Shown: positions 1 through 64,000 of the stretch, piece after piece | Layout: each line of letters opens with the position of its first letter | Numbering within the stretch: position 1 is the stretch's first letter | Virus record (IMG/VR): IMGVR_UViG_2541047759_000001 | From: a virus | Taxonomy: Duplodnaviria; Heunggongvirae; Uroviricota; Caudoviricetes | Strand: one strand, 5' to 3' | Length of the DNA: 64,000 nt | Made by a program: the position numbers and the translations under genes | Notes under the pieces: generated by a model | Seen by the model: the letters and a program-made list of their open reading frames with translations, nothing else | The model's database searches: none | What the model was told of the DNA's origin: nothing

Positions 1-1105
1 TAACCCATTCCTGACCTCGAGTATCGTTATAGCGATCGGTGGTTGCCTGGACTTTATGTCCTAGTAATGTTTTTGTATCGATACCCTGTGCACGGTACAG
101 CCGTTCTGATAGAGAGCGTTGTTCATGAAATGTTGGCGAAGTTTTTCCTGCTGGTGGAATTATCCCAGCCAGATCCCGTGCTTTGGCAAAGTAGTCGCTC
201 AGGTTGTCTTTACTCATCGGCTTCGGTTGTTTCTGGTGCCGACTATGGATTAGATATGGACTTAATATTCTGTCTCGGCACCCATCAATAACTTCTTTTA
301 ACGTTATCCCAATGGCATCACAGCGTAGTGTAAGCGGTAACGCCAGACGCATTCCGGTTTTTCCCTGGGTGATATGCAAGTGTTCGTTCCACACATCTGA
401 AAAACGCATGTGGCAAATGTCATCACGGCGCTGACCAGTAACAATCGCAAGAAGCATTGCGTTACGGATAAAGTGTTTTTCAGGCGTTGCATTGTAAATT
501 TTTTGCCAGTCTTCCATGGTGAGCCTGGCTCTGGTTACTTTAGGGATCGGTTTACGGGTAGCCTCCGGAGGATTCCATCCAGGAGGAACTTCCCCTGCAT
601 GCTGTGCTTCTTTATAAATATCAACCCATAATCCACGATTTACTCTCGCTGTGCTGACCATGTCTTTATCCAGCCACTCATCCAGTATTAATGCAAAGTC
701 TCTTACTTCCAGTTCTTTCAATGGGTGGTTTCCCAGACGGGAAACCAGGTATGCAGCCATTCGAGTTTTTTCTTTGTGAGTTGTAGCTGCAATATCTCCA
801 TTTTTCAGTCGCGTGTCCTGTATTTTCAGATATCGATCAACCCATGCCTTTAATCTGATACCCCGACGTTTTGTTGCTGACGGACTTTCATCAATTTTGC
901 GCATGAAATATTCAGCTTCTGCTGCAGCTATTCGCTGATTGGCTGTGGAAGCGATTTTTTCTGCCTTACCTTTGTCTGTTCCGAGTCCGTGAAATTTTCC
1001 AGTCACAGGATTTTTATACTGGTAGTAAACTCTGCCAGTTCTGCGATCAAACTTTTCGTAAAGACCGGCTACGTCAGTGCTGTTTTTTCGTGGCCTCGGT
1101 GACAT
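1..1105 (-). CDS. int: Tyrosine integrase, lambda Int family (C-terminal few codons beyond window start)
   Basis: Manual minus-strand translation from ATG at 1105: MSPRPRKNSTDVAGLYEKFDRRTGRVYYQYKNPVTGKFHGLG..., with C-terminal HEQRSLSERLY and LGHK..TTDRY catalytic-region motifs; open to position 1. Absent from the ORF track because it lacks a stop in-window. Confidence 0.85.
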   Translation of the reverse strand, partial: MSPRPRKNSTDVAGLYEKFDRRTGRVYYQYKNPVTGKFHGLGTDKGKAEKIASTANQRIAAAEAEYFMRKIDESPSATKRRGIRLKAWVDRYLKIQDTRLKNGDIAATTHKEKTRMAAYLVSRLGNHPLKELEVRDFALILDEWLDKDMVSTARVNRGLWVDIYKEAQHAGEVPPGWNPPEATRKPIPKVTRARLTMEDWQKIYNATPEKHFIRNAMLLAIVTGQRRDDICHMRFSDVWNEHLHITQGKTGMRLALPLTLRCDAIGITLKEVIDGCRDRILSPYLIHSRHQKQPKPMSKDNLSDYFAKARDLAGIIPPAGKTSPTFHEQRSLSERLYRAQGIDTKTLLGHKVQATTDRYNDTRGQEWV

Positions 1106-1352
1106 GAGTTAAAATCTCCTTCAGTGCATCATCATCGCCAGTATGAATTTCCGGCGCAATTCCCGTTTCACCAGGCCCAACAAATACTGCTCGGCGATCT
1201 ATCAGCCAACGCCCACGAATTTTTTGTGGCCTTGGAACGATGTATCCTAGTTTTCCGTATTTCACCAGGGTAGTGTTTGTTATTGGGAGACTGAACCGTT
1301 TTGGTTTCCACTCGTCGAGCGTTATCAGGTACTGTTCGCTCATGGCTATCAC
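1074..1352 (-). CDS. xis: Putative excisionase (position-based call)
   Basis: 92-aa ORF immediately upstream of int, overlapping its start by ~30 nt as lambda xis/int do; no strong sequence signature recognised. Confidence 0.5.
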   Translation of the reverse strand: MIAMSEQYLITLDEWKPKRFSLPITNTTLVKYGKLGYIVPRPQKIRGRWLIDRRAVFVGPGETGIAPEIHTGDDDALKEILTHVTEATKKQH

Positions 1353-1404
1353 TCCGGAACGCGCCAGTTGCAGAATATCAACGACAACTGGCGACGGTTG
1401 AACA

Positions 1405-3846
1405 TTAAAAATCAGCCTGACTCGGGATCAGTTTTTGCCAGATAACTGAAACGTATTTTGCCTGGTAACGGGCGTCATCAAGTGCATTATGGCGCTCACC
1501 TTCGAATGGAATAGCCGTTCTGGCATCGAAGTCTATGGCTTTCCCCAGCTCAACGATTGTGCGTACATCGCGATCGTTGTAGTAACGCCACGGGCAGGGG
1601 ATCCCCTGCCGTTCGTATGAACGGCGCAAAATCGTGTTGTCGAAGTTGGCTCCATTTCCCCAGACCTGAACAAAAAATTCACCGGAGTTTTCGTCGATAA
1701 ATTCCCGCAATTGTAACAGTGCATCATCTAACGGGATTTCATCGGTCATAATGGCAGATTGCGCTTCGCGTGATTGCTTAAGCCACCATTTAATGGTGTC
1801 CCGATCAATGACTCCGCCAGCAGTTTCCAGATCGATAGTCTTACTAAATTCCGGTCCCATATCTCCGGTTTGCGGATCGAAAAATATTGCACCTATTGAG
1901 ATGATCGGGGCATCAGGATTTTTTCCCATGGTTTCAAGGTCGATCATTAGATGGTCACACGTCCTGCTGGTGGATGTGATTTCTTGATGACCGTTCACCT
2001 TAATTGAGTGATCTGCCGTCTCGCCAGTTTCATTATCGCTATCGTGATGCTGATTGCCGCCAGTGTTCTCCTTGTGTGGATGTTCAGCGCCTTCCATTTC
2101 CTCCGGATCATCTTCCTGAACTTCAACCTGATACTCTTCATCGAATGTTTCCTGGTATGTTGCGTCGCCCATCACCGCGCCACAATCAGGGCAGTTGCCG
2201 CCGCCGGTCTGACCGCAGGCGGTGCAGACTTTTTCCACTTCCTGTTGCGCCACTGGTTCGGATTGTTTCGTTTCTGGCTCGTTTTGTAACGCATTTGGGC
2301 TGTTTTGTTCCGCTTTTTGGTCGTTCCGTTCCGATTCATGCTGGTTCTGGTTCACAGAATCGCGAGTCTGGATCCCTTTGACCCATTTCGGATCATTAGG
2401 GTCGCTAATCCCCTCAACAAATTCACCACGCGATACAGCAAGTAACTTATCGGCGTCAGGCTGGCTGATATTGGCTGCCTGCATAATTTTGTTTACTTCG
2501 TCAGCGGTGACTTTTACTTGGTTAGCGGAACTCACCTGCGACTGAGCATCCAGCGACTGCGCGTTCTGGCCATGTTCAGTTGTATCCGGTTCCATTGTTT
2601 CAGTTGTTGCCTGTTCACCTGCCATTGCGTCAGATGGTTGTGGTTTTTCTTCTTCTGTTTCACGCTCAGTAACCACCTCGCGGTTAATTTCTTCCAGGAT
2701 ATCTTTTTCCGGCGTATGCCGGGCAGCTGTGAGAGTTTCCTTGCTGGGGTTCTCGTGATCAGTTTCCGTCAAATAGGCGTTGATATACCCCTGAAGGCGT
2801 CCCGGGTAGTGATAAAATTCAGGGTGTGCGCTTCGGATAAGTGCAAAAATAGCGGCGCGGGAATAGTCCAGAATACCCGGGGTTGCACGAAGTGCTGCGG
2901 ACCATTCTTTGAACGGACTTTCTTTGTTCAGGACTACTTCTTTTGCGCGACGATAAACGCTGCCCGGAATTTCATAAATATTAAAATCCATCGGAAGTGT
3001 GGCTGCTGCAATCTCCACATCCAGTGTGTCGAGGGTGTGTACTAAATTCGGATTGCGATCGGTTTTGTTCCCACCGCCAGCATTAGCACCGGAAGCCGTG
3101 CGGGTGATGCGTGAAACACGATTTCCTTTCATCCACTCTTTTGTCAGCAAACCCCGATCAGTGTAGTCAGCGTCTAGGTATGCTTCGAAAAAAGCAGTTA
3201 TTAGTCCCAGGTCTGAATTACCAGGATTAGGGAAAACTTTGTCAGTGTCACGAACCAGTTTGTGGAGGTCGCGAATCTCCAGCGAGTCGAGCAGACTGGT
3301 TTTATGCGAAATAGCCAGGGCAGTAACAGCCGGTAGTTCTTCAGCCCGTGCAATGTGTAATGCCTGGAGTTCGTCGCGTGAAACGTGCGTTACTGGTTTT
3401 TCGCTGCCGTGTTGAGCAAGCCAACGAATGGGCAGTTCCTGACCGGAGACAGGCAGAAGCATGCTCTCCTCAATCTCAGTCATGGCTTCGCCGTTGATGT
3501 TGGTATTGTCAGTGCTGGCTGGTTTGTCCTGAACAGAGGGGGAAGGGCCGATAAATGTCATTGTGATGCCATCTTTCCCGCCTTTTTCATAGCGATTGCA
3601 GAATTCAGTATCAAACACGCCTTCTGGCGGAAGGTCGTCAACAACGGGCAAATTGACGCGGACGGGTTTTTTAAAGTCGTCTTCATCATAATCGTTGTCA
3701 TCCATTGCGGTAATGCAGCGGGAGATTGCAACAGATAATTTTTTTGCTGTAGTCCAGTAAAAACCACCTTTAATTCCTAGGCGTTTTCTTACTTTGTCAT
3801 TTTTTGCTTCGCAATATAGTGCAAATTCTTCTTTATCAGTGCTCAT
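1405..3846 (-). CDS. Prophage exonuclease, 813 aa, C-terminal DnaQ-like DEDDh 3'-5' exonuclease domain
   Basis: C-terminal motifs DLETMG, NGANFD and [11 protein letters not shown] match Exo I/II/III of DEDDh exonucleases; N-terminal half is acidic and low-complexity with a CxxC..CxxC ribbon. Confidence 0.7.
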
Positions 3847-3939
3847 TATTGGTAAACCTCATCACAGATTTAAGGGTGAACAAATCTCTGCCATTGCTGA
3901 CATATAAGAATGAAACTGGATATTTATTACGGTGCTGTT

Positions 3940-4131
3940 TTAAAATCCTGCCGGGATTTCGTTATTATCCTGGTGAATAACTTTATCGACCGGATAACAG
4001 TTGCCTGGAATTTTCTGTTCGGTTGCTGCTGCCATACATTCCTGCATTGTTCTGTGAACACTGACTGCAATATCAACTGACTCTCCGGAAACAAGAAAAA
4101 CCGTCAGAATAAGTGCAAATACTGGATTCAT
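3940..4131 (-). CDS. Small secreted protein (hypothetical)
   Basis: Internal Met start gives MNPVFALILTVFLVSG... with a signal-peptide-like N-terminus. Confidence 0.3.
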   Translation of the reverse strand: MNPVFALILTVFLVSGESVDIAVSVHRTMQECMAAATEQKIPGNCYPVDKVIHQDNNEIPAGF

Positions 4132-4884
4132 TGTGCACATCCTTTTGGCATCAGACGTAAACGGGCCAGCATTGAAACAATGCATACTTTATTTAATAAC
4201 TCCCGTTCGTGTTTTCTTTTGTTAATGGCATCTTCAGTAAATACAGGATTACTGATAGTGACACCAATTTCAAAACAACCTTCAGACGTATTAACGTTTG
4301 GTAATAACGTTTTCATTATCGCGCCCTCAACAATGAGTTTTGTGATGCGGTGCCTGGTGCCTCCAGGTGACGTTAACCAGTTAACAATTAACGCCGGATA
4401 CAGAGAATCCACCCATAACACTGTTTTTGGTTTTAACTGTTCCGCGTGCGCTTAGCCGCATTCACCGCATCACAAAATTCACTTTAAAAAGGGCGGCAGA
4501 GCAGTCACGGAGTAAAACTGATACCGCCAAACGTCACCAGAAAATTGATAACAGAGGGCGTTGCAGTGGGGTTGTCACTTAAGCGTATGGTCAACCTGAC
4601 AACCCGGTGTCCTCAACGGGGGAAGGAATAACCCCGCCATACTTACCGCCGCGCCATTTCGCGGATTGCCACAACCGGAAGCGCACGGTCGACGAAAATT
4701 TAACGACAGGCTATCTATGAACCAGCTACCTCGCCGTGCGCTTTCGCGTTATGGTCTGACTTTTCAGGGAAATATCCTTTCAGTAAACTGTCAGTGCCGG
4801 ATGCTCACCCGTGTCCGGCGCACGCACTCCACCTCACCCGTGGAGAACTCCTTAATTACCAACCTTAGCTTCGTTGGTTATCTA

Positions 4885-5103
4885 TTAACGCGGGTATGTA
4901 ATCATTCTGGCAATGCTTAATGCCGCTGCTTTTTCCAGCCTGGTGATATCCTGCTCCAGAGCGGACAGATTTTCAGCCTGCTTAGCTCTGGCTTCATTAG
5001 CCCATTTCAGATCCTGCGCTGCATTAATTTTCTGGCGCATCCACTCATAAAGTTCATCATCGGTATAGTCTGGCGCGATGATGACGGGTTCTCGTTTCTG
5101 CAT
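4885..5103 (-). CDS. Hypothetical early-left operon protein
   Basis: 72-aa ORF with RBS-like GAGGAA upstream; a 42-aa acidic ORF lies immediately upstream at ~5104..5232. Confidence 0.35.
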   Translation of the reverse strand: MQKREPVIIAPDYTDDELYEWMRQKINAAQDLKWANEARAKQAENLSALEQDITRLEKAAALSIARMITYPR

Positions 5104-5710
5104 ACTGATTCCTCGCGGTGCTGTTTCGCTTATCAGCCGTTAGATTTTGCCGAACTGGAAAGCGCCTGTTTAAATTCGTTGAAGCTGTGAGCTTCTTCGC
5201 CTTCGGCAAGGCCTTCGAAGTATTCTTCGTAAGCCTTTTCCATGATTGTGTCAAAATCCATATCACTCACCTGAGTTTCTTTCCAGCCAGCGACGGGCAC
5301 CATTTTCGGTTTTAAACGTTTTGCTTTTTGTATACGTCATTGCGGTGAAGGTGCCGTCCTGGTTTGGAAACACGCCGTACACCAGAGATTCGTTGTTGCC
5401 AAGATCGATAGTATCCATGCTGACCTCATTTCCCCTTAACGCCGGGGTAGCGGAACAAAAACCTGCTGCATAGTTATTAAAGTTGAACCCTGCCGTCATG
5501 TTCTTACGCCTCGGGCTGGCTACTTAACCCCTGACCACTGCCTGGTAACTCGAAGTATTGCCCTGCATTCTGTAGGATGGGGTGAGGGAATGAATGAAGT
5601 TTAGAAAAACGAACTTTTCAGGTCAATGTTTTTTTATCAAAACATTTTAAGCAGGCAGCTGTTAAGCCATCACCACGATGGCATACAGTTAATCAAATAG
5701 ATGAGGTTGG

Positions 5711-6349
5711 TTAAATATCTTGTTGAATTTTAAAGCATACGCCCAATATGCAAGATAGATCATCCAGCATAATTGAAGGGTAGCGAGGATTCGTGGGGAC
5801 TAAAAGAATATCCGGCCCTTCTATCTCCAGTTTACGAATGACAGGTGTTGTGGTCCCTTTGGGTAAGGCAAGGACAATATTTCCTGGTTGTACGGTTCGA
5901 TCGGGATCAACAAAAACTGTTGAACCATTTGGGATGGAAACTCCCCCACCAGATGTTGACATACTGTCACTCTCTAGAACAACTGCAAAGGTATTGACCG
6001 GGATTTCTCCGACAAGCTGCACACAAGAGGTTATTGAGGAATTTTTCATATAATCACTCCAGCTTGCTGCCTGCTGAAGTGATAGTAGCGGAACCGTTTT
6101 TATCGGCGGTAAAGATAGATCAAGCGAATCACCTGTATTTAACTCTCCTCCATTAAGAAGCCAATTTTCGTTTACTTTCAATATTTTTGCCAGTGAACTT
6201 ATGTAACGCGAGGACGGCGCTCCTCCACCGTTCATCCATTGACTTACGGAGCCTTTTGATGCGCCAGTGCCATTGACAAGGTCTTTGCCTTTCAGGTTTA
6301 GCGCATGCATACGTTGGGTTATGCGTTCAGATATAGTTTGCTTGCTCAT
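5711..6349 (-). CDS. cI: CI-type repressor (HTH N-domain plus S24/LexA-like peptidase C-domain)
   Basis: 212 aa; N-terminal HTH (GTGASKGSVSQWMNG), C-terminal DSMS..K autocleavage-like region; divergent from the cro-like gene. Confidence 0.85.
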   Translation of the reverse strand: MSKQTISERITQRMHALNLKGKDLVNGTGASKGSVSQWMNGGGAPSSRYISSLAKILKVNENWLLNGGELNTGDSLDLSLPPIKTVPLLSLQQAASWSDYMKNSSITSCVQLVGEIPVNTFAVVLESDSMSTSGGGVSIPNGSTVFVDPDRTVQPGNIVLALPKGTTTPVIRKLEIEGPDILLVPTNPRYPSIMLDDLSCILGVCFKIQQDI

Positions 6350-6440
6350 GTTTTGATTTTAAAACACAGATGGTTTTGTTTCTTGACTTTCTTTGGTTTT
6401 GATTATTAAACTTTTGACGTTCAGTTTTATGGAGCGACTC

Positions 6441-6683
6441 ATGAAAAAATCAGAAGTATTAGGCTATTTTGGCGGAGTTGTTAAAACAGCCGCAGCTCTA
6501 GGAACGTCAAAAACCACAGTCAGCATGTGGGGGGAAGAGGTTCCGTGGAAATGGGCGTTGCTAATTCAGGCAGTCACTGCCGGGGCGCTCAAATATGAGT
6601 TACACATACCGACGGTTGTCATTCCCGGTTCTGATCATAATCCGCCTTCTAACCAAGGGGGGATTCATGAAAATCAAGCATGA
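6441..6683 (+). CDS. cro: Cro/YdaS-like HTH regulator
   Basis: Small ORF with GGAG RBS, divergent from cI across a ~90-bp AT-rich operator region; MKKSEVLGYFGGVVKTAAALGTSKTTVSMW. Confidence 0.6.
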   Translation: MKKSEVLGYFGGVVKTAAALGTSKTTVSMWGEEVPWKWALLIQAVTAGALKYELHIPTVVIPGSDHNPPSNQGGIHENQA

Positions 6684-7092
6684 ACACATCCGCATGGCGA
6701 TGAATGCCTGGGCGCATCCGGACGGCGAAAAAGTACCGGCTGCGAAAATTACCAAAGCGTATTTCGAGCTGGGAATGACGTTCCCGGAACTGTATGACGA
6801 CAGCCATCCGGAAGCCCTGGCTCGCAATACCCAGAAAATTTTCCGCTGGGTAGAGAAAGACACCCCTGATGCAGTTGAAAAAATTCAGGCGTTGTTACCA
6901 GCGATCGAAAAGGCAATGCCACCTTTGCTGGTGGCCAGAATGCGCAGCCACAGTTCAGCTTATTTTCGGGAGCTGGTGGAGACGCGGGAGCGACTGGTGA
7001 GAGACGCTGATGATTTTGTCGCAGTGGCAATCGCCGGTTTCAATCAGATGAACCGTGGTGGCCCGGCAGGAAATGCTGTGGCAGTACATTGA
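6667..7092 (+). CDS. YdaT/CII-like regulatory protein
   Basis: MKIKHEHI... with ...KIQALLPAIEKAMPP..RSH.SAYFREL...RERLVRDADDF...GGPAGNAVAVH, recalled as the Rac YdaT family. Confidence 0.55.
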   Translation: MKIKHEHIRMAMNAWAHPDGEKVPAAKITKAYFELGMTFPELYDDSHPEALARNTQKIFRWVEKDTPDAVEKIQALLPAIEKAMPPLLVARMRSHSSAYFRELVETRERLVRDADDFVAVAIAGFNQMNRGGPAGNAVAVH

Positions 7093-7157
7093 CTGACAAT
7101 AGCCATATCGAATCGCTTCCGGCAACTCGTGAGTAAAAAGATTCGGTATCAGAAGAG

Positions 7158-8234
7158 GTGAGTATGGCTAACGCCTGGCTCAGATTATGGCATGACATGC
7201 CAAATGACCCTAAGTGGCGAACAATTGCCAGGGTGTCAGGGCAGCCAATTGCAACAGTGATGGCAGTGTATATCCACCTCCTGGTGAGCGCGTCACGAAA
7301 TGTCACGCGAGGTCACATTGATGTCACGACAGAAGATTTGGCAAGTGCGCTCGACGTGACAGAAGAGGTAATTGATTCAATTTTGCAGACGATGCAGGGG
7401 CGGGTACTTGATGGTGATTTAATCACTGGATGGGAAAAACGCCAGGTGCTGAAAGAGGACAACGGCAATATTTCGCAAACCGCAAAATCTCCGGCAGAGC
7501 GCAAGAGGGCGCAGCGAGAGAGGGAAAGAAAGCGGGAACAAAATGGCGATTGTCACGGCGAGTCACGAAATGTCACGCACATGTCACGACGAGTCACGAC
7601 AGATAAAGATACAGATAAAGATACAGATCAAGAAGATCAAAACACTATGGTCCATGGCGTAAAAAACGCCACGAACCAGGCAGGGGATGTTCAGACCGTC
7701 ACTCCTGGCCAGCCCGCAGGCACGACACCGGAAGCCGATTCAGCGTATGCGCTGAAAGCCGATTCGGGCGCTGTGCAGCAGGTGATGACCGCAAGGCAGG
7801 AGCAATCACACCAACTTCAGCAGCCTGAAGCCGATTCCGCCATTCAGCGGGAAGCCGATCGGGTAGTCCCGGAAAACACCGGGCAGCCTGTGGGACGAGT
7901 GGATTATCCTGATGTGTTCGAACAGGTCTGGCGGGAATACCCGTTGCGTGCCGGGGCAAACCCGAAGAAATCCGCTTTCAGTGCCTGGAAAGCCAGATTA
8001 CGCGAGGGGGTGCCACCAGAGGCCATGCTGGATGGCGTGAGGCGTTACGCAAGATACCTTGCGGCTACCGGGAAAACGGGAACGGAATTTGTTCAGCGAG
8101 CGACGACGTTTTTTGGACCGGACCGGAATTTTGAAAACCCCTGGCTGCTCCCGGTAAGCGGCACGAACAACCAGCGTTGTGTGAATCATATTTCTGAACC
8201 GGATAACGAAATTCCGCCGGGCTTCAGGGGGTAA
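7158..8234 (+). CDS. Replication initiation protein (O-like) with origin iterons inside its coding sequence
   Basis: 358 aa; N-terminal WLRLWHDMPNDPKWRTIAR; iteron clusters of GTCACG within the gene. Confidence 0.6.
   Translation: MSMANAWLRLWHDMPNDPKWRTIARVSGQPIATVMAVYIHLLVSASRNVTRGHIDVTTEDLASALDVTEEVIDSILQTMQGRVLDGDLITGWEKRQVLKEDNGNISQTAKSPAERKRAQRERERKREQNGDCHGESRNVTHMSRRVTTDKDTDKDTDQEDQNTMVHGVKNATNQAGDVQTVTPGQPAGTTPEADSAYALKADSGAVQQVMTARQEQSHQLQQPEADSAIQREADRVVPENTGQPVGRVDYPDVFEQVWREYPLRAGANPKKSAFSAWKARLREGVPPEAMLDGVRRYARYLAATGKTGTEFVQRATTFFGPDRNFENPWLLPVSGTNNQRCVNHISEPDNEIPPGFRG
7290..7640. repeat. Prophage replication origin: two GTCACG iteron clusters plus GATAAAGATACAGAT tandem repeat
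   Basis: cgtcacgaaatgtcacgcgaggtcacattgatgtcacgac at ~7291-7330 and gtcacgaaatgtcacgcacatgtcacgacgagtcacgac at ~7561-7600, then gataaagatacagataaagatacagat. Confidence 0.55.
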
Positions 8235-8274
8235 GTGTTAATTTCTGGTCATGAGGTAATTTTCAGGAGGGCTT

Positions 8275-8697
8275 GTGGCAAAAGTTTTTACACAAGAAGA
8301 GCGGGAAAAAATTAAAGGACAGGTTCTTGAACTCGTACGCCAGAGTGGGCGCGAGACGTTACGACAACTGGAAGCTAAAACTGGGGCAACAAGATATCTG
8401 ATGAGCGTTCTGGCCAGAGAGCTGGTTGCCAGTGGCGATGTATACAATTCTGGCTACGGGTTATTCCCGTCTGAACAGGCTCGTAAAGACTGGCAAAATG
8501 CCCGCAAAAAATTATCGAGGGCAAAGCTGAAGAAACCGGTTGTGGTTGATCCGGACCTTATCTGGTCGTTACCTGACGGAGAAATACGTCGCTACGACAG
8601 TCGCCTAAACATAATCTGTCGCGAGTGCCGGAAGAGTGAAGCTATGCAGCGTGTACTGGCTTTCTATCAGGGTAATTTTCAGGAGGCGGTACTGTGA
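8275..8697 (+). CDS. Hypothetical protein (replication-region)
   Basis: 140-aa ORF following the initiator; no signature recognised. Confidence 0.45.
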   Translation: MAKVFTQEEREKIKGQVLELVRQSGRETLRQLEAKTGATRYLMSVLARELVASGDVYNSGYGLFPSEQARKDWQNARKKLSRAKLKKPVVVDPDLIWSLPDGEIRRYDSRLNIICRECRKSEAMQRVLAFYQGNFQEAVL

Positions 8698-8754
8698 GTG
8701 AAATTAGCTATCAGGCTTCAATTACCGCTGGCATTCGCATCAAAGGAGAGGAGC

Positions 8755-9111
8755 ATGGAAATAAAACCAGAGGATGAGTTAAGCAATATCGTTTTATTTC
8801 CGGTAAAAGAGGATGACCCTCGTAATCAGGTTAATTTTCTTTATGAGCCATCGGAAAGACCATATTGTCATCACGCCTCTGTCCGGGTTGACGAAAAAGA
8901 GCGTCAGGTCCGCTGTAAAATCTGCGGTGCAGTTGTGGAGCCATTTGACTGGATGCTCTCTGTGGCGAAAAGAGAAAGCAGACTGGCAGATGATGTAAGG
9001 CTCTTGCGTCAGGAGGAGCGGGAAAGGCGAAAAAATATAGAAAAGCTAATTCAGATTGAGCGTAACGCGAAAGCGCGGATACGCAGGGCGACAAAATCCA
9101 GAACTGAATAA
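8755..9111 (+). CDS. Hypothetical protein with CxxC zinc-ribbon-like motif
   Basis: ATG at 8755 preceded by AGGAGAGGAG; contains CHH...CKICG. Alternative GTG start at 8698. Confidence 0.45.
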   Translation: MEIKPEDELSNIVLFPVKEDDPRNQVNFLYEPSERPYCHHASVRVDEKERQVRCKICGAVVEPFDWMLSVAKRESRLADDVRLLRQEERERRKNIEKLIQIERNAKARIRRATKSRTE

Positions 9112-9204
9112 TTAAATTTAGCTCTGTTAAAAATTTAATCCTTAACCGGAGGGATTTCTGCACCCTCAGAACATCAGGAGGCCGCCCGAAAGGGCGGTAG
9201 TTAA

Positions 9205-9387
9205 ATGCGAAAGTTTAAAATAATTATTGAAACGGGAATAGCCGGTGGAGATTTCGAGGATGAATTCGAAGTGGATGATGATGCGACGCCTGATGAAATA
9301 CATGACGAAGCAAAAGATATTTTCTTTAACTACTGCAATTACTCATATCACGAAATAAAAGACAAAGAGGAAGAACAAAATGGCTGA
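9205..9387 (+). CDS. Small acidic hypothetical protein (nin-region)
   Basis: 60-aa ORF, strongly acidic. Confidence 0.3.
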   Translation: MRKFKIIIETGIAGGDFEDEFEVDDDATPDEIHDEAKDIFFNYCNYSYHEIKDKEEEQNG

Positions 9388-9552
9388 TTTTGGTTCAACT
9401 AAATACAACGTCAGTTTTGAAGAATGGCATGAACTGTTAATGGACTATGCAGAGTTACGTGGTGGCAGTGCTGCTGATGCTGAAGCATGGCGTGATGATT
9501 ATGAAGCAGGAAAAACTCCGGTCGAAGCATATTGTGATGAGTGGGGCGATGA

Positions 9553-9810
9553 ATGAGCGAGGTTAATTATCAGGAAGGGCATGAAACGGCGGGGCAAGCA
9601 AAAACAGTGGCATGGCGATATCGCTACGTGAAAAAAAAGGCGTTACGGACTTTCAGGGGAAGTAGTGGTCTGGTGACTGGAAATATGTACCGAAAAAAGA
9701 GGATTGTAACGACAGGCCGAACTATGAAATTCAGGCCTTATTCACTGCCTCGCCAGTCCCGGTTACATCAGAAGAACTGGTTAAAGCTGTGCACTTTTAT
9801 GAACAACTAA
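9553..9810 (+). CDS. Hypothetical protein (nin-region)
   Basis: 85-aa basic ORF. Confidence 0.3.
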   Translation: MSEVNYQEGHETAGQAKTVAWRYRYVKKKALRTFRGSSGLVTGNMYRKKRIVTTGRTMKFRPYSLPRQSRLHQKNWLKLCTFMNN

Positions 9811-10039
9811 AACGCGAAAATCCACCAGCATCCGGAAACCTGATTACAGATTCCCAGATAAGGCAATGAGCTACCTGGCGCAGAACGGGCTGATAAGTAT
9901 GGGGAATGTTTTACGATGAATATTTAGACTAAAGAGTTTGTAACGCTATGTAAGTGATTTTTTCTGGTTTAGATATTTATATGTCCGGCCAAACTGAGGT
10001 GTGTTTAAATGTAATTGCACATTGATTGTAGGAGGAATA

Positions 10040-10219
10040 ATGAAAAACGCATTGCAGTTTTTGTTTGTTGCGTTCTGGTTGTTCGTATCATGTATGCCCA
10101 TCATCTTCACAGCAAGGTATATGGAAAAAGTTGATGTTTTGATATTAATATTTGGATATATAAATGCCCTTTTTTTAGGGGTGTTCATGGCGGTCATGTG
10201 CATTGAATACTGGCGGTAA
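10040..10219 (+). CDS. Small membrane protein (moron)
   Basis: ATG at 10040 with GGAGG RBS; hydrophobic 59 aa; AT-rich surroundings. Confidence 0.45.
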   Translation: MKNALQFLFVAFWLFVSCMPIIFTARYMEKVDVLILIFGYINALFLGVFMAVMCIEYWR

Positions 10220-10498
10220 ATACAGCGAACGCCATTGGTTTAGTTGGATATTTACTGTGCCGGACAAAAACGGTTTGCGGGGAAATCTTAGTTAAGTAGA
10301 ATGACTGCGGGTGCTTGAGGCTATCTGTCTCAGGCATGAACACCAAAAGGCAGATAGAGAAAAGCCCCAGTTAACATTACGCGTCCTGCAAGACGCTTAA
10401 CATTAATCTGAGGCCATATCTATGCGACACATAGAGATTAGCCTCTTACGGACCGAAAGGTCAAGGAGAAGCAGGCTATGAAGCAGCAAAAGGCGATG

Positions 10499-10654
10499 TT
10501 AATCGCCCTGATCGTCATCTGTTTAACCGTCATAGTGACGGCACTGGTAACGAGGAAAGACCTCTGCGAGGTACGAATCCGAACCGGCCAGACGGAGGTC
10601 GCTGTCTTCACAGCTTACGAACCTGAGGAGTAAGAGACCTGGCGGGGGAGAAAT
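10499..10654 (+). CDS. hok: Hok/Gef-family type I toxin (51 aa)
   Basis: MKQQKAMLIALIVICLTVIVTALVTRKDLCEVRIRTGQTEVAVFTAYEPEE: TM helix plus conserved C..R..G..EV.AF.AYE tail; terminator-like cccgcttcggcggg + T-run downstream. Not in the ORF track (<60 aa). Confidence 0.75.
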
Positions 10655-10800
10655 CCCTCGCCACCTCTGATGTGTCAGGCATCCTCAACGCACCCGCACT
10701 TAACCCGCTTCGGCGGGTTTTGTTTTTTCCTGGCATTCTGGTTTACAATTCGCACGTCAGCCTGAACACCTGACACCTGCTGCGCCAGCAGAGAAAACAG

Positions 10801-30989: not shown

Positions 30990-31742
30990 ATGGCAACACC
31001 AAATCCCCTTGAGCCGGTAAAAGGTGCCGGTACCACTCTGTGGGTTTACAACGGCAAGGGTGATGCTTATGCAAACCCGTTGTCAGACGATGACTGGCAG
31101 CGACTGGCTAAGGTGAAGGATCTGACGCCGGGCGAGATGACGGCAGAATCCTACGATGATAACTACCTGGATGATGAAGACGCGGACTGGACCGCGACCG
31201 GGCAGGGACAGAAATCTGCAGGTGATACCAGTTTTACGCTGGCCTGGAAACCGGGAGAGGAAGGCCAGAAAGGGCTTATAGGCTGGTTTGAAAGCGGCGA
31301 TGTCCGGGCCTATAAAATCCGTTTTCCGAATGGCACGGTGGATGTGTTTCGTGGCTGGGTCAGCAGTATCGGTAAGGCCGTGACGGCGAAAGAAGTGATC
31401 ACCCGCACGGTGAAAGTCACTAACGTGGGTAAACCTTCTGTAGCGGAAGAACGCAGCAAAATTACGCCGGTCAGTGCGATTAAGGTGACGCCGACATCCG
31501 GTACGGTGGCAAAAGGGAAAACAACCACCCTGACGGTTTCTTTTGAGCCGGAAAGTGCAACCGACAAGACGTTCAGAGCGGTTTCCGCCGATCCGTCGAA
31601 AGCCACCATTAGTGTGAAAGATATGACAATTACGGTAAACGGCGTGGCGACAGGTAAGGTGCAGATCCCTGTGGTGAGCGGAAATGGTCAGTTCGCCGCA
31701 GTGGCTGAAGTCACCGTTACTGAAGCGGGCGCTGCAGGGTAA
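30990..31742 (+). CDS. V: Major tail protein V-like (with C-terminal Ig-like domain)
   Basis: 250 aa, lambda V position. Confidence 0.8.
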
Positions 31743-31755
31743 ACGGAGGTAATAC

Positions 31756-32187
31756 ATGTTTCTGAAAACAGAACAATTTGAATATAACGGTGTGTCTGTC
31801 ACGCTTTCCGAATTGTCTGCGCTGCAGCGTATCGAGCATCTTGCCCTCCTGAAACGGCGTGCAGAACAGGCAGAATCCAGCGGCAACCTGCAGGTAAGTG
31901 TGGAAGATCTCGTCAGAACCGGCGCGTTTCTGGTGGCGATGTCCCTGTGGCATAACCATCCACAGAAAACGCAGTCACCGTCAATGAATGAGGCCGTGAT
32001 GAAGATAGAGCAGGAAGTGCTCACTACCTGGCCTGCCGATGCCATTGCCCGGGCGGAAGACGTGGTGTTGTGCCTGTCCGGGATGATCGAAGCTGTTCGT
32101 CCGGATACTGATATTACTGAAGTGGCGAAAAATAACACGCTGACTGATGATGATTTTTCTGCGGGAAAGTCTTCGACGGCGAGCTGA
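31756..32187 (+). CDS. G: Tail assembly chaperone G
   Basis: 143 aa; slippery GGGAAAG at 32163-32169 near the 3' end. Confidence 0.75.
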   Translation: MFLKTEQFEYNGVSVTLSELSALQRIEHLALLKRRAEQAESSGNLQVSVEDLVRTGAFLVAMSLWHNHPQKTQSPSMNEAVMKIEQEVLTTWPADAIARAEDVVLCLSGMIEAVRPDTDITEVAKNNTLTDDDFSAGKSSTAS

Positions 32188-32213
32188 ACTTTGCCCTCAG
32201 ACTGGCGCGTGAG

Positions 32214-32627
32214 ATGGGGAGACCCGACTGGCGCGCCATGCTTGCCGGGATGACATCCACCGAATATGCCGACTGGCACCGTTTTTACCGCACGCATTAT
32301 TTTCAGGATACCCAGCTGGATATGCATTTTTCCGGGCTGACGTACGCTGTACTCAGCCTGTTTTTTTGCGATCCGGATATGCATCCCTCTGATTTCAGTC
32401 TGCTTGTCCCCCGGCATGAGGAAGAGCAGGTGGAGAGGCCGGATGAGGACAAAATGCTGATGCAGAAAGCGGCAGGACTTGCCGGAGGCGTCCGGTTCGG
32501 TGGGGACGGAGGGCGCGATATTTTATCGTCTGCGGATGTGGCGGATGTCATGGTGGATGATGCCGCATTAATGATGGCTTCAGCGGGGATTCCGGGAGGT
32601 GTGAGATATGTCCCAGCCGGTTGGTGA
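32214..32627 (+). CDS. T: Tail assembly protein T frame, expressed as G-T fusion by programmed -1 frameshift
   Basis: ORF lies in the -1 frame relative to G and begins downstream of the GGGAAAG slip site. Confidence 0.7.
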   Translation: MGRPDWRAMLAGMTSTEYADWHRFYRTHYFQDTQLDMHFSGLTYAVLSLFFCDPDMHPSDFSLLVPRHEEEQVERPDEDKMLMQKAAGLAGGVRFGGDGGRDILSSADVADVMVDDAALMMASAGIPGGVRYVPAGW

Positions 32628-35187
32628 TCTTGTTATTGACCTTAGTCTGGATGCTGTCCGTTTCGATGAGCAGATGAGCCGGGTAAGGCGTCATTTTTCA
32701 GGTCTGGATACCGACGCCAGAAAAACCGCCAGTGCTGTTGAACAGGGCCTGAGCCGCCAGGCGCTGGCTGCACAAAAAGCCGGGATTTCCGTCGGGCAGT
32801 ATAAAGCGGCCATGCGAACCCTGCCCGCACAGTTTACGGATATCGCCACGCAGCTTGCCGGTGGTCAGAATCCCTGGCTGATCCTGCTGCAACAGGGCGG
32901 TCAGGTGAAGGACTCCTTCGGCGGGATGATCCCCATGTTCAGGGGGCTTGCCGGTGCGATCACCCTGCCGATGGTCGGGGTCACCTCGCTGGCGGTGGCG
33001 ACAGGTGCGCTGGTGTACGCCTGGTACCAGGGAGATTCCACGCTTTCAGCGTTTAATAAAACCCTGGTTCTTTCCGGTAATCAGTCCGGACTGACTGCCG
33101 ATCGTATGCTGACTCTCTCAAGAGCCGGGCAGGCAGCAGGGCTGACGTTTAACCAGGCGAGAGAGTCACTGGCAGCCCTGGTGAATGCCGGTGTGCGTGG
33201 TGGTGAACAGTTTGATGCCATCAACCAGAGTGTCGCGCGTTTTGCGTCTGCATCCGGTGTGGAGGTGGATAAAGTCGCTGAAGCCTTCGGGAAGCTGACC
33301 ACTGACCCGACGTCGGGACTGATGGCGATGGCGCGCCAGTTTCGTAACGTGACGGCAGAGCAGATTGCGTATGTTGCACAACTGCAGCGTTCCGGAGACG
33401 AGGCCGGAGCCTTACAGGCGGCGAACGATATCGCCACGAAAGGCTTTGATGAGCAGACCCGTCGCCTGAAAGAAAACATGGGAACACTGGAGACCTGGGC
33501 GGATAAAACAGGGAAGGCATTCAAATCGATGTGGGATGCCATTCTGGATATCGGTCGTCCGGAATCCTCAGCGGATATGCTCGCCAGTGCGCAGAAGGCA
33601 TTTGATGAGGCGGATAAAAAATGGCAGTGGTACCAGAGCCGGAGCCAGCGCCGGGGAAAGACCTCCTCTTTTCGTGCGAACCTTCAGGGGGCATGGGATG
33701 ACCGGGAAAATGCCCGTCTGGGTCTGGCAGCGGCCACGCTGCAGTCGGATATGGAAAAAGCCGGTGAACTGGCGGCAAGGGACCGGGCTGAGCGTGAGGC
33801 GTCACAGCTGAAGTATACCGGAGAGGCGCAGAAGGCGTATGAGCGTCTGCTGACGCCACTGGAGAAATATACTGACCGGCAGGAAGAGCTGAATAAGGCC
33901 CTGAAAGACGGGAAAATCCTGCAGGCGGATTACAACACGCTGATGGCGGCGGCGAAAAAGGACTATGAAGCGACGCTGAAAAAGCCGAAACAGTCCGGCG
34001 TGAAGGTGTCTGCGGGCGATCGTCAGGAAGACAGTGCTCATGCTGCCCTGCTGACGCTTCAGGCTGAACTCCGGACGCTGGAGAAGCATGCCGGAGCAAA
34101 TGAGAAAATCAGCCAGCAGCGCCGGGATTTGTGGAAGGCGGAGAGTCAGTTCGCGGTACTGGAGGAGGCGGCGCAACGTCGCCAGCTGTCTGCACAGGAG
34201 AAATCCCTGCTGGCGCATAAAGATGAGACGCTGGAGTACAAACGCCAGCTGGCTGCACTTGGCGACAAGGTTACGTATCAGGAGCGCCTGAACGCGCTGG
34301 CGCAGCAGGCGGATAAATTCGCACAGCAGCAACGGGCAAAACGGGCCGCCATTGATGCGAAAAGCCGGGGGCTGACTGACCGGCAGGCAGAACGGGAAGC
34401 CACAGAACAGCGCCTGAAGGAACAGTATGGCGATAATCCTCTGGCGCTGAATAACGTCATGTCAGAGCAGAAAAAGACCTGGGCGGCTGAAGACCTGCTT
34501 CGCGGGAACTGGATGGCAGGCCTCAGGTCCGGCTGGAGCGAGTGGAAAGAGAGTGCCACGGACAGTATGTCGCAGGTTAAAAGTGCTGCCACGCAGACCT
34601 TTGATGGTATTGCGCAGAATATGGCGGCGATGCTGACCGGCAGTGAGCAGAACTGGCGCAGCTTCACCCGCTCCGTGCTGTCCATGATGACAGAAATTCT
34701 GCTTAAGCAGGCAATGGTGGGGATTGTCGGGAGTATCGGCAGCGCCATTGGCGGGGCTACCGGTGGCGGCGCATCAGCGTCAGGCGGTACAGCCATTCAG
34801 GCTGCGGCGGCGAACTTCCATTTCGCGACCGGGGGATTTACGGGAACCGGTGGCAAATATGAGCCAGCGGGGATTGTCCACCGCGGGGAGTTTGTCTTCA
34901 CGAAGGAGGCAACCAGCCGGATTGGTGTCGGGAACCTGTACCGCCTGATGCGGGGCTATGCGGAAGGGGGGTATGTGGGTGCTGCCGGAAGTCCGGCGCA
35001 GATGCGGCGGGCCGAAGGCATTAATTTTAATCAGAACAATCACGTGGTGATTCAGAACGACGGTATCAACGGACAGGCGGGGTCGCAGCTGATGAAGGCG
35101 GTGTATGACATGGCCCGCAAGGGGGCACAGGATGAACTCCGGCTGCAGTTGCGTGATGGCGGTCTGTTATCAGGGAGCGGTCGATGA
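32608..35187 (+). CDS. H: Tail tape measure protein (gpH-like)
   Basis: 859 aa, coiled-coil/Ala-rich, lambda H position. Confidence 0.85.
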   Translation: MSQPVGDLVIDLSLDAVRFDEQMSRVRRHFSGLDTDARKTASAVEQGLSRQALAAQKAGISVGQYKAAMRTLPAQFTDIATQLAGGQNPWLILLQQGGQVKDSFGGMIPMFRGLAGAITLPMVGVTSLAVATGALVYAWYQGDSTLSAFNKTLVLSGNQSGLTADRMLTLSRAGQAAGLTFNQARESLAALVNAGVRGGEQFDAINQSVARFASASGVEVDKVAEAFGKLTTDPTSGLMAMARQFRNVTAEQIAYVAQLQRSGDEAGALQAANDIATKGFDEQTRRLKENMGTLETWADKTGKAFKSMWDAILDIGRPESSADMLASAQKAFDEADKKWQWYQSRSQRRGKTSSFRANLQGAWDDRENARLGLAAATLQSDMEKAGELAARDRAEREASQLKYTGEAQKAYERLLTPLEKYTDRQEELNKALKDGKILQADYNTLMAAAKKDYEATLKKPKQSGVKVSAGDRQEDSAHAALLTLQAELRTLEKHAGANEKISQQRRDLWKAESQFAVLEEAAQRRQLSAQEKSLLAHKDETLEYKRQLAALGDKVTYQERLNALAQQADKFAQQQRAKRAAIDAKSRGLTDRQAEREATEQRLKEQYGDNPLALNNVMSEQKKTWAAEDLLRGNWMAGLRSGWSEWKESATDSMSQVKSAATQTFDGIAQNMAAMLTGSEQNWRSFTRSVLSMMTEILLKQAMVGIVGSIGSAIGGATGGGASASGGTAIQAAAANFHFATGGFTGTGGKYEPAGIVHRGEFVFTKEATSRIGVGNLYRLMRGYAEGGYVGAAGSPAQMRRAEGINFNQNNHVVIQNDGINGQAGSQLMKAVYDMARKGAQDELRLQLRDGGLLSGSGR

Positions 35188-35513
35188 AAACCTTTCGCTG
35201 GAAAGTGAAGCCGGATATGGAGGTGAACTCGCAGCCATCGGTGCGTGAAGTGCGTTTTGGTGACGGGTACTCACAGCGTATGGCGGCAGGGCTGAATGCT
35301 GACCTGAAAACATACAGGGTGACGCTTTCCGTGACCCGGGAGGAGGCCCGGCATCTGGAAGCGTTCCTGGCAGAGCACGGGGGCTGGAAGGCATTTTTGT
35401 GGAAGCCACCCTATGCATACCGGCAGATAAAGGTGACCTGTGCCGGGTGGTCTGCGCGGGTCGGGATGTTGCGCGTTGAGTTCAGCGCGGAGTTTAAGCA
35501 GGTGGTGAACTGA
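35184..35513 (+). CDS. M: Tail tip protein M
   Basis: 109 aa, lambda M position. Confidence 0.8.
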   Translation: MKTFRWKVKPDMEVNSQPSVREVRFGDGYSQRMAAGLNADLKTYRVTLSVTREEARHLEAFLAEHGGWKAFLWKPPYAYRQIKVTCAGWSARVGMLRVEFSAEFKQVVN

Positions 35514-36211
35514 TGCAGGATATTCACGAAGAAAGTCTGAACGAGTCGGTTAAATCAGAGCAGTCACCGCGGGTGGTACTCTGGGAAATCGACCTGACGG
35601 TACAGGGCGGTGAGCGGTATTTTTTCTGTAATGAGCTGAATGAAAAAGGGGAGCCGGTCACCTGGCAGGGGCGTAAGTATGAGGCATACCCGATTGACGG
35701 CAGCGGCTTTGAGATGAACGGCCGGGGCAGCAGTGCCCGCCCGTCGCTGACGGTGTCCAATCTGTTTGGCCTTGTCACCGGGGTGGCGGAGGACCTGCAG
35801 AGTCTGGTGGGGGCCACGGTGGTCCGCCGCCGGGTGTATGCCCGTTTTCTGGATGCGGTGAATTTCGTTGCGGGCAATCCGGCGGCGGACCCGGAGCAGG
35901 AGTTGAGTGACCGCTGGGTGGTGGAGCAGATGTCGCAGCTGACAGCCATGACGGCCTCGTTTGTGCTGGCCACACCGACCGAGACGGACGGGGCGCTGTT
36001 TCCCGGTCGTATCATGCTGGCGAACACCTGTATGTGGACCTACCGCTCTGATGAGTGTGGTTACACGGGCGAGGCTGTGGCGGATGAGTTCGATAAACCC
36101 ACCACGGATATCCGTAAGGACAGATGCAGCAAGTGCATGCGCGGGTGTGAACTGCGCAGGAATGTCGGCAATTTTGGCGGTTTCCTTTCCATTAATAAAC
36201 TTTCGCAGTAA
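35513..36211 (+). CDS. L: Tail tip protein L
   Basis: 232 aa with C-terminal Cys cluster, lambda L-like. Confidence 0.8.
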   Translation: MQDIHEESLNESVKSEQSPRVVLWEIDLTVQGGERYFFCNELNEKGEPVTWQGRKYEAYPIDGSGFEMNGRGSSARPSLTVSNLFGLVTGVAEDLQSLVGATVVRRRVYARFLDAVNFVAGNPAADPEQELSDRWVVEQMSQLTAMTASFVLATPTETDGALFPGRIMLANTCMWTYRSDECGYTGEAVADEFDKPTTDIRKDRCSKCMRGCELRRNVGNFGGFLSINKLSQ

Positions 36212-36221
36212 ATCCCGGTTT

Positions 36222-36965
36222 ATGACACAGACTGAATCAGCGATTCTGGCGCATGCCCGGCGGTGTGCGCCTGCGGAGGCGTGCGGCTTCGTGATAAGCA
36301 CGCCGGAGGGGGAGTGGTATATCCCTTGTGTGAATATTTCTGCAGAGCCGGAGGCGTATTTTCGTATCGCACCGGAAGACTGGCTGCGGGCAGAGATGCA
36401 GGGGGAGATTGTGGCGCTGGTCCACAGTCATCCCGGTGGTCTGCCCTGGCTGAGCGAGGCGGACCGGCGGCTGCAGATAAAGAGCGCACTGCCCTGGTGG
36501 CTGGTCTGCCGGGGGGCGATTCATAAGTTCCGCTGTGTGCCGCATCTCACCGGGCGGCGCTTTGAGCACGGGGTGACGGACTGTTACACGCTGTTCCGGG
36601 ACGCTTACCATCTGGCGGGGACTGAGATGCCGGACTTTCATCGTGAGGATGACTGGTGGCGTAACGGCCAGAATCTCTATCTTGATAATCTGGAGGCCAC
36701 AGGGCTGTATCAGGTGCCGTTGTCAGCGGCGCAGCCGGGCGATGTGCTGCTGTGCTGTTTTGGTTCATCGGTGCCGAACCATGCCGCCATTTACTGCGGC
36801 AACGGTGAGCTGCTTCACCATCTGCCTGAACAACTGAGTAAACGGGAGAGGTATTCCGAAAAATGGCAACGACGAACGCATTCTGTCTGGCGTCACCGCC
36901 ACTGGCACGCATCTGCCTTCACGGGGATTTGCAACGATTTGGCCGCCGCCTCAGCCTGTATGTGA
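36222..36965 (+). CDS. K: Tail tip assembly protein K (JAB/NlpC-P60-like)
   Basis: ATG at 36222 in frame with the long ORF 35961..36965; HSHPGG motif. Confidence 0.8.
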   Translation: MTQTESAILAHARRCAPAEACGFVISTPEGEWYIPCVNISAEPEAYFRIAPEDWLRAEMQGEIVALVHSHPGGLPWLSEADRRLQIKSALPWWLVCRGAIHKFRCVPHLTGRRFEHGVTDCYTLFRDAYHLAGTEMPDFHREDDWWRNGQNLYLDNLEATGLYQVPLSAAQPGDVLLCCFGSSVPNHAAIYCGNGELLHHLPEQLSKRERYSEKWQRRTHSVWRHRHWHASAFTGICNDLAAASACM

Positions 36966-37543
36966 ACACGGCAGCGGAAGCCATCCGTGCCCTGTCGTTA
37001 CAGGTGCCGGGCTTTCGCCGTCAGATGAACGAAGGCTGGTACCAGATACGTATTGCCGGTGATGACACGGCACCGGAGGCGGTGTACGCCCGTCTTCACG
37101 AACAGCTGGGTGAGGGAACGGTCATCCACATTGTGCCGCGACTGGCCGGAGCCGGAAAGGGCGGACTGCAGATTGTGCTGGGGGCGGCAGCCATCGTGGG
37201 CTCTTTCTTCACGGCCGGTGCCTCGATGGCGTTATGGGGTTCAGCCCTGGCAGCCGGTGGTTTTTCTGCCACCACGATGCTGTTTTCACTGGGGGCCAGC
37301 ATGATACTGGGCGGTGTGGCACAGATGCTGGCCCCGAAGGCAAAAACACCGGATTACCGCGTAACGGATAACGGCAGACAGAACACGTACTTTTCCTCGC
37401 TGGATAACATGATTGCCCAGGGGAACCCGATGCCGGTGCCTTACGGGGAAATGCTGGTTGGCTCCCGCCGTATATCCCAGGACATCAGCACCCGTGATGA
37501 AGGCGGGGGCGGAAAGGTCGTGGTTATCGGGCGGCAGGGGTAA
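36863..37543 (+). CDS. I: Tail assembly protein I
   Basis: ...ARICL.GDLQRFGRR..L.V.T.AEAIRAL..Q.P.FR... matches lambda I. Confidence 0.85.
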   Translation: MATTNAFCLASPPLARICLHGDLQRFGRRLSLYVNTAAEAIRALSLQVPGFRRQMNEGWYQIRIAGDDTAPEAVYARLHEQLGEGTVIHIVPRLAGAGKGGLQIVLGAAAIVGSFFTAGASMALWGSALAAGGFSATTMLFSLGASMILGGVAQMLAPKAKTPDYRVTDNGRQNTYFSSLDNMIAQGNPMPVPYGEMLVGSRRISQDISTRDEGGGGKVVVIGRQG

Positions 37544-37881
37544 AAAGAATAAAAAAATCCCGCAGAGTTGCGGAGCTGCGGGAGCGTTACGAAGATCAAC
37601 TATAGATAATTATTCTTATGTCACGACAAAAAAAATTAACGCAGAGAAATTATAAGTGCCACAGGGATTTTGTGAAAATGTGAAGATATTCAGAATTTTT
37701 ATGCCATTACCGGTTTTAACCAACAGGATTATCGGTGGGCATGAAAGAAAACCCCGGTATCTGCTGATACCGGGGTTTCTCTTTAGCATGGCAGAAATGT
37801 GTTTCATGCTTTTCGGGCGAAGGATATCCGACTTCTGTACGGAATGGCAAGTGGCGGTTAATTTATTCAGGGGAAGGCTGT

Positions 37882-40800
37882 ATGGGAAAAGGTGGCGGTA
37901 AGGCACACACGCCTCGTGAGGCGAAGGATAATCTCAAATCCACGCAGATGATGAGTGTGATTGATGCGATTGGTGAGGGACCGATAGAAGGTCCGGTGAA
38001 GGGACTGCAGAGTATCCTGGTGAACAAAACCCCGCTGACGGACACGGACGGTAATCCCGTGATACACGGTGTGACCGCGGTCTGGCGTGCCGGGGAGCAG
38101 GAGCAGACACCACCGGAAGGCTTTGAGTCCTCCGGAGCTGAAACCGGACTGGGCGTGGAAGTGACGAAGGCAAAACCGGTGACGCGCACCATTACGTCCG
38201 CGAACATTGACCGCCTGCGGGTTACCTTCGGGGTGCAGTCACTGGTGCAGACCACGTCAAGGGGCGACCGTAATCCTTCCTCTGTCCGGATTCTGATTCA
38301 GTTACAGCGTAATGGCCGCTGGGTGACGGAAAAGGACGTCACCATTAACGGCAAGACCACCTCACAGTTCCTGGCCTCGGTGATTCTGGATAATCTGCCT
38401 CCCCGGCCCTTTAACATCCGGATGGTCAGGGAGACGGCGGACAGCACCACGGACCAGCTGCAGAATAAGACGCTGTGGTCGTCATACACCGAAATCATCG
38501 ATGTGAAACAGTGCTACCCGAACACGGCCATTGTGGGGCTGCAGGTGGATGCGGAGCAGTTCGGCGGCCAGCAGATGACGGTGAACTACCATATCCGCGG
38601 TCGCATCATCCAGGTGCCGTCAAACTATGACCCGGAAAAACGCACGTACAGTGGTATCTGGGACGGCAGTCTGAAACCGGCATACAGCAACAACCCGGCC
38701 TGGTGCCTGTGGGACATGCTGACTCACCCGCGCTACGGCATGGGAAAACGTCTGGGGGCGGCGGATGTGGACAAGTGGGCGCTGTATGCCATCGGGCAGT
38801 ACTGCGACCAGACGGTCCCGGATGGTTTCGGGGGGACCGAGCCGCGGATGACCTTTAATGCGTACCTGGCACAACAGCGTAAGGCGTGGGACGTTCTCAG
38901 TGATTTCTGCTCTGCGATGCGCTGTATGCCGGTATGGAACGGTCAGACGCTGACGTTCGTTCAGGACCGCCCGTCGGATGTGGTGTGGCCGTACACCAAC
39001 AGCGATGTGGTGGTGGATGATAACGGCGTGGGGTTCCGCTACAGCTTCAGTGCCCTGAAGGACCGGCACACGGCGGTGGAGGTGAATTACACCGACCCGC
39101 AGAACGGCTGGCAGACCTCCACGGAACTGGTGGAAGACCCGGAAGCCATACTGCGCTACGGACGCAACCTGCTGAAGATGGACGCGTTCGGCTGTACCAG
39201 CCGCGGTCAGGCCCACCGTGCCGGGCTGTGGGTGATAAAGACCGAACTGCTGGAAACGCAGACGGTGGATTTCACGCTCGGGTCACAGGGGCTGCGTCAC
39301 ACACCCGGTGACATCATTGAAATCTGTGATAACGACTATGCCGGAACCATGACCGGCGGACGTGTCCTGTCCATCGATGCCGCCAGCCGTACCCTGACGC
39401 TGGACCGGGAGGTGACACTGCCGGAGACCGGCACGGCCACTGTTAATCTGATTAACGGCAGCGGTAAGCCGGCGAGCGTGGCCATCACCGCACACCCCGC
39501 GCCTGACCGGATACAGGTCAGCACCCTGCCGGATGGTGTGGAGACATACGGTGTGTGGGGACTCTCCCTGCCGTCACTGCGCCGTCGCCTGTTCCGCTGT
39601 GTCTCCATCCGGGAAAACACGGACGGCACCTTTGCCATCACGGCGGTGCAGCACGTACCGGAAAAAGAAGCCATCGTGGATAACGGTGCCCGCTTTGAGC
39701 CGCAGTCAGGCTCCCTGAACAGCGTCATCCCACCGGCAGTACAGCACCTGACGGTGGAGGTGAGCGCAGCTGACGGCCAGTATCTGGCGCAGGCTAAATG
39801 GGACACGCCGCGGGTGGTGAAGGGCGTGCGCTTCAGTCTGCGCCTGACCAGTGGTAAGGGAACGGATGCCAGACTGGTGACCACCGCCATCACCGCAGAC
39901 ACGGAGCACCGTTTCAGTGGCCTGCCACTGGGGGAATACACCCTGACGGTGCGGGCGATAAACAGTTATGGCCAGCAGGGTGAACCTGCCACCACCACCT
40001 TCCGGATTAACGCACCTGCAAAACCCGCCACCATTGAGCTGACGCCGGGGTATTTTCAGATAACGGCGGTCCCGCGTCTTGCGGTGTATGATCCGACGAT
40101 ACAGTTTGAATTCTGGTTCTCAGAAAAACGCATCACGAACACGGCACAGGTGGAAAAATCTGCCCGTTATCTGGGGTCCGGCAGTCAGTGGACTGTCCAG
40201 GGGAGCCGGATTAAGCCGGGGACGGATTTCTGGTTTTACGTGCGAAGCGTCAACCTGGTGGGAAAATCTGCTTTTGTGGAAGCCAGCGGGCAGCCCAGCA
40301 ATGATGGTGAAGGGTATCTGGAAATTTTCCGGGGGCTGATAGATGAGACGCTTCTGGGTCAGGCACTGAAAGAGCGCATTGATGCTTCAGCGCTGCGTAC
40401 GGAGGTCACGCAACTGGAAGAAGACATCCGTCAGCGGATGGACACGGATATCGCAGAAGTGACCCGGAAAATCGGGGAGGCGGAAAACAGCCTCACGCAG
40501 CTGGTTGCGAAAAAGAATGAGGACCAGACACTGGCCATCGCGCAGATGAGCCAGAAAGTGGACCGGGTTAGCAGTGAAATCTCACAGACTGTCAGCCAGG
40601 GGCAGTCAGAAAACGCCCGACAGATAGCACAGGTCCGCCAGTACGTGGATAAAAAAGGGAGTGAAATTACCTCGACCACGGATAAAAAACTGGGTGACCA
40701 GGCCGTGACCATACAGCAAATCCAGCGGGTTCAGTCAGACACGCGCAATGAGCTGAATGCCATGTATATGCTGAAGGTGCAGAAAACAAAAAACGGTATT

Positions 40801-41574
40801 CCCTATGTGGCCGGGATTGGCGTGGGGATTGAGGATGTTGATGGTCAGACCCTGAGTAACATTCTGCTGCAGGCTGACCGTATCGCGATGATTACCCCGG
40901 AGAATGGCAACACCACGCCGCTGTTTGTGGCGCAGGGGAATCAGCTGTTCATGAACGACGTGTTCCTGAAGCGACTGTTTGCGGTGAGCATCACGTCATC
41001 CGGCAATCCTCCGACGTTTTCCCTGACGCCGGATGGCAGGCTGACAGCCCGCAATGCGGATATCAGTGGAGCCATCACGGCGAATACCGGCACGCTCAAT
41101 AATGTCACCATTAACGAGAACTGTGTCATCAGAGGGAAACTGTCTGCAAACCAGATTGAAGGCGATCTCGTTAAAACAGTGGGTAAGGCTTTCCCCCGTG
41201 ACTCCCGTGCACCGAAGCGTTGGCCATCAGGAACCATTACCGTCAGGGTTTATGACGATCAGCCGTTTAACCGGCAGATTGTTATTCCGGCGGTGGCTTT
41301 CAGCGGTGCCAGACATGAGCGGGAGAACAGCGATACTTATTCGTCATGCCGCCTGATAGTGAAGAAAAACGGTGCTGAAATTTATAACCGTACCGCGATG
41401 GATAATACGCTGGTTTACAGTGGTGTTATTGATATGCCTGCTGGTCGCGGCCACATGACGCTGGAGTTTTCTGTATCAGCATGGTGGGTAAATGGCTGGT
41501 ATCCCACAGCAAGTATCAGCGATTTGCTGGTTGTTGTGATGAAGAAAGCCACTGCAGGCATCACGATTAGCTGA
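37882..41574 (+). CDS. J: Central tail fiber / host specificity protein J
   Basis: 1230 aa, N-terminal region lambda J-like. Confidence 0.9.
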
Positions 41575-41589
41575 ATTTTATAACCCCAA

Positions 41590-41620
41590 TACGGGCGCCA
41601 GAAATGGCGCCTTTTTTATT
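41590..41620 (+). terminator. Intrinsic terminator after J
   Basis: gggcgccagaaatggcgcc followed by tttttt. Confidence 0.5.
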
Positions 41621-41641
41621 GCAGAAAAGCGAGAGGTAATT

Positions 41642-42241
41642 ATGCGTAAATTATGTGCTGTTATTCTGTCCGCAGTAGTCTGGCTGGTTGCCGCTGGTAC
41701 GCCAGCGAGCGCAGCAGAGCATCAGTCCACACTAAGCGCCGGGTATCTTCAGACCCATACTGATATGCCTGGCAGCGATGATCTGAACGGGATTAACGTG
41801 AAATACCGTTATGAGTTTACGGACACGCTGGGGCTGGTGACGTCATTCAGTTATGCCAATGCCAAAGATGAGCAAAAAACGCATTACAGCGATACCCGCT
41901 GGCATGAAGATTCCGTGCGTAACCGCTGGTTCAGCGTAATGGCGGGGCCGTCTGTGCGCGTGAATGAATGGTTCAGTGCTTATGCGATGGCAGGTGTGGC
42001 TTACAGCCGTGTGTCGACTTTCTCCGGGGATTATCTCCGCGTAACTGACAACAAGGGGAAAATGCACGACGTGCTGACCGGAAGTGATGACGGTCGCCAC
42101 AGCAATACCTCTCTGGCGTGGGGAGCTGGCGTGCAGTTTAACCCGACCGAATCCGTGGCCATTGATATTGCTTATGAAGGCTCCGGCAGTGGCGACTGGC
42201 GAACGGATGCATTTATTGTTGGTATCGGATACCGTTTCTGA
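41642..42241 (+). CDS. lom: Outer membrane protein Lom (Ail/Lom family)
   Basis: Signal peptide plus beta-barrel pattern ending ...IGYRF, lambda Lom-like. Confidence 0.85.
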   Translation: MRKLCAVILSAVVWLVAAGTPASAAEHQSTLSAGYLQTHTDMPGSDDLNGINVKYRYEFTDTLGLVTSFSYANAKDEQKTHYSDTRWHEDSVRNRWFSVMAGPSVRVNEWFSAYAMAGVAYSRVSTFSGDYLRVTDNKGKMHDVLTGSDDGRHSNTSLAWGAGVQFNPTESVAIDIAYEGSGSGDWRTDAFIVGIGYRF

Positions 42242-42347
42242 CAACAGACGCCGATTTATCTTCTGTAAATATTGTTATGATACGCAGGTTCATCCGCCTT
42301 ATGGGGTGAACTGCGTTTGAGGAAACGTAAAGTTACACTGTCCTGAA

Positions 42348-42378
42348 GCCCGTGGCGTCACTGCTGCGGGCTTTTTTT
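42348..42378 (+). terminator. Intrinsic terminator after lom
   Basis: gcccgtggcgtcactgctgcgggc followed by ttttttt. Confidence 0.5.
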
Positions 42379-42392
42379 ATTGGTGGAAAAGT

Positions 42393-53163: not shown

Positions 53164-54450
53164 ATGAATACTGGATATTCTCCCGAACAAGGGCGGGGCT
53201 TCGTTCGTCCTGAAAAACAGAATCTGCAAAATTTTGCCGAAATTATTCCGGTTATTTCCGGCCTTACTGGCGGGAGTGAAACCAATATTGTTAACGCCAG
53301 AGCGTTGCAGATGTTTGATGATAAAAAGGGAGTAAATTTAACTTACACCCCTGACGGCAATCAGAATATGAGCATTATCTCTGAGTCAGGTTTCTACAAA
53401 CTAATAAAAACAAAAAGCGCCCCGTTGCCGGAGCGCCTTTGTGAACAATTAACCTACTGCGCAAAAAATGAATCTGAGCAGTGGGATTATATCAACCATG
53501 TGGAGAAGCGCCACAATTGCCGAATAACGGGCAAAACAAAGGCCACCCGCTACGGTGGCCCCTCGACACAAGCTACACGTTATCCCCAACGCATGAGCAT
53601 TGCCAACAATGCCACATTTGCGGCTGGTGGGCAATGCAATCAGTCAGGTTCAGTTCGTTGCCATACCTGCAATGAGCGCTTTTCCCTGTACTCTTTAAGG
53701 AATTGCTCAAGGGCAAAAGCACATGGCGCGAATCTTTCTGATTCATGCTCTATCTTTCTGCGCCGTCTTTTCCGTGCCGGTGATAATGTTTTGGTCAATT
53801 CTTTATCGGTCATTGTGTTGTCCTGCATAGCAATGCGCCGTAGTTACTCACACCACGGCGCTGGTGATGGTTACTCCTGCTCTTTGGCCTTGCGGCGCTG
53901 GCGGCGTTTGATCTCGCCTTGCATTGACGCAATGATGAATTGTGATGTGCTTTCGCCTGATTCTTTCACTGATTCCATGGCGTTTACTATTTCGTGTGGT
54001 ACACGAGCCTTTAGAGCTTGTGATTTTGCGTTTGTTGTACCCGTTGCCATTTCTATTCCTCTGTTGGATTGGTGGGGGACAGTATACACAGAAAAAGCAC
54101 AAATAAAACCCTTGACGTGGGCCACACCTAAAGCATATAGTGGGCCACACCTTGAGATTATCAAGGTGCATAAATGCAAAGCCCCGCAAGTGTCGTTACC
54201 ACTCGCAGGGCTTCTAACCACCAACGATAGCGAAAGTATCGAGGTAGCTATGTTAAATCATACCACACACCCGCAAGGGCGGGACTCGCACAACCTGAAT
54301 AAATACATCTGGCGTTTTATCGCCCTGAGCACGGCACAACCGCGCGTGATTACCATTGAGGCCACCAGCGAACAGGAAGCACGCCAGCAATCTCCGGCTG
54401 GCTGCGTGATGGTATTTGCTGCCCGTATTCGTCAGGGGGTAGGCTTATGA
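53164..54450 (+). CDS. Long ORF of doubtful reality (428 codons); only the last 66 codons (54250..54450) look like a coupled small gene
   Basis: Open frame without stop, but the middle is Cys/Arg/Ser-rich, spans a promoter/operator region and is antisense to a well-formed RHH gene. Confidence 0.2.
   Translation: MNTGYSPEQGRGFVRPEKQNLQNFAEIIPVISGLTGGSETNIVNARALQMFDDKKGVNLTYTPDGNQNMSIISESGFYKLIKTKSAPLPERLCEQLTYCAKNESEQWDYINHVEKRHNCRITGKTKATRYGGPSTQATRYPQRMSIANNATFAAGGQCNQSGSVRCHTCNERFSLYSLRNCSRAKAHGANLSDSCSIFLRRLFRAGDNVLVNSLSVIVLSCIAMRRSYSHHGAGDGYSCSLALRRWRRLISPCIDAMMNCDVLSPDSFTDSMAFTISCGTRAFRACDFAFVVPVAISIPLLDWWGTVYTEKAQIKPLTWATPKAYSGPHLEIIKVHKCKAPQVSLPLAGLLTTNDSESIEVAMLNHTTHPQGRDSHNLNKYIWRFIALSTAQPRVITIEATSEQEARQQSPAGCVMVFAARIRQGVGL
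53871..54050 (-). CDS. Ribbon-helix-helix (Arc/CopG-like) DNA-binding protein, candidate island repressor
   Basis: MATGTTNAKSQALKARVPHEIVNAMESVKESGESTSQFIIASMQGEIKRRQRRKAKEQE; AGAGGA RBS; divergent from a promoter with operator repeats. Confidence 0.5.
   Translation of the reverse strand: MATGTTNAKSQALKARVPHEIVNAMESVKESGESTSQFIIASMQGEIKRRQRRKAKEQE
54112..54151 (+). promoter_or_regulatory. Rightward promoter (TTGACG ... TATAGT) overlapped by two GTGGGCCACACC operator repeats
   Basis: -35 at 54112-54117, -10 at 54136-54141; GTGGGCCACACC at 54117-54128 and 54140-54151. Confidence 0.45.
54250..54450 (+). CDS. Small hypothetical protein, first gene of the rightward island operon
   Basis: ATG 54250 with GAGG RBS; 66 aa; stop overlaps next start (ATGA). 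Confidence 0.45.
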   Translation: MLNHTTHPQGRDSHNLNKYIWRFIALSTAQPRVITIEATSEQEARQQSPAGCVMVFAARIRQGVGL

Positions 54451-54677
54451 GCCAGGAAATCACACTACAACAGGCAGCAGAACGCGCCCACCAAATCGAA
54501 GTTATTTGCGCACTGGCAGAGGATTACCCTGGCATGATGACCGACAGCGAATCAGGGGCAATCATCGGCTTACTTAAACGCCTTAGCGGTGAGGTCTGCG
54601 TATTCCTGAGCGATGAACAGGAAAGAAGAACGCTTATTTCTAACGAAAAAAAATGCGGAGGGGTACATGTGCAATAA
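54447..54677 (+). CDS. Hypothetical protein
   Basis: 76 aa, translationally coupled. Confidence 0.45.
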   Translation: MSQEITLQQAAERAHQIEVICALAEDYPGMMTDSESGAIIGLLKRLSGEVCVFLSDEQERRTLISNEKKCGGVHVQ

Positions 54678-55101
54678 AACCACACCGGACGCAGCCGCCG
54701 CCGCACTCACTACGCTGATGCACGCGCTTATTGATATTGAATGCACGGCAGAGCTTGCGCAGGGAGAAGAACAGAAAGACCGGACACAGTTCGCCCTGGA
54801 ATGTATCCGATACATCGCAACGCGGTCGCTGAATGACGCTAAAAATATTCTTGTTGCTGATTGTGAAAATGGGGGGGTTATGCGTGATGATCGTTTTAAT
54901 TCCCTGAAACAGGAATTTTCCGGCGTTCCTGATGATGCGGCTGATGCGCTTTCGTCAATGCCAGAGCTTATTAGAGCGGATTTTTTCTTACTTTCCACGA
55001 GAGAATATAAATCAACGGGGCTTGATGTACTGAATATCGCCGCCGATTATGCTGATTTCGTGACAGAGGTTATTTTAAGAAAAACGACGGACGGGGATTA
55101 A
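54667..55101 (+). CDS. Hypothetical protein
   Basis: ATG 54667 with GGAGGGG RBS; 144 aa. Confidence 0.45.
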   Translation: MCNKTTPDAAAAALTTLMHALIDIECTAELAQGEEQKDRTQFALECIRYIATRSLNDAKNILVADCENGGVMRDDRFNSLKQEFSGVPDDAADALSSMPELIRADFFLLSTREYKSTGLDVLNIAADYADFVTEVILRKTTDGD

Positions 55102-55102
55102 T

Positions 55103-55336
55103 ATGCGTGATATTTACCACGAAACAATAGACCGCGCATTTCTTGCACTTTCTCACAGTGAAAATATGTTGGAAATATTGCGCATATGTCTTGAAACGCT
55201 TGGAGATAATGAACGTGATAAACAGAAATCAAGGATTGTCACGGCATTAATAACGCTTCTTGAGCCTGTAATAAATGAGTTGCAGGAAATAGAGACATTA
55301 CACGACCAGTATAAAGCGCCCCACACCGGAGAATAA
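55103..55336 (+). CDS. Hypothetical protein
   Basis: 77 aa. Confidence 0.4.
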   Translation: MRDIYHETIDRAFLALSHSENMLEILRICLETLGDNERDKQKSRIVTALITLLEPVINELQEIETLHDQYKAPHTGE

Positions 55337-55341
55337 AAATA

Positions 55342-55641
55342 ATGAAACTTAAATATTCTGGCTTAACTGCCAGTGGCAAAACTCGCACTAAATTCATGCG
55401 CGGTGATATTTACCGCGATAAGTACGGCGGCACGGTAATGATTAAGGGCGTGGAGGAACGGCGCGTAACCTACCGTCGTGAAGGCTACGAATATGATTGC
55501 GTGATGCCTGTTTATCAGTTCGACCGTGATTTTTCTCTTGTGCAGGCCGTACCGCGTAACGTGCCCACCAGCAGGGAGAAAGCACGCGCCAATATTCAGA
55601 AGATGAAAACCATGATTAAAGGATTCAGGGGTAAAAAATGA
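55342..55641 (+). CDS. Hypothetical protein
   Basis: 99 aa, overlaps primase start. Confidence 0.4.
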   Translation: MKLKYSGLTASGKTRTKFMRGDIYRDKYGGTVMIKGVEERRVTYRREGYEYDCVMPVYQFDRDFSLVQAVPRNVPTSREKARANIQKMKTMIKGFRGKK

Positions 55642-57392
55642 AACTGGCACCGAACGTAAAACAGCAGTCACGCGGCATAAAACACAAAGGAACAGAAGTC
55701 ATTATTTTTGCGGGTAGTGATGCCTGGGCACACGCGAAACAATGGCAGGAACATGATGCGCGTATGGCCGGAGATAATGAGCCTCCTGTGTGGCTTGGGG
55801 AGCAGCAGTTATCAGAACTGGATAAGCTGCAAATTGTGCCGGAAGGCAGAAAATCCGTGCGCATATTCAGGGCCGGATATCTTGCGCCAGTAATGATAAA
55901 GGCGATTGGCCAGAAGCTGGCGGCGGCAGGCGTACAGGATGCAAATTTTTACCCTGATGGTATGCACGGTCAGAAGGTGGAGAACTGGCGCGAATATCTG
56001 GCCCGTGAGCGCCAGAATCTTTCTGATGGTCTGGTCATTGAGCTTCCGGTAAAGCAAAAGGCGCAACTTTCGCAGATGGCGGACAGTGAGCGCGCGCAGC
56101 TGCTTGCCGATCGCTTTGATGGCGTTTGCGTACATCCTGAAAGTGAAATCGTTCACGTATGGCGCGGCGGGGTATGGTGTCCGGTCAGCACAATGGAACT
56201 TAGCCGCGAAATGGTGGCGATCTATTCAGAGCACAGGGCCACTTTCAGCAAGCGCGTAATCAATAACGCCGTGGAAGCGTTAAAAGTTATTGCCGAACCA
56301 ATGGGCGAGCCGTCCGGCGATTTGCTGCCGTTCGCCAATGGTGCGCTTGACCTGAAAACGGGGGGATTTTCCCCGCACACGCCGGAGAACTGGATCACCA
56401 CGCACAACGGCATTGAGTACACGCCACCAGCACCAGGGGAGAACATCCGCGATAACGCGCCAAACTTTCATAAATGGCTTGAGCACGCAGCCGGAAAAGA
56501 CCCGCGCAAGATGATGCGTATATGTGCCGCGCTGTACATGATTATGGCGAACCGGTACGACTGGCAGATGTTTATTGAGGCCACCGGAGACGGCGGGAGC
56601 GGTAAAAGTACATTCACGCACATAGCCAGCCTTCTGGCAGGGAAACAGAACACGGTAAGCGCTGAAATGACATCGCTTGATGATGCTGGTGGACGTGCGC
56701 AGGTTGTCGGGAGTCGTCTTATCGTCCTGGCTGACCAGCCGAAATATACAGGCGAAGGAACGGGCATCAAGAAAATCACGGGCGGTGACCCCGTGGAAAT
56801 TAACCCGAAATACGAAAAGCGTTTCACGGCTGTAATCAGGGCGGTGGTGCTGGCGACCAACAATAACCCGATGATATTCACCGAACGGGCCGGAGGTGTG
56901 GCACGTCGTCGCGTGATTTTCCGTTTCGACAATATCGTCAGTGAGGCCGAAAAAGACAGGGAGCTACCGGAAAAGATCGCGGCTGAAATCCCTGTCATTA
57001 TCCGCCGATTGCTGGCGAACTTTACCGACCCTGAGAAGGCACGGGCTTTACTACTGGAACAGCGTGACGGTGATGAAGCACTGGCAATAAAGCAACAGAC
57101 GGATCCGGTTATTGAGTTTTGCCAGTTCCTGAATTTTCTGGAGGAAGCGCGCGGCCTGATGATGGGGGGCGGTGGCGATTCAGTGAAGTACACGACCAGG
57201 AACAGCCTTTACCGCGTCTATCTGGCGTTTATGGCATACGCAGGCAGGAGCAAACCGCTAAACGTAAATGACTTTGGAAAGGCTATGAAGCCTGCCGCAA
57301 AAGTTTACGGACATGAATATATTACGCGGAAAGTTAAGGGGGTAACGCAGACTAACGCAATAACAACAGACGAGTGCGACGCGTTTTTATAA
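55638..57392 (+). CDS. Primase/replication protein, P4-type D5-like NTPase (pri-rep)
   Basis: 584 aa; Walker A GDGGSGKST; D5-N-like region upstream; followed directly by iterons. Confidence 0.8.
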   Translation: MKLAPNVKQQSRGIKHKGTEVIIFAGSDAWAHAKQWQEHDARMAGDNEPPVWLGEQQLSELDKLQIVPEGRKSVRIFRAGYLAPVMIKAIGQKLAAAGVQDANFYPDGMHGQKVENWREYLARERQNLSDGLVIELPVKQKAQLSQMADSERAQLLADRFDGVCVHPESEIVHVWRGGVWCPVSTMELSREMVAIYSEHRATFSKRVINNAVEALKVIAEPMGEPSGDLLPFANGALDLKTGGFSPHTPENWITTHNGIEYTPPAPGENIRDNAPNFHKWLEHAAGKDPRKMMRICAALYMIMANRYDWQMFIEATGDGGSGKSTFTHIASLLAGKQNTVSAEMTSLDDAGGRAQVVGSRLIVLADQPKYTGEGTGIKKITGGDPVEINPKYEKRFTAVIRAVVLATNNNPMIFTERAGGVARRRVIFRFDNIVSEAEKDRELPEKIAAEIPVIIRRLLANFTDPEKARALLLEQRDGDEALAIKQQTDPVIEFCQFLNFLEEARGLMMGGGGDSVKYTTRNSLYRVYLAFMAYAGRSKPLNVNDFGKAMKPAAKVYGHEYITRKVKGVTQTNAITTDECDAFL

Positions 57393-57404
57393 TTTTTTGT
57401 AATT

Positions 57405-57640
57405 GCTGTCTACCCTGTCTACCTGAGTAAAGAAAAATACATTTAATTCAGTGCATTAAGTTAGGTAGATAGCCTTTTTTTACTGTCTACCCACTATCTA
57501 CCCTCTCTACCTGATTTTACCTGAATCAGACAGGGAGGTAGACACGGGGTAGATAGTGGATAAAAGCACTCTACCCCGCTGAAAGCCGCGCCATTACTGG
57601 CATGAGGGCCACTAAGGTAGATAAGGTAGACAAGGGGAGG
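57405..57640. repeat. Island replication origin: GGTAGA/TCTACC iterons
   Basis: At least ten copies of TCTACC or its complement in both orientations, immediately after the primase stop. Confidence 0.6.
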
Positions 57641-57680
57641 CACAACTCAAAACTTTTTAAACGAGGGGGTAAAAATAAAT

Positions 57681-57959
57681 ATGCACACTTCAGGGAAATT
57701 TAATAAATCACTCAAAAAACGCAGAGACAGAACAGAACCGAAATATCGCGCGTTAGACATGACAGAGCACGCTTTAAAGGTGGCAATCAGAACGATAGAC
57801 CGCCACGCGGGGGAAGGATACGCGAAAGCACATCCCGAACTGATAAGCGCATTCATGACCACGACGGCGGCAAATTTTGCCACGCTGACAGAGCGGGAGA
57901 TTGCCGAAGCGGAACAGGTAACAACCATCAACGTTAAAACCGGAGAGGTGGAATCATGA
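57681..57959 (+). CDS. Hypothetical protein
   Basis: ATG 57681 with GAGGGGG RBS; 92 aa. Confidence 0.45.
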   Translation: MHTSGKFNKSLKKRRDRTEPKYRALDMTEHALKVAIRTIDRHAGEGYAKAHPELISAFMTTTAANFATLTEREIAEAEQVTTINVKTGEVES

Positions 57960-58378
57960 CAGCACAGATAGCAGCTTACGGGCGGCTGGTGGACGACCCG
58001 CAGGTAAAACAGACCAGCAAGGGCACACCGATGACGCTGGCGCGTATGGCGGTCCCCCTTCCGTGCAGCCAGGCAGATGACGGAACGGCGACGATGTGGT
58101 TATCCGTCCTGGCATTTGGCAGACAGGCCGAAGCACTGGAAAGGCACCGCAAGGGTGAACTCCTGAGCGTGGCGGGTAACATGCAGATCAGCCAGTGGAC
58201 TGGGCAGAACGGAGAAACGCGGCAGGGCTGGCAGGTTATCGCAGACAGTGTAATCAGTGCGCGAACGGCGCGACTGGGCGGCAAAAAAGGTCAACAGGGC
58301 CAGGCTACTGACGCGCTGAACAGGGCAAAACAACAGGCGGGGAATGATGATCCGTACGGGGATAACATACCGTTTTAA
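57956..58378 (+). CDS. ssb: Single-stranded DNA-binding protein-like (OB fold, acidic C-terminal tail)
   Basis: ...AYGRLVDDPQVKQTSKG... OB-like N-region and C-terminal ...DDPYGDNIPF resembling the SSB DDDIPF tail. Confidence 0.65.
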   Translation: MTAQIAAYGRLVDDPQVKQTSKGTPMTLARMAVPLPCSQADDGTATMWLSVLAFGRQAEALERHRKGELLSVAGNMQISQWTGQNGETRQGWQVIADSVISARTARLGGKKGQQGQATDALNRAKQQAGNDDPYGDNIPF

Positions 58379-58393
58379 GCGACGAGAGACAGA

Positions 58394-58418
58394 AGCCGGA
58401 GCAATCCGGCTTTTTTAC
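58394..58418 (+). terminator. Intrinsic terminator after ssb
   Basis: gccggagcaatccggc + tttttt. Confidence 0.6.
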
Positions 58419-58793
58419 GGGGCCTCCTGGCGGGGTGGGCCTGAACACGGGGCGGGAAGCGCGGAAAAAAGCGCATTTTTGTGATTTTATCGTCATCATC
58501 ATCATGAGCGTAATTTATTGTTTTTAATTGTTTTGATGCAAAAAAGATGATGGTTGTGGTTAATTTTTGTTCGACATCTTTGCAGGCAGATAAAAAAGCC
58601 CGATAAGGTCAGAGGTGGCTTATCGGGCTTTTGCATATGAGGCTTTTTGGTGCACTGACACACATGATCGGGATAATCATTTCATAATTTGCAACACAAC
58701 TCAATATCATTGCACAAAATGCAATCCTGATTATAATCAGAGCTGGATGAACATCCAGTTATGATTTTTTAAGTCAAAGAGGAATTTCTTACT

Positions 58794-59000
58794 ATGGCTG
58801 AAGAGAAAAAAGGCGGTATTTCGGTGTACATAAGCCCCGACATCGTGAAGGCGCTCAAGGAACGCCACCAGCAGAACGTAAAAGCAGGCATTGCGGCAGG
58901 ACTTGATCCGCTGGCGATGGTTGAGCCGTCAACAGGCTGGCAGGTACGCGCCTATTTACGCGCGGCGCTGGGTATGAATCAGGTTCACGGGGGTGAATAA
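58794..59000 (+). CDS. Small protein upstream of capsid gene (possible RHH fold)
   Basis: 68 aa; ISVYISPDIVKALKERH resembles an RHH strand-helix start; stop overlaps capsid ATG. Confidence 0.45.
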   Translation: MAEEKKGGISVYISPDIVKALKERHQQNVKAGIAAGLDPLAMVEPSTGWQVRAYLRAALGMNQVHGGE

Positions 59001-60055
59001 TGACAGTAAAAGCAATGGCACTTAACACTAACCAGCTTTTTGCGTACCTGAATCGCGGGGATATTGCGGAATTTAAATTCAGTCCGCTGTTTACCACGCT
59101 GTTTTTCCCGAACGTGGCGACATTCAGCACGCAAAACATCATGCTGGATACCCTGGACATTGAAGAAGTCACCATGTCGGCGTTTTGTTCGCCTATGGTG
59201 GGTAGCCAGGTTCAGCGCGATAAAGGGTACGAAACCAGCACGATTAAACCTGGCTACATGAAGCCAAAGCACGAAATCGATCCAACGAAAACCATCATGC
59301 GCATGGCTGGAGAAGATCCGGCACAGCTTAACGACCCTACCTATCGCCGTATGCGCCTGATTACTGGCAATATGCGCCGCCAGATAAACGCCATAAAAGC
59401 GCGCGTGGAATGGCTGGCGGTAAATGCGGTAACGACCGGAAAAAACATCATTGAAGGCGAAGGCATAGAGCGCTATGAAATCGACTGGAAGATACCGGAA
59501 AAAAACATCATAGAGCAGGCCGACGGGAAAAAATGGTCAGAGCAGGACAAAGAAACCCACGATCCAATCTATGATATCGAACTATACGCCGATCAGGCTG
59601 GTTGCCCCGCAAACGTCATGATTATGGGCGCTGAGGTATGGCGAACGTTACGCAGCTTTAAAAAATTCCGTGAGCTGTACGATCTTTCCCGTGGTTCAGA
59701 GTCCGCCGCAGAGCTGGCCTGTAAAAACCTGGGCGAAGTGGTGAGCTTTAAAGGCTATCTGGGCGATATTGCCCTTATCGTCTATTCCGGCAAATACACT
59801 GACAGCGACGGCACAGAAAAATATTTCCTTGAGCCTGATTTGCTTGTCCTGGGCAACACCAACAATAAAGGGCTGGTGGCCTATGGTGCGATTATGGATC
59901 AGGACGCAGTAAGAACGGGCGCAACGCAAAACATGTTTTACCCGAAAAACTGGATTGAGGACGGCGATCCGGCGATTGAGTACGTGCAGACGCACAGCGC
60001 ACCGCAGCCGGTTCCGGCAGATATTCGCAAATTTGTTACCGTCAAAATTGGTTAA
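59000..60055 (+). CDS. Satellite-encoded major capsid protein, divergent paralog of prophage gpE
   Basis: Collinear with ORF 28232..29260; shared blocks GEDPAQLNDP.YRR.R.IT, NIIEQADGKKWSEQD, VVSFKGY.GD.A. Confidence 0.85.
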   Translation: MTVKAMALNTNQLFAYLNRGDIAEFKFSPLFTTLFFPNVATFSTQNIMLDTLDIEEVTMSAFCSPMVGSQVQRDKGYETSTIKPGYMKPKHEIDPTKTIMRMAGEDPAQLNDPTYRRMRLITGNMRRQINAIKARVEWLAVNAVTTGKNIIEGEGIERYEIDWKIPEKNIIEQADGKKWSEQDKETHDPIYDIELYADQAGCPANVMIMGAEVWRTLRSFKKFRELYDLSRGSESAAELACKNLGEVVSFKGYLGDIALIVYSGKYTDSDGTEKYFLEPDLLVLGNTNNKGLVAYGAIMDQDAVRTGATQNMFYPKNWIEDGDPAIEYVQTHSAPQPVPADIRKFVTVKIG

Positions 60056-60066
60056 CGGGGGATTCT

Positions 60067-60402
60067 ATGGACACTCCATACATTGAGTTATTTGCAGGCA
60101 GTCAGCAGGTCGCCACGACGCTGGTACATTTTGCCGCTGATGCTGGCGTTATTCAGGAATTTACCCCGCTGATGCTGGCGGACAATGGCGAGTTTAAGCC
60201 GTGGGATGGTAAGGAATCTGGCAAGGCTGTTTATCTGACCTCGTACCCTGTGGACACGTCAAAGCAGAAATCAGCACAGTGTTACAAGACGGGGATATTC
60301 AATATTGCCGCCGTTAACTGGCCTGAGAGCGTCGACACCGATGCGAAAAAATGCGCCGCCTTTGCGGGTTCCGGCGTATCCGTTCAGCCGCTGGCCCGAT
60401 AA
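60067..60402 (+). CDS. Satellite-encoded head decoration protein, divergent paralog of prophage gpD
   Basis: Shares TPLML, WDG and WPESVD..KK..AF.GS blocks with ORF 27827..28174. Confidence 0.7.
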   Translation: MDTPYIELFAGSQQVATTLVHFAADAGVIQEFTPLMLADNGEFKPWDGKESGKAVYLTSYPVDTSKQKSAQCYKTGIFNIAAVNWPESVDTDAKKCAAFAGSGVSVQPLAR

Positions 60403-60414
60403 GCAGGGGGAACG

Positions 60415-60828
60415 ATGGCAACGAATGAAAGCATCATGACGCTACCGCTGGCGAGTAAATTTAAAGCCGAAGCGCGGGCAATGGCTGACAGAGGTTTATC
60501 AACCTATGAGGCCGTATATCAACTAAACAAACTGGAAGAGCAGGACAAGCCGCGCGCTGATGCGATTATGGCGCTTCATGAGCATAAAGACTATCAGCCG
60601 CTGTTACGTGCAATGGCAAACGTGCCATGTATTAGCGTCGATAATGCTCGTGAAATCCTGAACATGACCATAGAGCAGGAGCGCCCAAAGGTTGCACCAG
60701 AGCTTACCGCAGCCTTTGAAAACTTTATGGACATGCACAGCCCGCAAGCCGTATCAGCTGGCATGGCATACGATGGCAGAAACCAGGGCGATGACGGCGA
60801 CATCGATCGCATACTGAAAACCATCTGA
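60415..60828 (+). CDS. Satellite-encoded scaffold-like protein (Nu3-like, resembles C-terminal part of prophage gpC)
   Basis: C-terminus ...AAFENFMDMHSPQAV... parallels ...ALFEHFMANHSPAAV... at the end of ORF 26285..27790. Confidence 0.65.
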   Translation: MATNESIMTLPLASKFKAEARAMADRGLSTYEAVYQLNKLEEQDKPRADAIMALHEHKDYQPLLRAMANVPCISVDNAREILNMTIEQERPKVAPELTAAFENFMDMHSPQAVSAGMAYDGRNQGDDGDIDRILKTI

Positions 60829-60833
60829 GACAA

Positions 60834-60858
60834 GGCCGGAGAAATCCGGCTTTTTTAC
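60834..60858 (+). terminator. Intrinsic terminator after capsid module (near-copy of the 58394 terminator)
   Basis: ggccggagaaatccggc + tttttt. Confidence 0.6.
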
Positions 60859-60861
60859 GGG

Positions 60862-60925
60862 TCCTTCCTGGAATTATGGCCCGTTACGGGGCGGCGACCT
60901 CGCGGGTTTTCGCTATTTATGACGT
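60862..60925 (+). other. Island cos site copy 1: lambda-type cosN, cohesive end GGGCGGCGACCT at 60889-60900, direct orientation
   Basis: ccgttacGGGGCGGCGACCTcgcgggttttcgctatttatga, near-identical to prophage 21905-21945; downstream sequence diverges. Confidence 0.75.
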
Positions 60926-60989
60926 TTTTCCGTGAAGGTGACACCACCACCACTTGATTAATATTTAACCATGCAGTTAAGGTAACATT

Positions 60990-61424
60990 ATGATTGATAA
61001 AGCTTGTTTTGTAAGTCAGCAGGAAATAGCTGAACATTTCAAGGTTAACAGAACCACTATTCGCGCATGGACCAAACAGGGGATGCCGTATCTTAATGCG
61101 GATCGCGGAAAGTCTGGCGGTTATCACATCGGGCATACATTGCTTTGGTCTTCAGGTAAAAGCCGTCTTGAGGCCATCAGATATCACGTAGAAACCAGTG
61201 CGCTGGAAAAAATTATGTTTGCCAGGCTGCTTTCATCTGAGCGTGACGAGTACTCCAGTGAAGAAACAGAACATCGATTTGATGAAGGTTTGCAGATTTA
61301 CGGCTATTCACCGGAAGATGTGAGCAAGGCACGAAATAAAATGGCTGGCTTTCTGGCTGGGTGGCGTCATGCCGTAAGCGTTCGCCGTGCCAGCATGGAG
61401 CAATCAGCCGATACAGAACAGTAA
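60990..61424 (+). CDS. Terminase small-subunit-like protein with Nu1-type N-terminal HTH and unrelated C-terminus
   Basis: ...QQEIAEHFKVNRTTIRAWTKQGMPYLNADRGKSGG... parallels the recalled lambda Nu1 N-terminus (..LADIFGASIRTIQNWQEQGMPVLRGGGKG..); C-terminus lacks the gpA-interacting motif seen in the prophage Nu1. Confidence 0.6.
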   Translation: MIDKACFVSQQEIAEHFKVNRTTIRAWTKQGMPYLNADRGKSGGYHIGHTLLWSSGKSRLEAIRYHVETSALEKIMFARLLSSERDEYSSEETEHRFDEGLQIYGYSPEDVSKARNKMAGFLAGWRHAVSVRRASMEQSADTEQ

Positions 61425-61469
61425 AGCCGATAACTTGTTAATCACTCGCAGCAATGCATGTGATTTGTG

Positions 61470-64000: not shown

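What the first reader, a model, noticed from the sequence alone, without database searches (positions are those of the whole stretch)
10220..10700. hok/sok-type type I toxin-antitoxin locus in the nin region
A 51-codon ORF with the Hok/Gef hallmark (single TM helix plus C..R..G..EV.AF.AYE tail) sits in the prophage nin region, flanked by structured sequence and a cccgcttcggcggg + T-run terminator, as expected for hok mRNA fold-back elements. It is missing from the ORF track because it is under 60 aa. It could stabilise the prophage or act in abortive infection.
Basis: partly seen in the sequence, partly recalled or inferred. Interest (0 to 1): 0.45.

Follow-up and report, generated by a model that had tools for sequence, protein, structure and literature searches.

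The report
Intact hokD-type hok/mok/sok prophage toxin locus

Summary
Confirmed and already known. Window 10478-10633 (+) encodes a 51-aa Hok/Gef toxin (Pfam PF01848, E 1e-23). Its coding DNA is identical to E. coli K-12 hokD/relF. The hok mRNA leader at 10309-10480 matches Rfam RF01794 at 106.7 bits (gathering score 59).

All canonical regulatory parts are present:
- a weak hok promoter
- a 5' tac element (10309-10320) that pairs with a 3' fbi element (10683-10695), supported by U-A/C-G covariation in 10 of 31 homologues
- a mok leader ORF with its own SD (10422-10481)
- a Sok-like antisense gene (about 10428 to 10356, minus strand) with a promoter at the position mutated experimentally in sokW
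- an intrinsic terminator (10702-10728)

The same 561 bp occurs at 100% identity in many E. coli genomes, where PGAP annotates hokD. It is 92% identical to hokW/mokW/sokW of phage 933W/Sp5, a proven type I TA system. K-12's hokD has lost this leader; this copy keeps it.

The only nuance is that mok here is 19 codons long and stops on a UGA overlapping the hok AUG. About 28% of complete E. coli genomes carry this allele. It fits published evidence that mok need only be translated up to the hok start. The biological role (lysis helper, abortive infection or prophage retention) is untested.

The parts
10275..10302 (+). Putative hok (mok-hok) promoter: -35 TTGCGG 10275-10280, 16-nt spacer, -10 TAGAAT 10297-10302. 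The transcript start is then about 10309/10310.
   Evidence: Read from the sequence. The block GGTTTGCGGG...GTTAAGTAGAAT is conserved with 933W hokW. The R1-type hok mRNA 5' end GGCGCTTGAGG aligns to 10310-10320. The strict consensus scan did not call it because the -35 matches only 3 of 6. The promoter is inferred and not mapped.
10309..10728 (+). Full-length hok mRNA (mok-hok bicistron), about 420 nt.
   Evidence: MFE -175.1 kcal/mol, z -8.5. On 31 homologues, 84% of structure cells are paired against about 42% when partners are slid, and 43 pairs change on both sides. The ends are inferred from Rfam, the R1 alignment and the terminator.
10309..10320 (+). tac element (5' end, GGGTGCTTGAGG).
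   Evidence: Pairs with 10683-10695 in the MFE. RNAalifold predicts the same pairing independently. The U-A pair is replaced by C-G in 10 of 31 sequences. When the 3' end is removed, the element refolds into a local 5' hairpin.
10309..10480 (+). hok mRNA leader, matched by Rfam RF01794 'sok'. The model is in the hok-sense orientation and ends at the hok AUG.
   Evidence: 106.7 bits against a gathering score of 59, E 7e-25, full model 1-157.
10364..10414 (+). Long imperfect hairpin (Sok-target region). Its 3' arm contains the mok Shine-Dalgarno GAGG at 10410-10413.
   Evidence: MFE. Helix 4 is 90% paired, with 6 pairs changed on both sides (for example A-U to G-C in 10 sequences). The hairpin carries an 18-20-nt extension that is absent from hokC-type loci.
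10422..10481 (+). mok leader ORF: ATG 10422, 19 codons (MRHIEISLLRTERSRRSRL), stop UGA 10479-10481 overlapping the hok AUG (AUGA).
   Evidence: The SD GAGG lies 8 nt upstream. The start position (-56) is homologous to the mok starts of 933W mokW and K-12 mokC (-57, in frame) and of R1 (-58; coordinates).
10356..10428 (-). Sok-like antisense RNA, about 70-75 nt. The 5' end is near 10428 and the 3' end lies between about 10354 and 10360.
   Evidence: The 933W sokW annotation maps to 10360-10428 through alignment A1. The K-12 sokC annotation maps to about 10354-10428 through A2. The RNA folds as a 13-nt single-stranded 5' tail (complementary to the mok AUG region), a long hairpin and a U-rich tail: -29.8 kcal/mol, z -4.4. 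Expression is not tested.
10435..10464 (-). Sok promoter: -35 TTGACC (10464 to 10459), 18-nt spacer, -10 TAATCT (10440 to 10435).
   Evidence: One search gives the minus-strand sequence. The -10 is homologous to the sokW -10 (TAACCT), which Takada et al. destroyed to make a promoter-less construct (primer YO-421). The strict scan did not call it because the -10 matches only 3 of 6.
10464..10468 (+). hok Shine-Dalgarno AGGAG, 9 nt before the hok AUG. It lies inside mok and overlaps the Sok -35 on the other strand.
   Evidence: AAGGAG is nearly invariant in the 31-sequence alignment.
10478..10633 (+). hok (hokD-type) toxin gene, 51 aa.
   Evidence: The coding DNA is identical to K-12 hokD. PGAP annotates the identical DNA as hokD.
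10641..10662 (+). Conserved G+C-rich 3'-UTR hairpin (GGCGGGGGAGAAATCCCTCGCC).
   Evidence: MFE. Helices 16-17 are 80-98% paired. RNAalifold predicts the hairpin too.
10683..10695 (+). fbi (fold-back inhibition) element, CCTCAACGCACCC.
   Evidence: Pairs with tac. Twelve pairs, 88% of cells paired against 33-55% when slid.
10702..10728 (+). Intrinsic terminator: AACCCGCTTCGGCGGGTT followed by TTGTTTTTT.
   Evidence: 7-bp stem, 5 G-C pairs, 4-nt loop, T-run.

Best explanation
This is an intact hokD-type member of the hok/mok/sok type I toxin-antitoxin family. It is carried in the early-right (nin-equivalent) region of a Qin/Rac-like lambdoid prophage of E. coli.

Proposed mechanism, by homology to R1 hok/sok and Sp5 hokW/sokW:
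1. A weak promoter (about 10275-10302) makes a ~420-nt mRNA.
2. The mRNA's 5' tac end pairs with the 3' fbi element, locking it in a closed form in which the mok ribosome-binding site sits inside a hairpin. This form is inert for translation and for Sok binding.
3. Slow 3' trimming removes fbi, and the 5' end refolds locally. The mok initiation region then becomes available both to ribosomes and to Sok.
4. Sok is an unstable ~70-nt antisense RNA made from a promoter inside mok. Its single-stranded 5' tail covers the mok AUG. While Sok is present it blocks mok translation, and the duplex is cleaved.
5. When Sok falls, ribosomes translate the 19-codon mok, open the hok SD and terminate on the UGA that overlaps the hok AUG. 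Hok is then translated by coupling.
6. Hok is a 51-aa inner-membrane peptide that collapses membrane potential.

Shown here: all the sequence elements, their homology to annotated or experimentally tested counterparts, the predicted closed fold and its refolding, and covariation.

Inferred: the transcripts and their ends, processing, Sok instability, toxicity in this host, and the biological role. I consider the most likely role to be the one measured for the prophage homologue hokW: a contribution to membrane damage and phage release when the prophage is induced. This is held at low confidence. The confidence given below is for the identity and mechanism, not for the role.
For: - Toxin: Pfam HOK_GEF 82.9 bits, and PHROG 251 'MokW-like host killing'.
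- Leader: Rfam RF01794 at 106.7 bits against a gathering score of 59, over the full model.
- Identity: 100% identical 561-bp loci in EC958, H10407, JJ1886 and others, annotated hokD. The locus is 92% identical to 933W hokW/mokW/sokW (mean column identity of the pairwise alignment; megablast gives 91.4%). That locus carries annotated mok, hok and Sok features and was shown to be a functional type I TA system.
- Closed fold: 5'-3' closure in the MFE, z -8.5. RNAalifold predicts it independently. U-A to C-G covariation occurs in 10 of 31 homologues, and whole-structure covariation exceeds all shuffles and slid controls. Removing the 3' end changes the predicted 5' fold.
- Sok: antisense hairpin with a free 5' tail. 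The promoter hexamers lie at the site mutated in sokW.
- mok: the start is positionally conserved at -56/-57/-58 in 40 of 44 related loci plus the window. R1 genetics show that mok must be translated only up to the hok start.
- Allele frequency: the 106 nt spanning mok are at least 99% identical in 1539 E. coli records.
Against: - The strict sigma-70 scan calls neither promoter, so both are assigned by homology.
- mok is frame-shifted relative to the closest characterised homologues (hokW, hokC) and could in principle reflect decay.
- The chromosomal hokA, hokB and hokC loci tested by Pedersen and Gerdes did not give post-segregational killing or rifampicin activation (as cited).
- NCBIfam Hok models score below their cut-offs (48.5 against 73). 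Pfam and PHROG are unambiguous.
- No expression, processing or toxicity data exist for this exact allele.
- hokW sits at a different place in its phage (near attR), so its role may not transfer to this locus.
Confidence: 0.9

Rival explanations
1. The locus is a decayed, non-functional hok remnant, like most K-12 chromosomal hok loci. On this reading the mok frameshift (2-bp deletion plus 1-bp insertion relative to hokW) uncouples hok translation, so Hok is never made from the native transcript.
For: mok is 19 codons long, against 68-70 in 30 of 44 related loci. The indels relative to 933W and hokC are visible. Chromosomal hok loci are reported inactive in PSK tests, and K-12 hokD is described as inactivated by rearrangement.
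Against: - The mok start codon, its SD and its position are intact, and the frame stays open to the hok AUG.
- In R1, stop codons in mok downstream of the hok start have no effect. Suppressor stop codons map almost only upstream of it.
- The same -56 class arose independently in the hokC loci of E. ruysiae and E. whittamii.
- The allele is at least 99% conserved in 1539 records.
- Hok, tac, fbi, the Sok promoter and the terminator are all intact. K-12 hokD, in contrast, lacks the whole leader.
Confidence: 0.12
2. The module's role is abortive infection or exclusion of superinfecting lytic phage. Host transcription shut-off by the invader depletes unstable Sok, and Hok kills the cell before the burst.
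For: R1 hok/sok on a high-copy plasmid reduced T4 plating by 42% and plaque size by about 85% (cited). Hok genes are enriched four-fold in prophages.
Against: The effect was modest and seen only at high copy. hok is not enriched near defence systems. The prophage homologue hokW had a pro-phage rather than an anti-phage effect. Nothing in the window tests this.
Confidence: 0.2
3. The module's role is prophage retention (post-segregational killing). Cells that excise or lose the prophage lose Sok faster than the stable hok mRNA and die.
For: All the RNA elements needed for delayed activation (tac/fbi, 3' tail) are present.
Against: The chromosomal hokA, hokB and hokC loci did not mediate PSK (cited). 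The prophage looks cryptic or Qin-like and is rarely lost.
Confidence: 0.15
4. The ORF and its surrounding structure are a chance small ORF in an intergenic region.
For: None beyond the ORF's small size.
Against: Pfam E 1e-23, Rfam E 7e-25, fold z -8.5, and covariation.
Confidence: 0

Closest known systems
hokD (relF) of E. coli K-12 cryptic prophage Qin
   Same: The hok coding DNA is identical and the 3' UTR is nearly identical, including fbi. The synteny is the same: hokD, rem, DUF968 (ydfU), antiterminator Q, in a dicB/DicF-bearing prophage. PGAP names the window's sequence hokD.
   Different: In K-12 the sequence upstream of the hok SD is the 3' end of relBE, so there is no tac, no mok, no Sok and no hok promoter. 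The literature describes K-12 hokD as inactivated by rearrangement. The window keeps the complete leader, so it is the intact form of the locus.
hokW/mokW/sokW of Stx2 phages 933W and Sp5 (Takada et al. 2021, PMC8621323)
   Same: 92% identical over about 440 bp, from the promoter to fbi (mean column identity; 91.4% by megablast). Hok is 47/51 identical by my count from that alignment. The positions of mok, Sok and the Sok -10 are homologous. hokW/sokW is experimentally a type I TA system, and its antitoxin activity partly depends on RNase III and Hfq.
   Different: mokW is a 70-codon, in-frame N-terminal extension of Hok (start at -57). Here mok starts at -56, has 19 codons and stops on the hok AUG. 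hokW lies near attR of the phage, not between the replication genes and Q. The 3' terminator region differs.
hokC (gef)/mokC/sokC of the E. coli chromosome
   Same: Same architecture, with the leader alignable throughout. The annotated sokC 5' end maps to window 10428. The hokC loci of E. ruysiae and E. whittamii share the 19-codon mok class.
   Different: The Hok proteins are about 80-82% identical. hokC lacks the 18-nt extension of the Sok-target hairpin. K-12 hokC is disrupted by IS186 nearby.
hok/sok (parB) of plasmid R1, the family paradigm
   Same: The 5' end GG(C/T)GCTTGAGGCT, the GCCTCTTAC block, the hok SD and the overall order tac, Sok target, mok, hok, fbi all align. Sok is antisense to the mok initiation region. 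mok translation is needed up to the hok start.
   Different: Hok is only 42% identical. R1 mok starts at -58, is out of frame and has 70 codons. R1 is plasmid-borne with proven PSK. The window's locus is prophage-borne with an untested role.

Membership tests
hok/sok (Hok/Gef) type I toxin-antitoxin family | Small (~50 aa) Hok/Gef membrane toxin | tested here: met
   PF01848 at 82.9 bits against a cut-off of 22, full model 1-42. PHROG 251 E 2.8e-33. Coding DNA identical to K-12 hokD.
hok/sok (Hok/Gef) type I toxin-antitoxin family | Conserved structured hok mRNA leader | tested here: met
   Rfam RF01794 at 106.7 bits against a gathering score of 59, model 1-157 of 157.
hok/sok (Hok/Gef) type I toxin-antitoxin family | mok leader ORF with its own SD, starting about 57 nt upstream of hok and open at least to the hok initiation region | tested here: met
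   ATG 10422 (-56), SD GAGG 8 nt upstream, 19 codons, stop overlapping the hok AUG. The frame and length differ from hokW/hokC (-57) and R1 (-58).
hok/sok (Hok/Gef) type I toxin-antitoxin family | Cis-encoded antisense Sok gene overlapping the mok initiation region, with its own promoter | tested here: met
   At the sequence level only. Hexamers TTGACC, 18 nt, TAATCT lie at the position of the experimentally mutated sokW -10. The annotated sokW and sokC map to about 10354/10360-10428. The RNA folds as a hairpin with a free 5' tail, z -4.4. The strict promoter scan was negative.
hok/sok (Hok/Gef) type I toxin-antitoxin family | Long-range tac/fbi 5'-3' pairing that closes the full-length mRNA | tested here: met
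   MFE and RNAalifold. Twelve pairs, 88% of cells paired against 33-55% when slid. U-A to C-G in 10 of 31 sequences.
hok/sok (Hok/Gef) type I toxin-antitoxin family | 3' processing to a truncated, translatable and Sok-binding mRNA | not testable with these tools
   In silico only: deleting 10681-10727 makes the 5' end refold into a local hairpin. That hairpin shows covariation (columns 40-44 with 50-54).
hok/sok (Hok/Gef) type I toxin-antitoxin family | Toxicity of Hok and neutralisation by Sok | not testable with these tools
   Shown for the 47/51-identical HokW and for sokW. Not tested for this allele.
Post-segregational killing / addiction module (functional class) | Stabilises its replicon by killing segregants | not testable with these tools
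   Reported negative for the chromosomal hokA, hokB and hokC loci (cited). Unknown for this locus.

The most novel reading that the evidence does not exclude
The most novel reading not excluded is that the 19-codon mok is a distinct, selected regulatory design. In this class (start at -56), mok necessarily terminates on the UGA inside AUGA at the hok start. Hok synthesis would then depend on termination-reinitiation rather than on ribosomes reading through hok, and no Mok or extended-Hok protein would be made. This could set a different Hok output or threshold in about 28% of E. coli genomes. In the in-frame (-57) class, by contrast, mok translation itself yields an N-terminally extended Hok. 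Across the family, all three reading-frame relations occur with the start position fixed. That is a natural confirmation that only the act of translating up to hok matters.
Probability: 0.2. Interest if true: 0.3.

Novelty: already known. Interest (0 to 1): 0.1.

Why it matters
The practical value is for annotation. Standard pipelines label only the 51-aa CDS as hokD. They omit mok, Sok and the mRNA elements, and small-ORF filters miss even the toxin.

This copy is the intact form of the K-12 'relF/hokD' locus. It would therefore suit tests of what a prophage-borne hok does at single copy: lysis timing on induction, phage exclusion or prophage retention. The published survey says that question is still open. 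Nothing here changes what is understood about the family.

Tried and rejected
- **Strict sigma-70 scan of 10150-10800.** It found no promoter on either strand. I therefore assigned both promoters by homology rather than by consensus score, and flag them as inferred.
- **Weak Rfam matches.** isrK (27 bits against a gathering score of 50), ceN48, ceN65 and rsmX are below threshold and cover the hok 3' UTR or leader. I rejected them as family assignments. A DNA search of the hok 3' region and rem against phages found no Gifsy-type relative that could support the isrK lead.
- **NCBIfam Hok models.** They score below their cut-offs and are not used as evidence.
- **Mapping R1's ucb and dcb boxes.** I did not assign coordinates. 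The MFE of the window and the RNAalifold consensus disagree on the partner of the invariant CUCUUAC block (hok SD region against GUAAGAG at the hok stop). Both partners are invariant, so covariation cannot decide.
- **Chance ORF.** Rejected.
- **Neighbouring small ORFs.** Pfam, PHROG and NCBIfam gave nothing for the 59-aa ORF at 10040-10219.

Full report
**Observation.** Window 10478-10633 (+) is a 51-codon ORF, MKQQKAMLIALIVICLTVIVTALVTRKDLCEVRIRTGQTEVAVFTAYEPEE. It matches Pfam HOK_GEF over the whole model at 82.9 bits against a cut-off of 22, E 1.2e-23. It also matches PHROG 251 'MokW-like host killing', E 2.8e-33. The upstream 172 nt (10309-10480) match Rfam RF01794 end to end at 106.7 bits against a gathering score of 59. 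That model is named 'sok', but it is written in the hok-sense orientation and ends at the hok AUG, so it really scores the hok mRNA leader.

**Context.** Pfam places an S24/HTH repressor at 5711-6349 (-), YdaT at 6595-7092 and DUF977 at 8275-8697 upstream. Downstream lie a rem homologue (10801-11073), DUF968 (11075-12133), RusA (12134-12496) and antiterminator Q (12511-13332), then two tRNAs. DicF lies at 4491-4542. All genes from the early region to Q are on the + strand, as is hok. K-12 Qin has the same order: hokD, rem, ydfU (DUF968), ydfT (Q).

**Identity with known sequences.** The 561 bp at 10200-10760 occur at 100% identity in many complete E. coli genomes, including EC958, JJ1886 and ETEC H10407. 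PGAP annotates the CDS there as 'type I toxin-antitoxin system toxin HokD'. Of 5426 genomes, 4956 have some match. The locus is 92% identical to the hokW/mokW/sokW locus of phage 933W (mean column identity of the pairwise alignment; megablast gives 91.4%). That record annotates mok, hok and the Sok antisense RNA. Takada et al. showed that the Sp5 copy is a functional type I TA system. HokW is toxic, and sokW expressed from its own promoter neutralises it, partly through RNase III and Hfq. The K-12 hokD coding DNA is identical to the window's. Upstream of the hok SD, however, K-12 carries the end of relBE instead of a leader. The literature treats K-12 hokD as inactivated by rearrangement. The window therefore holds the intact form of hokD.

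**Anatomy.**
- *hok promoter (inferred).* TTGCGG (10275-10280), 16 nt, TAGAAT (10297-10302), giving a start at about 10309/10310. The 5' end of the R1-type hok mRNA aligns there.
- *mok.* ATG at 10422, preceded by GAGG (10410-13) at 8 nt. It runs for 19 codons to a UGA at 10479-10481 that overlaps the hok AUG (AUGA).
- *hok SD.* AGGAG at 10464-10468.
- *Sok.* Projecting the annotated sokW and sokC RNAs through the alignments places Sok at about 10428 to 10354/10360 on the minus strand.
- *Sok promoter.* TTGACC (10464-10459), 18 nt, TAATCT (10440-10435). The -10 is the homologue of the TAACCT element that Takada et al. destroyed to make their promoter-less construct (primer YO-421).
- *Sok fold.* The predicted RNA has a 13-nt single-stranded 5' tail complementary to the mok AUG region, then a long hairpin and a U-rich tail (-29.8 kcal/mol, z -4.4).

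The strict consensus scan called neither promoter, so both rest on homology.

**RNA structure.** The 419-nt transcript folds at -175.1 kcal/mol (z -8.5). The 5' GGGUGCUUGAGG (10309-10320) pairs with CCUCAA-C-GCACCC (10683-10695), which is the tac/fbi closure. The mok SD lies inside a long hairpin at 10364-10414. I aligned 31 loci from Escherichia, Kluyvera, Pseudocitrobacter, Citrobacter, Pantoea and Photorhabdus.
- The tac/fbi helix is 88% paired, against 33-55% when partners are slid. One U-A pair is replaced by C-G in 10 sequences.
- The whole window-derived structure is 84% paired against about 42% slid. Forty-three pairs change on both sides, and none of 500 shuffles reaches that.
- RNAalifold, which does not use the window's fold, predicts the same 5'-3' closure. 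It also predicts a covarying local 5' hairpin.
- Removing the last 47 nt makes the 5' end refold into that local hairpin. This fits the published switch from an inert full-length mRNA to an active truncated one.

I did not assign the ucb and dcb boxes. The two predictions disagree on the partner of the invariant CUCUUAC block, and both candidate partners are invariant.

**The one nuance: mok.** Relative to 933W, the window has a 2-bp deletion just after the mok ATG and a 1-bp insertion in AGG-T-CAAGG. mok is therefore neither the in-frame 70-codon mokW/mokC type nor the out-of-frame 70-codon R1 type. Among 44 related loci from GTDB species representatives, counts by the position of the mok ATG relative to the hok ATG were:

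| mok start | Reading frame and length | Loci |
|---|---|---|
| -57 | in frame, 61-70 codons | 30 |
| -58 | out of frame, 55-69 codons | 8 |
| -56 | 19 codons, stop on the hok AUG | 2 (hokC of E. ruysiae and E. whittamii) |
| none | no mok | 4 |

The window belongs to the -56 class. R1 is -58 by the published coordinates: mok start T117/G118 and hok start G176. Because hok genes begin ATGA, a -56 mok must stop there. In R1, stop codons in mok beyond the hok start are harmless, and suppressor stop codons map almost only upstream of it. A 19-codon mok should therefore still couple. The 106 nt spanning mok are at least 99% identical in 1539 E. coli records, which does not look like recent decay. 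I therefore give the 'dead remnant' rival about 0.12.

**Function.** The mechanism is the family's. The mRNA is stable but closed. It is slowly activated at the 3' end. Unstable Sok blocks mok and thereby hok, and Hok kills through the inner membrane when Sok is lost. These steps are inferred by homology and are not shown for this allele.

The biological role is open. Chromosomal hok loci failed PSK tests. High-copy R1 hok/sok modestly inhibits T4. hokW assists lysis and doubles Sp5 release after mitomycin C, with RecA-dependent loss of sokW. A recent survey finds hok enriched four-fold in prophages and calls the function there unstudied. I rank the hokW-like induction role slightly ahead of Abi and PSK, all at low confidence.

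**Verdict.** The locus is a textbook family member, identical to sequences already annotated as hokD and close to a characterised prophage homologue. Novelty: already known. Interest: low (0.1). The 19-codon mok class is a minor variant worth a sentence, not a discovery.

Noticed in passing
window 10040-10219 (+), within the AT-rich island 9900-10220: An unannotated 59-aa hydrophobic ORF (MKNALQFLFVAFWLFVSCMPIIFTARYMEKVDVLILIFGYINALFLGVFMAVMCIEYWR) with a strong AGGAGG SD at 10030-10035. It lies in a 35% GC segment directly upstream of the hok module. It has no Pfam, PHROG or NCBIfam hit. The segment occurs in 1570 of 5426 E. coli genomes, and PGAP annotates nothing over the ORF.
   Followed up: partly
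window 10616-10619 (+): The Tyr47 codon of hok (TAC followed by G) forms the TadA editing motif UACG, and TTACGAA is invariant across 31 homologues. K-12 hokD mRNA, which has identical coding DNA, is reported to be A-to-I edited at 6%, recoding Tyr to Cys.
   Followed up: partly
window 10642-10723 (+): A sub-threshold match to Rfam isrK, the Salmonella Gifsy-1 prophage sRNA (27.2 bits against a gathering score of 50, E 0.0017). It covers the hok 3'-UTR hairpin and the terminator. This could be chance, or it could hint that isrK-like elements derive from hok 3' ends. A DNA search of phages found no Gifsy-type relative.
   Followed up: partly
L029 106-853 (Kluyvera sp. CHPC 1.2972); also L008 and window-related K-12 L003 5120-5873: The relB, relE, hok arrangement of K-12 is also present in a Kluyvera genome. 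There the junction sequence upstream of the hok SD is the same, although Hok is only 70% identical. The relE there appears truncated (53-aa ORF). The relBE-hokD fusion is therefore older and wider than a K-12 accident.
   Followed up: partly
window 10675-10854 (-): PGAP annotates a 59-aa 'hypothetical protein' on the minus strand in identical genomes (EC958_RS30310). It overlaps the hok terminator and the start of rem, and it is probably a spurious call.
   Followed up: no
window 4491-4542 (-) and 14425-14614 (+): DicF sRNA (76.7 bits) and STnc100 sRNA (132.4 bits) both score above their gathering thresholds. Together with dicB-type context in the identical EC958 region, this confirms a Qin/Rac-like prophage.
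   Followed up: no
window 13476-13551 (+): ARAGORN calls this a tRNA-Met with a CAT anticodon. PGAP annotates the corresponding gene in EC958 as tRNA-Ile. That is the usual ambiguity for lysidine-modified tRNA-Ile2. It sits just after Q, as in Stx-type phages.
   Followed up: no
Rfam RF01794 match, window 10309-10480 (+): The Rfam family named 'sok antitoxin' matches in the hok-sense orientation and ends at the hok AUG. A hit to it therefore marks the hok leader strand, not the strand that encodes Sok. This is easy to misread in automated annotation.
   Followed up: yes

Follow-up and report, generated by a model that had tools for sequence, protein, structure and literature searches.

What fills the long gap between two neighbouring tail genes of a lambda-type prophage? 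In the window, the 64,000-nucleotide stretch of virus DNA (Caudoviricetes; IMG/VR record IMGVR_UViG_2541047759_000001) analyzed here, tail assembly gene I and tail-tip gene J are separated by a spacer of 338 bp (37544–37881) with two strong hairpins inside. An earlier note on this DNA put the insert at ~340 bp, recorded its two hairpins, and offered three explanations: a small-RNA gene, a transcription attenuator, or the scar of a mobile insertion. The description of the insert is borne out, with the plus-strand fold of the entire spacer reaching z = −4.2, none of 100 shuffles being equally stable, and the palindrome of the second hairpin being absent from shuffled sequences.

Our analysis indicates that the spacer very probably combines a small RNA of the PasB/EcOnc22–24 family (module 1) with a terminator-like hairpin upstream of J (module 2); expression in this prophage, the targets, and the role of the second hairpin are inferred. 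The odd spacer is thus largely explained by a known small-RNA type and a junction hairpin, neither of which is present in RefSeq or Rfam annotation. Homology, anatomy, and distribution are derived from sequence, while expression and Hfq dependence are known for the homologues.

The I–J junction of the tail operon

Pfam calls place tail gene L at 35513–36211, tail gene K at 36219–36965, and Lom at 41642–42241. Between K and Lom on the plus strand, gene I (36863–37543) is recognized by Pfam Lambda_tail_I (E = 5.7e-16) and ends in a stop codon at 37541–37543, and gene J (37882–41574) carries seven gpJ Pfam domains, with a ribosome-binding site, GGGGAAGG, read from the sequence at 37870–37877 on the plus strand. 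The statement in the earlier note that I and J are essentially contiguous in lambda holds roughly, but the lambda genes are separated by a gap of 60 bp (15445–15504; NC_001416) that contains a hairpin and a U-tract. Among IMG/VR loci, lambda-type I genes are followed by a 58–60-bp spacer without pasB.

The window spacer recurs with 100% identity in E. coli ABU 83972 (NC_017631.1, 1210405–1210742). Its upstream neighbour there is annotated in RefSeq as 'tail assembly protein', and no RefSeq feature lies between this gene and gpJ. Comparison of I–J junctions, as the earlier note had proposed, reveals the pasB promoter in the spacer of all resolved IMG/VR relatives of the window I gene (73/73). 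Related phages share the spacer, but not as the conserved untranscribed linker that the note had named as the contrary outcome: homologous spacers are transcribed, as detected by northern blot, Hfq CRAC, and RIL-seq. A few relatives carry a minus-strand sodC gene sited between pasB and J, which identifies the junction as a 'moron' slot for additional genes that point against the late operon. The slot of the window prophage is composed of two independent modules, one spanning 37551–37702 and the other 37703–37881.

A predicted small-RNA gene on the minus strand

The left module contains a predicted pasB-family small-RNA gene (37551–37642, minus strand), identified by a covariance model and by alignment to the I–J spacers of E2348/69 and Sakai Sp15. 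The putative sigma-70 promoter, TTCACA-16-TATAAT (37649–37676, minus strand), matches the consensus at 11 of 12 positions and consists of a −35 hexamer (37676–37671) and a −10 hexamer (37654–37649) spaced by 16 nt, with a predicted start at G37642. Hairpin 1, together with the U7 that follows, forms a predicted Rho-independent terminator on the same strand (37551–37583), found both by the terminator scan and as an inverted repeat, and is presumed to provide the Hfq-binding 3′ module. The two 8-bp arms of the hairpin (37558–37565 and 37576–37583) are 100% complementary and enclose a 10-nt loop, in agreement with the earlier description of a hairpin at ~37558–37583, and the U-run occupies 37557–37551 on the minus strand. 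Promoter and terminator scans place the two elements in the correct order on this strand, with the 3′ end of the small RNA positioned 8 nt from the I stop codon. The small-RNA gene suggested by the earlier note therefore accounts for the left half of the spacer, but it lies on the strand opposite the tail genes, with hairpin 1 as its terminator and not as a structure of the tail mRNA.

The predicted primary transcript extends from 37642 to 37551, covering ~92 nt. Its start lies ~15 nt upstream of the PasB 5′ end reported from read coverage; the position equivalent to that end, ~37628, gives an RNA of ~78 nt. No plausible ORF is found within the predicted ~92-nt RNA, and the small RNA folded alone reaches a z of only −1.85. 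Otaka 2011 and Ishikawa 2012 are cited for a 3′ Hfq-binding module in Hfq-dependent small RNAs, made up of a Rho-independent terminator and a U-run of at least ~7; in the window, an 8-bp terminator stem (37583–37558) is followed by U7. Both the −10 and the −35 hexamers are kept in the E2348/69 and IMG/VR alleles. The terminator stem CCCGCAG/CUGCGGG and its U7 are invariant across 38 alleles, an invariance that makes covariation in the stem uninformative.

Upstream of the promoter, a conserved block, GTGAAAATGTGAAGATATTCAGAATTTTTAT (37672–37702), joins the small-RNA module to alternative right-hand modules. An exact 24-mer of this block occurs in >120 IMG/VR contigs, and nucleotide diversity across the block is ~0.016. 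The block probably serves as a recombination linker and/or a regulatory site; visual inspection for sites resembling those of CRP or Fur revealed none that is convincing.

Relationship to PasB and EcOnc22–24

PasB is one of five prophage small RNAs recovered by Hfq RIL-seq in EPEC O127:H6 strain E2348/69 (Pearl Mizrahi et al. 2021, PMC8550237). This northern-validated RNA of 83 nt has 37 RIL-seq partners and depends strongly on Hfq, dropping by log2 −6.8 without hfq (PMC8550237). Its gene lies on the minus strand at NC_011601.1 1466343–1466261, between E2348C_1436 and E2348C_1437 (PMC8550237 Table S6), which correspond to I and J. PasB and the window RNA share the I–J site of a lambdoid prophage, an orientation antisense to the tail genes, and a terminator abutting the I stop codon, and alignment of the spacers reveals a homologous promoter (−10 TATAAT, −35 TTCACA) and terminator stem with U7. 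The PasB northern probe, AATCCCGCAGTGATCGCGGAGCT (PMC8550237 Table S6), corresponds to the window terminator, AATCCCGCAGAGTTGCGGAGCT. The two differ in the RNA body, which is ~72% identical, and in the central segment, which bears CUCCUU in PasB and is occupied by UUAUCUAUAG in the window RNA. They differ also in the right-hand module, which is unrelated in sequence and measures ~75 bp in the PasB locus versus 179 bp, with hairpin 2, in the window.

EcOnc22, EcOnc23, and EcOnc24 are Hfq-CRAC peaks in prophages Sp15, Sp14, and Sp11 of EHEC O157:H7 Sakai (PMC4104026 Table S2). EcOnc22 migrates at ~85 nt on a northern blot and is destabilized without hfq (PMC4104026). The published coordinates refer to an older version of the Sakai genome, and a +128 shift was inferred and calibrated on HnrS/EcOnc10, which is reported to be 66 nt long and to carry an intrinsic terminator. 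After this shift, the EcOnc22 peak covers the pasB-like body up to the terminator. All three peaks fall in I–J spacers, on the strand opposite the tail genes, and lie equally far from the respective J gene, an argument in favour of one common shift. By our own mapping between genome versions, EcOnc22–24 thus appear to be PasB-family RNAs; we did not find the equivalence of PasB and EcOnc22–24 stated in the literature. Strand, terminator, and layout are as in the window, and EcOnc22 is ~75% identical to the window RNA, whereas the promoter region is partly diverged and the EcOnc genes are paired with a short right-hand module.

A covariance model, built from nine PasB-type (type A) alleles and Sakai EcOnc22 with window-type sequences left out, matches the window over its full length at 37642..37551 (minus strand), scoring 57.4 bits (E ~1e-11). 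This is the sole significant match in 64 kb (37551–37642, minus strand), the next being the lom terminator at E ~1. The PasB family has no Rfam model, and no Rfam match was found in the I–J spacer at E ≤ 1; a permissive Rfam scan of 36500–39000 returned chance snoRNA-like matches inside J only. Elsewhere in the window, outside the spacer, gathering-level Rfam matches comprise STnc100, sok, DicF, and tRNAs. Two other prophage RNAs were considered and set aside: HnrS/EcOnc10–12, as HnrS maps between the lysis and terminase genes, and svsR of strain NC101, located at the 3′ end of cI.

On these grounds, the left half of the spacer is a predicted gene for a divergent, rare allele of the Hfq-dependent PasB/EcOnc22 family of prophage small RNAs. 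Morons of lambdoid phages are said to have been treated by Juhala and colleagues in 2000. Like a moron, the window gene forms an autonomous promoter–gene–terminator unit between two late genes and would be expected to be expressed from the repressed prophage, and the alleles of its family combine conserved ends with a variable segment. Small-RNA morons are represented by AgvB and AsxR, which lie downstream of PR′ (Tree et al. 2014, PMC4104026). The window RNA differs from these in its position at I–J and in its family's variable part, which is the middle of the RNA and not the 5′ end, and it has no known anti-sRNA activity.

Allelic diversity and distribution

Searching IMG/VR with a 24-nt word from the promoter region yielded >120 contigs, containing 38 distinct promoter-to-terminator sequences. 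The promoter, a 5′ GCGUUA-U-run, an AUCUUC motif, the terminator stem, and U7 are conserved across alleles, with a variable body. Type A (PasB and 'PasB-2') is present in 956 of 5,426 complete E. coli genomes, and type B, the commonest in IMG/VR, in 800. The window allele, found in 34 of the same genomes, combines a type-B 5′ part with UUAUCUAUAG in place of the CUCCUU/UUCCUU segment and retains AUCUUC. One of these 34 genomes is that of ABU 83972, an asymptomatic-bacteriuria strain. In pairwise comparison, the window RNA is 72% identical to PasB, 75% to EcOnc22, and 82% to type B, and megablast gives no connection between body types.

Nucleotide diversity among 61 haplotypes reaches its highest values, 0.16–0.21, in the RNA body, for which π is 0.152, compared with ~0.06 at the 3′ end of I and 0.03 at the 5′ end of J. 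For PasB, the seed is a prediction (Zhu, Shabalina & Storz 2026, bioRxiv 10.64898/2026.05.13.724894). PasB and 'PasB-2' differ at position 27 in our alignment, as Zhu et al. describe, confirming the alignment register. Judged from the aligned alleles, the part likeliest to hold the seed is the part that differs in the window allele, and the differences between body types fall where a seed would lie. With a central segment that lacks CUCCUU/UUCCUU, the window RNA probably has targets that differ from those of the characterized alleles.

The published PasB census lists 1,158 hits with 'only a few nucleotide differences' (bioRxiv 10.64898/2026.05.13.724894). Since these hits differ by few nucleotides and megablast separates the body types, the census probably covers type A only, and the PasB family looks broader than the published distribution suggests. 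Across 185,579 species-representative genomes, the promoter word occurs in one 460-bp contig of a sponge-symbiont assembly, which is almost certainly E. coli contamination. With this probable contaminant as the only match, the element looks confined to E. coli and Shigella, in line with a report that places PasB in Escherichia and Shigella only.

The right-hand module and hairpin 2

The remainder of the spacer is a 'long' right-hand module of 179 bp (37703–37881) that is nearly invariant and replaces an unrelated short module of ~75 bp, the latter present in E2348/69, Sakai, and many others. Long and short modules diverge directly after the conserved block that ends near 37702. Of the 5,426 complete E. 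coli genomes, 1,446 (27%) carry the long module, always at I–J; identity is ≥99% in 1,442 of 1,451 E. coli records and 100% in the 13 phage records, the only ones to have it. No divergent relative was found in either the E. coli or the phage collection. Nucleotide diversity of the module is 0.0045, with positions 37740–37899 essentially fixed. Module-damaging variants include a 47-bp deletion that removes hairpin 2, present in two contigs, and a stem mutation in one; a single relative has an IS inserted near 37730. The long module is either young and spread by recombination via its conserved flanks or subject to constraint at the nucleotide level. An origin as a relic duplication of I and J was discarded, as echoes of the I 3′ and J 5′ ends are near chance by our estimate and not collinear.

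Hairpin 2 (37749–37778, both strands) is composed of a 13-bp perfect stem, with arms at 37749–37761 and 37766–37778, and a 4-nt loop. The earlier note correctly recognized this hairpin but placed it ~6 nt too low, at ~37744–37772. The expected count of its 28-nt palindrome, from 100 window shuffles, is 0.00. An A-tract precedes and a T-rich tract follows the stem, making hairpin 2 terminator-like on both strands: the stem is followed by UUUCUCUUU on the plus strand and by UUUUCUUUC on the minus strand. The terminator scan, with its rule of at least 5 T in 8, gives no call at hairpin 2, and the promoter scan detected no plus-strand promoter that would need it as a terminator.

The lambda I–J gap contains a hairpin of its own, AAACCGCC-N4-GGCGGTTTTGTC (~15466–15490), followed by a U-tract and present also in 80 lambda-type IMG/VR loci. 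Like hairpin 2, it is GC-rich, adjoins a U-tract on the late-operon strand, and lies between the I stop codon and the J ribosome-binding site. It differs in its unrelated sequence, in being terminator-like on one strand only, and in its distance of 24 nt from J, compared with 103 nt for hairpin 2. The short module carries a third such element on the plus strand, CAGGCAYCC..GGRTGCCTGTTGTTTTT, followed by TTGTTTTT in every short-module variant; its stem is 98.9% paired across nine variants and includes one compensatory pair (CG, UG, UA). A hairpin with a U-tract is thus found between I and the J ribosome-binding site in three unrelated sequences, those of lambda, the short module, and the long module. 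A literature search for terminator activity of I–J hairpins in any phage, lambda included, returned nothing relevant. From this anatomy, hairpin 2 would act as an insulator overridden by the antiterminator Q, or possibly as an mRNA-stabilizing element. The two contigs that lost hairpin 2 through the 47-bp deletion suggest that it may be dispensable.

A different role for hairpin 2, possible but on balance doubtful, would be as part of a second minus-strand small-RNA gene that includes the rest of the 179-bp module, arranged in tandem with pasB and convergent with the late operon. The candidate transcription unit (37738–37850, minus strand) would begin at a weak promoter, TTGCCA-18-TATCCT (37850–37821), and use hairpin 2 with UUUUCUUUC as its terminator, producing an RNA of ~75 nt that starts near 37814. 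The promoter-like site has 9 of 12 consensus matches on the minus strand, but it is weak and within the range of shuffled sequence. On this strand, a 77-nt stretch around hairpin 2 reaches a fold z of −6.7, forming a small 5′ hairpin (37810–37785), a single-stranded UAAAGAGA, and the terminator. The minus-strand U-tract at hairpin 2 is usable, unlike those of the lambda and short-module analogues, but it is interrupted. Variation in the long module is far below that of the flanking coding sequence (π of 0.0045 versus 0.030), a near-invariance that a young module dispersed by recombination would explain equally well, and the deletion of hairpin 2 in two contigs counts against a second RNA. A search for expression data on this candidate returned none.

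An attenuator, the second proposal of the earlier note, is conceivable for hairpin 2, with its similar plus-strand counterparts at the junction, but not for hairpin 1. Here hairpin 2 would act on the plus strand as an attenuator of J, terminating part of the late transcription, or as a stabilizer of the upstream tail mRNA, resulting in less J than upstream tail proteins, and short ORFs crossing the hairpin might couple translation to read-through. We consider this role unlikely. In its favour, lambda, the short module, and the long module each have a plus-strand hairpin and U-tract shortly before J, and by reading of the sequences, an ATG mini-ORF crosses the hairpin in the lambda and short-module variants and stops at or near the J ribosome-binding site. 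These mini-ORFs, however, have no SD and are as long as chance would produce, and 7 of 80 lambda-type loci have lost them. In lambda, Q-modified polymerase reads through intrinsic terminators, and polymerase modified in this way would pass hairpin 2 as well. In the window, hairpin 2 lies 103 nt from the J start, and an attenuator leaves the left half of the spacer unexplained.

Proposed mechanism and significance

We retain a PasB-family small RNA with an insulator-like hairpin 2 and propose the following course of events. Host sigma-70 RNA polymerase would start at the near-consensus promoter and read towards gene I, against the late operon. Transcription would stop at hairpin 1 and its U7, releasing a 78–92-nt RNA with a 3′ hairpin and poly-U. 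By homology with PasB and EcOnc22, the window RNA would be made in the lysogen, stabilized by Hfq, and base-pair with host and prophage mRNAs. It is also perfectly complementary to the I–J part of the late mRNA. During lytic growth, head-on late transcription through the small-RNA promoter would silence or absorb the window RNA. Hairpin 2 would most likely stop polymerase without Q modification before J, while Q-modified polymerase would read through; in the window allele, the hairpin may also block antisense transcription from J.

PasB (EPEC, 2021) and EcOnc22–24 (EHEC, 2014) appear to represent one family at one I–J site. More tentatively, and with a probability that we regard as low, the PasB family could be a cassette of swappable bodies, of which at least three deeply diverged types exist, with a conserved promoter and terminator and a body that varies more than any other part of the tail region; prophages would then aim the same chassis at different targets. 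The neighbouring 179-bp module could likewise encode a second antisense small RNA or a selected bidirectional insulator. The long module places a monomorphic, unannotated 179-bp element with a strong hairpin upstream of J in more than a quarter of E. coli genomes. Prophage small RNAs can rewire host regulation, and allele-specific targets in uropathogenic and commensal lineages are of interest in this context. Major concepts are left unchanged by the finding.

Mobile-element and coding potential of the spacer

The third proposal of the earlier note was the scar of a mobile insertion. A spacer ~280 bp longer than that of lambda, at a site that accepts insertions (an IS in one relative, sodC in others), could derive from a transposable element (for example a MITE, REP-like sequence, or IS remnant), as either its scar or its copy. 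This origin is very unlikely: terminal inverted repeats are absent from the spacer, target duplications do not rise above chance, and direct repeats are at chance level except for one A-rich repeat (14/17) with a copy at each end of the RNA gene. The median is one place per E. coli genome, always at I–J, with no second copy at other genomic sites or within the window itself, and what the spacer contains is a full unit of promoter, RNA, and terminator.

It is very unlikely that the 81-codon plus-strand ORF or a 96-codon minus-strand ORF is a small-protein gene. Both frames exist, the plus-strand one lies almost wholly within the invariant module, and one phage record has a 'hypothetical protein' annotated there, but Pfam and PHROG give no match for the 81-, 66-, or 96-codon frames, tblastn finds the 13 identical phage copies only and no divergent homologue, and RefSeq has no annotation at the ORF in ABU 83972. 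In variants, 1-nt deletions and the 47-bp deletion break the 81-codon frame, its GTG start and upstream codons are lost in other alleles, the 13-bp GC-rich hairpin 2 lies inside it, and chance alone could yield a frame as long as this among six. The 81-codon frame (37656–37901, plus strand; 66 codons from ATG 37701) starts with GTG, overlaps the J start, and has no SD, in line with the weak ORF without a good ribosome-binding site noted earlier, and we judge it non-coding.

A 12-nt match at 21863–21874 was rejected as a related sequence (E ~1), since it adjoins the cos site and not a gene start. In the phage search, the long module registers at 'two places per record', which is the palindrome matching itself.

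Gene content of the I-J junction

Some relatives have a gene for a Cu,Zn superoxide dismutase of 175 aa, sodC, placed antisense in the interval from pasB to J (phrog_1975, E=1e-85; positions 2422-2949, minus strand, in IMG/VR relative L136). Its carriers, L136, L137, L165, L169, and L193, are IMG/VR relatives whose I protein is 99% identical. The sodC gene of these relatives has its own hairpin, terminator-like on both strands, and the L165 type has other sequence in place of the pasB promoter. The junction of tail genes I and J is thus a slot that takes more than one kind of cargo gene. In one further IMG/VR relative, L018, an insertion sequence at the equivalent of window position ~37730 separates the pasB promoter from hairpin 2.

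A conserved hairpin and its U-tract (AAACCGCC-N4-GGCGGTTTTGTC) lie on the plus strand of the 60-bp I-J spacer of lambda (NC_001416 15445-15504; 946-1005 in L128, the lambda sequence compared), and likewise in the lambda-type IMG/VR loci L209-L288. A 17-codon mini-ORF spans this lambda-type hairpin in most variants, stopping 3 nt short of the J start. We found no published function for the lambda I-J hairpin in the literature.

For the right-hand module of the spacer (37703-37881, 179 bp), 1,442 of the 1,451 E. coli records show an identity of at least 99%; divergence is 15-20% in the adjacent small-RNA body and 3% at the J 5' end. A recent sweep or nucleotide-level constraint may account for this near-invariance.

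Repeat at the ends of pasB

A direct repeat with 14/17 matches, AAAAAAATCCCGCAGAG (37551-37567) and AAAAAATTAACGCAGAG (37630-37646), brackets pasB, with one copy exactly at the 3' end and the other exactly at the 5' end of the gene. Because of this repeat, the 5' end of the pasB RNA (GCGUUAAUUUUUUUU) is similar to the descending arm of the RNA's own terminator, and this holds in all alleles. The repeat could be a trace of the origin of the gene or an effect of low-complexity sequence.

Other elements of the prophage

The sole other covariance-model match in the window, a non-significant one, is the apparent lom terminator (42364-42381, plus strand), which lies shortly after lom (41642-42241) and has CTGCGGGATTTTTTTATT in common with the pasB terminator. 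Elsewhere in the prophage, Rfam gathering-level matches comprise DicF (4491-4542, minus strand) and, all on the plus strand, sok of a hok/sok module (10309-10480), STnc100 (14425-14614), for which kinship to PasD has been reported, and two tRNAs (13476-13548 and 13652-13725). This brings the predicted small-RNA genes of the prophage to at least four. The packaging and late region opens with a lambda-type cos site (GGGCGGCGACCTCGCGGGTTTTCGCTATT, ~21905-21935).

Database traces of pasB and the spacer

Among 185,579 species-representative genomes, the pasB promoter word has one match only, in a 460-bp contig of a Parendozoicomonas haliclonae assembly (NZ_FWPT01000051.1, L127); this contig almost certainly derives from contaminating E. 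coli prophage DNA. In ABU 83972 (NC_017631.1, L289), locus tags proceed from ECABU_RS06005 to ECABU_RS06015, and RS06010 is missing exactly at the I-J spacer, suggesting that a gene called there in an earlier annotation was later withdrawn.

What the first reader, a model, noticed from the sequence alone, without database searches (positions are those of the whole stretch)
53871..54160. Divergent RHH regulator and operator-overlapped promoter: likely satellite induction switch
A 59-aa ribbon-helix-helix ORF on the minus strand (53871..54050) faces a rightward sigma70-like promoter (TTGACG/TATAGT) overlapped by two copies of GTGGGCCACACC spaced 23 bp apart. This promoter would drive the operon from 54250 through the primase. 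It is the architecture expected of a master repressor that a helper signal must relieve.
Basis: partly seen in the sequence, partly recalled or inferred. Interest (0 to 1): 0.6.

Follow-up and report, generated by a model that had tools for sequence, protein, structure and literature searches.

The report
Overlooked repressor switch in EcCICFT073 satellite
The best-studied Gram-negative phage satellite (the E. coli island EcCICFT073) carries a small, previously overlooked DNA-binding repressor gene whose matched binding sites cover the promoter of its replication genes, which matters because these islands were thought to have no known repressor.

Summary
The 59-aa ORF (53871..54050, minus) has a ribbon-helix-helix (RHH) fold. 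It faces a promoter, TTGACG-18-TATAGT (54112..54141), carrying two exact GTGGGCCACAC sites (54117, 54140). A third, degenerate site (54072) lies over the ORF's own -10.

Across 73 homologous loci in Enterobacterales the three sites keep fixed positions, while their central bases change with residues 10-17 of the protein. There are 27 residue classes, and the match beat 20000 of 20000 permutations. This is strong indirect evidence for a repressor-operator pair.

The island is EcCICFT073, the prototype Gram-negative PICI. Its gene sits antisense inside the old ORF c1487 and is not mentioned in the EcCICFT073 papers I could search.

The "helper must relieve it" part is not supported. Published work on this island shows that AlpA is necessary, and that AlpA alone is sufficient to start replication.

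My best model is that the RHH protein is an immunity and establishment repressor of an internal promoter equivalent to P4's PLE. AlpA-driven read-through, running antisense to the repressor gene, would bypass or silence it.

I also found that the plus-strand frame across the repressor gene is kept open by selection, and that the leader contains a conserved structured hairpin. I rate the finding a new variant of a known kind, interest 0.68.

The parts
53871..54050 (-). RHH repressor gene (59 aa; YlcI/YnfO family; WP_000190587.1, C_RS30120 in CFT073).
54072..54082 (.). O3: degenerate operator copy GTGGGGGACAG overlapping the -10 of the repressor's own promoter (inferred autoregulation).
   Evidence: It matches O1 at 8 of 11 positions. 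The same site lies 45 bp from O1 in nearly all homologous loci, with 1-2 mismatches to the local O1.
54081..54086 (-). -10 hexamer TATACT of the leftward promoter P_L that drives the RHH gene.
   Evidence: TATACT sits at a fixed offset in 64 of 69 unique loci. No good -35 was found. This is inferred and not experimentally mapped.
54112..54141 (+). Rightward promoter P_R: TTGACG, 18-bp spacer, TATAGT.
   Evidence: Found. The -35 is invariant in position in 69 of 69 unique loci and the -10 has the form TAnnnT.
54117..54127 (.). O1: operator GTGGGCCACAC, abutting the -35 and filling the promoter spacer.
54140..54150 (.). O2: operator GTGGGCCACAC, overlapping the -10 and the predicted transcription start.
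   Evidence: In other loci it lies 22-25 or 35 bp from O1, in direct or inverted orientation.
54150..54166 (+). 5'-terminal leader hairpin CCUUGA-gauua-UCAAGG.
   Evidence: Predicted by folding. Similar hairpins follow O2 in many loci. It was not tested for covariation.
54179..54225 (+). Conserved leader hairpin (54179..54213) plus the C-rich tail CUAACCACCAAC. Function unknown.
   Evidence: Of 10 pairs, 7 show compensatory changes; 92.5% of cells are paired against 44% or less in slid controls. The covariance model finds one sense-strand copy per locus. No Rfam family matches.
54250..54450 (+). First gene of the rightward operon: Icd-like (P4 Kil-like) protein, 66 aa.
   Evidence: NCBIfam NF033153, E = 1.4e-19. 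It matches phrog_6196, a family annotated 'transcriptional repressor', and is similar to the C-terminus of the P4 'cI' ORF.
54447..57392 (+). Rest of the operon: small ORFs, a DUF4222 protein, and the D5_N/DUF5906 primase (55638..57392).
   Evidence: The genes overlap or abut.
53164..54450 (+). c1487: a 428-aa stop-free frame that starts after alpA, runs antisense through ORF62 and the RHH gene, then through P_R and the leader, and ends in frame with the Icd-like ORF (resembles P4 eta/kil).
   Evidence: Exact match to AAN79956.1. The frame is open in 68 of 70 unique homologous RHH coding sequences, and wobble-T before CA codons is avoided (p = 4e-33).
53640..53828 (-). ORF62, the second gene of the leftward transcript (phrog_21027, unknown function).
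   Evidence: It is absent from the 72 non-E. coli loci and present in L082.
53413..53440 (-). Intrinsic terminator of the leftward RHH-ORF62 transcript. It has a T-run on the minus strand only.
   Evidence: 12-bp stem, 7 GC pairs. One search shows no T-run on the plus strand.
52923..53111 (+). alpA, the experimentally established activator of this island. It is convergent with the RHH gene.
   Evidence: Pfam Phage_AlpA, E = 3e-17. PMC6092414. The convergent alpA/RHH arrangement recurs in many loci.

Best explanation
The 59-aa protein is a ribbon-helix-helix repressor of the phage satellite EcCICFT073.

Inferred binding and repression:
- Dimers bind three 11-bp sites of the form GTG-N5-CAC.
- O1 (54117) fills the spacer of the rightward promoter P_R, and O2 (54140) covers its -10 and start site. 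Together they would shut off the Icd-like to primase (replication) operon.
- O3 (54072) covers the -10 of the repressor's own leftward promoter, giving negative autoregulation.
- P_R is the counterpart of P4's internal PLE promoter. It would fire when the island enters a repressor-free cell and then be shut off as repressor accumulates. This would provide establishment, maintenance and element-specific immunity.

Induction:
- Shown by others: helper infection turns on alpA, and AlpA autoactivates.
- Inferred: transcription from the alpA promoter continues into the long ORF c1487, whose translation keeps the roughly 1.3-kb stretch free of Rho-dependent termination.
- Inferred: this read-through runs antisense through the repressor gene, which would interfere with its transcription and pair with its mRNA. 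It then passes P_R into the replication genes.
- AlpA would therefore bypass the repressor and at the same time silence it.

What is directly seen in the sequence: the ORF, the sites, the promoters, and their conservation and co-variation.
For: Fold:
- AlphaFold2 gives pLDDT 90, with an extended strand at 10-17, a helix at 19-28, a G-x-S turn, and a helix at 35-58.

Operators:
- In 73 loci from many Enterobacterales genera, the sites sit at fixed offsets from the gene's ATG: O3 at 24, O1 at 69, and O2 at +22-25 or +35.
- Their central 5 bases track residues 10-17 of the protein. Examples: SQALKARV with GGCCA, SKKLEARV with GCTGA, SQQLNARF with CGATT, SQMTTVRI with TATTT, SLQVSVRL with GTGTT.
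- O1 and O2 within a locus differ by 0.67 mismatches per 11, against 3.98 between classes. The permutation test gave 0 of 20000.

The operator class follows the RHH gene and not its neighbours:
- L002, L004 and L005 share the window's operator, although their AlpA is only 38% identical or undetected, and no Icd-like or primase homologue was detected.
- L081 has a primase operon about 94% identical in DNA but a different RHH allele and matching different operators.
- L082 has an Arc-like RHH in the same slot, with two copies of ATGGTAATTACC over the same promoter.

Promoters: both are conserved in position.

Read-through model:
- alpA is convergent with the RHH gene.
- The only terminator between alpA and the RHH gene that has a strong stem (12 bp) is minus-strand-only; the three plus-strand terminator-like sites there are weak.
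- The c1487 frame is kept open, with wobble-T before CA codons in 2 of 321 cases against 23.8% elsewhere.
- Where the frames differ, an ATGA overlap couples them.
- P4 offers a precedent in vis-eta/kil (PMC10111431).
- AlpA-dependent expression of 'ORF3' and sufficiency of AlpA were shown experimentally (PMC6092414).
Against: - There is no experiment on this protein. DNA binding, repression and both transcription start sites are all inferred.
- Co-variation of adjacent sequences is partly expected from linkage alone. The antisense-encoded stretch of c1487 co-varies trivially as well.
- P_L has no recognisable -35.
- If read-through from the alpA promoter suffices for induction, the role of P_R and its repression in the life cycle is untested.
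- The open c1487 frame might reflect a functional protein instead of a mere anti-polarity device.
Confidence: 0.6

Rival explanations
1. The RHH protein is an Stl-like master repressor, and a helper-phage protein must bind and inactivate it to induce the island.
For: The divergent repressor/operon layout resembles the stl/str layout of Gram-positive PICIs (PMC6092414). The helper-encoded inducer of EcCICFT073 is still unidentified. Some alleles carry a 45-aa C-terminal extension that could be a sensor domain (L081).
Against: In this very island, AlpA overexpression without any helper causes excision and runaway replication, and deleting alpA abolishes transfer even when a helper is present (PMC6092414). 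No operator lies at the alpA or int promoters. The 59-aa protein has no domain beyond the RHH fold.
Confidence: 0.15
2. The RHH protein is the antitoxin and autoregulator of a type II toxin-antitoxin pair with the downstream ORF62. The repeats only autoregulate that pair.
Against: ORF62 is absent from the 72 other loci although the RHH gene and its operators are kept. The two perfect sites sit on the divergent promoter, and only the degenerate one sits on the repressor's own promoter. The protein has no C-terminal toxin-binding tail. ORF62 matches no NCBIfam family and only an unnamed PHROG family; it was not scanned against PADLOC.
Confidence: 0.05
3. The repeats are bound by another island protein, either AlpA as activator sites or the primase/Rep protein as iterons. 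The small ORF would then be irrelevant to them.
For: AlpA activates downstream genes. P4 alpha protein binds short repeats, and one operator class, GTGGTGTTCACC, contains the P4 type-1 iteron TGTTCACC. That iteron sequence is from my own recollection and was not checked here; one search lists only the positions of the P4 repeats.
Against: The same operator class occurs with an AlpA that is 38% identical or undetectable, and with no detectable primase homologue within 3.8 kb. A primase operon about 94% identical occurs with different operators. The sites track the RHH beta strand one-to-one. The mapped PICI origin is reported to lie with the replication genes (PMC10111431).
Confidence: 0.05
4. 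The minus-strand ORF is not expressed. The real gene is c1487 on the plus strand, and the apparent protein conservation is a by-product of that.
For: The c1487 frame is clearly under selection to stay open, and some annotations call only c1487.
Against: The minus-strand product folds confidently as an RHH protein. It has conservative substitutions, a curated NCBIfam family, and a conserved Shine-Dalgarno sequence and -10. Its variable residues predict the operator sequence. The plus-strand translation of this stretch is Cys/Arg-rich and matches no domain.
Confidence: 0.05

Closest known systems
Phage P22 immI: the Mnt (and Arc) RHH repressors acting at O_mnt/P_ant
   Same: A small RHH repressor is transcribed divergently from the operon it controls. 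Its operator overlaps the promoter, and the face-to-face promoters allow autoregulation. This comparison rests on established knowledge and was not tested here.
   Different: The operon here encodes an Icd/Kil-like protein and replication genes, not an antirepressor. There are three separate 11-bp GTG-N5-CAC sites in place of one 17-21-bp symmetric operator. There is no sequence similarity: Pfam Arc does not match the window protein. The gene is embedded antisense in another open frame.
Satellite P4 immunity region (vis - eta/kil with internal PLE, seqA and CI RNA) leading to the alpha primase
   Same: An alpA/vis homologue is followed immediately by a long ORF (c1487, like eta) that holds an internal sigma-70 promoter with the same -10 (TATAGT). 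A nested in-frame Icd/Kil-like ORF follows, and then the primase operon (PMC10111431).
   Different: P4 uses the CI RNA pairing with seqA/seqC and premature termination, and has no protein repressor. The window has no C4 or isrK RNA and instead has the RHH protein with its operators. A related island (L082) has both layers.
Phage P1 immI (C1-controlled P51 - c4 RNA - icd - ant)
   Same: A repressor-controlled promoter is followed by a structured leader RNA and an icd-type first gene. This is most evident in L082, where the order is RHH operators, leader, isrK/C4, Icd-like.
   Different: The repressor is a 59-aa RHH protein encoded next door, not C1. No ant gene is present. The leader hairpin here is not C4.
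Stl/Rpr master repressors of Gram-positive PICIs (SaPIs)
   Same: A satellite-encoded repressor is divergent from the replication operon and presumably holds the island quiescent.
   Different: Stl proteins are larger HTH proteins that are inactivated by helper proteins and are co-oriented with int. Here the repressor is a tiny RHH protein opposite in orientation to int, and the proven inducer route is the activator AlpA (PMC6092414).
Omega (pSM19035) and ParG/CopG-type RHH regulators that bind arrays of short repeats
   Different: These are plasmid copy-number or partition regulators. Their unit is a heptad, not the 11-mer GTG-N5-CAC. No ParA partner is present here.

Membership tests
Ribbon-helix-helix (MetJ/Arc/CopG) superfamily | Beta-strand, helix A, helix B topology in about 45 residues. 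| tested here: met
   The AlphaFold2 model has pLDDT 90, with an extended segment at 10-17, a helix at 19-28 and a helix at 35-58.
Ribbon-helix-helix (MetJ/Arc/CopG) superfamily | Structural similarity to solved RHH domains. | tested here: met
Ribbon-helix-helix (MetJ/Arc/CopG) superfamily | Sequence-profile match to a curated RHH family (Pfam RHH_1, Arc, CopG and similar). | tested here: not met
   No Pfam RHH hit at E <= 0.05. No PDB sequence hit.
Ribbon-helix-helix (MetJ/Arc/CopG) superfamily | G-x-S/T turn before helix B, and alternating polar and hydrophobic residues on the strand. | tested here: met
   G32-E33-S34 is conserved. In the strand S10-Q-A-L-K-A-R16-V, S10 and R16 are invariant, positions 12 and 14 are variable, and positions 13 and 17 are hydrophobic.
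Ribbon-helix-helix (MetJ/Arc/CopG) superfamily | Homodimer whose two-stranded ribbon binds repeated DNA sites. | not testable with these tools
   The evidence is only indirect: three sites per locus co-vary with the strand residues.
YlcI/YnfO family (NCBIfam NF041551) | HMM score above the curated cutoff. | tested here: met
   67.4 bits against a cutoff of 30. K-12 YlcI itself is only a distant relative (BLASTP E = 0.17) and sits next to cos/nohD.
Gram-negative PICI (EcCICFT073) | Same element as the published prototype. | tested here: met
   The RefSeq protein accessions for every gene from int to the last ORF are identical in CFT073 between roxA and phoQ. c1487 is an exact match to AAN79956.1.
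Stl/Rpr-type PICI master repressor | Divergent from the replication operon. | tested here: met
Stl/Rpr-type PICI master repressor | Co-oriented with and adjacent to int; HTH DNA-binding domain. | tested here: not met
   int is on the plus strand and the RHH gene on the minus strand, with alpA between them. The fold is RHH, not HTH.
Stl/Rpr-type PICI master repressor | Derepressed by a helper-phage protein binding to it. | not testable with these tools
   The literature argues against this being necessary, since AlpA alone induces the island (PMC6092414).
P4-type immunity region | A vis/alpA homologue followed by a long ORF with a nested in-frame Kil/Icd-like ORF and an internal promoter. | tested here: met
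P4-type immunity region | CI (Rfam C4) and seqA (Rfam isrK) RNAs downstream of the internal promoter. | tested here: not met
   None found in the window even at E <= 10. Both are found in P4 and in the related island L082.
Type II toxin-antitoxin (RHH antitoxin) | A conserved partner toxin gene in the same operon. | tested here: not met
   ORF62 is not found next to the RHH gene in any of the 72 other loci.

The most novel reading that the evidence does not exclude
Gram-negative PICIs would possess a dedicated immunity repressor after all, in roughly 20 or more mutually distinct specificities that define satellite 'immunity groups'. Its gene would be deliberately encoded antisense inside a translated read-through ORF (c1487, resembling P4 eta). 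The activator AlpA would then flip the switch by driving coupled transcription and translation straight through the repressor gene. That would silence the repressor, sweep its operators and deliver RNA polymerase to the replication genes in a single act. The result would be an overlapping-gene bistable switch not described for any phage or satellite.
Probability: 0.3. Interest if true: 0.85.

Novelty: new variant of a known kind. Interest (0 to 1): 0.68.

Why it matters
EcCICFT073 is the reference Gram-negative phage-inducible chromosomal island. [quoted passage not shown]

The gene found here was hidden on the opposite strand of the originally annotated ORF c1487. It is not mentioned in any of the EcCICFT073 papers I could search.

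If the RHH protein represses the replication operon, several things follow:
- It supplies the missing OFF component of the switch.
- It predicts element-specific immunity classes that can be read directly from the sequence.
- It explains why synthetic or engineered PICIs may need this region intact.
- It gives a simple set of experiments on an existing model system.

The antisense nesting under a frame kept open by selection is also a clean natural example of dual-strand coding constraint.

Tried and rejected
- Rfam search of the window and of the 1.1-kb region: there is no C4, isrK or other family in the leader. The weak symR hits in two loci are below threshold and on the opposite strand, so I dismissed them.
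- Pfam on the target: no match.
- PDB sequence-profile search: only chance hits.
- blastn of the region against phage genomes, including P4: no DNA similarity. The P4 parallel is one of organisation and of the Icd/Kil-like protein only (BLASTP E = 0.06 pairwise; shared NCBIfam and PHROG families).
- K-12 YlcI context in DLP12: the gene is divergent from nohD/cos, has no GTG-N5-CAC array and is only distantly related. It is uninformative for function.
- Idea that the repeats are replication iterons or AlpA sites: rejected on the basis of module swaps.
- Idea of a toxin-antitoxin pair with ORF62: rejected because ORF62 is not conserved.
- Search for further operator copies at the alpA, int or late promoters: none found. 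The only extra GTG-N5-CAC-like sequence lies inside the RHH coding region, at the conserved RVPH codons, and is probably a coding by-product.
- Search for extra copies of the leader hairpin with a covariance model: one per locus, and none in P4, DLP12 or the CFT073 helper prophage.
- Literature searches for an RHH, Arc or CopG repressor in PICIs, for YlcI/YnfO function, and for c1487: nothing relevant.
Full report
**1. What is in the sequence**

The window is E. coli chromosome. The finding lies in an 11-kb island between roxA (ycfD) and phoQ. In order, the island carries:
- int (51307..52557, +)
- alpA (52923..53111, +; Pfam Phage_AlpA, 3e-17)
- two small minus-strand ORFs (53640..53828 and the target 53871..54050)
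- a plus-strand operon: an Icd-like ORF (54250..54450), small ORFs, a DUF4222 protein and a D5-type primase (55638..57392)
- SSB, PerC, a captured major capsid and decoration gene, and a TerS-like gene

Every protein in the island has the same RefSeq accession as in E. coli CFT073 at the same chromosomal site. The island is therefore EcCICFT073, the prototype Gram-negative phage-inducible chromosomal island (PICI).

- The ORF is 59 aa.
- The promoter is TTGACG (54112..54117), an 18-bp spacer, and TATAGT (54136..54141).
- GTGGGCCACACC occurs exactly twice in 64 kb, at 54117 and 54140, with no one-mismatch copies.

**2. The protein**

Pfam gives no hit. NCBIfam places the protein in the YlcI/YnfO family (67 bits against a cutoff of 30), a family without a known function.

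A database search returned 55 relatives across Enterobacterales. Their alignment shows:
- invariant S10, R16, P18, E33, F38 and EIKRR
- a G-x-S turn
- variable residues at positions 11-15

AlphaFold2, run with that alignment, gives a confident model (pLDDT 90). It has an extended segment at 10-17 and two helices.

The RHH assignment is therefore supported by fold but not by any curated sequence family.

**3. The repeats are operators that co-evolve with the protein**

A scan of one genome per species gave 78 loci encoding relatives. I could analyse the upstream region in 73 of them.

In nearly all of these loci the region upstream of the gene has the same plan:
- A site GTG-N5-CAg overlaps a conserved TATACT, the -10 of a leftward promoter. 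TATACT sits at a fixed offset in 64 of 69 unique sequences.
- A second site lies 45 bp further on, immediately after an invariant TTGAnn -35 (69 of 69).
- A third site lies 22-25 or 35 bp beyond that, over or just after a TAnnnT -10. It can be in direct or inverted orientation.

The outer GTG...CAC is mostly constant. The central five bases differ between loci but are the same at the three sites within a locus, and they track residues 10-17 of the protein:

| Residues 10-17 | Central bases |
|---|---|
| SQALKARV, SQSLKSRV | GGCCA |
| SKKLEARV | GCTGA |
| SQQLNARF | CGATT |
| SQMTTVRI | TATTT |
| SQTLAARV | TTCAA |
| SKRFDVRV | TCSGA |
| SLQVSVRL | GTGTT |

There are 27 strand classes in all. 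Classes that share an operator differ only by A/S, K/R or V/I/L substitutions.

O1 and O2 within a locus differ by 0.67 of 11 bases, against 3.98 between classes. With one representative per class, no permutation out of 20000 did as well.

Positions 12 and 14, which should point outward on an RHH strand, appear to set the specificity. That last point is inference.

In the window, the third site is the degenerate GTGGGGGACAG at 54072..54082.

**4. The operator class follows this gene and not its neighbours**

- L002, L004 and L005 carry the window's operator. Their AlpA is only 38% identical or undetected, and no Icd-like or primase homologue was detected within about 3.8 kb.
- E. coli ATCC 25922 (L081) has a downstream operon about 94% identical in DNA, but a different RHH allele (SQSLTARI, with a 45-aa C-terminal extension) and matching GTGTAAGnCAC-type sites.
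- E. coli 2003-3014 (L082) has an Arc-like RHH gene in the same slot, with two copies of ATGGTAATTACC over the equivalent promoter.

These three natural swaps argue against the repeats being AlpA sites or replication iterons.

A toxin-antitoxin reading with ORF62 is unlikely, because ORF62 is missing from the 72 other loci.

No further operator copy exists at the alpA, int or late-gene regions. The protein is therefore a local regulator of the divergent promoter pair.

**5. Context: a P4-like read-through architecture with the repressor nested antisense**

The plus strand carries a 428-codon stop-free frame (53164..54450). It starts 53 nt after alpA, runs antisense across ORF62 and the RHH gene, continues through the promoter and leader, and ends as the Icd-like ORF. 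It is exactly 'hypothetical protein c1487' of the original CFT073 annotation (AAN79956.1). That explains why the minus-strand gene was not seen in the early work.

The frame is not an accident:
- In 70 unique homologous RHH coding sequences, the corresponding antisense frame is stop-free in 68. The other two antisense frames are stop-free in 2 and 0 of the 70.
- A wobble T before a CA-starting codon would create TGA on the other strand. It occurs in 2 of 321 cases, against 23.8% elsewhere (Fisher p = 4e-33).
- The frame is open for 600-1300 nt in most loci.
- It is in phase with the Icd-like start in 29 of 44 unique loci. Elsewhere it ends in an ATGA overlap with the next start.
- It often begins right after alpA with a conserved M-x-DKTKAAPHGRQC motif.

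This mirrors satellite P4. There the alpA homologue vis is translationally coupled to eta. Eta contains the internal constitutive promoter PLE and the nested gene kil, and translation of eta prevents premature termination (PMC10111431).

The P4 Kil-like ORF is recognisably Icd-like, and PLE has the same TATAGT -10. P4 controls PLE transcripts with the CI RNA and seqA (Rfam C4 and isrK). The window has neither. L082 has the RHH operators and the isrK/C4 pair in series.

The RHH-operator unit is thus a protein layer placed on the PLE-equivalent promoter. In EcCICFT073 it is the only recognisable repressor layer.

**6. The leader**

The roughly 100-nt leader folds better than shuffled controls (z = -3.0).

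Its central hairpin (54179..54213) is followed by CUAACCACCAAC and is conserved in all loci, including L082. Seven of its 10 pairs show compensatory changes, and 92.5% of cells are paired against 44% or less when the partners are slid.

A covariance model finds exactly one sense-strand copy per locus. It finds none in P4, DLP12 or the CFT073 helper prophage. The hairpin matches no Rfam family, and its role is unknown.

**7. How it most likely works**

*Seen in sequence.* The gene, three matched sites, two back-to-back conserved promoters, a minus-strand-only terminator after ORF62 (53413..53440), alpA convergent with the RHH gene, and the selected open frame.

*Shown by others for this island (PMC6092414).*
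- AlpA is an activator and autoactivates.
- Helper phages lambda and phi80 switch on alpA independently of SOS.
- Deleting alpA abolishes transfer.
- AlpA overexpression without a helper causes excision and uncontrolled replication.
- Expression of 'ORF3', most likely c1487, depends on alpA.

*Inferred.*
- RHH dimers at O1 and O2 block RNA polymerase at P_R and keep the Icd-like to primase operon off. O3 provides autoregulation.
- P_R would fire on entry into a naive cell and be shut off as repressor accumulates, as PLE is in P4. This would also give class-specific immunity.
- On induction, transcripts from the alpA promoter, kept Rho-resistant by translation of c1487, run antisense through the repressor gene and across P_R into the replication genes. 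They would bypass repression and lower repressor synthesis.

I rank it as a minority alternative.

**8. Comparison and novelty**

Functionally the unit resembles P22 Mnt at P_ant, and omega- or CopG-type RHH regulators that use short repeated sites. Organisationally it is a variant of the P4 vis-eta/kil-PLE region and of the logic of P1 immI. It is not an Stl-type repressor.

I found no description of it in the searchable papers on EcCICFT073 or on PICIs. The searches were made, and the papers consulted were PMC6092414, PMC6739421, PMC10460865, PMC10111431 and PMC11773190 (PMC10530653 appeared in the search results but was not opened). The defining paper calls the existence of a Gram-negative PICI repressor unclear. 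Subscription-only literature could not be checked.

The module is common:
- The exact protein sequence is recorded on 874 contigs.
- Part of the 901-bp region matches 1751 of 5426 complete E. coli genomes.

**Verdict**

The feature is real. The repressor-operator reading has strong comparative support but no experimental support, and the helper-relief interpretation needs correction. I class it as a new variant of a known kind, of clear interest to satellite biology because it can be tested immediately in the model system.

Noticed in passing
window 53164..54450 (+): c1487 is a 428-codon frame that runs antisense over the RHH gene and ORF62 and ends in frame with the Icd-like ORF. Selection keeps it open: the frame is stop-free in 68 of 70 homologous coding sequences, and wobble T before CA codons occurs in 0.6% of cases against 23.8% elsewhere (p = 4e-33). 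It resembles P4 eta/kil.
   Followed up: partly
window 54179..54225 (+): A conserved leader hairpin plus the C-rich tail CUAACCACCAAC. Seven of its 10 pairs show compensatory changes. There is a single sense-strand copy per locus, and no Rfam family matches. Its function is unknown.
   Followed up: partly
window 52585..52649 and 52846..52870: Five tandem 10-bp units (ACAACnnGAA-like) lie just after int. A related copy overlaps the putative alpA promoter (TTGCCA-17-CACAAT, 52832..52860). These are candidate AlpA or helper-activator sites.
   Followed up: no
window 53116..53163: A GC-rich hairpin (GGCTGGCGGC-acaca-GCCGCCACC) lies immediately after the alpA stop codon. It is followed by TCTAACCATG, the start of c1487. 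The same TCTAACCA motif follows the leader hairpin.
   Followed up: no
L082 2750..3440 (E. coli 2003-3014, NZ_CP101292.1): The same slot holds a different, Arc-like RHH gene (57 aa), with two copies of ATGGTAATTACC over a TTGACA/TATACT promoter. It is followed by the same leader hairpin, then an ash ORF containing Rfam isrK and C4 (P4 seqA/CI-like), then the Icd-like ORF. Protein and RNA immunity layers are therefore arranged in series.
   Followed up: partly
L081 2750..3260 (E. coli ATCC 25922): This RHH allele has a roughly 45-aa C-terminal extension and GTGTAAGnCAC-type operators, next to a replication operon about 94% identical to the window's. It is a natural cassette swap.
   Followed up: partly
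window 53994..54004: An operator-like sequence, GTGTGGTACAC, lies inside the RHH coding region at the conserved R-V-P-H codons. It could be an auxiliary site or merely a coding by-product.
   Followed up: no
window 53640..53828 (-): ORF62 is a basic 62-aa protein (phrog_21027) co-transcribed with the RHH gene. It is also present downstream of the Arc-like RHH gene in L082, but absent outside E. coli. Its function is unknown.
   Followed up: partly
window 4491..14614: Rfam finds DicF, sok, STnc100 and two tRNAs (Met and Arg). These indicate a lambdoid prophage or remnant upstream of potAB. It is unrelated to the finding.
   Followed up: no

What the first reader, a model, noticed from the sequence alone, without database searches (positions are those of the whole stretch)
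53164..54450. 428-codon open frame that is probably not a single real protein
The frame stays open for 1287 nt, yet its central portion is Cys/Arg/Ser-rich, runs antisense through the RHH gene and crosses the promoter/operator region. Only the N-terminal ~150 codons and the last 66 codons (own RBS at ~54243) look gene-like. It could be a degraded cargo gene, or a chance open frame preserved by the opposite-strand gene. Regions between alpA and the replication genes in such islands are a plausible place for accessory cargo, so it deserves a check.
Basis: inference. Interest (0 to 1): 0.4.

Follow-up and report, generated by a model that had tools for sequence, protein, structure and literature searches.

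The report
Conserved read-through frame ending in Icd
The 428-codon frame is not a chance artefact. It is kept open in related satellite islands across several genera while most of its amino-acid sequence drifts freely, much like the nested eta/kil genes of phage P4, where translating the long frame lets transcription read through an immunity region.

Summary
The ORF at 53164-54450 (+) exists as described and is identical to the one in the model satellite EcCICFT073. Its last 66 codons are a genuine Icd/Kil-family gene with its own ribosome-binding site. Its middle runs antisense through two real minus-strand genes, a ribbon-helix-helix YlcI/YnfO protein and a 57-aa protein. It also crosses their terminators, a Chi site and a promoter/operator region.

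AlphaFold pLDDT is below 50 for residues 1-380, and segments 53413-53639 and 54051-54249 show no codon periodicity and no low dN/dS in any frame.

The frame is not open by chance, though. I sampled 49 non-redundant loci using only the Icd gene as anchor. Of these, 43 carry a long plus-strand ORF in frame with Icd, 5 carry one in another frame, and 1 has none. Other frames average 11-15 stops per 250 codons. The nested loci include Rahnella, Cedecea and Intestinirhabdus.

The best precedent is P4 eta/kil. P4 Kil belongs to the same Icd-like family, is nested in frame in eta, and eta translation prevents termination. Here a protein-repressor operon replaces the CI RNA, so I rate it a new variant of a known kind. 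The mechanism is inferred, not shown.

The parts
52923..53111 (+). alpA, the activator gene of Gram-negative PICIs. It lies upstream of the long ORF in the same orientation.
   Evidence: Pfam Phage_AlpA, E = 3e-17. PGAP annotates it as WP_000953274.1 in ZH063 and CFT073. Its activator role is reported in PMC6092414.
53164..54450 (+). The 428-codon open frame, here called eta-like. It begins 52 nt after alpA and shares frame and stop codon with the nested Icd-like gene.
   Evidence: It has 0 mismatches to CFT073. The frame is kept open in 43 of 49 non-redundant relatives.
53164..53412 (+). N-terminal Bro-network remnant. It is chimeric and lacks the end of the Bro-N domain.
   Evidence: BLASTP gives 61% identity over aa 42-97 to the BRO-N protein of L002. 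Pfam Bro-N scores 17.1 bits, below the 25.6 cut-off, and covers profile positions 36-85 of 96. PHROGs give anti-repressor hits with E = 1e-5 to 1e-3. dN/dS in the + frame is 0.32, from one pair only.
53413..53440 (-). Intrinsic terminator for leftward transcription (12-pair stem followed by a T-run). In the + frame it reads as 'KTKSAPLPER'.
   Evidence: Terminator scan. The same element recurs in relatives.
53533..53560 (-). Second minus-strand terminator: stem GGCCACC/GGTGGCC at 53541-53560 with its T-tract at 53533-53540. In the + frame it reads as 'KTKATRYGG'. In many relatives the long ORF's SD and ATG sit immediately upstream of it.
   Evidence: The stem changes in a compensatory way across loci (GGCGACC/GGTCGCC, GGCCACC/GGTGGCC, GGCGGCC/GGCCGCC).
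53623..53630 (+). Chi site GCTGGTGG. It accounts for the invariant 'AAGGQ' motif in the translated frame.
   Evidence: A + strand Chi lies upstream of icd in 44 of 49 loci. The invariant alignment columns are A153-Q157.
53640..53813 (-). Conserved 57-aa minus-strand gene of unknown function with an Arg-rich N-terminus.
   Evidence: PGAP WP_000130015.1. phrog_21027, E = 1e-15. It is intact at 52-98% identity in relatives. dN/dS is 0.25 in its own frame.
53871..54050 (-). YlcI/YnfO-family ribbon-helix-helix protein, 59 aa. It is the candidate repressor of the divergent promoter region.
54112..54161 (+). Predicted rightward promoter (TTGACG at 54112-54117, TATAGT at 54136-54141), overlapped by two 22-nt direct repeats with core GTGGGCCACACCT at 54117 and 54140. 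These repeats are candidate operators. The whole region lies inside the long ORF.
   Evidence: These are consensus and repeat matches only and are not experimentally mapped.
54179..54213 (+). 14-bp inverted repeat (hairpin) in the icd leader.
   Evidence: Relatives give sub-threshold SymR-like hits on the minus strand at the equivalent place.
54250..54450 (+). Icd/Kil-family gene of 66 aa, nested in frame at the 3' end of the long ORF, with its own SD (GAGG at 54241-54244). Its stop overlaps the next gene's ATG (ATGA at 54447-54450).
   Evidence: NF033153, 69.9 bits. dN/dS is 0.18. The P4 Kil portion of Eta hits the same model at 73.1 bits. Sequence.
54447..57393 (+). Downstream operon running to the primase. 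Its genes overlap or abut one another, with gaps of 5 nt or less.
   Evidence: PGAP coordinates of ZH063 mapped onto the window and the ORF list.

Best explanation
The 428-codon frame is the EcCICFT073-type counterpart of phage P4's eta gene, with the Icd-like gene nested in frame at its 3' end as kil is nested in eta.

What is shown:
- The frame is kept free of stop codons across the whole leftward repressor unit (two terminators, a 57-aa gene and the RHH gene), the divergent promoter/operator region and icd.
- This holds in most related islands, including other genera.
- The amino-acid sequence of the stretches that overlap no gene evolves without constraint.
- The conserved peptide motifs in the middle are explained by DNA or RNA features: terminators, a Chi site, the antisense genes and the operators.

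What is inferred:
- In the resting island, the RHH protein represses the internal rightward promoter. Icd and the replication genes are then off, or only the short 66-aa Icd is made from that promoter.
- On induction, the helper phage switches on alpA and AlpA activates its own promoter. Transcripts run rightward from alpA.
- Ribosomes translating the long frame follow the polymerase across about 1.1 kb that would otherwise be untranslated antisense RNA.
- This prevents premature (probably Rho-dependent) termination and carries transcription past the repressed promoter.
- Because the long frame shares icd's stop codon, which overlaps the next start (ATGA), translation then passes directly into the tightly packed replication operon.

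On this view what is selected is the act of translation, not the long polypeptide. In this island the frame happens to be fused to a remnant of a Bro-type gene, which is why it is 428 codons long.
For: Conservation of the open frame:
- Icd-anchored sampling gave 80 IMG/VR loci and 11 cross-genus loci.
- Most have 240-411 open codons upstream of icd in its frame.
- 28 of 49 non-redundant loci have no stops in the 250 upstream codons, against 11-15 in other frames.
- 43 of 49 loci are nested in frame, 5 have a long + ORF ending 5-139 nt before icd or overlapping it in another frame, and 1 has none.
- Stop-creating variants are absent from this frame: 1 of 522 against 61 of 978.

No amino-acid constraint in the middle: and AlphaFold2 pLDDT below 50 for residues 1-380.

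Start sites in relatives:
- Many start with a good SD followed by ATG ('GGGGGA..ATG MTHKTKAT'), placed exactly at the far end of the leftward unit.
- Others overlap the upstream gene's end, by 4 nt in L092 and by 17 nt in L088.

P4 precedent:
- The eta ORF is 214 aa and combines Ash (PF10554) with an Icd-like domain (NF033153, 73 bits), which is Kil.
- The CI RNA and seqA lie inside eta.
- PMC10111431 summarises Forti et al. 1999: the constitutive promoter is internal to eta, Kil is a truncated in-frame form, eta is coupled to the alpA homologue, and eta translation prevents termination.

Biology of this island:
- AlpA is an auto-activating activator induced by the helper phage.
- A reporter fused to ORF3, downstream of alpA, depends on AlpA (PMC6092414).
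- The downstream genes form a continuous chain of overlapping or abutting ORFs.
Against: - There is no expression, ribosome-occupancy or termination data, so the mechanism rests on analogy with P4.
- In this window the ORF's ATG has only a weak SD and sits 52 nt after alpA rather than overlapping it. The true start codon is unknown.
- The internal promoter and the operators are consensus or repeat matches only.
- The defining P4 RNA elements (C4/CI, isrK/seqA) and the Ash domain are absent here. Whatever terminates untranslated transcripts must therefore differ from P4.
- About 10% of non-redundant loci have lost in-frame continuity and one has no long ORF, so the feature is not indispensable.
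- Many sampled loci share recombining modules, so the counts are not phylogenetically independent.
- A C-over-G stretch near 53540-53620 is only a weak hint of a Rho loading site.
Confidence: 0.55

Rival explanations
1. The frame is open by chance, or only as a by-product of the opposite-strand genes.
For: Both minus-strand genes share third codon positions with the + frame. That is the antisense phase in which stops are most easily avoided. In random sequence, one such ORF per genome is not impossible.
Against: 43 of 49 non-redundant loci, including other genera, keep a long ORF in frame with icd. The minus-strand genes cover only about 120 of the roughly 290 codons. The gene-free segments 53413-53639 and 53814-53870 show 0 stop variants out of 159 in this frame, against 24 of 308 in the other + frames (p = 6e-5). 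Loci with an unrelated minus-strand gene are open too.
Confidence: 0.04
2. It encodes a genuine multi-domain protein of the Bro network (Bro-like N-terminus, linker, Icd domain), and the amino-acid sequence of the whole product matters. For example, it could be a regulated long isoform of the cell-division inhibitor.
For: NCBI names many 361-571-aa homologues 'Icd-like protein'. Some carry a complete Bro-N or an Ash domain at the N-terminus. Mageeney et al. treat P4 eta as a Bro-network gene. In-frame nesting is strongly preferred, 43 of 48. The N-terminal segment has dN/dS of 0.32.
Against: The central segments have no codon periodicity, and their dN/dS is no different from that of the other frames. 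The conserved motifs map to terminators, a Chi site and the antisense genes. pLDDT is below 50 for residues 1-380. The N-terminal module is interchangeable or absent among relatives. Here Bro-N scores below threshold and is truncated.
Confidence: 0.15
3. Translation of the frame is selected for a purpose other than preventing termination. One option is to shield the plus-strand RNA from pairing with the convergent repressor transcript and from RNase III cleavage. Another is to dislodge the RHH repressor or interfere with leftward transcription. A third is to occlude the internal icd start so that the toxic short Icd is not made from read-through transcripts.
For: The ORF spans exactly the leftward transcription unit, from its terminator to its promoter. 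The frame shares icd's frame and stop. Relatives give possible antisense-RNA signals near the icd start.
Against: There is no direct evidence for any of these options. The one studied precedent, P4 eta, acts on termination. The five loci whose long ORF stops before icd argue against a strict need to occlude the icd start.
Confidence: 0.2
4. It is a degraded cargo gene: a Bro-type gene that lost its 3' end and became fused, in this lineage only, to downstream sequence.
For: The N-terminal 83 codons are a truncated, chimeric Bro-like module. Relatives such as L002 carry a separate, intact 192-aa BRO-N gene at this position.
Against: This explains only the first 250 nt. The open frame from the terminator to icd exists independently of any Bro module, for example in ORFs starting 'MTHKTKAT'.
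Confidence: 0.06

Closest known systems
Phage P4 nested genes eta/kil in the immunity region (Forti et al. 1999, J Bacteriol 181:5225, as summarised in PMC10111431)
   Same: - A long ORF lies downstream of the alpA/vis homologue in the same orientation.
- A small cell-killing or division-inhibitor gene of the same NCBIfam family (NF033153) is nested in frame at its 3' end and shares its stop codon.
- The promoter for the short form lies inside the long ORF.
- The immunity determinants also lie inside the long ORF.
- A replication operon ending in a primase lies downstream.
   Different: - In P4 the immunity elements are same-strand RNAs (CI/C4 and seqA/isrK), and the translated region forms the Pfam Ash domain.
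- Here no C4, isrK or Ash match is found.
- Instead the long ORF runs antisense through a protein-coding leftward unit (an RHH protein and a 57-aa protein) with its own terminators.
- The ORF is twice as long: 428 codons against 214.
- In this window the ATG is 52 nt from alpA rather than overlapping it.
- The two ORFs show no significant pairwise similarity outside the Icd part.
Phage P1 immI operon (c4 RNA, icd, ant). This comparison rests on my own knowledge of the system.
   Same: It has an Icd-family division inhibitor at the head of an operon controlled by an immunity element placed just upstream.
   Different: P1 uses the c4 antisense RNA. No long upstream in-frame ORF is known to me there, and no C4 match is found in this window.
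Bro-network (Bro-N/KilA-N/Ash/ANT) 'Bro zone' genes of Gram-negative PICIs (Mageeney et al. 2023, PMC10111431)
   Same: The position matches, between the integration zone (int, alpA) and the replication zone. The N-terminus is Bro-like and modules are swapped among relatives. That study merged annotations sharing a stop codon with Bro proteins, which suggests such long ORFs were counted as Bro genes.
   Different: Bro-N is below threshold and truncated here. I did not find that paper's text mentioning the antisense repressor genes inside the ORF or the lack of amino-acid constraint.
Divergent repressor/early-promoter switches of temperate phages and Gram-positive PICIs (Stl/Rpr)
   Same: A small DNA-binding repressor gene is transcribed away from the replication operon, with repeats over the rightward promoter.
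   Different: Those systems have no long ORF overlying the repressor gene. [quoted passage not shown]

Membership tests
P4 eta/kil-type nested read-through ORF | A small Kil/Icd-family gene is nested in the same frame at the 3' end of the long ORF and shares its stop codon. | tested here: met
   The last 66 codons score 69.9 bits on NF033153. P4 Eta residues 161-208 score 73.1 bits on the same model. The same frame and stop are shown.
P4 eta/kil-type nested read-through ORF | [quoted passage not shown] | tested here: inconclusive
   Orientation and order are met. In the window the gap is 52 nt and the SD is weak. Relatives show overlap with the upstream gene (L092 by 4 nt, L088 by 17 nt) or a strong SD.
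P4 eta/kil-type nested read-through ORF | The promoter of the short form and the immunity determinants lie inside the long ORF. | tested here: inconclusive
   A promoter-like site at 54112-54141 with overlapping repeats lies inside the ORF. This is prediction only, with no transcript mapping.
P4 eta/kil-type nested read-through ORF | CI RNA (Rfam C4) and seqA (isrK / c4-a1b1) lie inside the ORF, whose translation forms the Ash domain (PF10554). | tested here: not met
   No Rfam hit at E <= 1 in 51000-58000 other than two weak miRNA-model matches. No PF10554 hit. As a positive control, P4 gives C4 at 74.9 bits, isrK at 60.8 bits and Ash at 82 bits.
P4 eta/kil-type nested read-through ORF | Translation of the long ORF suppresses premature transcription termination. 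| not testable with these tools
   This needs stop-codon mutants, reporter or RNA-seq assays and Rho inhibition.
Bro-N domain proteins (PF02498) | The Bro-N profile matches at or above the gathering score over the whole domain. | tested here: not met
   17.1 bits against 25.6, covering profile positions 36-85 of 96 only.
Icd-like host cell division inhibitor (NF033153) | The profile matches above the curated cut-off. | tested here: met
   69.9 bits against 25 for 54250-54447. The inhibitory activity itself was not tested.
YlcI/YnfO family, ribbon-helix-helix fold (the antisense gene) | The NF041551 profile matches and the fold is beta-alpha-alpha RHH. | tested here: met
Gram-negative PICI (EcCICFT073 type) | int, alpA, replication (primase) and packaging genes lie in one orientation, and the element is identical to the described one. 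| tested here: met
   The protein accessions are the same as in CFT073. The ORF has 0 mismatches and the 9.2-kb alignment is 97.6% identical.

The most novel reading that the evidence does not exclude
Across Enterobacterales satellites, selection keeps a roughly 0.7-1.3-kb frame translatable but not meaningful. This 'ribosome bridge' would run antisense over an entire protein-repressor operon and let AlpA-driven transcription bypass a ribbon-helix-helix immunity switch. That would also identify the missing resident repressor of Gram-negative PICIs (the YlcI/YnfO RHH protein). It would further mean that hundreds of database 'Icd-like' and 'Ash' proteins are translated regulatory DNA rather than functional polypeptides.
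Probability: 0.4. Interest if true: 0.65.

Novelty: new variant of a known kind. Interest (0 to 1): 0.5.

Why it matters
EcCICFT073 is the model Gram-negative phage-inducible island, and its regulatory region is poorly understood. The 2018 study found the AlpA activator but no repressor. This analysis makes four contributions.
- It gives a concrete, testable layout: an RHH gene with operator-like repeats, an internal promoter, and a long frame that may carry induced transcription across them.
- It offers a clean comparative example of selection for translation itself rather than for a protein product.
- It links PICIs mechanistically to P4, although the two were described as sharing only three distant homologues.
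- It flags an annotation problem. The same locus is annotated either as a 66-aa gene or as a 425-aa 'Icd-like protein', and Pfam's Ash domain in P4 Eta overlaps the CI RNA gene.

Tried and rejected
- **Immunity RNA inside the ORF:** an Rfam scan of 51000-58000 at E <= 1 looked for a P4/P1-type C4, isrK or c4-a1b1 RNA. It found none, only two weak miRNA-model matches downstream of the primase.
- **tRNA-like elements:** a tRNA/tmRNA scan of nine related loci found none.
- **Pairwise comparison with P4 Eta:** BLASTP of the window ORF against P4 Eta gave only E = 0.2 in the Icd part. The link rests on the shared NCBIfam model instead.
- **The original P4 paper:** PMC94026 is not held, so I relied on the summary in PMC10111431.
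- **Literature searches:** I found no description of this arrangement in PICIs.
- **Opposite-strand genes as the sole cause:** I considered that the open frame simply mirrors the minus-strand genes. I rejected this as a full explanation because the gene-free segments also avoid stops.
- **A long structured or disordered protein:** rejected for the middle on the periodicity, dN/dS and AlphaFold2 results.
- **Rho loading site:** a C-over-G bias near 53540-53620 was noted, but it is too weak to count as evidence.
Full report
**1. The observation**

The window holds an ORF at 53164..54450 (+), 428 aa plus a stop. Over this span the + frame is free of stops, while each of the other five frames carries many.

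The surrounding island is int (51307-52557), alpA (52923-53111), this ORF, a string of small overlapping genes, and a primase (55638-57392). Further on come SSB, PerC and capsid genes.

The island is the EcCICFT073 type. CFT073 carries the same RefSeq protein accessions between roxA and phoQ. The 1287-nt ORF is identical to CFT073's, with 0 mismatches, and the flanking 9.2 kb is 97.6% identical.

PGAP annotates only three genes under the ORF, and nothing at all between 53112 and 53639:
- a 57-aa minus-strand gene at 53640-53813;
- a 59-aa YlcI/YnfO gene at 53871-54050 (-);
- a 66-aa 'host cell division inhibitor Icd-like protein' at 54250-54450 (+).

**2. Anatomy inside the frame**

- **Codons 1-83.** These are a chimeric, truncated Bro-type module. 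Residues 42-97 are 61% identical to a BRO-N protein. Pfam Bro-N reaches only 17 bits against a 25.6 cut-off and covers profile positions 36-85 of 96.
- **Two minus-strand terminators.** One is at 53413-53440. The other is a stem at 53541-53560 with its T-tract at 53533-53540. Across relatives this second stem changes in a compensatory way: GGCGACC/GGTCGCC, GGCCACC/GGTGGCC and GGCGGCC/GGCCGCC. The 'KTKSAP' and 'KTKAT' peptide motifs are these terminators read in the + frame.
- **The invariant 'AAGGQ'.** This is a Chi site, GCTGGTGG, at 53623. It is present upstream of icd in 44 of 49 loci.
- **The 57-aa minus-strand gene.** It is intact at 52-98% identity in relatives.
- **Between that gene and icd.** A promoter-like site, TTGACG-18-TATAGT, lies at 54112-54141. 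Two direct repeats, GTGGGCCACACCT, overlap it 23 bp apart. A 14-bp leader hairpin lies at 54179-54213.
- **The icd gene.** GAGG at 54241-54244 precedes the icd ATG. The icd stop overlaps the next gene's ATG.

**3. Is the open frame more than chance?**

A protein search found more than 100 full-length homologues. They are 361-571 aa long and 58-87% identical, and most are named 'Icd-like protein' by NCBI. That list is biased towards open frames.

To remove the bias I sampled loci using only the 66-aa Icd as anchor. This gave 80 IMG/VR loci and 11 loci from other species and genera.

- Most have 240-411 open codons upstream of icd in the icd frame.
- In 49 non-redundant loci, the 250 upstream codons have zero stops in 28. 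The mean is 2.7, against 14.3 and 15.3 in the other + frames and 12.9, 6.7 and 11.0 in the minus frames.
- Counting the longest + ORF across the region, 43 of 49 are in frame with icd. Five have a long ORF in another frame that ends 5-139 nt before icd or overlaps it. One has none.
- The nested set includes Rahnella, Cedecea, Intestinirhabdus, Superficieibacter, Rosenbergiella, Tenebrionibacter, Enterobacter and E. ruysiae.
- It also includes loci whose minus-strand repressor shows no sequence similarity to YlcI.

**4. Is it a protein?**

Variable sites by + codon position (1/2/3):

| Segment | Sites at positions 1/2/3 | Reading |
|---|---|---|
| 53413-53639 | 41/35/32 | no periodicity |
| 53814-53870 | 14/12/12 | no periodicity |
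| 54051-54249 | 51/49/46 | no periodicity |
| icd | 22/21/43 | periodic |
| anti-YlcI | 32/42/56 | periodic |
| anti-57-aa gene | 30/28/41 | periodic |

Six-frame dN/dS:

| Segment | Result |
|---|---|
| icd | 0.18 in its own frame |
| YlcI | 0.20 in its own frame; 0.32 in the + frame |
| 57-aa gene | 0.25 in its own frame; 0.45 in the + frame |
| 53413-53639 | 0.60-0.89 in every frame |
| 54051-54249 | 0.68-1.26 in every frame |

Stop-creating variants are nevertheless missing from this frame. In 53413-53639 the counts are 0 of 113, against 8 of 112 and 8 of 106 in the other + frames. Over 53413-54050 they are 1 of 522 against 61 of 978, Fisher p = 7e-11.

AlphaFold2 with 26 homologues gives pLDDT below 50 for residues 1-380 and about 70 only for the Icd domain.

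So the frame is kept translatable, but the sequence of its middle is not selected as protein.

**5. Start of the frame**

In many relatives the ORF starts with a good SD and ATG ('GGGGGA..ATG MTHKTKAT') placed exactly at the outer end of the leftward unit. In others it overlaps the end of the upstream gene, by 4 nt in L092 and by 17 nt in L088.

In this window, and in several relatives, the frame instead continues upstream into the Bro remnant. It begins at an ATG 52 nt after alpA with a weak SD. The true start here is unknown.

**6. What it most likely is**

Phage P4 has the same logic. Its eta ORF (214 aa) consists of the Ash domain plus an Icd-like domain. The latter is Kil and scores 73 bits on NF033153. 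The CI RNA and seqA lie inside eta.

As summarised in PMC10111431:
- the constitutive promoter is internal to eta;
- Kil is a truncated in-frame form of Eta;
- full-length Eta is made only from the upstream late promoter and is coupled to the alpA homologue;
- eta translation prevents termination, so late transcripts read through.

In EcCICFT073, AlpA is a helper-induced activator that activates its own promoter. A reporter fused downstream of alpA depends on AlpA. No resident repressor has been identified (PMC6092414).

I therefore propose the following.
- The RHH protein represses the internal promoter.
- After induction, transcripts from the alpA promoter are translated along the long frame.
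- This protects them from premature, probably Rho-dependent, termination.
- Translation is delivered through the shared stop/ATGA junction into the contiguous replication operon.

The conservation and the lack of amino-acid constraint are shown. The promoter, the operators, the repressor function and the anti-termination role are inferred.

**7. Differences from P4 and novelty**

The window has no C4, isrK or Ash match. In a 20-locus scan, only a P4-type locus (L086) and two tandem loci (L044, L082) carried C4 or isrK.

Here the long frame overlies an antisense protein-coding repressor operon rather than same-strand RNAs. I found no description of this in the held literature. Mageeney et al. 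probably counted such ORFs as Bro genes.

I rate it a new variant of a known kind.

**8. Caveats**

- The sampled loci exchange modules, so the counts are not independent events.
- About one locus in ten has lost in-frame continuity.
- No transcript or ribosome data were available.

Noticed in passing
window 53623-53630 (+) and 54362-54369 (-): Chi sites (GCTGGTGG) in opposite orientation flank the switch region. The + strand one is kept upstream of icd in 44 of 49 related loci and explains the invariant 'AAGGQ'. These loci carry about 7 Chi sites per 8 kb, several-fold above my recalled E. coli average. This may protect replicating island DNA from RecBCD.
   Followed up: partly
window 54179-54213; L089/L090/L092 3902-3973 (-): A 14-bp hairpin lies in the icd leader. 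At the equivalent place in three distant loci there are sub-threshold SymR-like Rfam hits on the minus strand (28.7-36.7 bits against a gathering score of 61). This hints at an antisense small RNA over the icd ribosome-binding site.
   Followed up: no
window 49958-64000; CFT073 NC_004431 1377930-1388654: The island next to roxA is the model PICI EcCICFT073, or a near-identical copy. Protein accessions are the same and the ORF is 100% identical. It carries capsid and head-decoration genes.
   Followed up: yes
window 53640-53813 (-): A small conserved gene (57 aa, phrog_21027) has an Arg-rich N-terminus (RKRRRRK) and a conserved ERFAPC-F-LE-FLKE core. It sits downstream of the RHH gene in the same leftward unit. 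Its function is unknown.
   Followed up: partly
L094 (phage P4) 8168-8812 (-): The Pfam Ash domain (PF10554) of P4 Eta covers the same DNA as the CI RNA (Rfam C4, 8420-8507) and seqA (isrK, 8615-8692). The 'Ash protein family' may therefore largely be a translation of RNA genes. PHROGs label Icd-like families 'transcriptional repressor', probably inherited from the old P4 'cI protein' annotation.
   Followed up: partly
L044 3048-3342; L082 1618-2032: Some islands carry two systems in tandem. An RHH-type switch with an Icd gene is followed by a C4 RNA (and in L082 also its c4-a1b1 target) and a second, divergent Icd-like gene (about 42% identity). Database proteins such as P0050 (554 aa) read through both.
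   Followed up: partly
window 52558-52922; L053, L083, L084, L092, L093: The int-alpA RNA motif (RF02996) is found between int and alpA in five related loci (45-63 bits). It is not detected in this window, even at E <= 1.
   Followed up: no
window 57479-57562: A long imperfect inverted repeat lies just downstream of the primase gene. It gave weak miRNA-model matches on both strands. It could be a terminator or part of a replication origin.
   Followed up: no
window 53112-53639: RefSeq (PGAP) leaves this 528-bp stretch unannotated in CFT073 and ZH063. In other E. coli genomes NCBI annotates the whole 425-430-aa frame as 'Icd-like protein'. The same locus is thus annotated in two incompatible ways.
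   Followed up: partly

What the first reader, a model, noticed from the sequence alone, without database searches (positions are those of the whole stretch)
55638..58378. Autonomous replication module: P4-type primase, iteron origin, SSB-like gene
The primase stop at 57392 is followed within 15 bp by ~240 bp containing at least ten TCTACC/GGTAGA iterons in both orientations, then two genes including an SSB-like protein with a DDPYGDNIPF tail. The satellite appears to replicate independently of helper replication proteins.
Basis: partly seen in the sequence, partly recalled or inferred. Interest (0 to 1): 0.45.

Follow-up and report, generated by a model that had tools for sequence, protein, structure and literature searches.

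The report
Known PICI satellite replication module
This is the self-replication unit (initiator-helicase gene, repeat-studded origin and an accessory SSB gene) of an E. coli phage satellite almost identical to the well-studied island EcCICFT073, whose replicon has already been shown by experiment to work, so the finding is correct but ordinary.

Summary
ORF 55638-57392 ends 16 nt before an array of 11 exact TCTACC/GGTAGA hexamers (57409-57630). Only 10 other copies occur in the other ~63.7 kb of the window (Poisson P ~4e-23). A 92-aa ORF follows, then a genuine SSB ending in DDPYGDNIPF.

The element is an 11.15-kb phage-inducible chromosomal island between roxA and phoQ, at the same site and in the same gene order as EcCICFT073. 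The initiator is 99% identical (578/584) and the origin 97% identical to that island. Fillol-Salom et al. 2018 showed that pri-rep plus ori from EcCICFT073 drives plasmid replication without a helper phage.

Two refinements:
- Only residues 141-584 (SF3 helicase plus winged-helix origin binder) resemble P4 alpha, at 40% identity. The P4 zinc-ribbon/Toprim primase part is replaced by an unrelated ~135-aa domain that lacks the Toprim acidic residues, so "primase" is unproven.
- The left half of the origin copies the layout of P4 ori.

Across 80 related loci the iteron type follows the winged-helix domain. SSB is present in only 12 of 82 origins, so it is accessory. A conserved 21-bp dyad inside the origin is unexplained.

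Novelty: already known. Interest: low.

The parts
55342..55641 (+). DUF4222 gene, translationally coupled to the initiator gene (ATGA overlap). It is a conserved upstream neighbour; its function is unknown and its membership of the replicon is not shown.
   Evidence: Pfam DUF4222 E 2.5e-24. The same gene sits directly upstream of pri in CFT073 and in loci L003-L005.
55638..57392 (+). pri-rep: initiator-helicase of the island (584 aa).
   Evidence: ORF. 578/584 identical to the EcCICFT073 protein. Pfam D5_N, DUF5906 and Pox_D5. Residues 141-584 are 40% identical to P4 alpha 324-762.
55638..56042 (+). N-terminal ~135-aa alpha/beta domain sitting where P4 alpha has its primase. It is not a recognisable zinc-ribbon/Toprim primase.
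56094..56483 (+). D5_N domain (collar tier N-terminal to the SF3 ATPase).
   Evidence: Pfam PF08706 E 1.5e-14, residues 153-282. Together with the ATPase it aligns to SaPI5 PriRep5 7OLA residues 404-639.
56583..57047 (+). SF3 helicase ATPase core. Walker A GDGGSGKST at 56586-56612, Walker B-like LIVLAD, motif C ATNNNP, and an RRR arginine cluster.
   Evidence: Pfam DUF5906 E 5e-10. PDB 7OLA E 1.3e-14. Motif positions. These residues are conserved in the alignment with P4 alpha and invariant in A5.
57096..57374 (+). C-terminal winged-helix origin-binding domain, the presumed iteron reader.
   Evidence: Pfam Pox_D5. Matches the P4 alpha origin-binding domain 1KA8 at E 7e-7, residues 488-579. Its divergence tracks iteron type across 80 loci.
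57407..57632 (.). Origin of replication: 11 iterons with core TCTACC (extended TRTCTACC) arranged as an imperfect 226-bp palindrome.
   Evidence: 97% identical to the EcCICFT073 ori region. Same layout as P4 ori.
57424..57463 (.). AT-rich spacer, the probable DNA-unwinding element.
   Evidence: GC 0.20-0.23. It occupies the same position as the AT-rich spacer of P4 ori. It fits the description of PICI origins as two iteron sets flanking an AT-rich region in PMC6092414.
57583..57603 (.). Conserved 21-bp dyad AAGCC-N11-GGCAT (family consensus AAGCC-N11-GGCTT) in the right-hand 46-bp spacer. Function unknown.
   Evidence: It is invariant across alleles that carry different iterons. The strict pattern occurs in 32 of 82 related origins against 0.36 expected from shuffles. 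It is absent from P4 ori and crr.
57681..57959 (+). 92-aa ORF of unknown function between ori and ssb.
   Evidence: phrog_1231 E 2.9e-51, unknown function. No Pfam or NCBIfam hit. tblastn found a homologue at the same position in CFT073, L004, L005 and L008 (gene tables for the first three). L006 has a 100-aa hypothetical ORF in that slot that tblastn did not match. No ORF is annotated there in L003.
57956..58378 (+). Compact SSB (140 aa): an OB fold plus a short linker and a host-like acidic tip DDPYGDNIPF.
   Evidence: PF00436 E 4.9e-15 and TIGR00621 at 59.4 bits against a 53.95 cut-off. 26 solved SSBs match. 29% identical to E. coli SSB, with W54, F60 and W88 equivalents kept. 72% identical to the EcCICFT073 SSB.
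58393..58418 (+). Intrinsic-terminator-like hairpin (AAGCCGGAGCAATCCGGCTT followed by TTTTAC) closing the pri-ori-orf92-ssb unit.
   Evidence: 8-bp stem, -9.4 kcal/mol, z = -3.35, and 0 of 200 shuffles fold as well. The same sequence recurs at 60835. The consensus terminator scan did not list it.

Best explanation
The region is the replicon of an EcCICFT073-type Gram-negative phage-inducible chromosomal island (PICI). The island spans 11.15 kb between att repeats at 51232-51306 and 62384-62458.

Shown, or carried over from a near-identical allele:
- The pri-rep gene together with the iteron region directly 3' of it forms a helper-independent replicon.

Inferred mechanism:
1. The 584-aa protein forms an SF3 hexameric helicase that also acts as initiator.
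2. Its C-terminal winged-helix domain reads the TRTCTACC iterons. These are laid out exactly as the type-1 repeats of P4 ori.
3. The 40-bp AT-rich spacer between the first iteron pair and the inverted iteron melts, and the helicase loads itself.
4. The protein lacks the zinc-ribbon/Toprim primase of P4 alpha, so primers most likely come from host DnaG and synthesis from host Pol III.
5. The island SSB has an IPF tip matching that of host SSB. It probably coats the unwound strands and couples them to host SSB-binding replisome proteins. It is an accessory, not a required part.
6. No terminator or promoter consensus lies between pri and orf92. Therefore pri, orf92 and ssb are probably one transcript that reads through the origin and stops at the hairpin at 58393.
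For: Identity with the characterised element:
- Same insertion site (roxA/phoQ) and same gene order as CFT073.
- Pri-Rep 578/584 identical and ori 97% identical with all 11 hexamers kept.
- Published function of that allele (PMC6092414): pri-ori keeps a ts plasmid alive at 44 C in DH5alpha, whereas the delta-rep and delta-ori constructs do not. AlpA overexpression in a non-lysogen gives runaway replication that needs pri. Deleting pri-rep drops transfer about 100-fold.

Anatomy:
- Iteron clustering has P ~4e-23, with an AT-rich spacer.
- The left-half spacings read in reverse are 9, 11, 22, 46, 9. P4 ori type-1 repeats are spaced 10, 11, 22, 43, 10, with the same orientations and an AT-rich spacer in the same slot. 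The iterons are TGTCTACC here and TGTTCACC in P4.
- Helicase and winged-helix homology to P4 alpha, to 1KA8 and to SaPI5 PriRep5 7OLA. For PriRep5 the C-terminal domain is required for ori binding, and SaPI Rep winged-helix domains are reported to recognise the iterons (PMC9371898).

Comparative evidence:
- Most of 82 related origins carry 7-13 copies of some hexamer within 330 bp of the stop, often with the same ++-+++--+-- pattern.
- Iteron type follows the winged-helix domain and not the helicase core. TCTACC loci are 45-54% identical in the winged helix, while TGTTCA/GAACAC loci are 29-35% identical, at overlapping core identities (45-67% against 49-63%).

SSB: OB fold and IPF tip. The pri-ori-ssb order holds across alleles with different iterons.
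Against: - No experiment was done on this exact allele. It has 6 amino-acid differences from the tested protein and about 10 substitutions in the ori region.
- Iteron binding by the winged-helix domain rests on homology and covariation, and relatedness confounds the covariation.
- No role for the SSB in island replication has been tested in any paper I could read.
- The consensus scans are crude, so read-through transcription is weakly supported.
Confidence: 0.9

Rival explanations
1. The protein is a true primase-helicase. Its N-terminal ~135-aa domain is a divergent or new kind of primase, so the island primes its own DNA as P4 does and does not depend on host DnaG.
Against: - No zinc ribbon is present.
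- There is no Pfam hit even at E<=1, and no profile similarity to Toprim N-termini (probability 0.1%).
- The only invariant polar residues are E20 and Q57. The positions after strand 1 and strand 3, where Toprim needs E and DxD, are invariant Ala-Gly.
Confidence: 0.2
2. The iteron array is not the start site of replication. It would be a crr-like cis enhancer or a copy-control/handcuffing site, with the real origin elsewhere in the island, as in P4 where crr lies 3' of alpha and ori is 4.5 kb away.
For: P4 crr lies immediately 3' of alpha, at the position this array occupies.
Against: - The island has no second cluster. The only other TCTACC inside it is a single copy at 52077.
- The array's left half reproduces the layout of P4 ori, not of crr.
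- The published pri-ori fragment alone replicates, and deleting ori reduces maintenance.
Confidence: 0.04
3. The repeats are mainly a transcriptional operator or regulatory region for the downstream orf92-ssb and packaging genes, bound by a regulator and not by the initiator.
For: The array lies directly upstream of orf92-ssb. A conserved dyad at 57583-57603 that does not depend on iteron type looks like a dimer binding site.
Against: - No sigma-70-like promoter is found on the + strand in the region.
- Iteron type covaries with the initiator's own winged-helix domain.
- The layout is that of a proven origin.
- The ori deletion phenotype is published.
A secondary regulatory role is not excluded.
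Confidence: 0.03
4. The SSB gene is not a replication accessory. It would be a counter-defence or recombination/SOS-modulating cargo gene that happens to sit next to the origin.
For: - It was apparently not in the published replicating construct, described as the rep gene plus ori.
- It is absent from a close O157 relative and from 70 of 82 related origins.
- It diverges much faster than pri: 72% against 99% identity to CFT073.
- Phage SSB-like proteins are known modulators of defence systems (title and abstract of bioRxiv 10.64898/2026.04.29.721553, seen).
Against: - Where present, it always lies just after the origin and in the same orientation, across alleles with different iterons.
- It keeps the host-type IPF tip used to dock replisome proteins.
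- Others already class it with the PICI replication genes (PMC10111431).
Confidence: 0.25

Closest known systems
EcCICFT073 pri-rep/ori replicon (Gram-negative PICI; Fillol-Salom et al. 2018, ISME J, PMC6092414)
   Same: - Same chromosomal site (roxA-phoQ).
- Same gene order: int, alpA, icd-like, DUF4222, pri, ori, small ORF, ssb, capsid, decoration, rppA.
- Initiator 99% identical and ori 97% identical, with the same 11 hexamers.
- RppA and the head-decoration protein carry the same RefSeq protein accessions.
   Different: - 6 amino-acid changes in Pri-Rep.
- SSB only 72% identical.
- The 162-aa ORF at 54613-55101 (annotated as 144 aa in HM670) corresponds to two small ORFs in CFT073.
- The PerC-family gene that follows ssb in CFT073 is absent here.
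Satellite phage P4 alpha protein with ori/crr
   Same: - SF3 helicase plus C-terminal winged-helix origin binder: 40% identity over 440 aa, and 1KA8 E 7e-7.
- 8-bp iterons differing at two positions (TGTCTACC here, TGTTCACC in P4).
- The orientation and spacing pattern of P4 ori, with its AT-rich spacer, is reproduced in the left half of this origin.
- An iteron cluster lies directly 3' of the gene, as crr does in P4.
   Different: - No zinc ribbon or Toprim primase domain; an unrelated ~135-aa domain takes its place.
- One palindromic origin instead of the two-part ori plus crr.
- An extra 21-bp dyad that P4 lacks.
- The published comparison treats PICIs and P4 as separately evolved families (PMC6092414).
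SaPI Rep/PriRep self-loading helicases and SaPI ori (PMC9371898)
   Same: - Origin immediately 3' of the initiator gene.
- 6-12 short iterons on both sides of an AT-rich region, in opposite orientations.
- SF3 ATPase with a C-terminal winged-helix domain that reads the iterons.
- Sequence match to PriRep5 7OLA at E 1.3e-14 over the collar and ATPase.
   Different: - Gram-positive hosts.
- Very low overall identity.
- PriRep5 carries a long (~320-aa) N-terminal primase region, and other SaPIs have a separate pri gene.
- As far as I know, SaPI replicons do not carry an ssb gene.
813-aa PICI Pri-Rep allele (E. coli 1916D6, locus L006; also Kluyvera and Atlantibacter)
   Same: - 54% identical over the helicase and winged helix.
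- Same origin layout, same 21-bp dyad, and the same downstream small ORF plus ssb.
   Different: - Complete Zn_Ribbon_Prim plus Toprim_3 N-terminus.
- Iteron core ATCCCTAC instead of TRTCTACC.

Membership tests
Gram-negative PICI (EcCICFT073 type) | Unidirectional int - alpA - pri gene order in a 10-15 kb island without phage tail or lysis genes. | tested here: met
   int 51307-52557, alpA 52923-53111 and pri 55638-57392 are all on the + strand. att repeats are 11,152 bp apart. Only capsid, decoration and rppA-type late genes are present.
Gram-negative PICI (EcCICFT073 type) | A dedicated attachment site that is not used by prophages. | tested here: met
   Inserted between roxA and phoQ exactly as EcCICFT073 is in CFT073. 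No tRNA lies at the junction. Whether prophages ever use this site was not surveyed.
Gram-negative PICI (EcCICFT073 type) | Origin directly 3' of the initiator gene: two iteron sets flanking an AT-rich region. | tested here: met
   97% identical to the CFT073 ori.
Gram-negative PICI (EcCICFT073 type) | pri-rep plus ori supports autonomous replication. | not testable with these tools
   Published for the 99%-identical allele (PMC6092414). Not tested for this allele.
Gram-negative PICI (EcCICFT073 type) | Helper-phage-dependent induction (through AlpA) and high-frequency packaging. | not testable with these tools
   A lambdoid cos prophage lies about 5 kb away in the same window, and rppA is identical to that of CFT073. 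This is context only.
P4 alpha-type primase-helicase | N-terminal zinc-ribbon primase domain (PF08273). | tested here: not met
   No hit in the whole protein or in residues 1-153 at E<=1. The L006 allele scanned in the same call scores 1.3e-15.
P4 alpha-type primase-helicase | Toprim catalytic domain with a conserved Glu and DxD. | tested here: not met
P4 alpha-type primase-helicase | D5_N plus SF3 helicase core with Walker A, Walker B and motif C. | tested here: met
P4 alpha-type primase-helicase | C-terminal winged-helix origin-binding domain. | tested here: met
   1KA8 E 7e-7 over residues 488-579. Pox_D5 at 23.4 bits against a 21.4 cut-off.
P4 alpha-type primase-helicase | Two-part cis requirement: ori plus a distant crr. 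| tested here: not met
   There is only one iteron cluster in the island.
Bacterial SSB (PF00436 / TIGR00621) | OB-fold ssDNA-binding domain scoring above the curated cut-offs. | tested here: met
   PF00436 at 55.9 bits against a 26 cut-off. TIGR00621 at 59.4 against 53.95.
Bacterial SSB (PF00436 / TIGR00621) | Acidic C-terminal tip ending in IPF, used to dock partner proteins. | tested here: met
   ...DDPYGDNIPF here against ...DFDDDIPF in E. coli SSB. Both are direct sequence reads; the E. coli sequence came from memory and was used.
Bacterial SSB (PF00436 / TIGR00621) | Homotetramer formation (His55 region of E. coli SSB). | tested here: inconclusive
   The aligned position is Leu. The oligomeric state was not modelled.

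The most novel reading that the evidence does not exclude
The widespread 584-aa 'Pri-Rep' of EcCICFT073-type islands is not a primase. Its N-terminal domain would be a non-catalytic adaptor module, one also found on DUF927, AAA_25 and VapE ATPases, that recruits host priming machinery. The iteron-independent 21-bp dyad AAGCC-N11-GGCTT inside the origin (57583-57603) would be the site where that machinery, or another conserved factor, is positioned. If so, these satellites replicate independently of the helper phage but depend on host DnaG, unlike P4.
Probability: 0.3. Interest if true: 0.35.

Novelty: already known. Interest (0 to 1): 0.12.

Why it matters
It matters little as a discovery. The replicon of this island family was described and functionally tested in 2018, and the SSB has already been grouped with PICI replication genes.

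The re-analysis adds three small points for people who work on satellites or use PICIs as delivery vehicles:
- The common "DNA primase family protein" annotation overstates what the 584-aa allele can be shown to do.
- The origin shares the layout of P4 ori in detail, although the two satellite families have been described as having evolved independently.
- Iteron specificity can be predicted from the C-terminal winged-helix domain.

The conserved dyad inside the origin is a concrete, cheap target for mutagenesis.

Tried and rejected
- The word-indexed protein search with the full protein returned only 99-100% identical E. coli entries and gave no diversity.
- An Rfam scan of the island found nothing. 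The single mir-135 match at E 0.28 is an artefact of the origin palindrome.
- Folding the conserved block and the left half of the origin as single strands gave no structure better than shuffles (z 0.33, -1.82 and -0.35). A stable hairpin signal is therefore not supported.
- A near-consensus DnaA box (TTATCCACT, read on the minus strand at 57556-57564) lies between two iterons. It is not conserved in alleles L003, L004 or L005, so I treated it as chance.
- The promoter/terminator consensus scan found one minus-strand promoter-like site, against 1.7 expected, and missed the hairpin after ssb.
- Foldseek against the PDB gave no significant match for the N-terminal domain.
- The afdb50 library was unavailable.
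- Profile-profile comparison of the N-terminal domain with Toprim-type N-termini was negative.
- The strict dyad pattern hits only terminator hairpins elsewhere in the window, and one unrelated site in P4.
- The hypothesis of a second, distant iteron cluster as in P4 (ori plus crr) was rejected, because no such cluster exists.
Full report
**1. The observation**

The ORF list gives a 584-aa frame at 55638-57392 on the + strand. The sequence that follows is crowded with TCTACC and its complement GGTAGA.

- An exact search finds 21 copies in the 64-kb window, 11 of them between 57409 and 57630.
- The background rate outside the 288-bp intergenic region predicts 0.045 copies there. The Poisson probability of 11 or more is 4e-23, and no other 288-bp window holds more than two.
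- Orientations are ++-+++--+-- with start-to-start spacings 9, 46, 22, 11, 9, 31, 11, 22, 46, 9. The array is a large imperfect palindrome: arms 57407-57428 and 57611-57632 are 86% complementary, and 50-nt inner arms are 70% complementary.
- GC falls to 0.20-0.23 at about 57420-57460, between the first iteron pair and the first inverted copy.
- Two overlapping genes follow. The first is a 92-aa ORF (57681-57959). The second is a 140-aa protein (57956-58378) ending in DDPYGDNIPF, which scores above the curated thresholds of Pfam SSB and TIGR00621 and matches 26 solved SSBs.

The description is accurate.

**2. What the element is**

The 3.15-kb region is 100% identical to several E. coli chromosomes. 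Some part of it is found in 1751 of 5426 complete genomes.

- In strain HM670 it lies in an island between roxA and phoQ. The genes in order are integrase, AlpA-type regulator, an Icd-like gene, small ORFs, DUF4222, "DNA primase family protein", a hypothetical gene, SSB, major capsid, head decoration, and more small ORFs.
- A 75-bp imperfect direct repeat with a 31-bp perfect core marks the ends, at 51232-51306 and 62384-62458, 11,152 bp apart. No tRNA is involved.
- CFT073 carries the same arrangement at the same site. That island is EcCICFT073, the prototype Gram-negative phage-inducible chromosomal island.
- The initiator proteins are 578/584 identical. The intergenic origin regions are 97% identical, with all 11 hexamers retained. 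The SSBs are 72% identical.

**3. What is already published**

Fillol-Salom et al. 2018 (PMC6092414) report the following.
- They cloned the EcCICFT073 rep gene and ori into a temperature-sensitive plasmid. It was maintained in DH5alpha at 44 C only when both rep and ori were intact.
- AlpA overexpression in a non-lysogen caused uncontrolled island replication that needed pri.
- Deleting pri-rep cut transfer about a hundred-fold.

[quoted passage not shown] The finding is therefore correct and already known.

**4. How far "P4-type primase" holds**

Pfam finds D5_N (residues 153-282), the SF3 P-loop family DUF5906 (316-417) and Pox_D5 (487-576), and nothing in the first 150 residues.

Against solved structures:
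- Residues 194-432 match SaPI5 PriRep5 (7OLA).
- Residues 488-579 match the origin-binding winged-helix domain of P4 alpha (1KA8, E 7e-7).

BLASTP against P4 alpha aligns residues 141-584 with alpha 324-762 at 40% identity, and nothing before that. Walker A (GDGGSGKST, 317-325), LIVLAD, ATNNNP and the RRR cluster are intact.

A sister PICI allele of 813 aa (locus L006) is 54% identical over the same span. It does carry Zn_Ribbon_Prim and Toprim_3 at its N-terminus. The window protein is thus P4-alpha-like in its helicase and origin binder, but its primase part has been replaced.

**5. The replacement domain**

An exhaustive HMMER search of 1.84 billion cluster representatives found only 80 relatives of residues 1-150, nearly all (about 75 of 80) beginning within the first 20 residues of the protein. 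In those proteins the module is also fused to DUF927, AAA_25 and VapE-type ATPases.

Evidence on its fold:
- An AlphaFold2 model built on 28 sequences is confident (pLDDT 87, pTM 0.82) and shows a beta-alpha-beta-alpha-beta-alpha-beta sandwich.
- Foldseek finds nothing significant.
- Profile-profile comparison with the Toprim-type N-termini of relatives is negative.

The family's invariant residues are mostly small or hydrophobic. Ala25-Gly26 follow strand 1 and Ala79-Gly80 follow strand 3, where Toprim enzymes carry the catalytic Glu and DxD. The only invariant polar residues are E20 and Q57.

My reading is that primase activity is unlikely and that priming is left to host DnaG. This is an inference from missing motifs, not a result.

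**6. The origin compared with P4 and with relatives**

The annotated type-1 repeats of P4 ori are TGTTCACC at 9310(-), 9320(-), 9331(-), 9353(+), an AT-rich 35-bp spacer, then 9396(-) and 9406(-). The spacings are 10, 11, 22, 43, 10. The left half of the window array read in reverse has the same orientations and spacings 9, 11, 22, 46, 9, with its AT-rich spacer in the same slot. Its iteron is TGTCTACC. Unlike P4, the island has no second cluster.

I fetched 80 loci encoding relatives of the helicase/winged-helix part from one genome per species.
- Most carry 7-13 copies of some hexamer within 330 bp of the stop codon: TCTACC, CCCTAC, TGTTCA, GTATAC, GGACAG and others. One group, largely Xenorhabdus, shows only weak repeats.
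- The ++-+++--+-- pattern recurs with different iteron sequences, for example in Erwinia psidii with TGTTCA.
- Loci with TCTACC iterons are 45-54% identical to the window in the winged-helix domain, at core identities of 45-67%. Loci with TGTTCA/GAACAC/GGTGAA iterons are 29-35% identical in that domain, at core identities of 49-63%. The winged-helix ranges do not overlap, while the core ranges do.
- Two Raoultella loci have only 45% core identity yet 49% winged-helix identity and TCTACC iterons.

This supports the winged helix as the iteron reader, as is reported for SaPI Reps, whose C-terminal domain is required for ori binding (PMC9371898). Shared ancestry is not controlled for.

**7. An unexplained conserved element**

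The right-hand 46-bp spacer is not AT-rich. It contains a block that is invariant even in the allele with different iterons.
- Across the family it resolves to a 21-bp dyad, AAGCC-N11-GGCTT, found in 32 of 82 origins against 0.36 expected from shuffles. It usually lies about 180-215 bp after the stop, and in some loci also in the left spacer.
- The window copy is AAGCCGCGCCATTACTGGCAT at 57583-57603.
- P4 has no such element in ori or crr.
- It does not fold better than shuffles as a single strand.

I cannot say what binds it.

**8. The SSB and the unit's end**

The SSB keeps the equivalents of E. coli W54, F60 and W88, has a short linker and ends in IPF. By established knowledge of E. coli SSB, that tip docks partner proteins such as the Pol III chi subunit, PriA and DnaG.

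- It follows the origin in CFT073, L003, L004 and L006.
- It is missing from an O157 relative and from 70 of 82 family origins.
- It was apparently not in the published replicating construct, described as the rep gene plus ori.

I therefore treat it as accessory.

A strong hairpin followed by a T run at 58393-58418 (z = -3.35) closes the unit. The same sequence recurs after the gene ending at 60828. No promoter or terminator consensus lies between pri and orf92, so read-through of the origin is likely but not shown.

**9. Verdict**

The caveats are that "primase" is an annotation and not a demonstrated activity for this allele, and that the SSB is optional. The module is a near-identical copy of a characterised replicon, so novelty is "already known" and interest is low. 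The residual open points are the nature of the N-terminal domain and the conserved dyad.

Noticed in passing
window 57583-57603: A 21-bp dyad (AAGCC-N11-GGCAT; family consensus AAGCC-N11-GGCTT) sits inside the origin. It is conserved across alleles with unrelated iterons and occurs in 32 of 82 related origins (0.36 expected). P4 ori and crr lack it. Its function is unknown.
   Followed up: partly
window 55638-56042 (Pri-Rep residues 1-135): The N-terminal domain has no zinc ribbon and no Toprim signature. It forms a small family (80 cluster representatives) and is also fused to DUF927, AAA_25 and VapE ATPases. A confident model has only weak DnaG-like fold hits. The 'DNA primase' annotation is not backed by motifs.
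   Followed up: partly
window ~1-46200: A lambdoid cos-type prophage lies next to potB, about 5 kb from the island. It carries integrase, excisionase, an antiterminator, tRNA genes at ~13.5 kb, lysis genes, small and large terminase, portal, S49 protease, decoration and major capsid genes, and tail genes. Several tail genes are annotated as frameshifted. It is a candidate helper for the island.
   Followed up: no
window 60990-61424: This 144-aa ORF carries the same RefSeq protein accession (WP_000565609.1) as the CFT073 gene at the equivalent position. By length and position it looks like RppA, the published protein that retargets helper TerS to the island cos site. The identification as RppA rests on those two features only.
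   Followed up: partly
window 58379-58793, compared with L002 4960-5208: CFT073 has a PerC-family regulator gene right after ssb. The window has no such gene, and the space holds only the terminator-like hairpin and AT-rich sequence.
   Followed up: no
window 58395-58425 and 60835-60865: The same 31-nt terminator-like sequence (GCCGGAGnAATCCGGCTTTTTTACGGG) occurs twice in the island at 94% identity. One copy follows ssb and the other follows the 137-aa ORF that ends at 60828.
   Followed up: no
window 59000-60402: The island carries its own lambda-E-like major capsid (351 aa, phrog_29) and head decoration (111 aa, phrog_49) genes. These correspond to EcCICFT073 c1499 and c1500, which the 2018 paper found dispensable for transfer.
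   Followed up: no
window 53164-54450: The mechanical ORF list shows a 428-aa + strand frame here. In the RefSeq record the region is annotated instead as small minus-strand genes (YlcI/YnfO family and a hypothetical) plus an Icd-like gene. The long frame is probably spurious.
   Followed up: no
window 57556-57564 (minus strand): A near-consensus DnaA box (TTATCCACT) lies between two iterons. It is kept in CFT073 but not in alleles L003-L005, so it is probably chance.
   Followed up: partly

What the first reader, a model, noticed from the sequence alone, without database searches (positions are those of the whole stretch)
58794..60828. Satellite island encodes its own gpE/gpD/Nu3-like capsid set, paralogous to the neighbouring prophage's head genes
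The island carries divergent copies of exactly three head components: major capsid (59000..60055), decoration protein (60067..60402) and a free-standing Nu3-like scaffold (60415..60828). Each is collinear with the prophage proteins at 28232..29260, 27827..28174 and the C-terminal part of 26285..27790. The island has no portal, protease, large terminase, connector or tail genes. This suggests it builds capsids from its own shell proteins while taking portal, protease, packaging motor and tails from a lambda-type helper. Gene order (small ORF, E-like, D-like, Nu3-like) is rearranged relative to the phage (C/Nu3, D, E). I cannot tell from memory whether this exact configuration is already characterised.
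Basis: partly seen in the sequence, partly recalled or inferred. Interest (0 to 1): 0.9.

Follow-up and report, generated by a model that had tools for sequence, protein, structure and literature searches.

The report
Known E. coli satellite's capsid genes
The island is a near-copy of EcCICFT073, a well-studied E. coli phage satellite whose own capsid, decoration and scaffold-like genes are real and strongly conserved, but published knockouts show it spreads perfectly well without them, so their job is still unknown.

Summary
ORFs 59000-60055, 60067-60402 and 60415-60828 are homologues of the prophage's E, D and the C-terminal scaffold part of C (47%, 36% and 37% identity). The island has no portal, protease, TerL, connector or tail genes.

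The configuration is already known. The 11,152-bp island between roxA and phoQ is 97% identical to EcCICFT073, the prototype Gram-negative PICI. c1499 (capsid, PDB 3BQW) and c1500 (decoration) were described in 2018. Deleting either changed neither transfer nor lambda interference, and packaged DNA was phage-sized. Mobilisation runs through cos sites and RppA (60990-61424).

The neighbouring potB prophage is inferred to be CFT073 prophage 2, which is not the helper.

What I add:
- c1501 is a free-standing homologue of the phage 21 gp6/Nu3 scaffold.
- The cassette is an old, satellite-specific lineage, at most 48% identical to any deposited phage capsid protein.
- It is under purifying selection as strong as the integrase (dN/dS 0.07-0.13).
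- It is present in 598 of 5,426 complete E. coli genomes.

Most likely it is an auxiliary, redundant shell supply. This is unproven.

The parts
51232..51306 (+). attL direct repeat (left end of the island)
   Evidence: 75-nt direct repeat, 79% identical to 62384-62458, spaced 11,152 bp apart.
51307..52557 (+). Tyrosine integrase
   Evidence: Pfam Arm-DNA-bind_3 at 5e-18 and Phage_integrase at 6e-17. 99% identical to the CFT073 integrase.
52923..53111 (+). AlpA regulator
   Evidence: Pfam Phage_AlpA at 3e-17.
55638..57392 (+). Primase/replicase (D5_N, DUF5906, Pox_D5 domains)
57956..58378 (+). Single-strand DNA-binding protein
   Evidence: Pfam SSB at 5e-15.
58395..58425 (+). Terminator-like hairpin upstream of the cassette region
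   Evidence: 94% identical to the hairpin at 60835-60865. Sequence.
58709..58737 (+). Putative cassette promoter: palindrome ATTGCA-N5-TGCAAT overlapping a -35-like TTGCAC, followed 16 nt later by TATAAT
   Evidence: The block is conserved in 5 PICIs, including one whose cassette is only 66% identical in DNA (sequence). Function is inferred only.
58794..59000 (+). 68-aa ORF (c1498-equivalent), stop overlapping the capsid gene's start
   Evidence: PHROG 3255, unknown function, 2e-36. Intact in 79 of 80 related loci. dN/dS 0.27-0.42. The AlphaFold model has pLDDT 64 with two helices, and the fold search gave nothing significant.
59000..60055 (+). Major capsid protein, gpE family (c1499 equivalent)
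   Evidence: Pfam Phage_cap_E at 2e-52. PDB 3BQW at E=1.7e-238 and lambda gpE 7VI9 at 7e-84. 47% identical to prophage E. dN/dS 0.07-0.13.
60067..60402 (+). Head decoration protein, gpD/SHP family (c1500 equivalent)
   Evidence: Pfam HDPD at 2.5e-17. Phage 21 SHP 1TD0 at 5.6e-13 and lambda gpD at 3.5e-9. dN/dS 0.08-0.20.
60415..60828 (+). Free-standing scaffold-like protein (c1501 equivalent), homologous to the C-terminal part of protease/scaffold proteins
   Evidence: 37% identity over 83 aa to prophage C. 39% identity, E=6e-12, to phage 21 gp6 scaffold. PHROG 53 positions 495-567 of 583. Collinear motif alignment with lambda Nu3 and N15 gp6. c1501 is listed as 137 aa.
60835..60865 (+). Terminator-like hairpin closing the cassette
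60889..60900 (+). cos1: exact lambda cosN GGGCGGCGACCT
   Evidence: The flank is identical to lambda cosN and its neighbourhood.
60990..61424 (+). RppA-type redirecting-phage-packaging protein (c1503 equivalent), related to the Nu1 N-terminus
   Evidence: PDB RppC 6HLK at 5e-31. 30% identical to the lambda Nu1 N-terminus. PHROG 57 TerS.
61493..61645 (-). cos2: cosN plus a cosB matching that of the neighbouring potB prophage
   Evidence: 87% identity over 153 bp to prophage 21906-22058. Three R-like 8-mers with identical 59/30-nt spacing.
61704..61985 (+). 93-aa conserved ORF of unknown function
   Evidence: PHROG 1561 at 2e-53. Annotated in CFT073 and other PICIs.
62384..62458 (+). attR direct repeat (right end of the island)
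26285..29260 (+). Comparator: prophage C (protease/scaffold), D and E genes of phage 21 type
   Evidence: E is 94% identical to the phage 21 capsid protein.

Best explanation
Identity (near certain). The island at 51232-62458 is a variant of EcCICFT073, the prototype classical (Rpp-type) Gram-negative phage-inducible chromosomal island.

Published mechanism for the 97%-identical island. A lambdoid cos helper activates alpA. The island then excises, replicates from its own primase and origin, and is packaged from its cos sites by the helper terminase, which RppA retargets. The DNA goes into full-size helper capsids as concatemers. Four island copies would be 44.6 kb.

The cassette (orf68, E-like, D-like, Nu3-like; 58794-60828) appears to be a single operon just upstream of cos1 and rppA. 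It belongs to an old satellite-specific lineage of the three high-copy shell proteins.

Committed inference, about 40% likely. The cassette products assemble on the helper's portal and protease, either alone or mixed with helper E. They end up in mature, DNA-filled capsids as an auxiliary shell supply that is redundant with the helper's own. That redundancy would explain why the knockouts are silent with efficient laboratory helpers.

Shown: identity, homology, conservation and selection. Inferred: any structural use of the proteins.
For: Identity:
- 97.4% identity over 97% of the island to CFT073 1377702-1389209, at the same roxA-phoQ site.
- int, alpA, primase and SSB are present.
- Exact lambda cosN occurs twice in the island.
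- An Rpp-family protein is present.

Evidence that the cassette is functional:
- dN/dS for the capsid gene is 0.07-0.13, equal to the integrase at 0.07-0.08. The decoration gene is 0.08-0.20 and the Nu3-like gene 0.25-0.29.
- All four ORFs are intact in nearly all of 80 related loci, while the neighbouring rpp, SSB and int modules are swapped.
- The cassette is at least 80% covered in 598 of 5,426 complete E. coli genomes.
- The same gene order occurs in a PICI whose capsid protein is only 64% identical, with a different integrase and att site.

Evidence for an old satellite lineage:
- No phage among 50,697 records exceeds 48% identity.
- All capsid proteins found in PICI contexts form one clade, sister to the phage clade.

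Argument for structural use (inference):
- Established lambda biology says a decoration protein acts only on expanded, DNA-filled shells built from its cognate capsid protein.
- The E-like and D-like genes are paired in all six cassette-bearing PICIs whose annotation I read, the window's island included.
- The Nu3-like protein keeps the C-terminal motif shared by phage scaffolds.
Against: - Deleting c1499 or c1500 did not lower transfer by the native helper. An island lacking c1499 transfers at 1e5-1e6 per ml with prophage 4, lambda and phi80. The authors state they found no phenotype (PMC6092414).
- No mass spectrometry or EM shows island capsid or decoration protein in particles.
- Other PICI lineages carry E and D but no Nu3-like gene, so a private scaffold is not general.
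- The island capsid protein is only 41-47% identical to helper capsid proteins, which makes co-assembly with the helper portal, protease and scaffold uncertain.
Confidence: 0.4

Rival explanations
1. Capsid-morphogenesis or interference device, like Ccm of SaPIbov5. The island's capsid protein, scaffold fragment and decoration protein would enter or compete with the helper's procapsid assembly. They would either redirect capsid size or poison assembly of particular phages, specifically the phage 21 head type rather than lambda.
For: - The field's working label for the PICI capsid gene is 'capsid morphogenesis' (PMC10085698).
- PmCI172, which also carries a capsid homologue, makes small capsids (PMC6092414; PMC6893505).
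- The Nu3-like protein resembles the phage 21 type scaffold C-terminus (E=6e-12) but not lambda Nu3.
- The D-like protein is closer to phage 21 SHP than to lambda gpD.
- Published interference tests used lambda, phi80 and HK97 only, so an effect on phage 21 type heads would have been missed.
Against: - Packaged DNA was phage-sized with lambda, and no PICI-monomer band appeared in induced CFT073, whose helper has phage 21 type head genes.
- Deletions did not relieve lambda interference, and single-gene expression did not block lambda.
- A pure interference role gives no reason to keep a decoration protein under purifying selection.
Confidence: 0.25
2. Backup or complementation copy. The cassette lets the satellite be mobilised by helpers whose capsid gene is interrupted or defective. 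This includes the helper-embedded PICIs that integrate inside the helper's E gene.
For: - A PICI integrated inside a prophage E gene and carrying its own E and D genes was found here (L007). This matches the published HE-PICI class, whose authors propose a backup role (PMC10111431).
- The capsid gene is the most common late gene in Gram-negative PICIs, present in 21 of 29 reference PICIs.
Against: - This island sits in the chromosome, not in a prophage.
- Excision of an HE-PICI restores the helper gene anyway.
- No complementation experiment exists.
- 41-47% divergence from helper E may prevent the island protein from substituting for it.
Confidence: 0.15
3. One reading: the island obligatorily builds its transducing capsids from its own E, D and Nu3-like proteins, and takes only portal, protease, terminase and tails from the helper.
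For: The gene content fits. The island holds the three shell components and nothing else of the head.
Against: - c1499::cat, delta-c1499 and delta-c1500 islands transfer normally. The tetA control island had an intact cassette.
- Packaged DNA was phage-sized.
Confidence: 0.03
4. A decaying remnant of captured prophage late genes with no present function.
For: No phenotype was found in the laboratory.
Against: - dN/dS for the capsid gene equals that of the integrase.
- The ORFs are intact in about 95% or more of 80 loci.
- The cassette is conserved across PICI lineages with saturated synonymous divergence.
- The upstream promoter block is conserved.
Confidence: 0.05

Closest known systems
EcCICFT073 (E. 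coli CFT073 O-island 51; genes c1498-c1503), the prototype Gram-negative classical PICI
   Same: - 97.4% DNA identity over 97% of the island, at the same roxA-phoQ insertion site.
- Same cassette order, two cos sites and RppA.
- Capsid protein 99% identical, decoration protein 100% and Nu3-like protein 93%.
   Different: - This variant lacks the PerC-family gene that CFT073 has between ssb and the cassette.
- Its SSB is only 72% identical to the CFT073 SSB, so that module has been swapped.
Capsid-forming PICIs (cf-PICI, e.g. EcCIEDL933)
   Same: A satellite with an int-alpA-rep backbone that carries its own capsid gene from a lineage separate from phages.
   Different: - cf-PICIs also encode portal, protease, head-tail adaptors, HNH, TerS and TerL. 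They make small capsids and need only helper tails. None of those genes is present here.
- cf-PICI capsid genes fall in a different clade from PICI capsid genes (PMC10085698).
Head genes E, D and C/Nu3 of lambda, and 7, shp and 5/6 of phage 21
   Same: Same protein families.
   Different: - Only 41-47% identity for the capsid protein.
- The scaffold is free-standing rather than nested in the protease gene, and it is shorter (137 aa against 200 aa, two repeat units instead of three).
- The gene order is reversed: E, D, scaffold.
SaPIbov5 Ccm
   Same: A capsid-protein homologue encoded by a cos-packaged satellite.
   Different: - Ccm causes small capsids and strong interference. Here size redirection was not seen, and deletions do not relieve interference.
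- Ccm comes without a decoration or scaffold partner.
Helper-embedded PICIs (11capE type)
   Same: Same backbone, with a capsid plus decoration pair from the same satellite clade.
   Different: - They integrate inside the helper's late genes.
- They carry an AlpA-like HTH gene instead of the Nu3-like gene. The chromosomal tRNA-Pro PICI with the same cassette type (L006) also carries a full Nu1-type TerS.

Membership tests
Classical Gram-negative PICI (EcCICFT073 / Rpp type) | Integrase at one end, with flanking att direct repeats | tested here: met
   Integrase at 51307-52557. att repeats 11,152 bp apart.
Classical Gram-negative PICI (EcCICFT073 / Rpp type) | alpA regulator and own primase-replicase, co-oriented, total size 10-20 kb | tested here: met
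   Phage_AlpA at 3e-17 and D5_N/DUF5906/Pox_D5 domains. Island size 11.15 kb.
Classical Gram-negative PICI (EcCICFT073 / Rpp type) | Helper-type cos site(s) plus an Rpp or TerS-like protein | tested here: met
   Exact lambda cosN at 60889 and 61628. Rpp family match, 6HLK at 5e-31.
Classical Gram-negative PICI (EcCICFT073 / Rpp type) | No TerL, portal, tail or lysis genes | tested here: met
   ORF list and Pfam/PHROG scans.
Classical Gram-negative PICI (EcCICFT073 / Rpp type) | Helper-dependent induction, packaging and high-frequency transfer | not testable with these tools
   Published for the 97%-identical CFT073 island (PMC6092414).
Capsid-forming PICI | Own portal, prohead protease and head-tail adaptor/connector | tested here: not met
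   No such ORFs or family hits in 51232-62458.
Capsid-forming PICI | Own large terminase (and HNH) | tested here: not met
   Only a truncated Nu1-like Rpp is present.
Capsid-forming PICI | Satellite-sized capsids made of satellite proteins | not testable with these tools
   Published data for EcCICFT073 show only phage-sized packaged DNA.
Lambda gpE / HK97-fold major capsid protein | Full-length match to Phage_cap_E and to solved gpE structures | tested here: met
   Pfam at 2e-52 over 26-349. 3BQW at E=1.7e-238 and 7VI9 at E=7e-84.
gpD/SHP head decoration protein | Match to HDPD and to solved gpD/SHP structures | tested here: met
   Pfam at 2.5e-17. 1TD0 at 5.6e-13 and 1C5E at 3.5e-9. Trimer formation was not tested.
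Nu3/gp6 head scaffolding protein | Sequence homology to an annotated nested scaffold | tested here: met
   Phage 21 gp6: 39% identity over 83 aa, E=6e-12. Lambda Nu3 and N15 gp6 match only at motif level.
Nu3/gp6 head scaffolding protein | Encoded as an in-frame internal start within the protease gene | tested here: not met
   It is a free-standing 137-aa gene with its own ribosome-binding site, and the island has no protease domain.
Nu3/gp6 head scaffolding protein | Acts as an internal scaffold that is removed from procapsids | not testable with these tools
   The single-sequence AlphaFold model is all-helical but has pLDDT 44.
Ccm-type capsid size redirection | The satellite capsid homologue causes small capsids and helper interference | not testable with these tools
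   Published tests with lambda were negative. Phage 21 type helpers were not examined for interference.

The most novel reading that the evidence does not exclude
Classical Rpp-type PICIs may be 'half' capsid-formers. Their conserved capsid, decoration and scaffold cassette would assemble satellite-encoded or mixed shells on the helper's portal and protease. The published dispensability would then reflect redundancy with helper capsids, not lack of use. That would place them between classical PICIs and cf-PICIs. It would also mean transducing particles can have a shell genetically distinct from the helper's.
Probability: 0.3. Interest if true: 0.65.

Novelty: already known. Interest (0 to 1): 0.3.

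Why it matters
The island and its capsid and decoration genes are textbook material for the PICI field, so the finding itself adds little.

The open problem it points to is real. A capsid gene is listed as a core PICI component and sits in about 11% of complete E. coli genomes. It evolves under constraint as strong as the integrase, yet no phenotype has been found for it.

Two points sharpen that problem into direct tests. First, c1501 is a scaffold homologue. Second, a decoration protein is always carried with the capsid gene, and a decoration protein is only useful on mature shells. The tests are mass spectrometry of particles and complementation of helpers lacking E, D or the scaffold.

Tried and rejected
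1. I suspected the published 'c1501::tetA' marker had broken the scaffold gene, which would have made all knockout controls invalid. I rejected this. The primer homology arms end at the c1501 stop codon and resume at the terminator, so c1501 is intact.
Their satellite context is inferred only from the tree.
The single-sequence model of the Nu3-like protein was too poor to search with (pLDDT 44).
4. The orf68 model (pLDDT 64) gave no significant fold match, best E=2.8. The ribbon-helix-helix idea remains a guess.
5. BLASTP of the 137-aa protein against lambda Nu3 and N15 gp6 found nothing. Only phage 21 type scaffolds match.
6. PADLOC and NCBIfam gave no hits for the cassette, so there is no support for a known defence role.
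7. NCBI's name for the c1501 family, 'phage head-tail connector protein', has no support from Pfam, PHROGs or NCBIfam. I set it aside.
8. I read the prophage Q-downstream region looking for similarity to the cassette promoter. Nothing was evident by eye, and I ran no formal comparison.
9. The IMG/VR scan returned only relatives at 94% identity or more. It was useful for checking intactness but not for finding intermediate architectures.
Full report
**Observation.**
- The 351-aa product of 59000-60055 aligns over 343 residues with the prophage major capsid protein (28232-29260) at 47% identity, E=2e-109.
- The 111-aa product of 60067-60402 aligns with the prophage decoration protein at 36% identity, E=2e-16.
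- Residues 49-131 of the 137-aa product of 60415-60828 align with residues 416-493 of the 501-aa prophage protease/scaffold protein at 37% identity, E=3e-11.
- Pfam gives Phage_cap_E (2e-52) and HDPD (2.5e-17), and nothing for the third protein.
- PHROGs places the third protein on the last 70 positions of the 'head maturation protease' profile.
- An all-against-all comparison of island and prophage ORFs finds only these three protein paralogies.
- The island has no portal, protease, TerL, connector, tail or lysis gene.

**What the island is.** Direct repeats at 51232-51306 and 62384-62458 delimit an 11,152-bp element between roxA and phoQ. In one orientation it carries:
- a tyrosine integrase, AlpA, a DUF4222 protein, a D5-type primase and an SSB;
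- the four-gene cassette;
- an exact lambda cosN at 60889;
- a 144-aa protein related to the N-terminus of Nu1, which matches the solved RppC structure at 5e-31;
- a second, inverted cosN at 61628;
- a 93-aa ORF.

Megablast against complete E. coli genomes shows 97.4% identity over 97% of the island to CFT073 1377702-1389209. The gene order there is the same. This is EcCICFT073, the prototype Gram-negative PICI.

The supplementary table of Fillol-Salom et al. 2018 gives c1499 = 351 aa 'capsid', c1501 = 137 aa, c1502 = 60 aa and c1503 = 113 aa. The main text names c1500 as the head decoration protein. c1503 is RppA (PMC6739421).

The capsid protein matches PDB 3BQW, 'putative capsid protein of prophage', at E=1.7e-238. 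An essentially identical protein therefore already has a solved structure.

- Deleting c1499 or c1500 did not change transfer by the resident prophages (3.8e3 and 8.7e3 against 8e3 transductants per ml).
- An island in which cat replaces c1499 transfers at 1e5 per ml from CFT073, about 1e3 per ml from a lambda lysogen and 1e6 per ml from a phi80 lysogen.
- All DNA packaged in lambda plus island lysates was phage-sized.
- Neither deletion relieved interference with lambda.
- The authors say they found no phenotype for c1499.
- Of the genes downstream of the origin cloned singly under pBAD, only c1503 blocked lambda (PMC6739421).

I worried that the standard marker 'c1501::tetA' had destroyed the scaffold gene. 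The primer arms show the cassette was inserted between the c1501 stop codon and the terminator. The controls therefore carried an intact cassette.

Later papers treat the capsid gene as a common but non-essential PICI gene. It is present in 21 of 29 reference PICIs (PMC10111431). It is also listed as a 'capsid morphogenesis' core component (PMC10085698). I found no paper assigning a function, and none noting that c1501 is a scaffold homologue.

**The relation to the neighbouring prophage is not special.**
- The neighbour is the potB prophage. Its TerS, TerL, portal, protease, D and E carry the same protein accessions as the CFT073 potB prophage.
- By map order that prophage is CFT073 prophage 2 (inference). 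Its deletion did not affect island transfer. Deleting prophage 4 abolished transfer.
- Prophage 4 lies at icd. It has head proteins 93-98% identical to those of the potB prophage but a different TerS N-terminus and cosB.
- Both prophages have phage 21 type heads. The neighbour's E is 94% identical to the phage 21 capsid protein and 62% to lambda E.
- The island capsid protein is 41-47% identical to all of these.

**New points from this analysis.**

1. *c1501 is a scaffold homologue.* It matches the annotated nested scaffold gp6 of phage 21 (39% over 83 aa, E=6e-12). It aligns collinearly with the C-terminal 135 residues of phage 21, Gifsy-1, N15 and lambda scaffolds. The shared features are the I-M-x-L-x-E-A...P-G-M-T-V...A-R-x-I-L repeat and the terminal F-E-x-F-M-x-x-H-S-P motif. 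BLASTP alone does not link it to lambda Nu3 or N15 gp6. It is free-standing and has two repeat units where phage 21 gp6 has three.

2. *The cassette belongs to a satellite lineage.*
   - Among 50,697 phage records, 402 have a homologous capsid gene, and the best is 47.8% identical.
   - The Nu3-like protein has one weak phage hit.
   - In a neighbour-joining tree (midpoint-rooted, no bootstrap), all capsid proteins I could place in PICI contexts form one clade. These are EcCICFT073 variants, two tRNA-Pro PICIs and a helper-embedded PICI.
   - Homologues at 48-87% identity from Salmonella, Edwardsiella, Lelliottia, Serratia and Cedecea fall in the same clade.
   - That clade is sister to the lambda/N15 plus 21/Gifsy-1 phage clade.

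3. *It is under purifying selection.* Against alleles with dS of 0.08-0.21:
   - capsid gene dN/dS 0.07-0.13;
   - integrase 0.07-0.08;
   - decoration gene 0.08-0.20;
   - Nu3-like gene 0.25-0.29.

   For orf68, whose comparisons have dS 0.48-1.06, dN/dS is 0.27-0.42.

4. *It is common and stable.*
   - At least 80% of the cassette is present in 598 of 5,426 complete E. coli genomes, including Nissle, O157 and O145 strains.
   - In 80 IMG/VR loci chosen by the capsid match, the decoration gene is intact in 78, the Nu3-like gene in 70 of 73 where it is on the contig, and orf68 in 79.
   - In the same loci the adjacent RppA is replaced by another variant, or lies off the contig, in 61.

5. *The cassette has its own signals.*
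   - Near-identical terminator hairpins lie at 58395-58425 and 60835-60865.
   - An upstream block conserved across divergent PICIs holds a perfect palindrome, ATTGCA-N5-TGCAAT, overlapping a -35-like hexamer 16 nt before TATAAT.
   - Each gene has a GGGGG-type ribosome-binding site.

6. *Other PICI lineages differ.* They keep the capsid-decoration pair but replace the Nu3-like gene with an AlpA-like HTH gene. L006 also carries a full Nu1-type TerS.

**Mechanism.** Mobilisation of this island is explained by published work: helper-activated alpA, self-replication, cos sites and RppA-retargeted helper terminase, with packaging into helper-size heads.

For the cassette I commit, at about 40%, to an auxiliary structural role. 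The main argument is an inference from lambda biology.
- A decoration protein binds only expanded, DNA-filled shells of its cognate capsid protein. Keeping a private D with a private E under selection makes most sense if the island's capsid protein reaches mature capsids.
- The scaffold fragment retains the C-terminal motif common to the phage scaffolds.
- These three proteins are the high-copy components of a lambda head, whereas portal, protease, terminase and connectors are low-copy or catalytic. This stoichiometry is from my own knowledge of lambda.
- Redundancy with helper capsids would explain the silent knockouts.

The main rival, at about 25%, is a Ccm-like morphogenesis or interference role directed at phage 21 type heads. 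The published lambda-based assays would not have detected that. A backup role for helpers with broken capsid genes gets about 15%. None of these can be settled without experiments.

**Verdict.** The configuration is already characterised as EcCICFT073.

The residual interest is the unexplained strong conservation of a capsid, decoration and scaffold cassette in classical PICIs. A small annotation gain is that c1501 is a Nu3/gp6-type scaffold homologue.

Noticed in passing
window 61493-61645 (- strand) compared with 21906-22058: The island's second cos site shares 87% identity over 153 bp with the neighbouring potB prophage's cos. The match covers cosN and the cosB side, with three R-like 8-mers (ATGTCCGG / CCGG[A/G]CAT) at identical 59/30-nt spacing. 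cos1, and the helper prophage 4 cos, share only about 54 bp around cosN with it. CFT073 has the same cos2; the O157 and strain-142 variants do not. This suggests the potB-type TerS could recognise cos2 directly, without Rpp. The 2018 paper reported finding no phage cosB in the island.
   Followed up: partly
window 58709-58737: A perfect palindrome, ATTGCACAAAATGCAAT, overlaps a -35-like hexamer 16 nt upstream of TATAAT, ahead of the capsid cassette. It is conserved in five PICIs, including one whose cassette is only 66% identical in DNA. It is a candidate operator for an unknown regulator. A hairpin plus T-run (58741-58769) sits in the leader.
   Followed up: partly
window 58395-58425 and 60835-60865: Two 31-nt terminator-like hairpins, 94% identical to each other. 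One follows ssb and the other follows the Nu3-like gene, so together they flank the cassette region.
   Followed up: no
window 58426-58640 compared with L001 8758-9006: CFT073 and O157 variants carry a PerC-family regulator gene between ssb and the cassette. This window, like strain 142, has unrelated non-coding sequence there instead.
   Followed up: partly
window 58794-59000: The 68-aa ORF whose stop overlaps the capsid gene's start (PHROG 3255, unknown function) has a pattern of short N-terminal segment, helix, helix, reminiscent of ribbon-helix-helix DNA binders. The AlphaFold model has pLDDT 64. The best Foldseek hits are RHH antitoxins and CopG, but none is significant (E of 2.8 or higher).
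   Followed up: partly
window 60415-60828: NCBI names many members of this 137-aa family 'phage head-tail connector protein'. That conflicts with the protein's homology to the C-terminal scaffold region of phage 21 type protease/scaffold proteins. No Pfam, PHROG or NCBIfam model supports the connector name.
   Followed up: yes
window 51232-62458: The island is 11,152 bp long. Four copies total 44.6 kb and three copies 33.5 kb. Packaging into lambda-size heads between cos sites would therefore most plausibly take a tetramer. The 2018 paper spoke of skipping two cos sites.
   Followed up: no
window 32608-41574 compared with L005: The best-matching RefSeq genome (HM670) annotates several tail genes of the potB prophage as frameshifted. 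In the window itself the tape-measure ORF (859 aa) and the J ORF (1,230 aa) are intact. The window is therefore not identical to that assembly in the prophage, and the prophage need not be defective.
   Followed up: partly
L007 (E. coli GPEC1165), locus 2443-14556: A helper-embedded PICI sits inside the major capsid gene of a lambda-like prophage. It carries its own capsid and decoration genes, from the same satellite clade as the window's island.
   Followed up: partly
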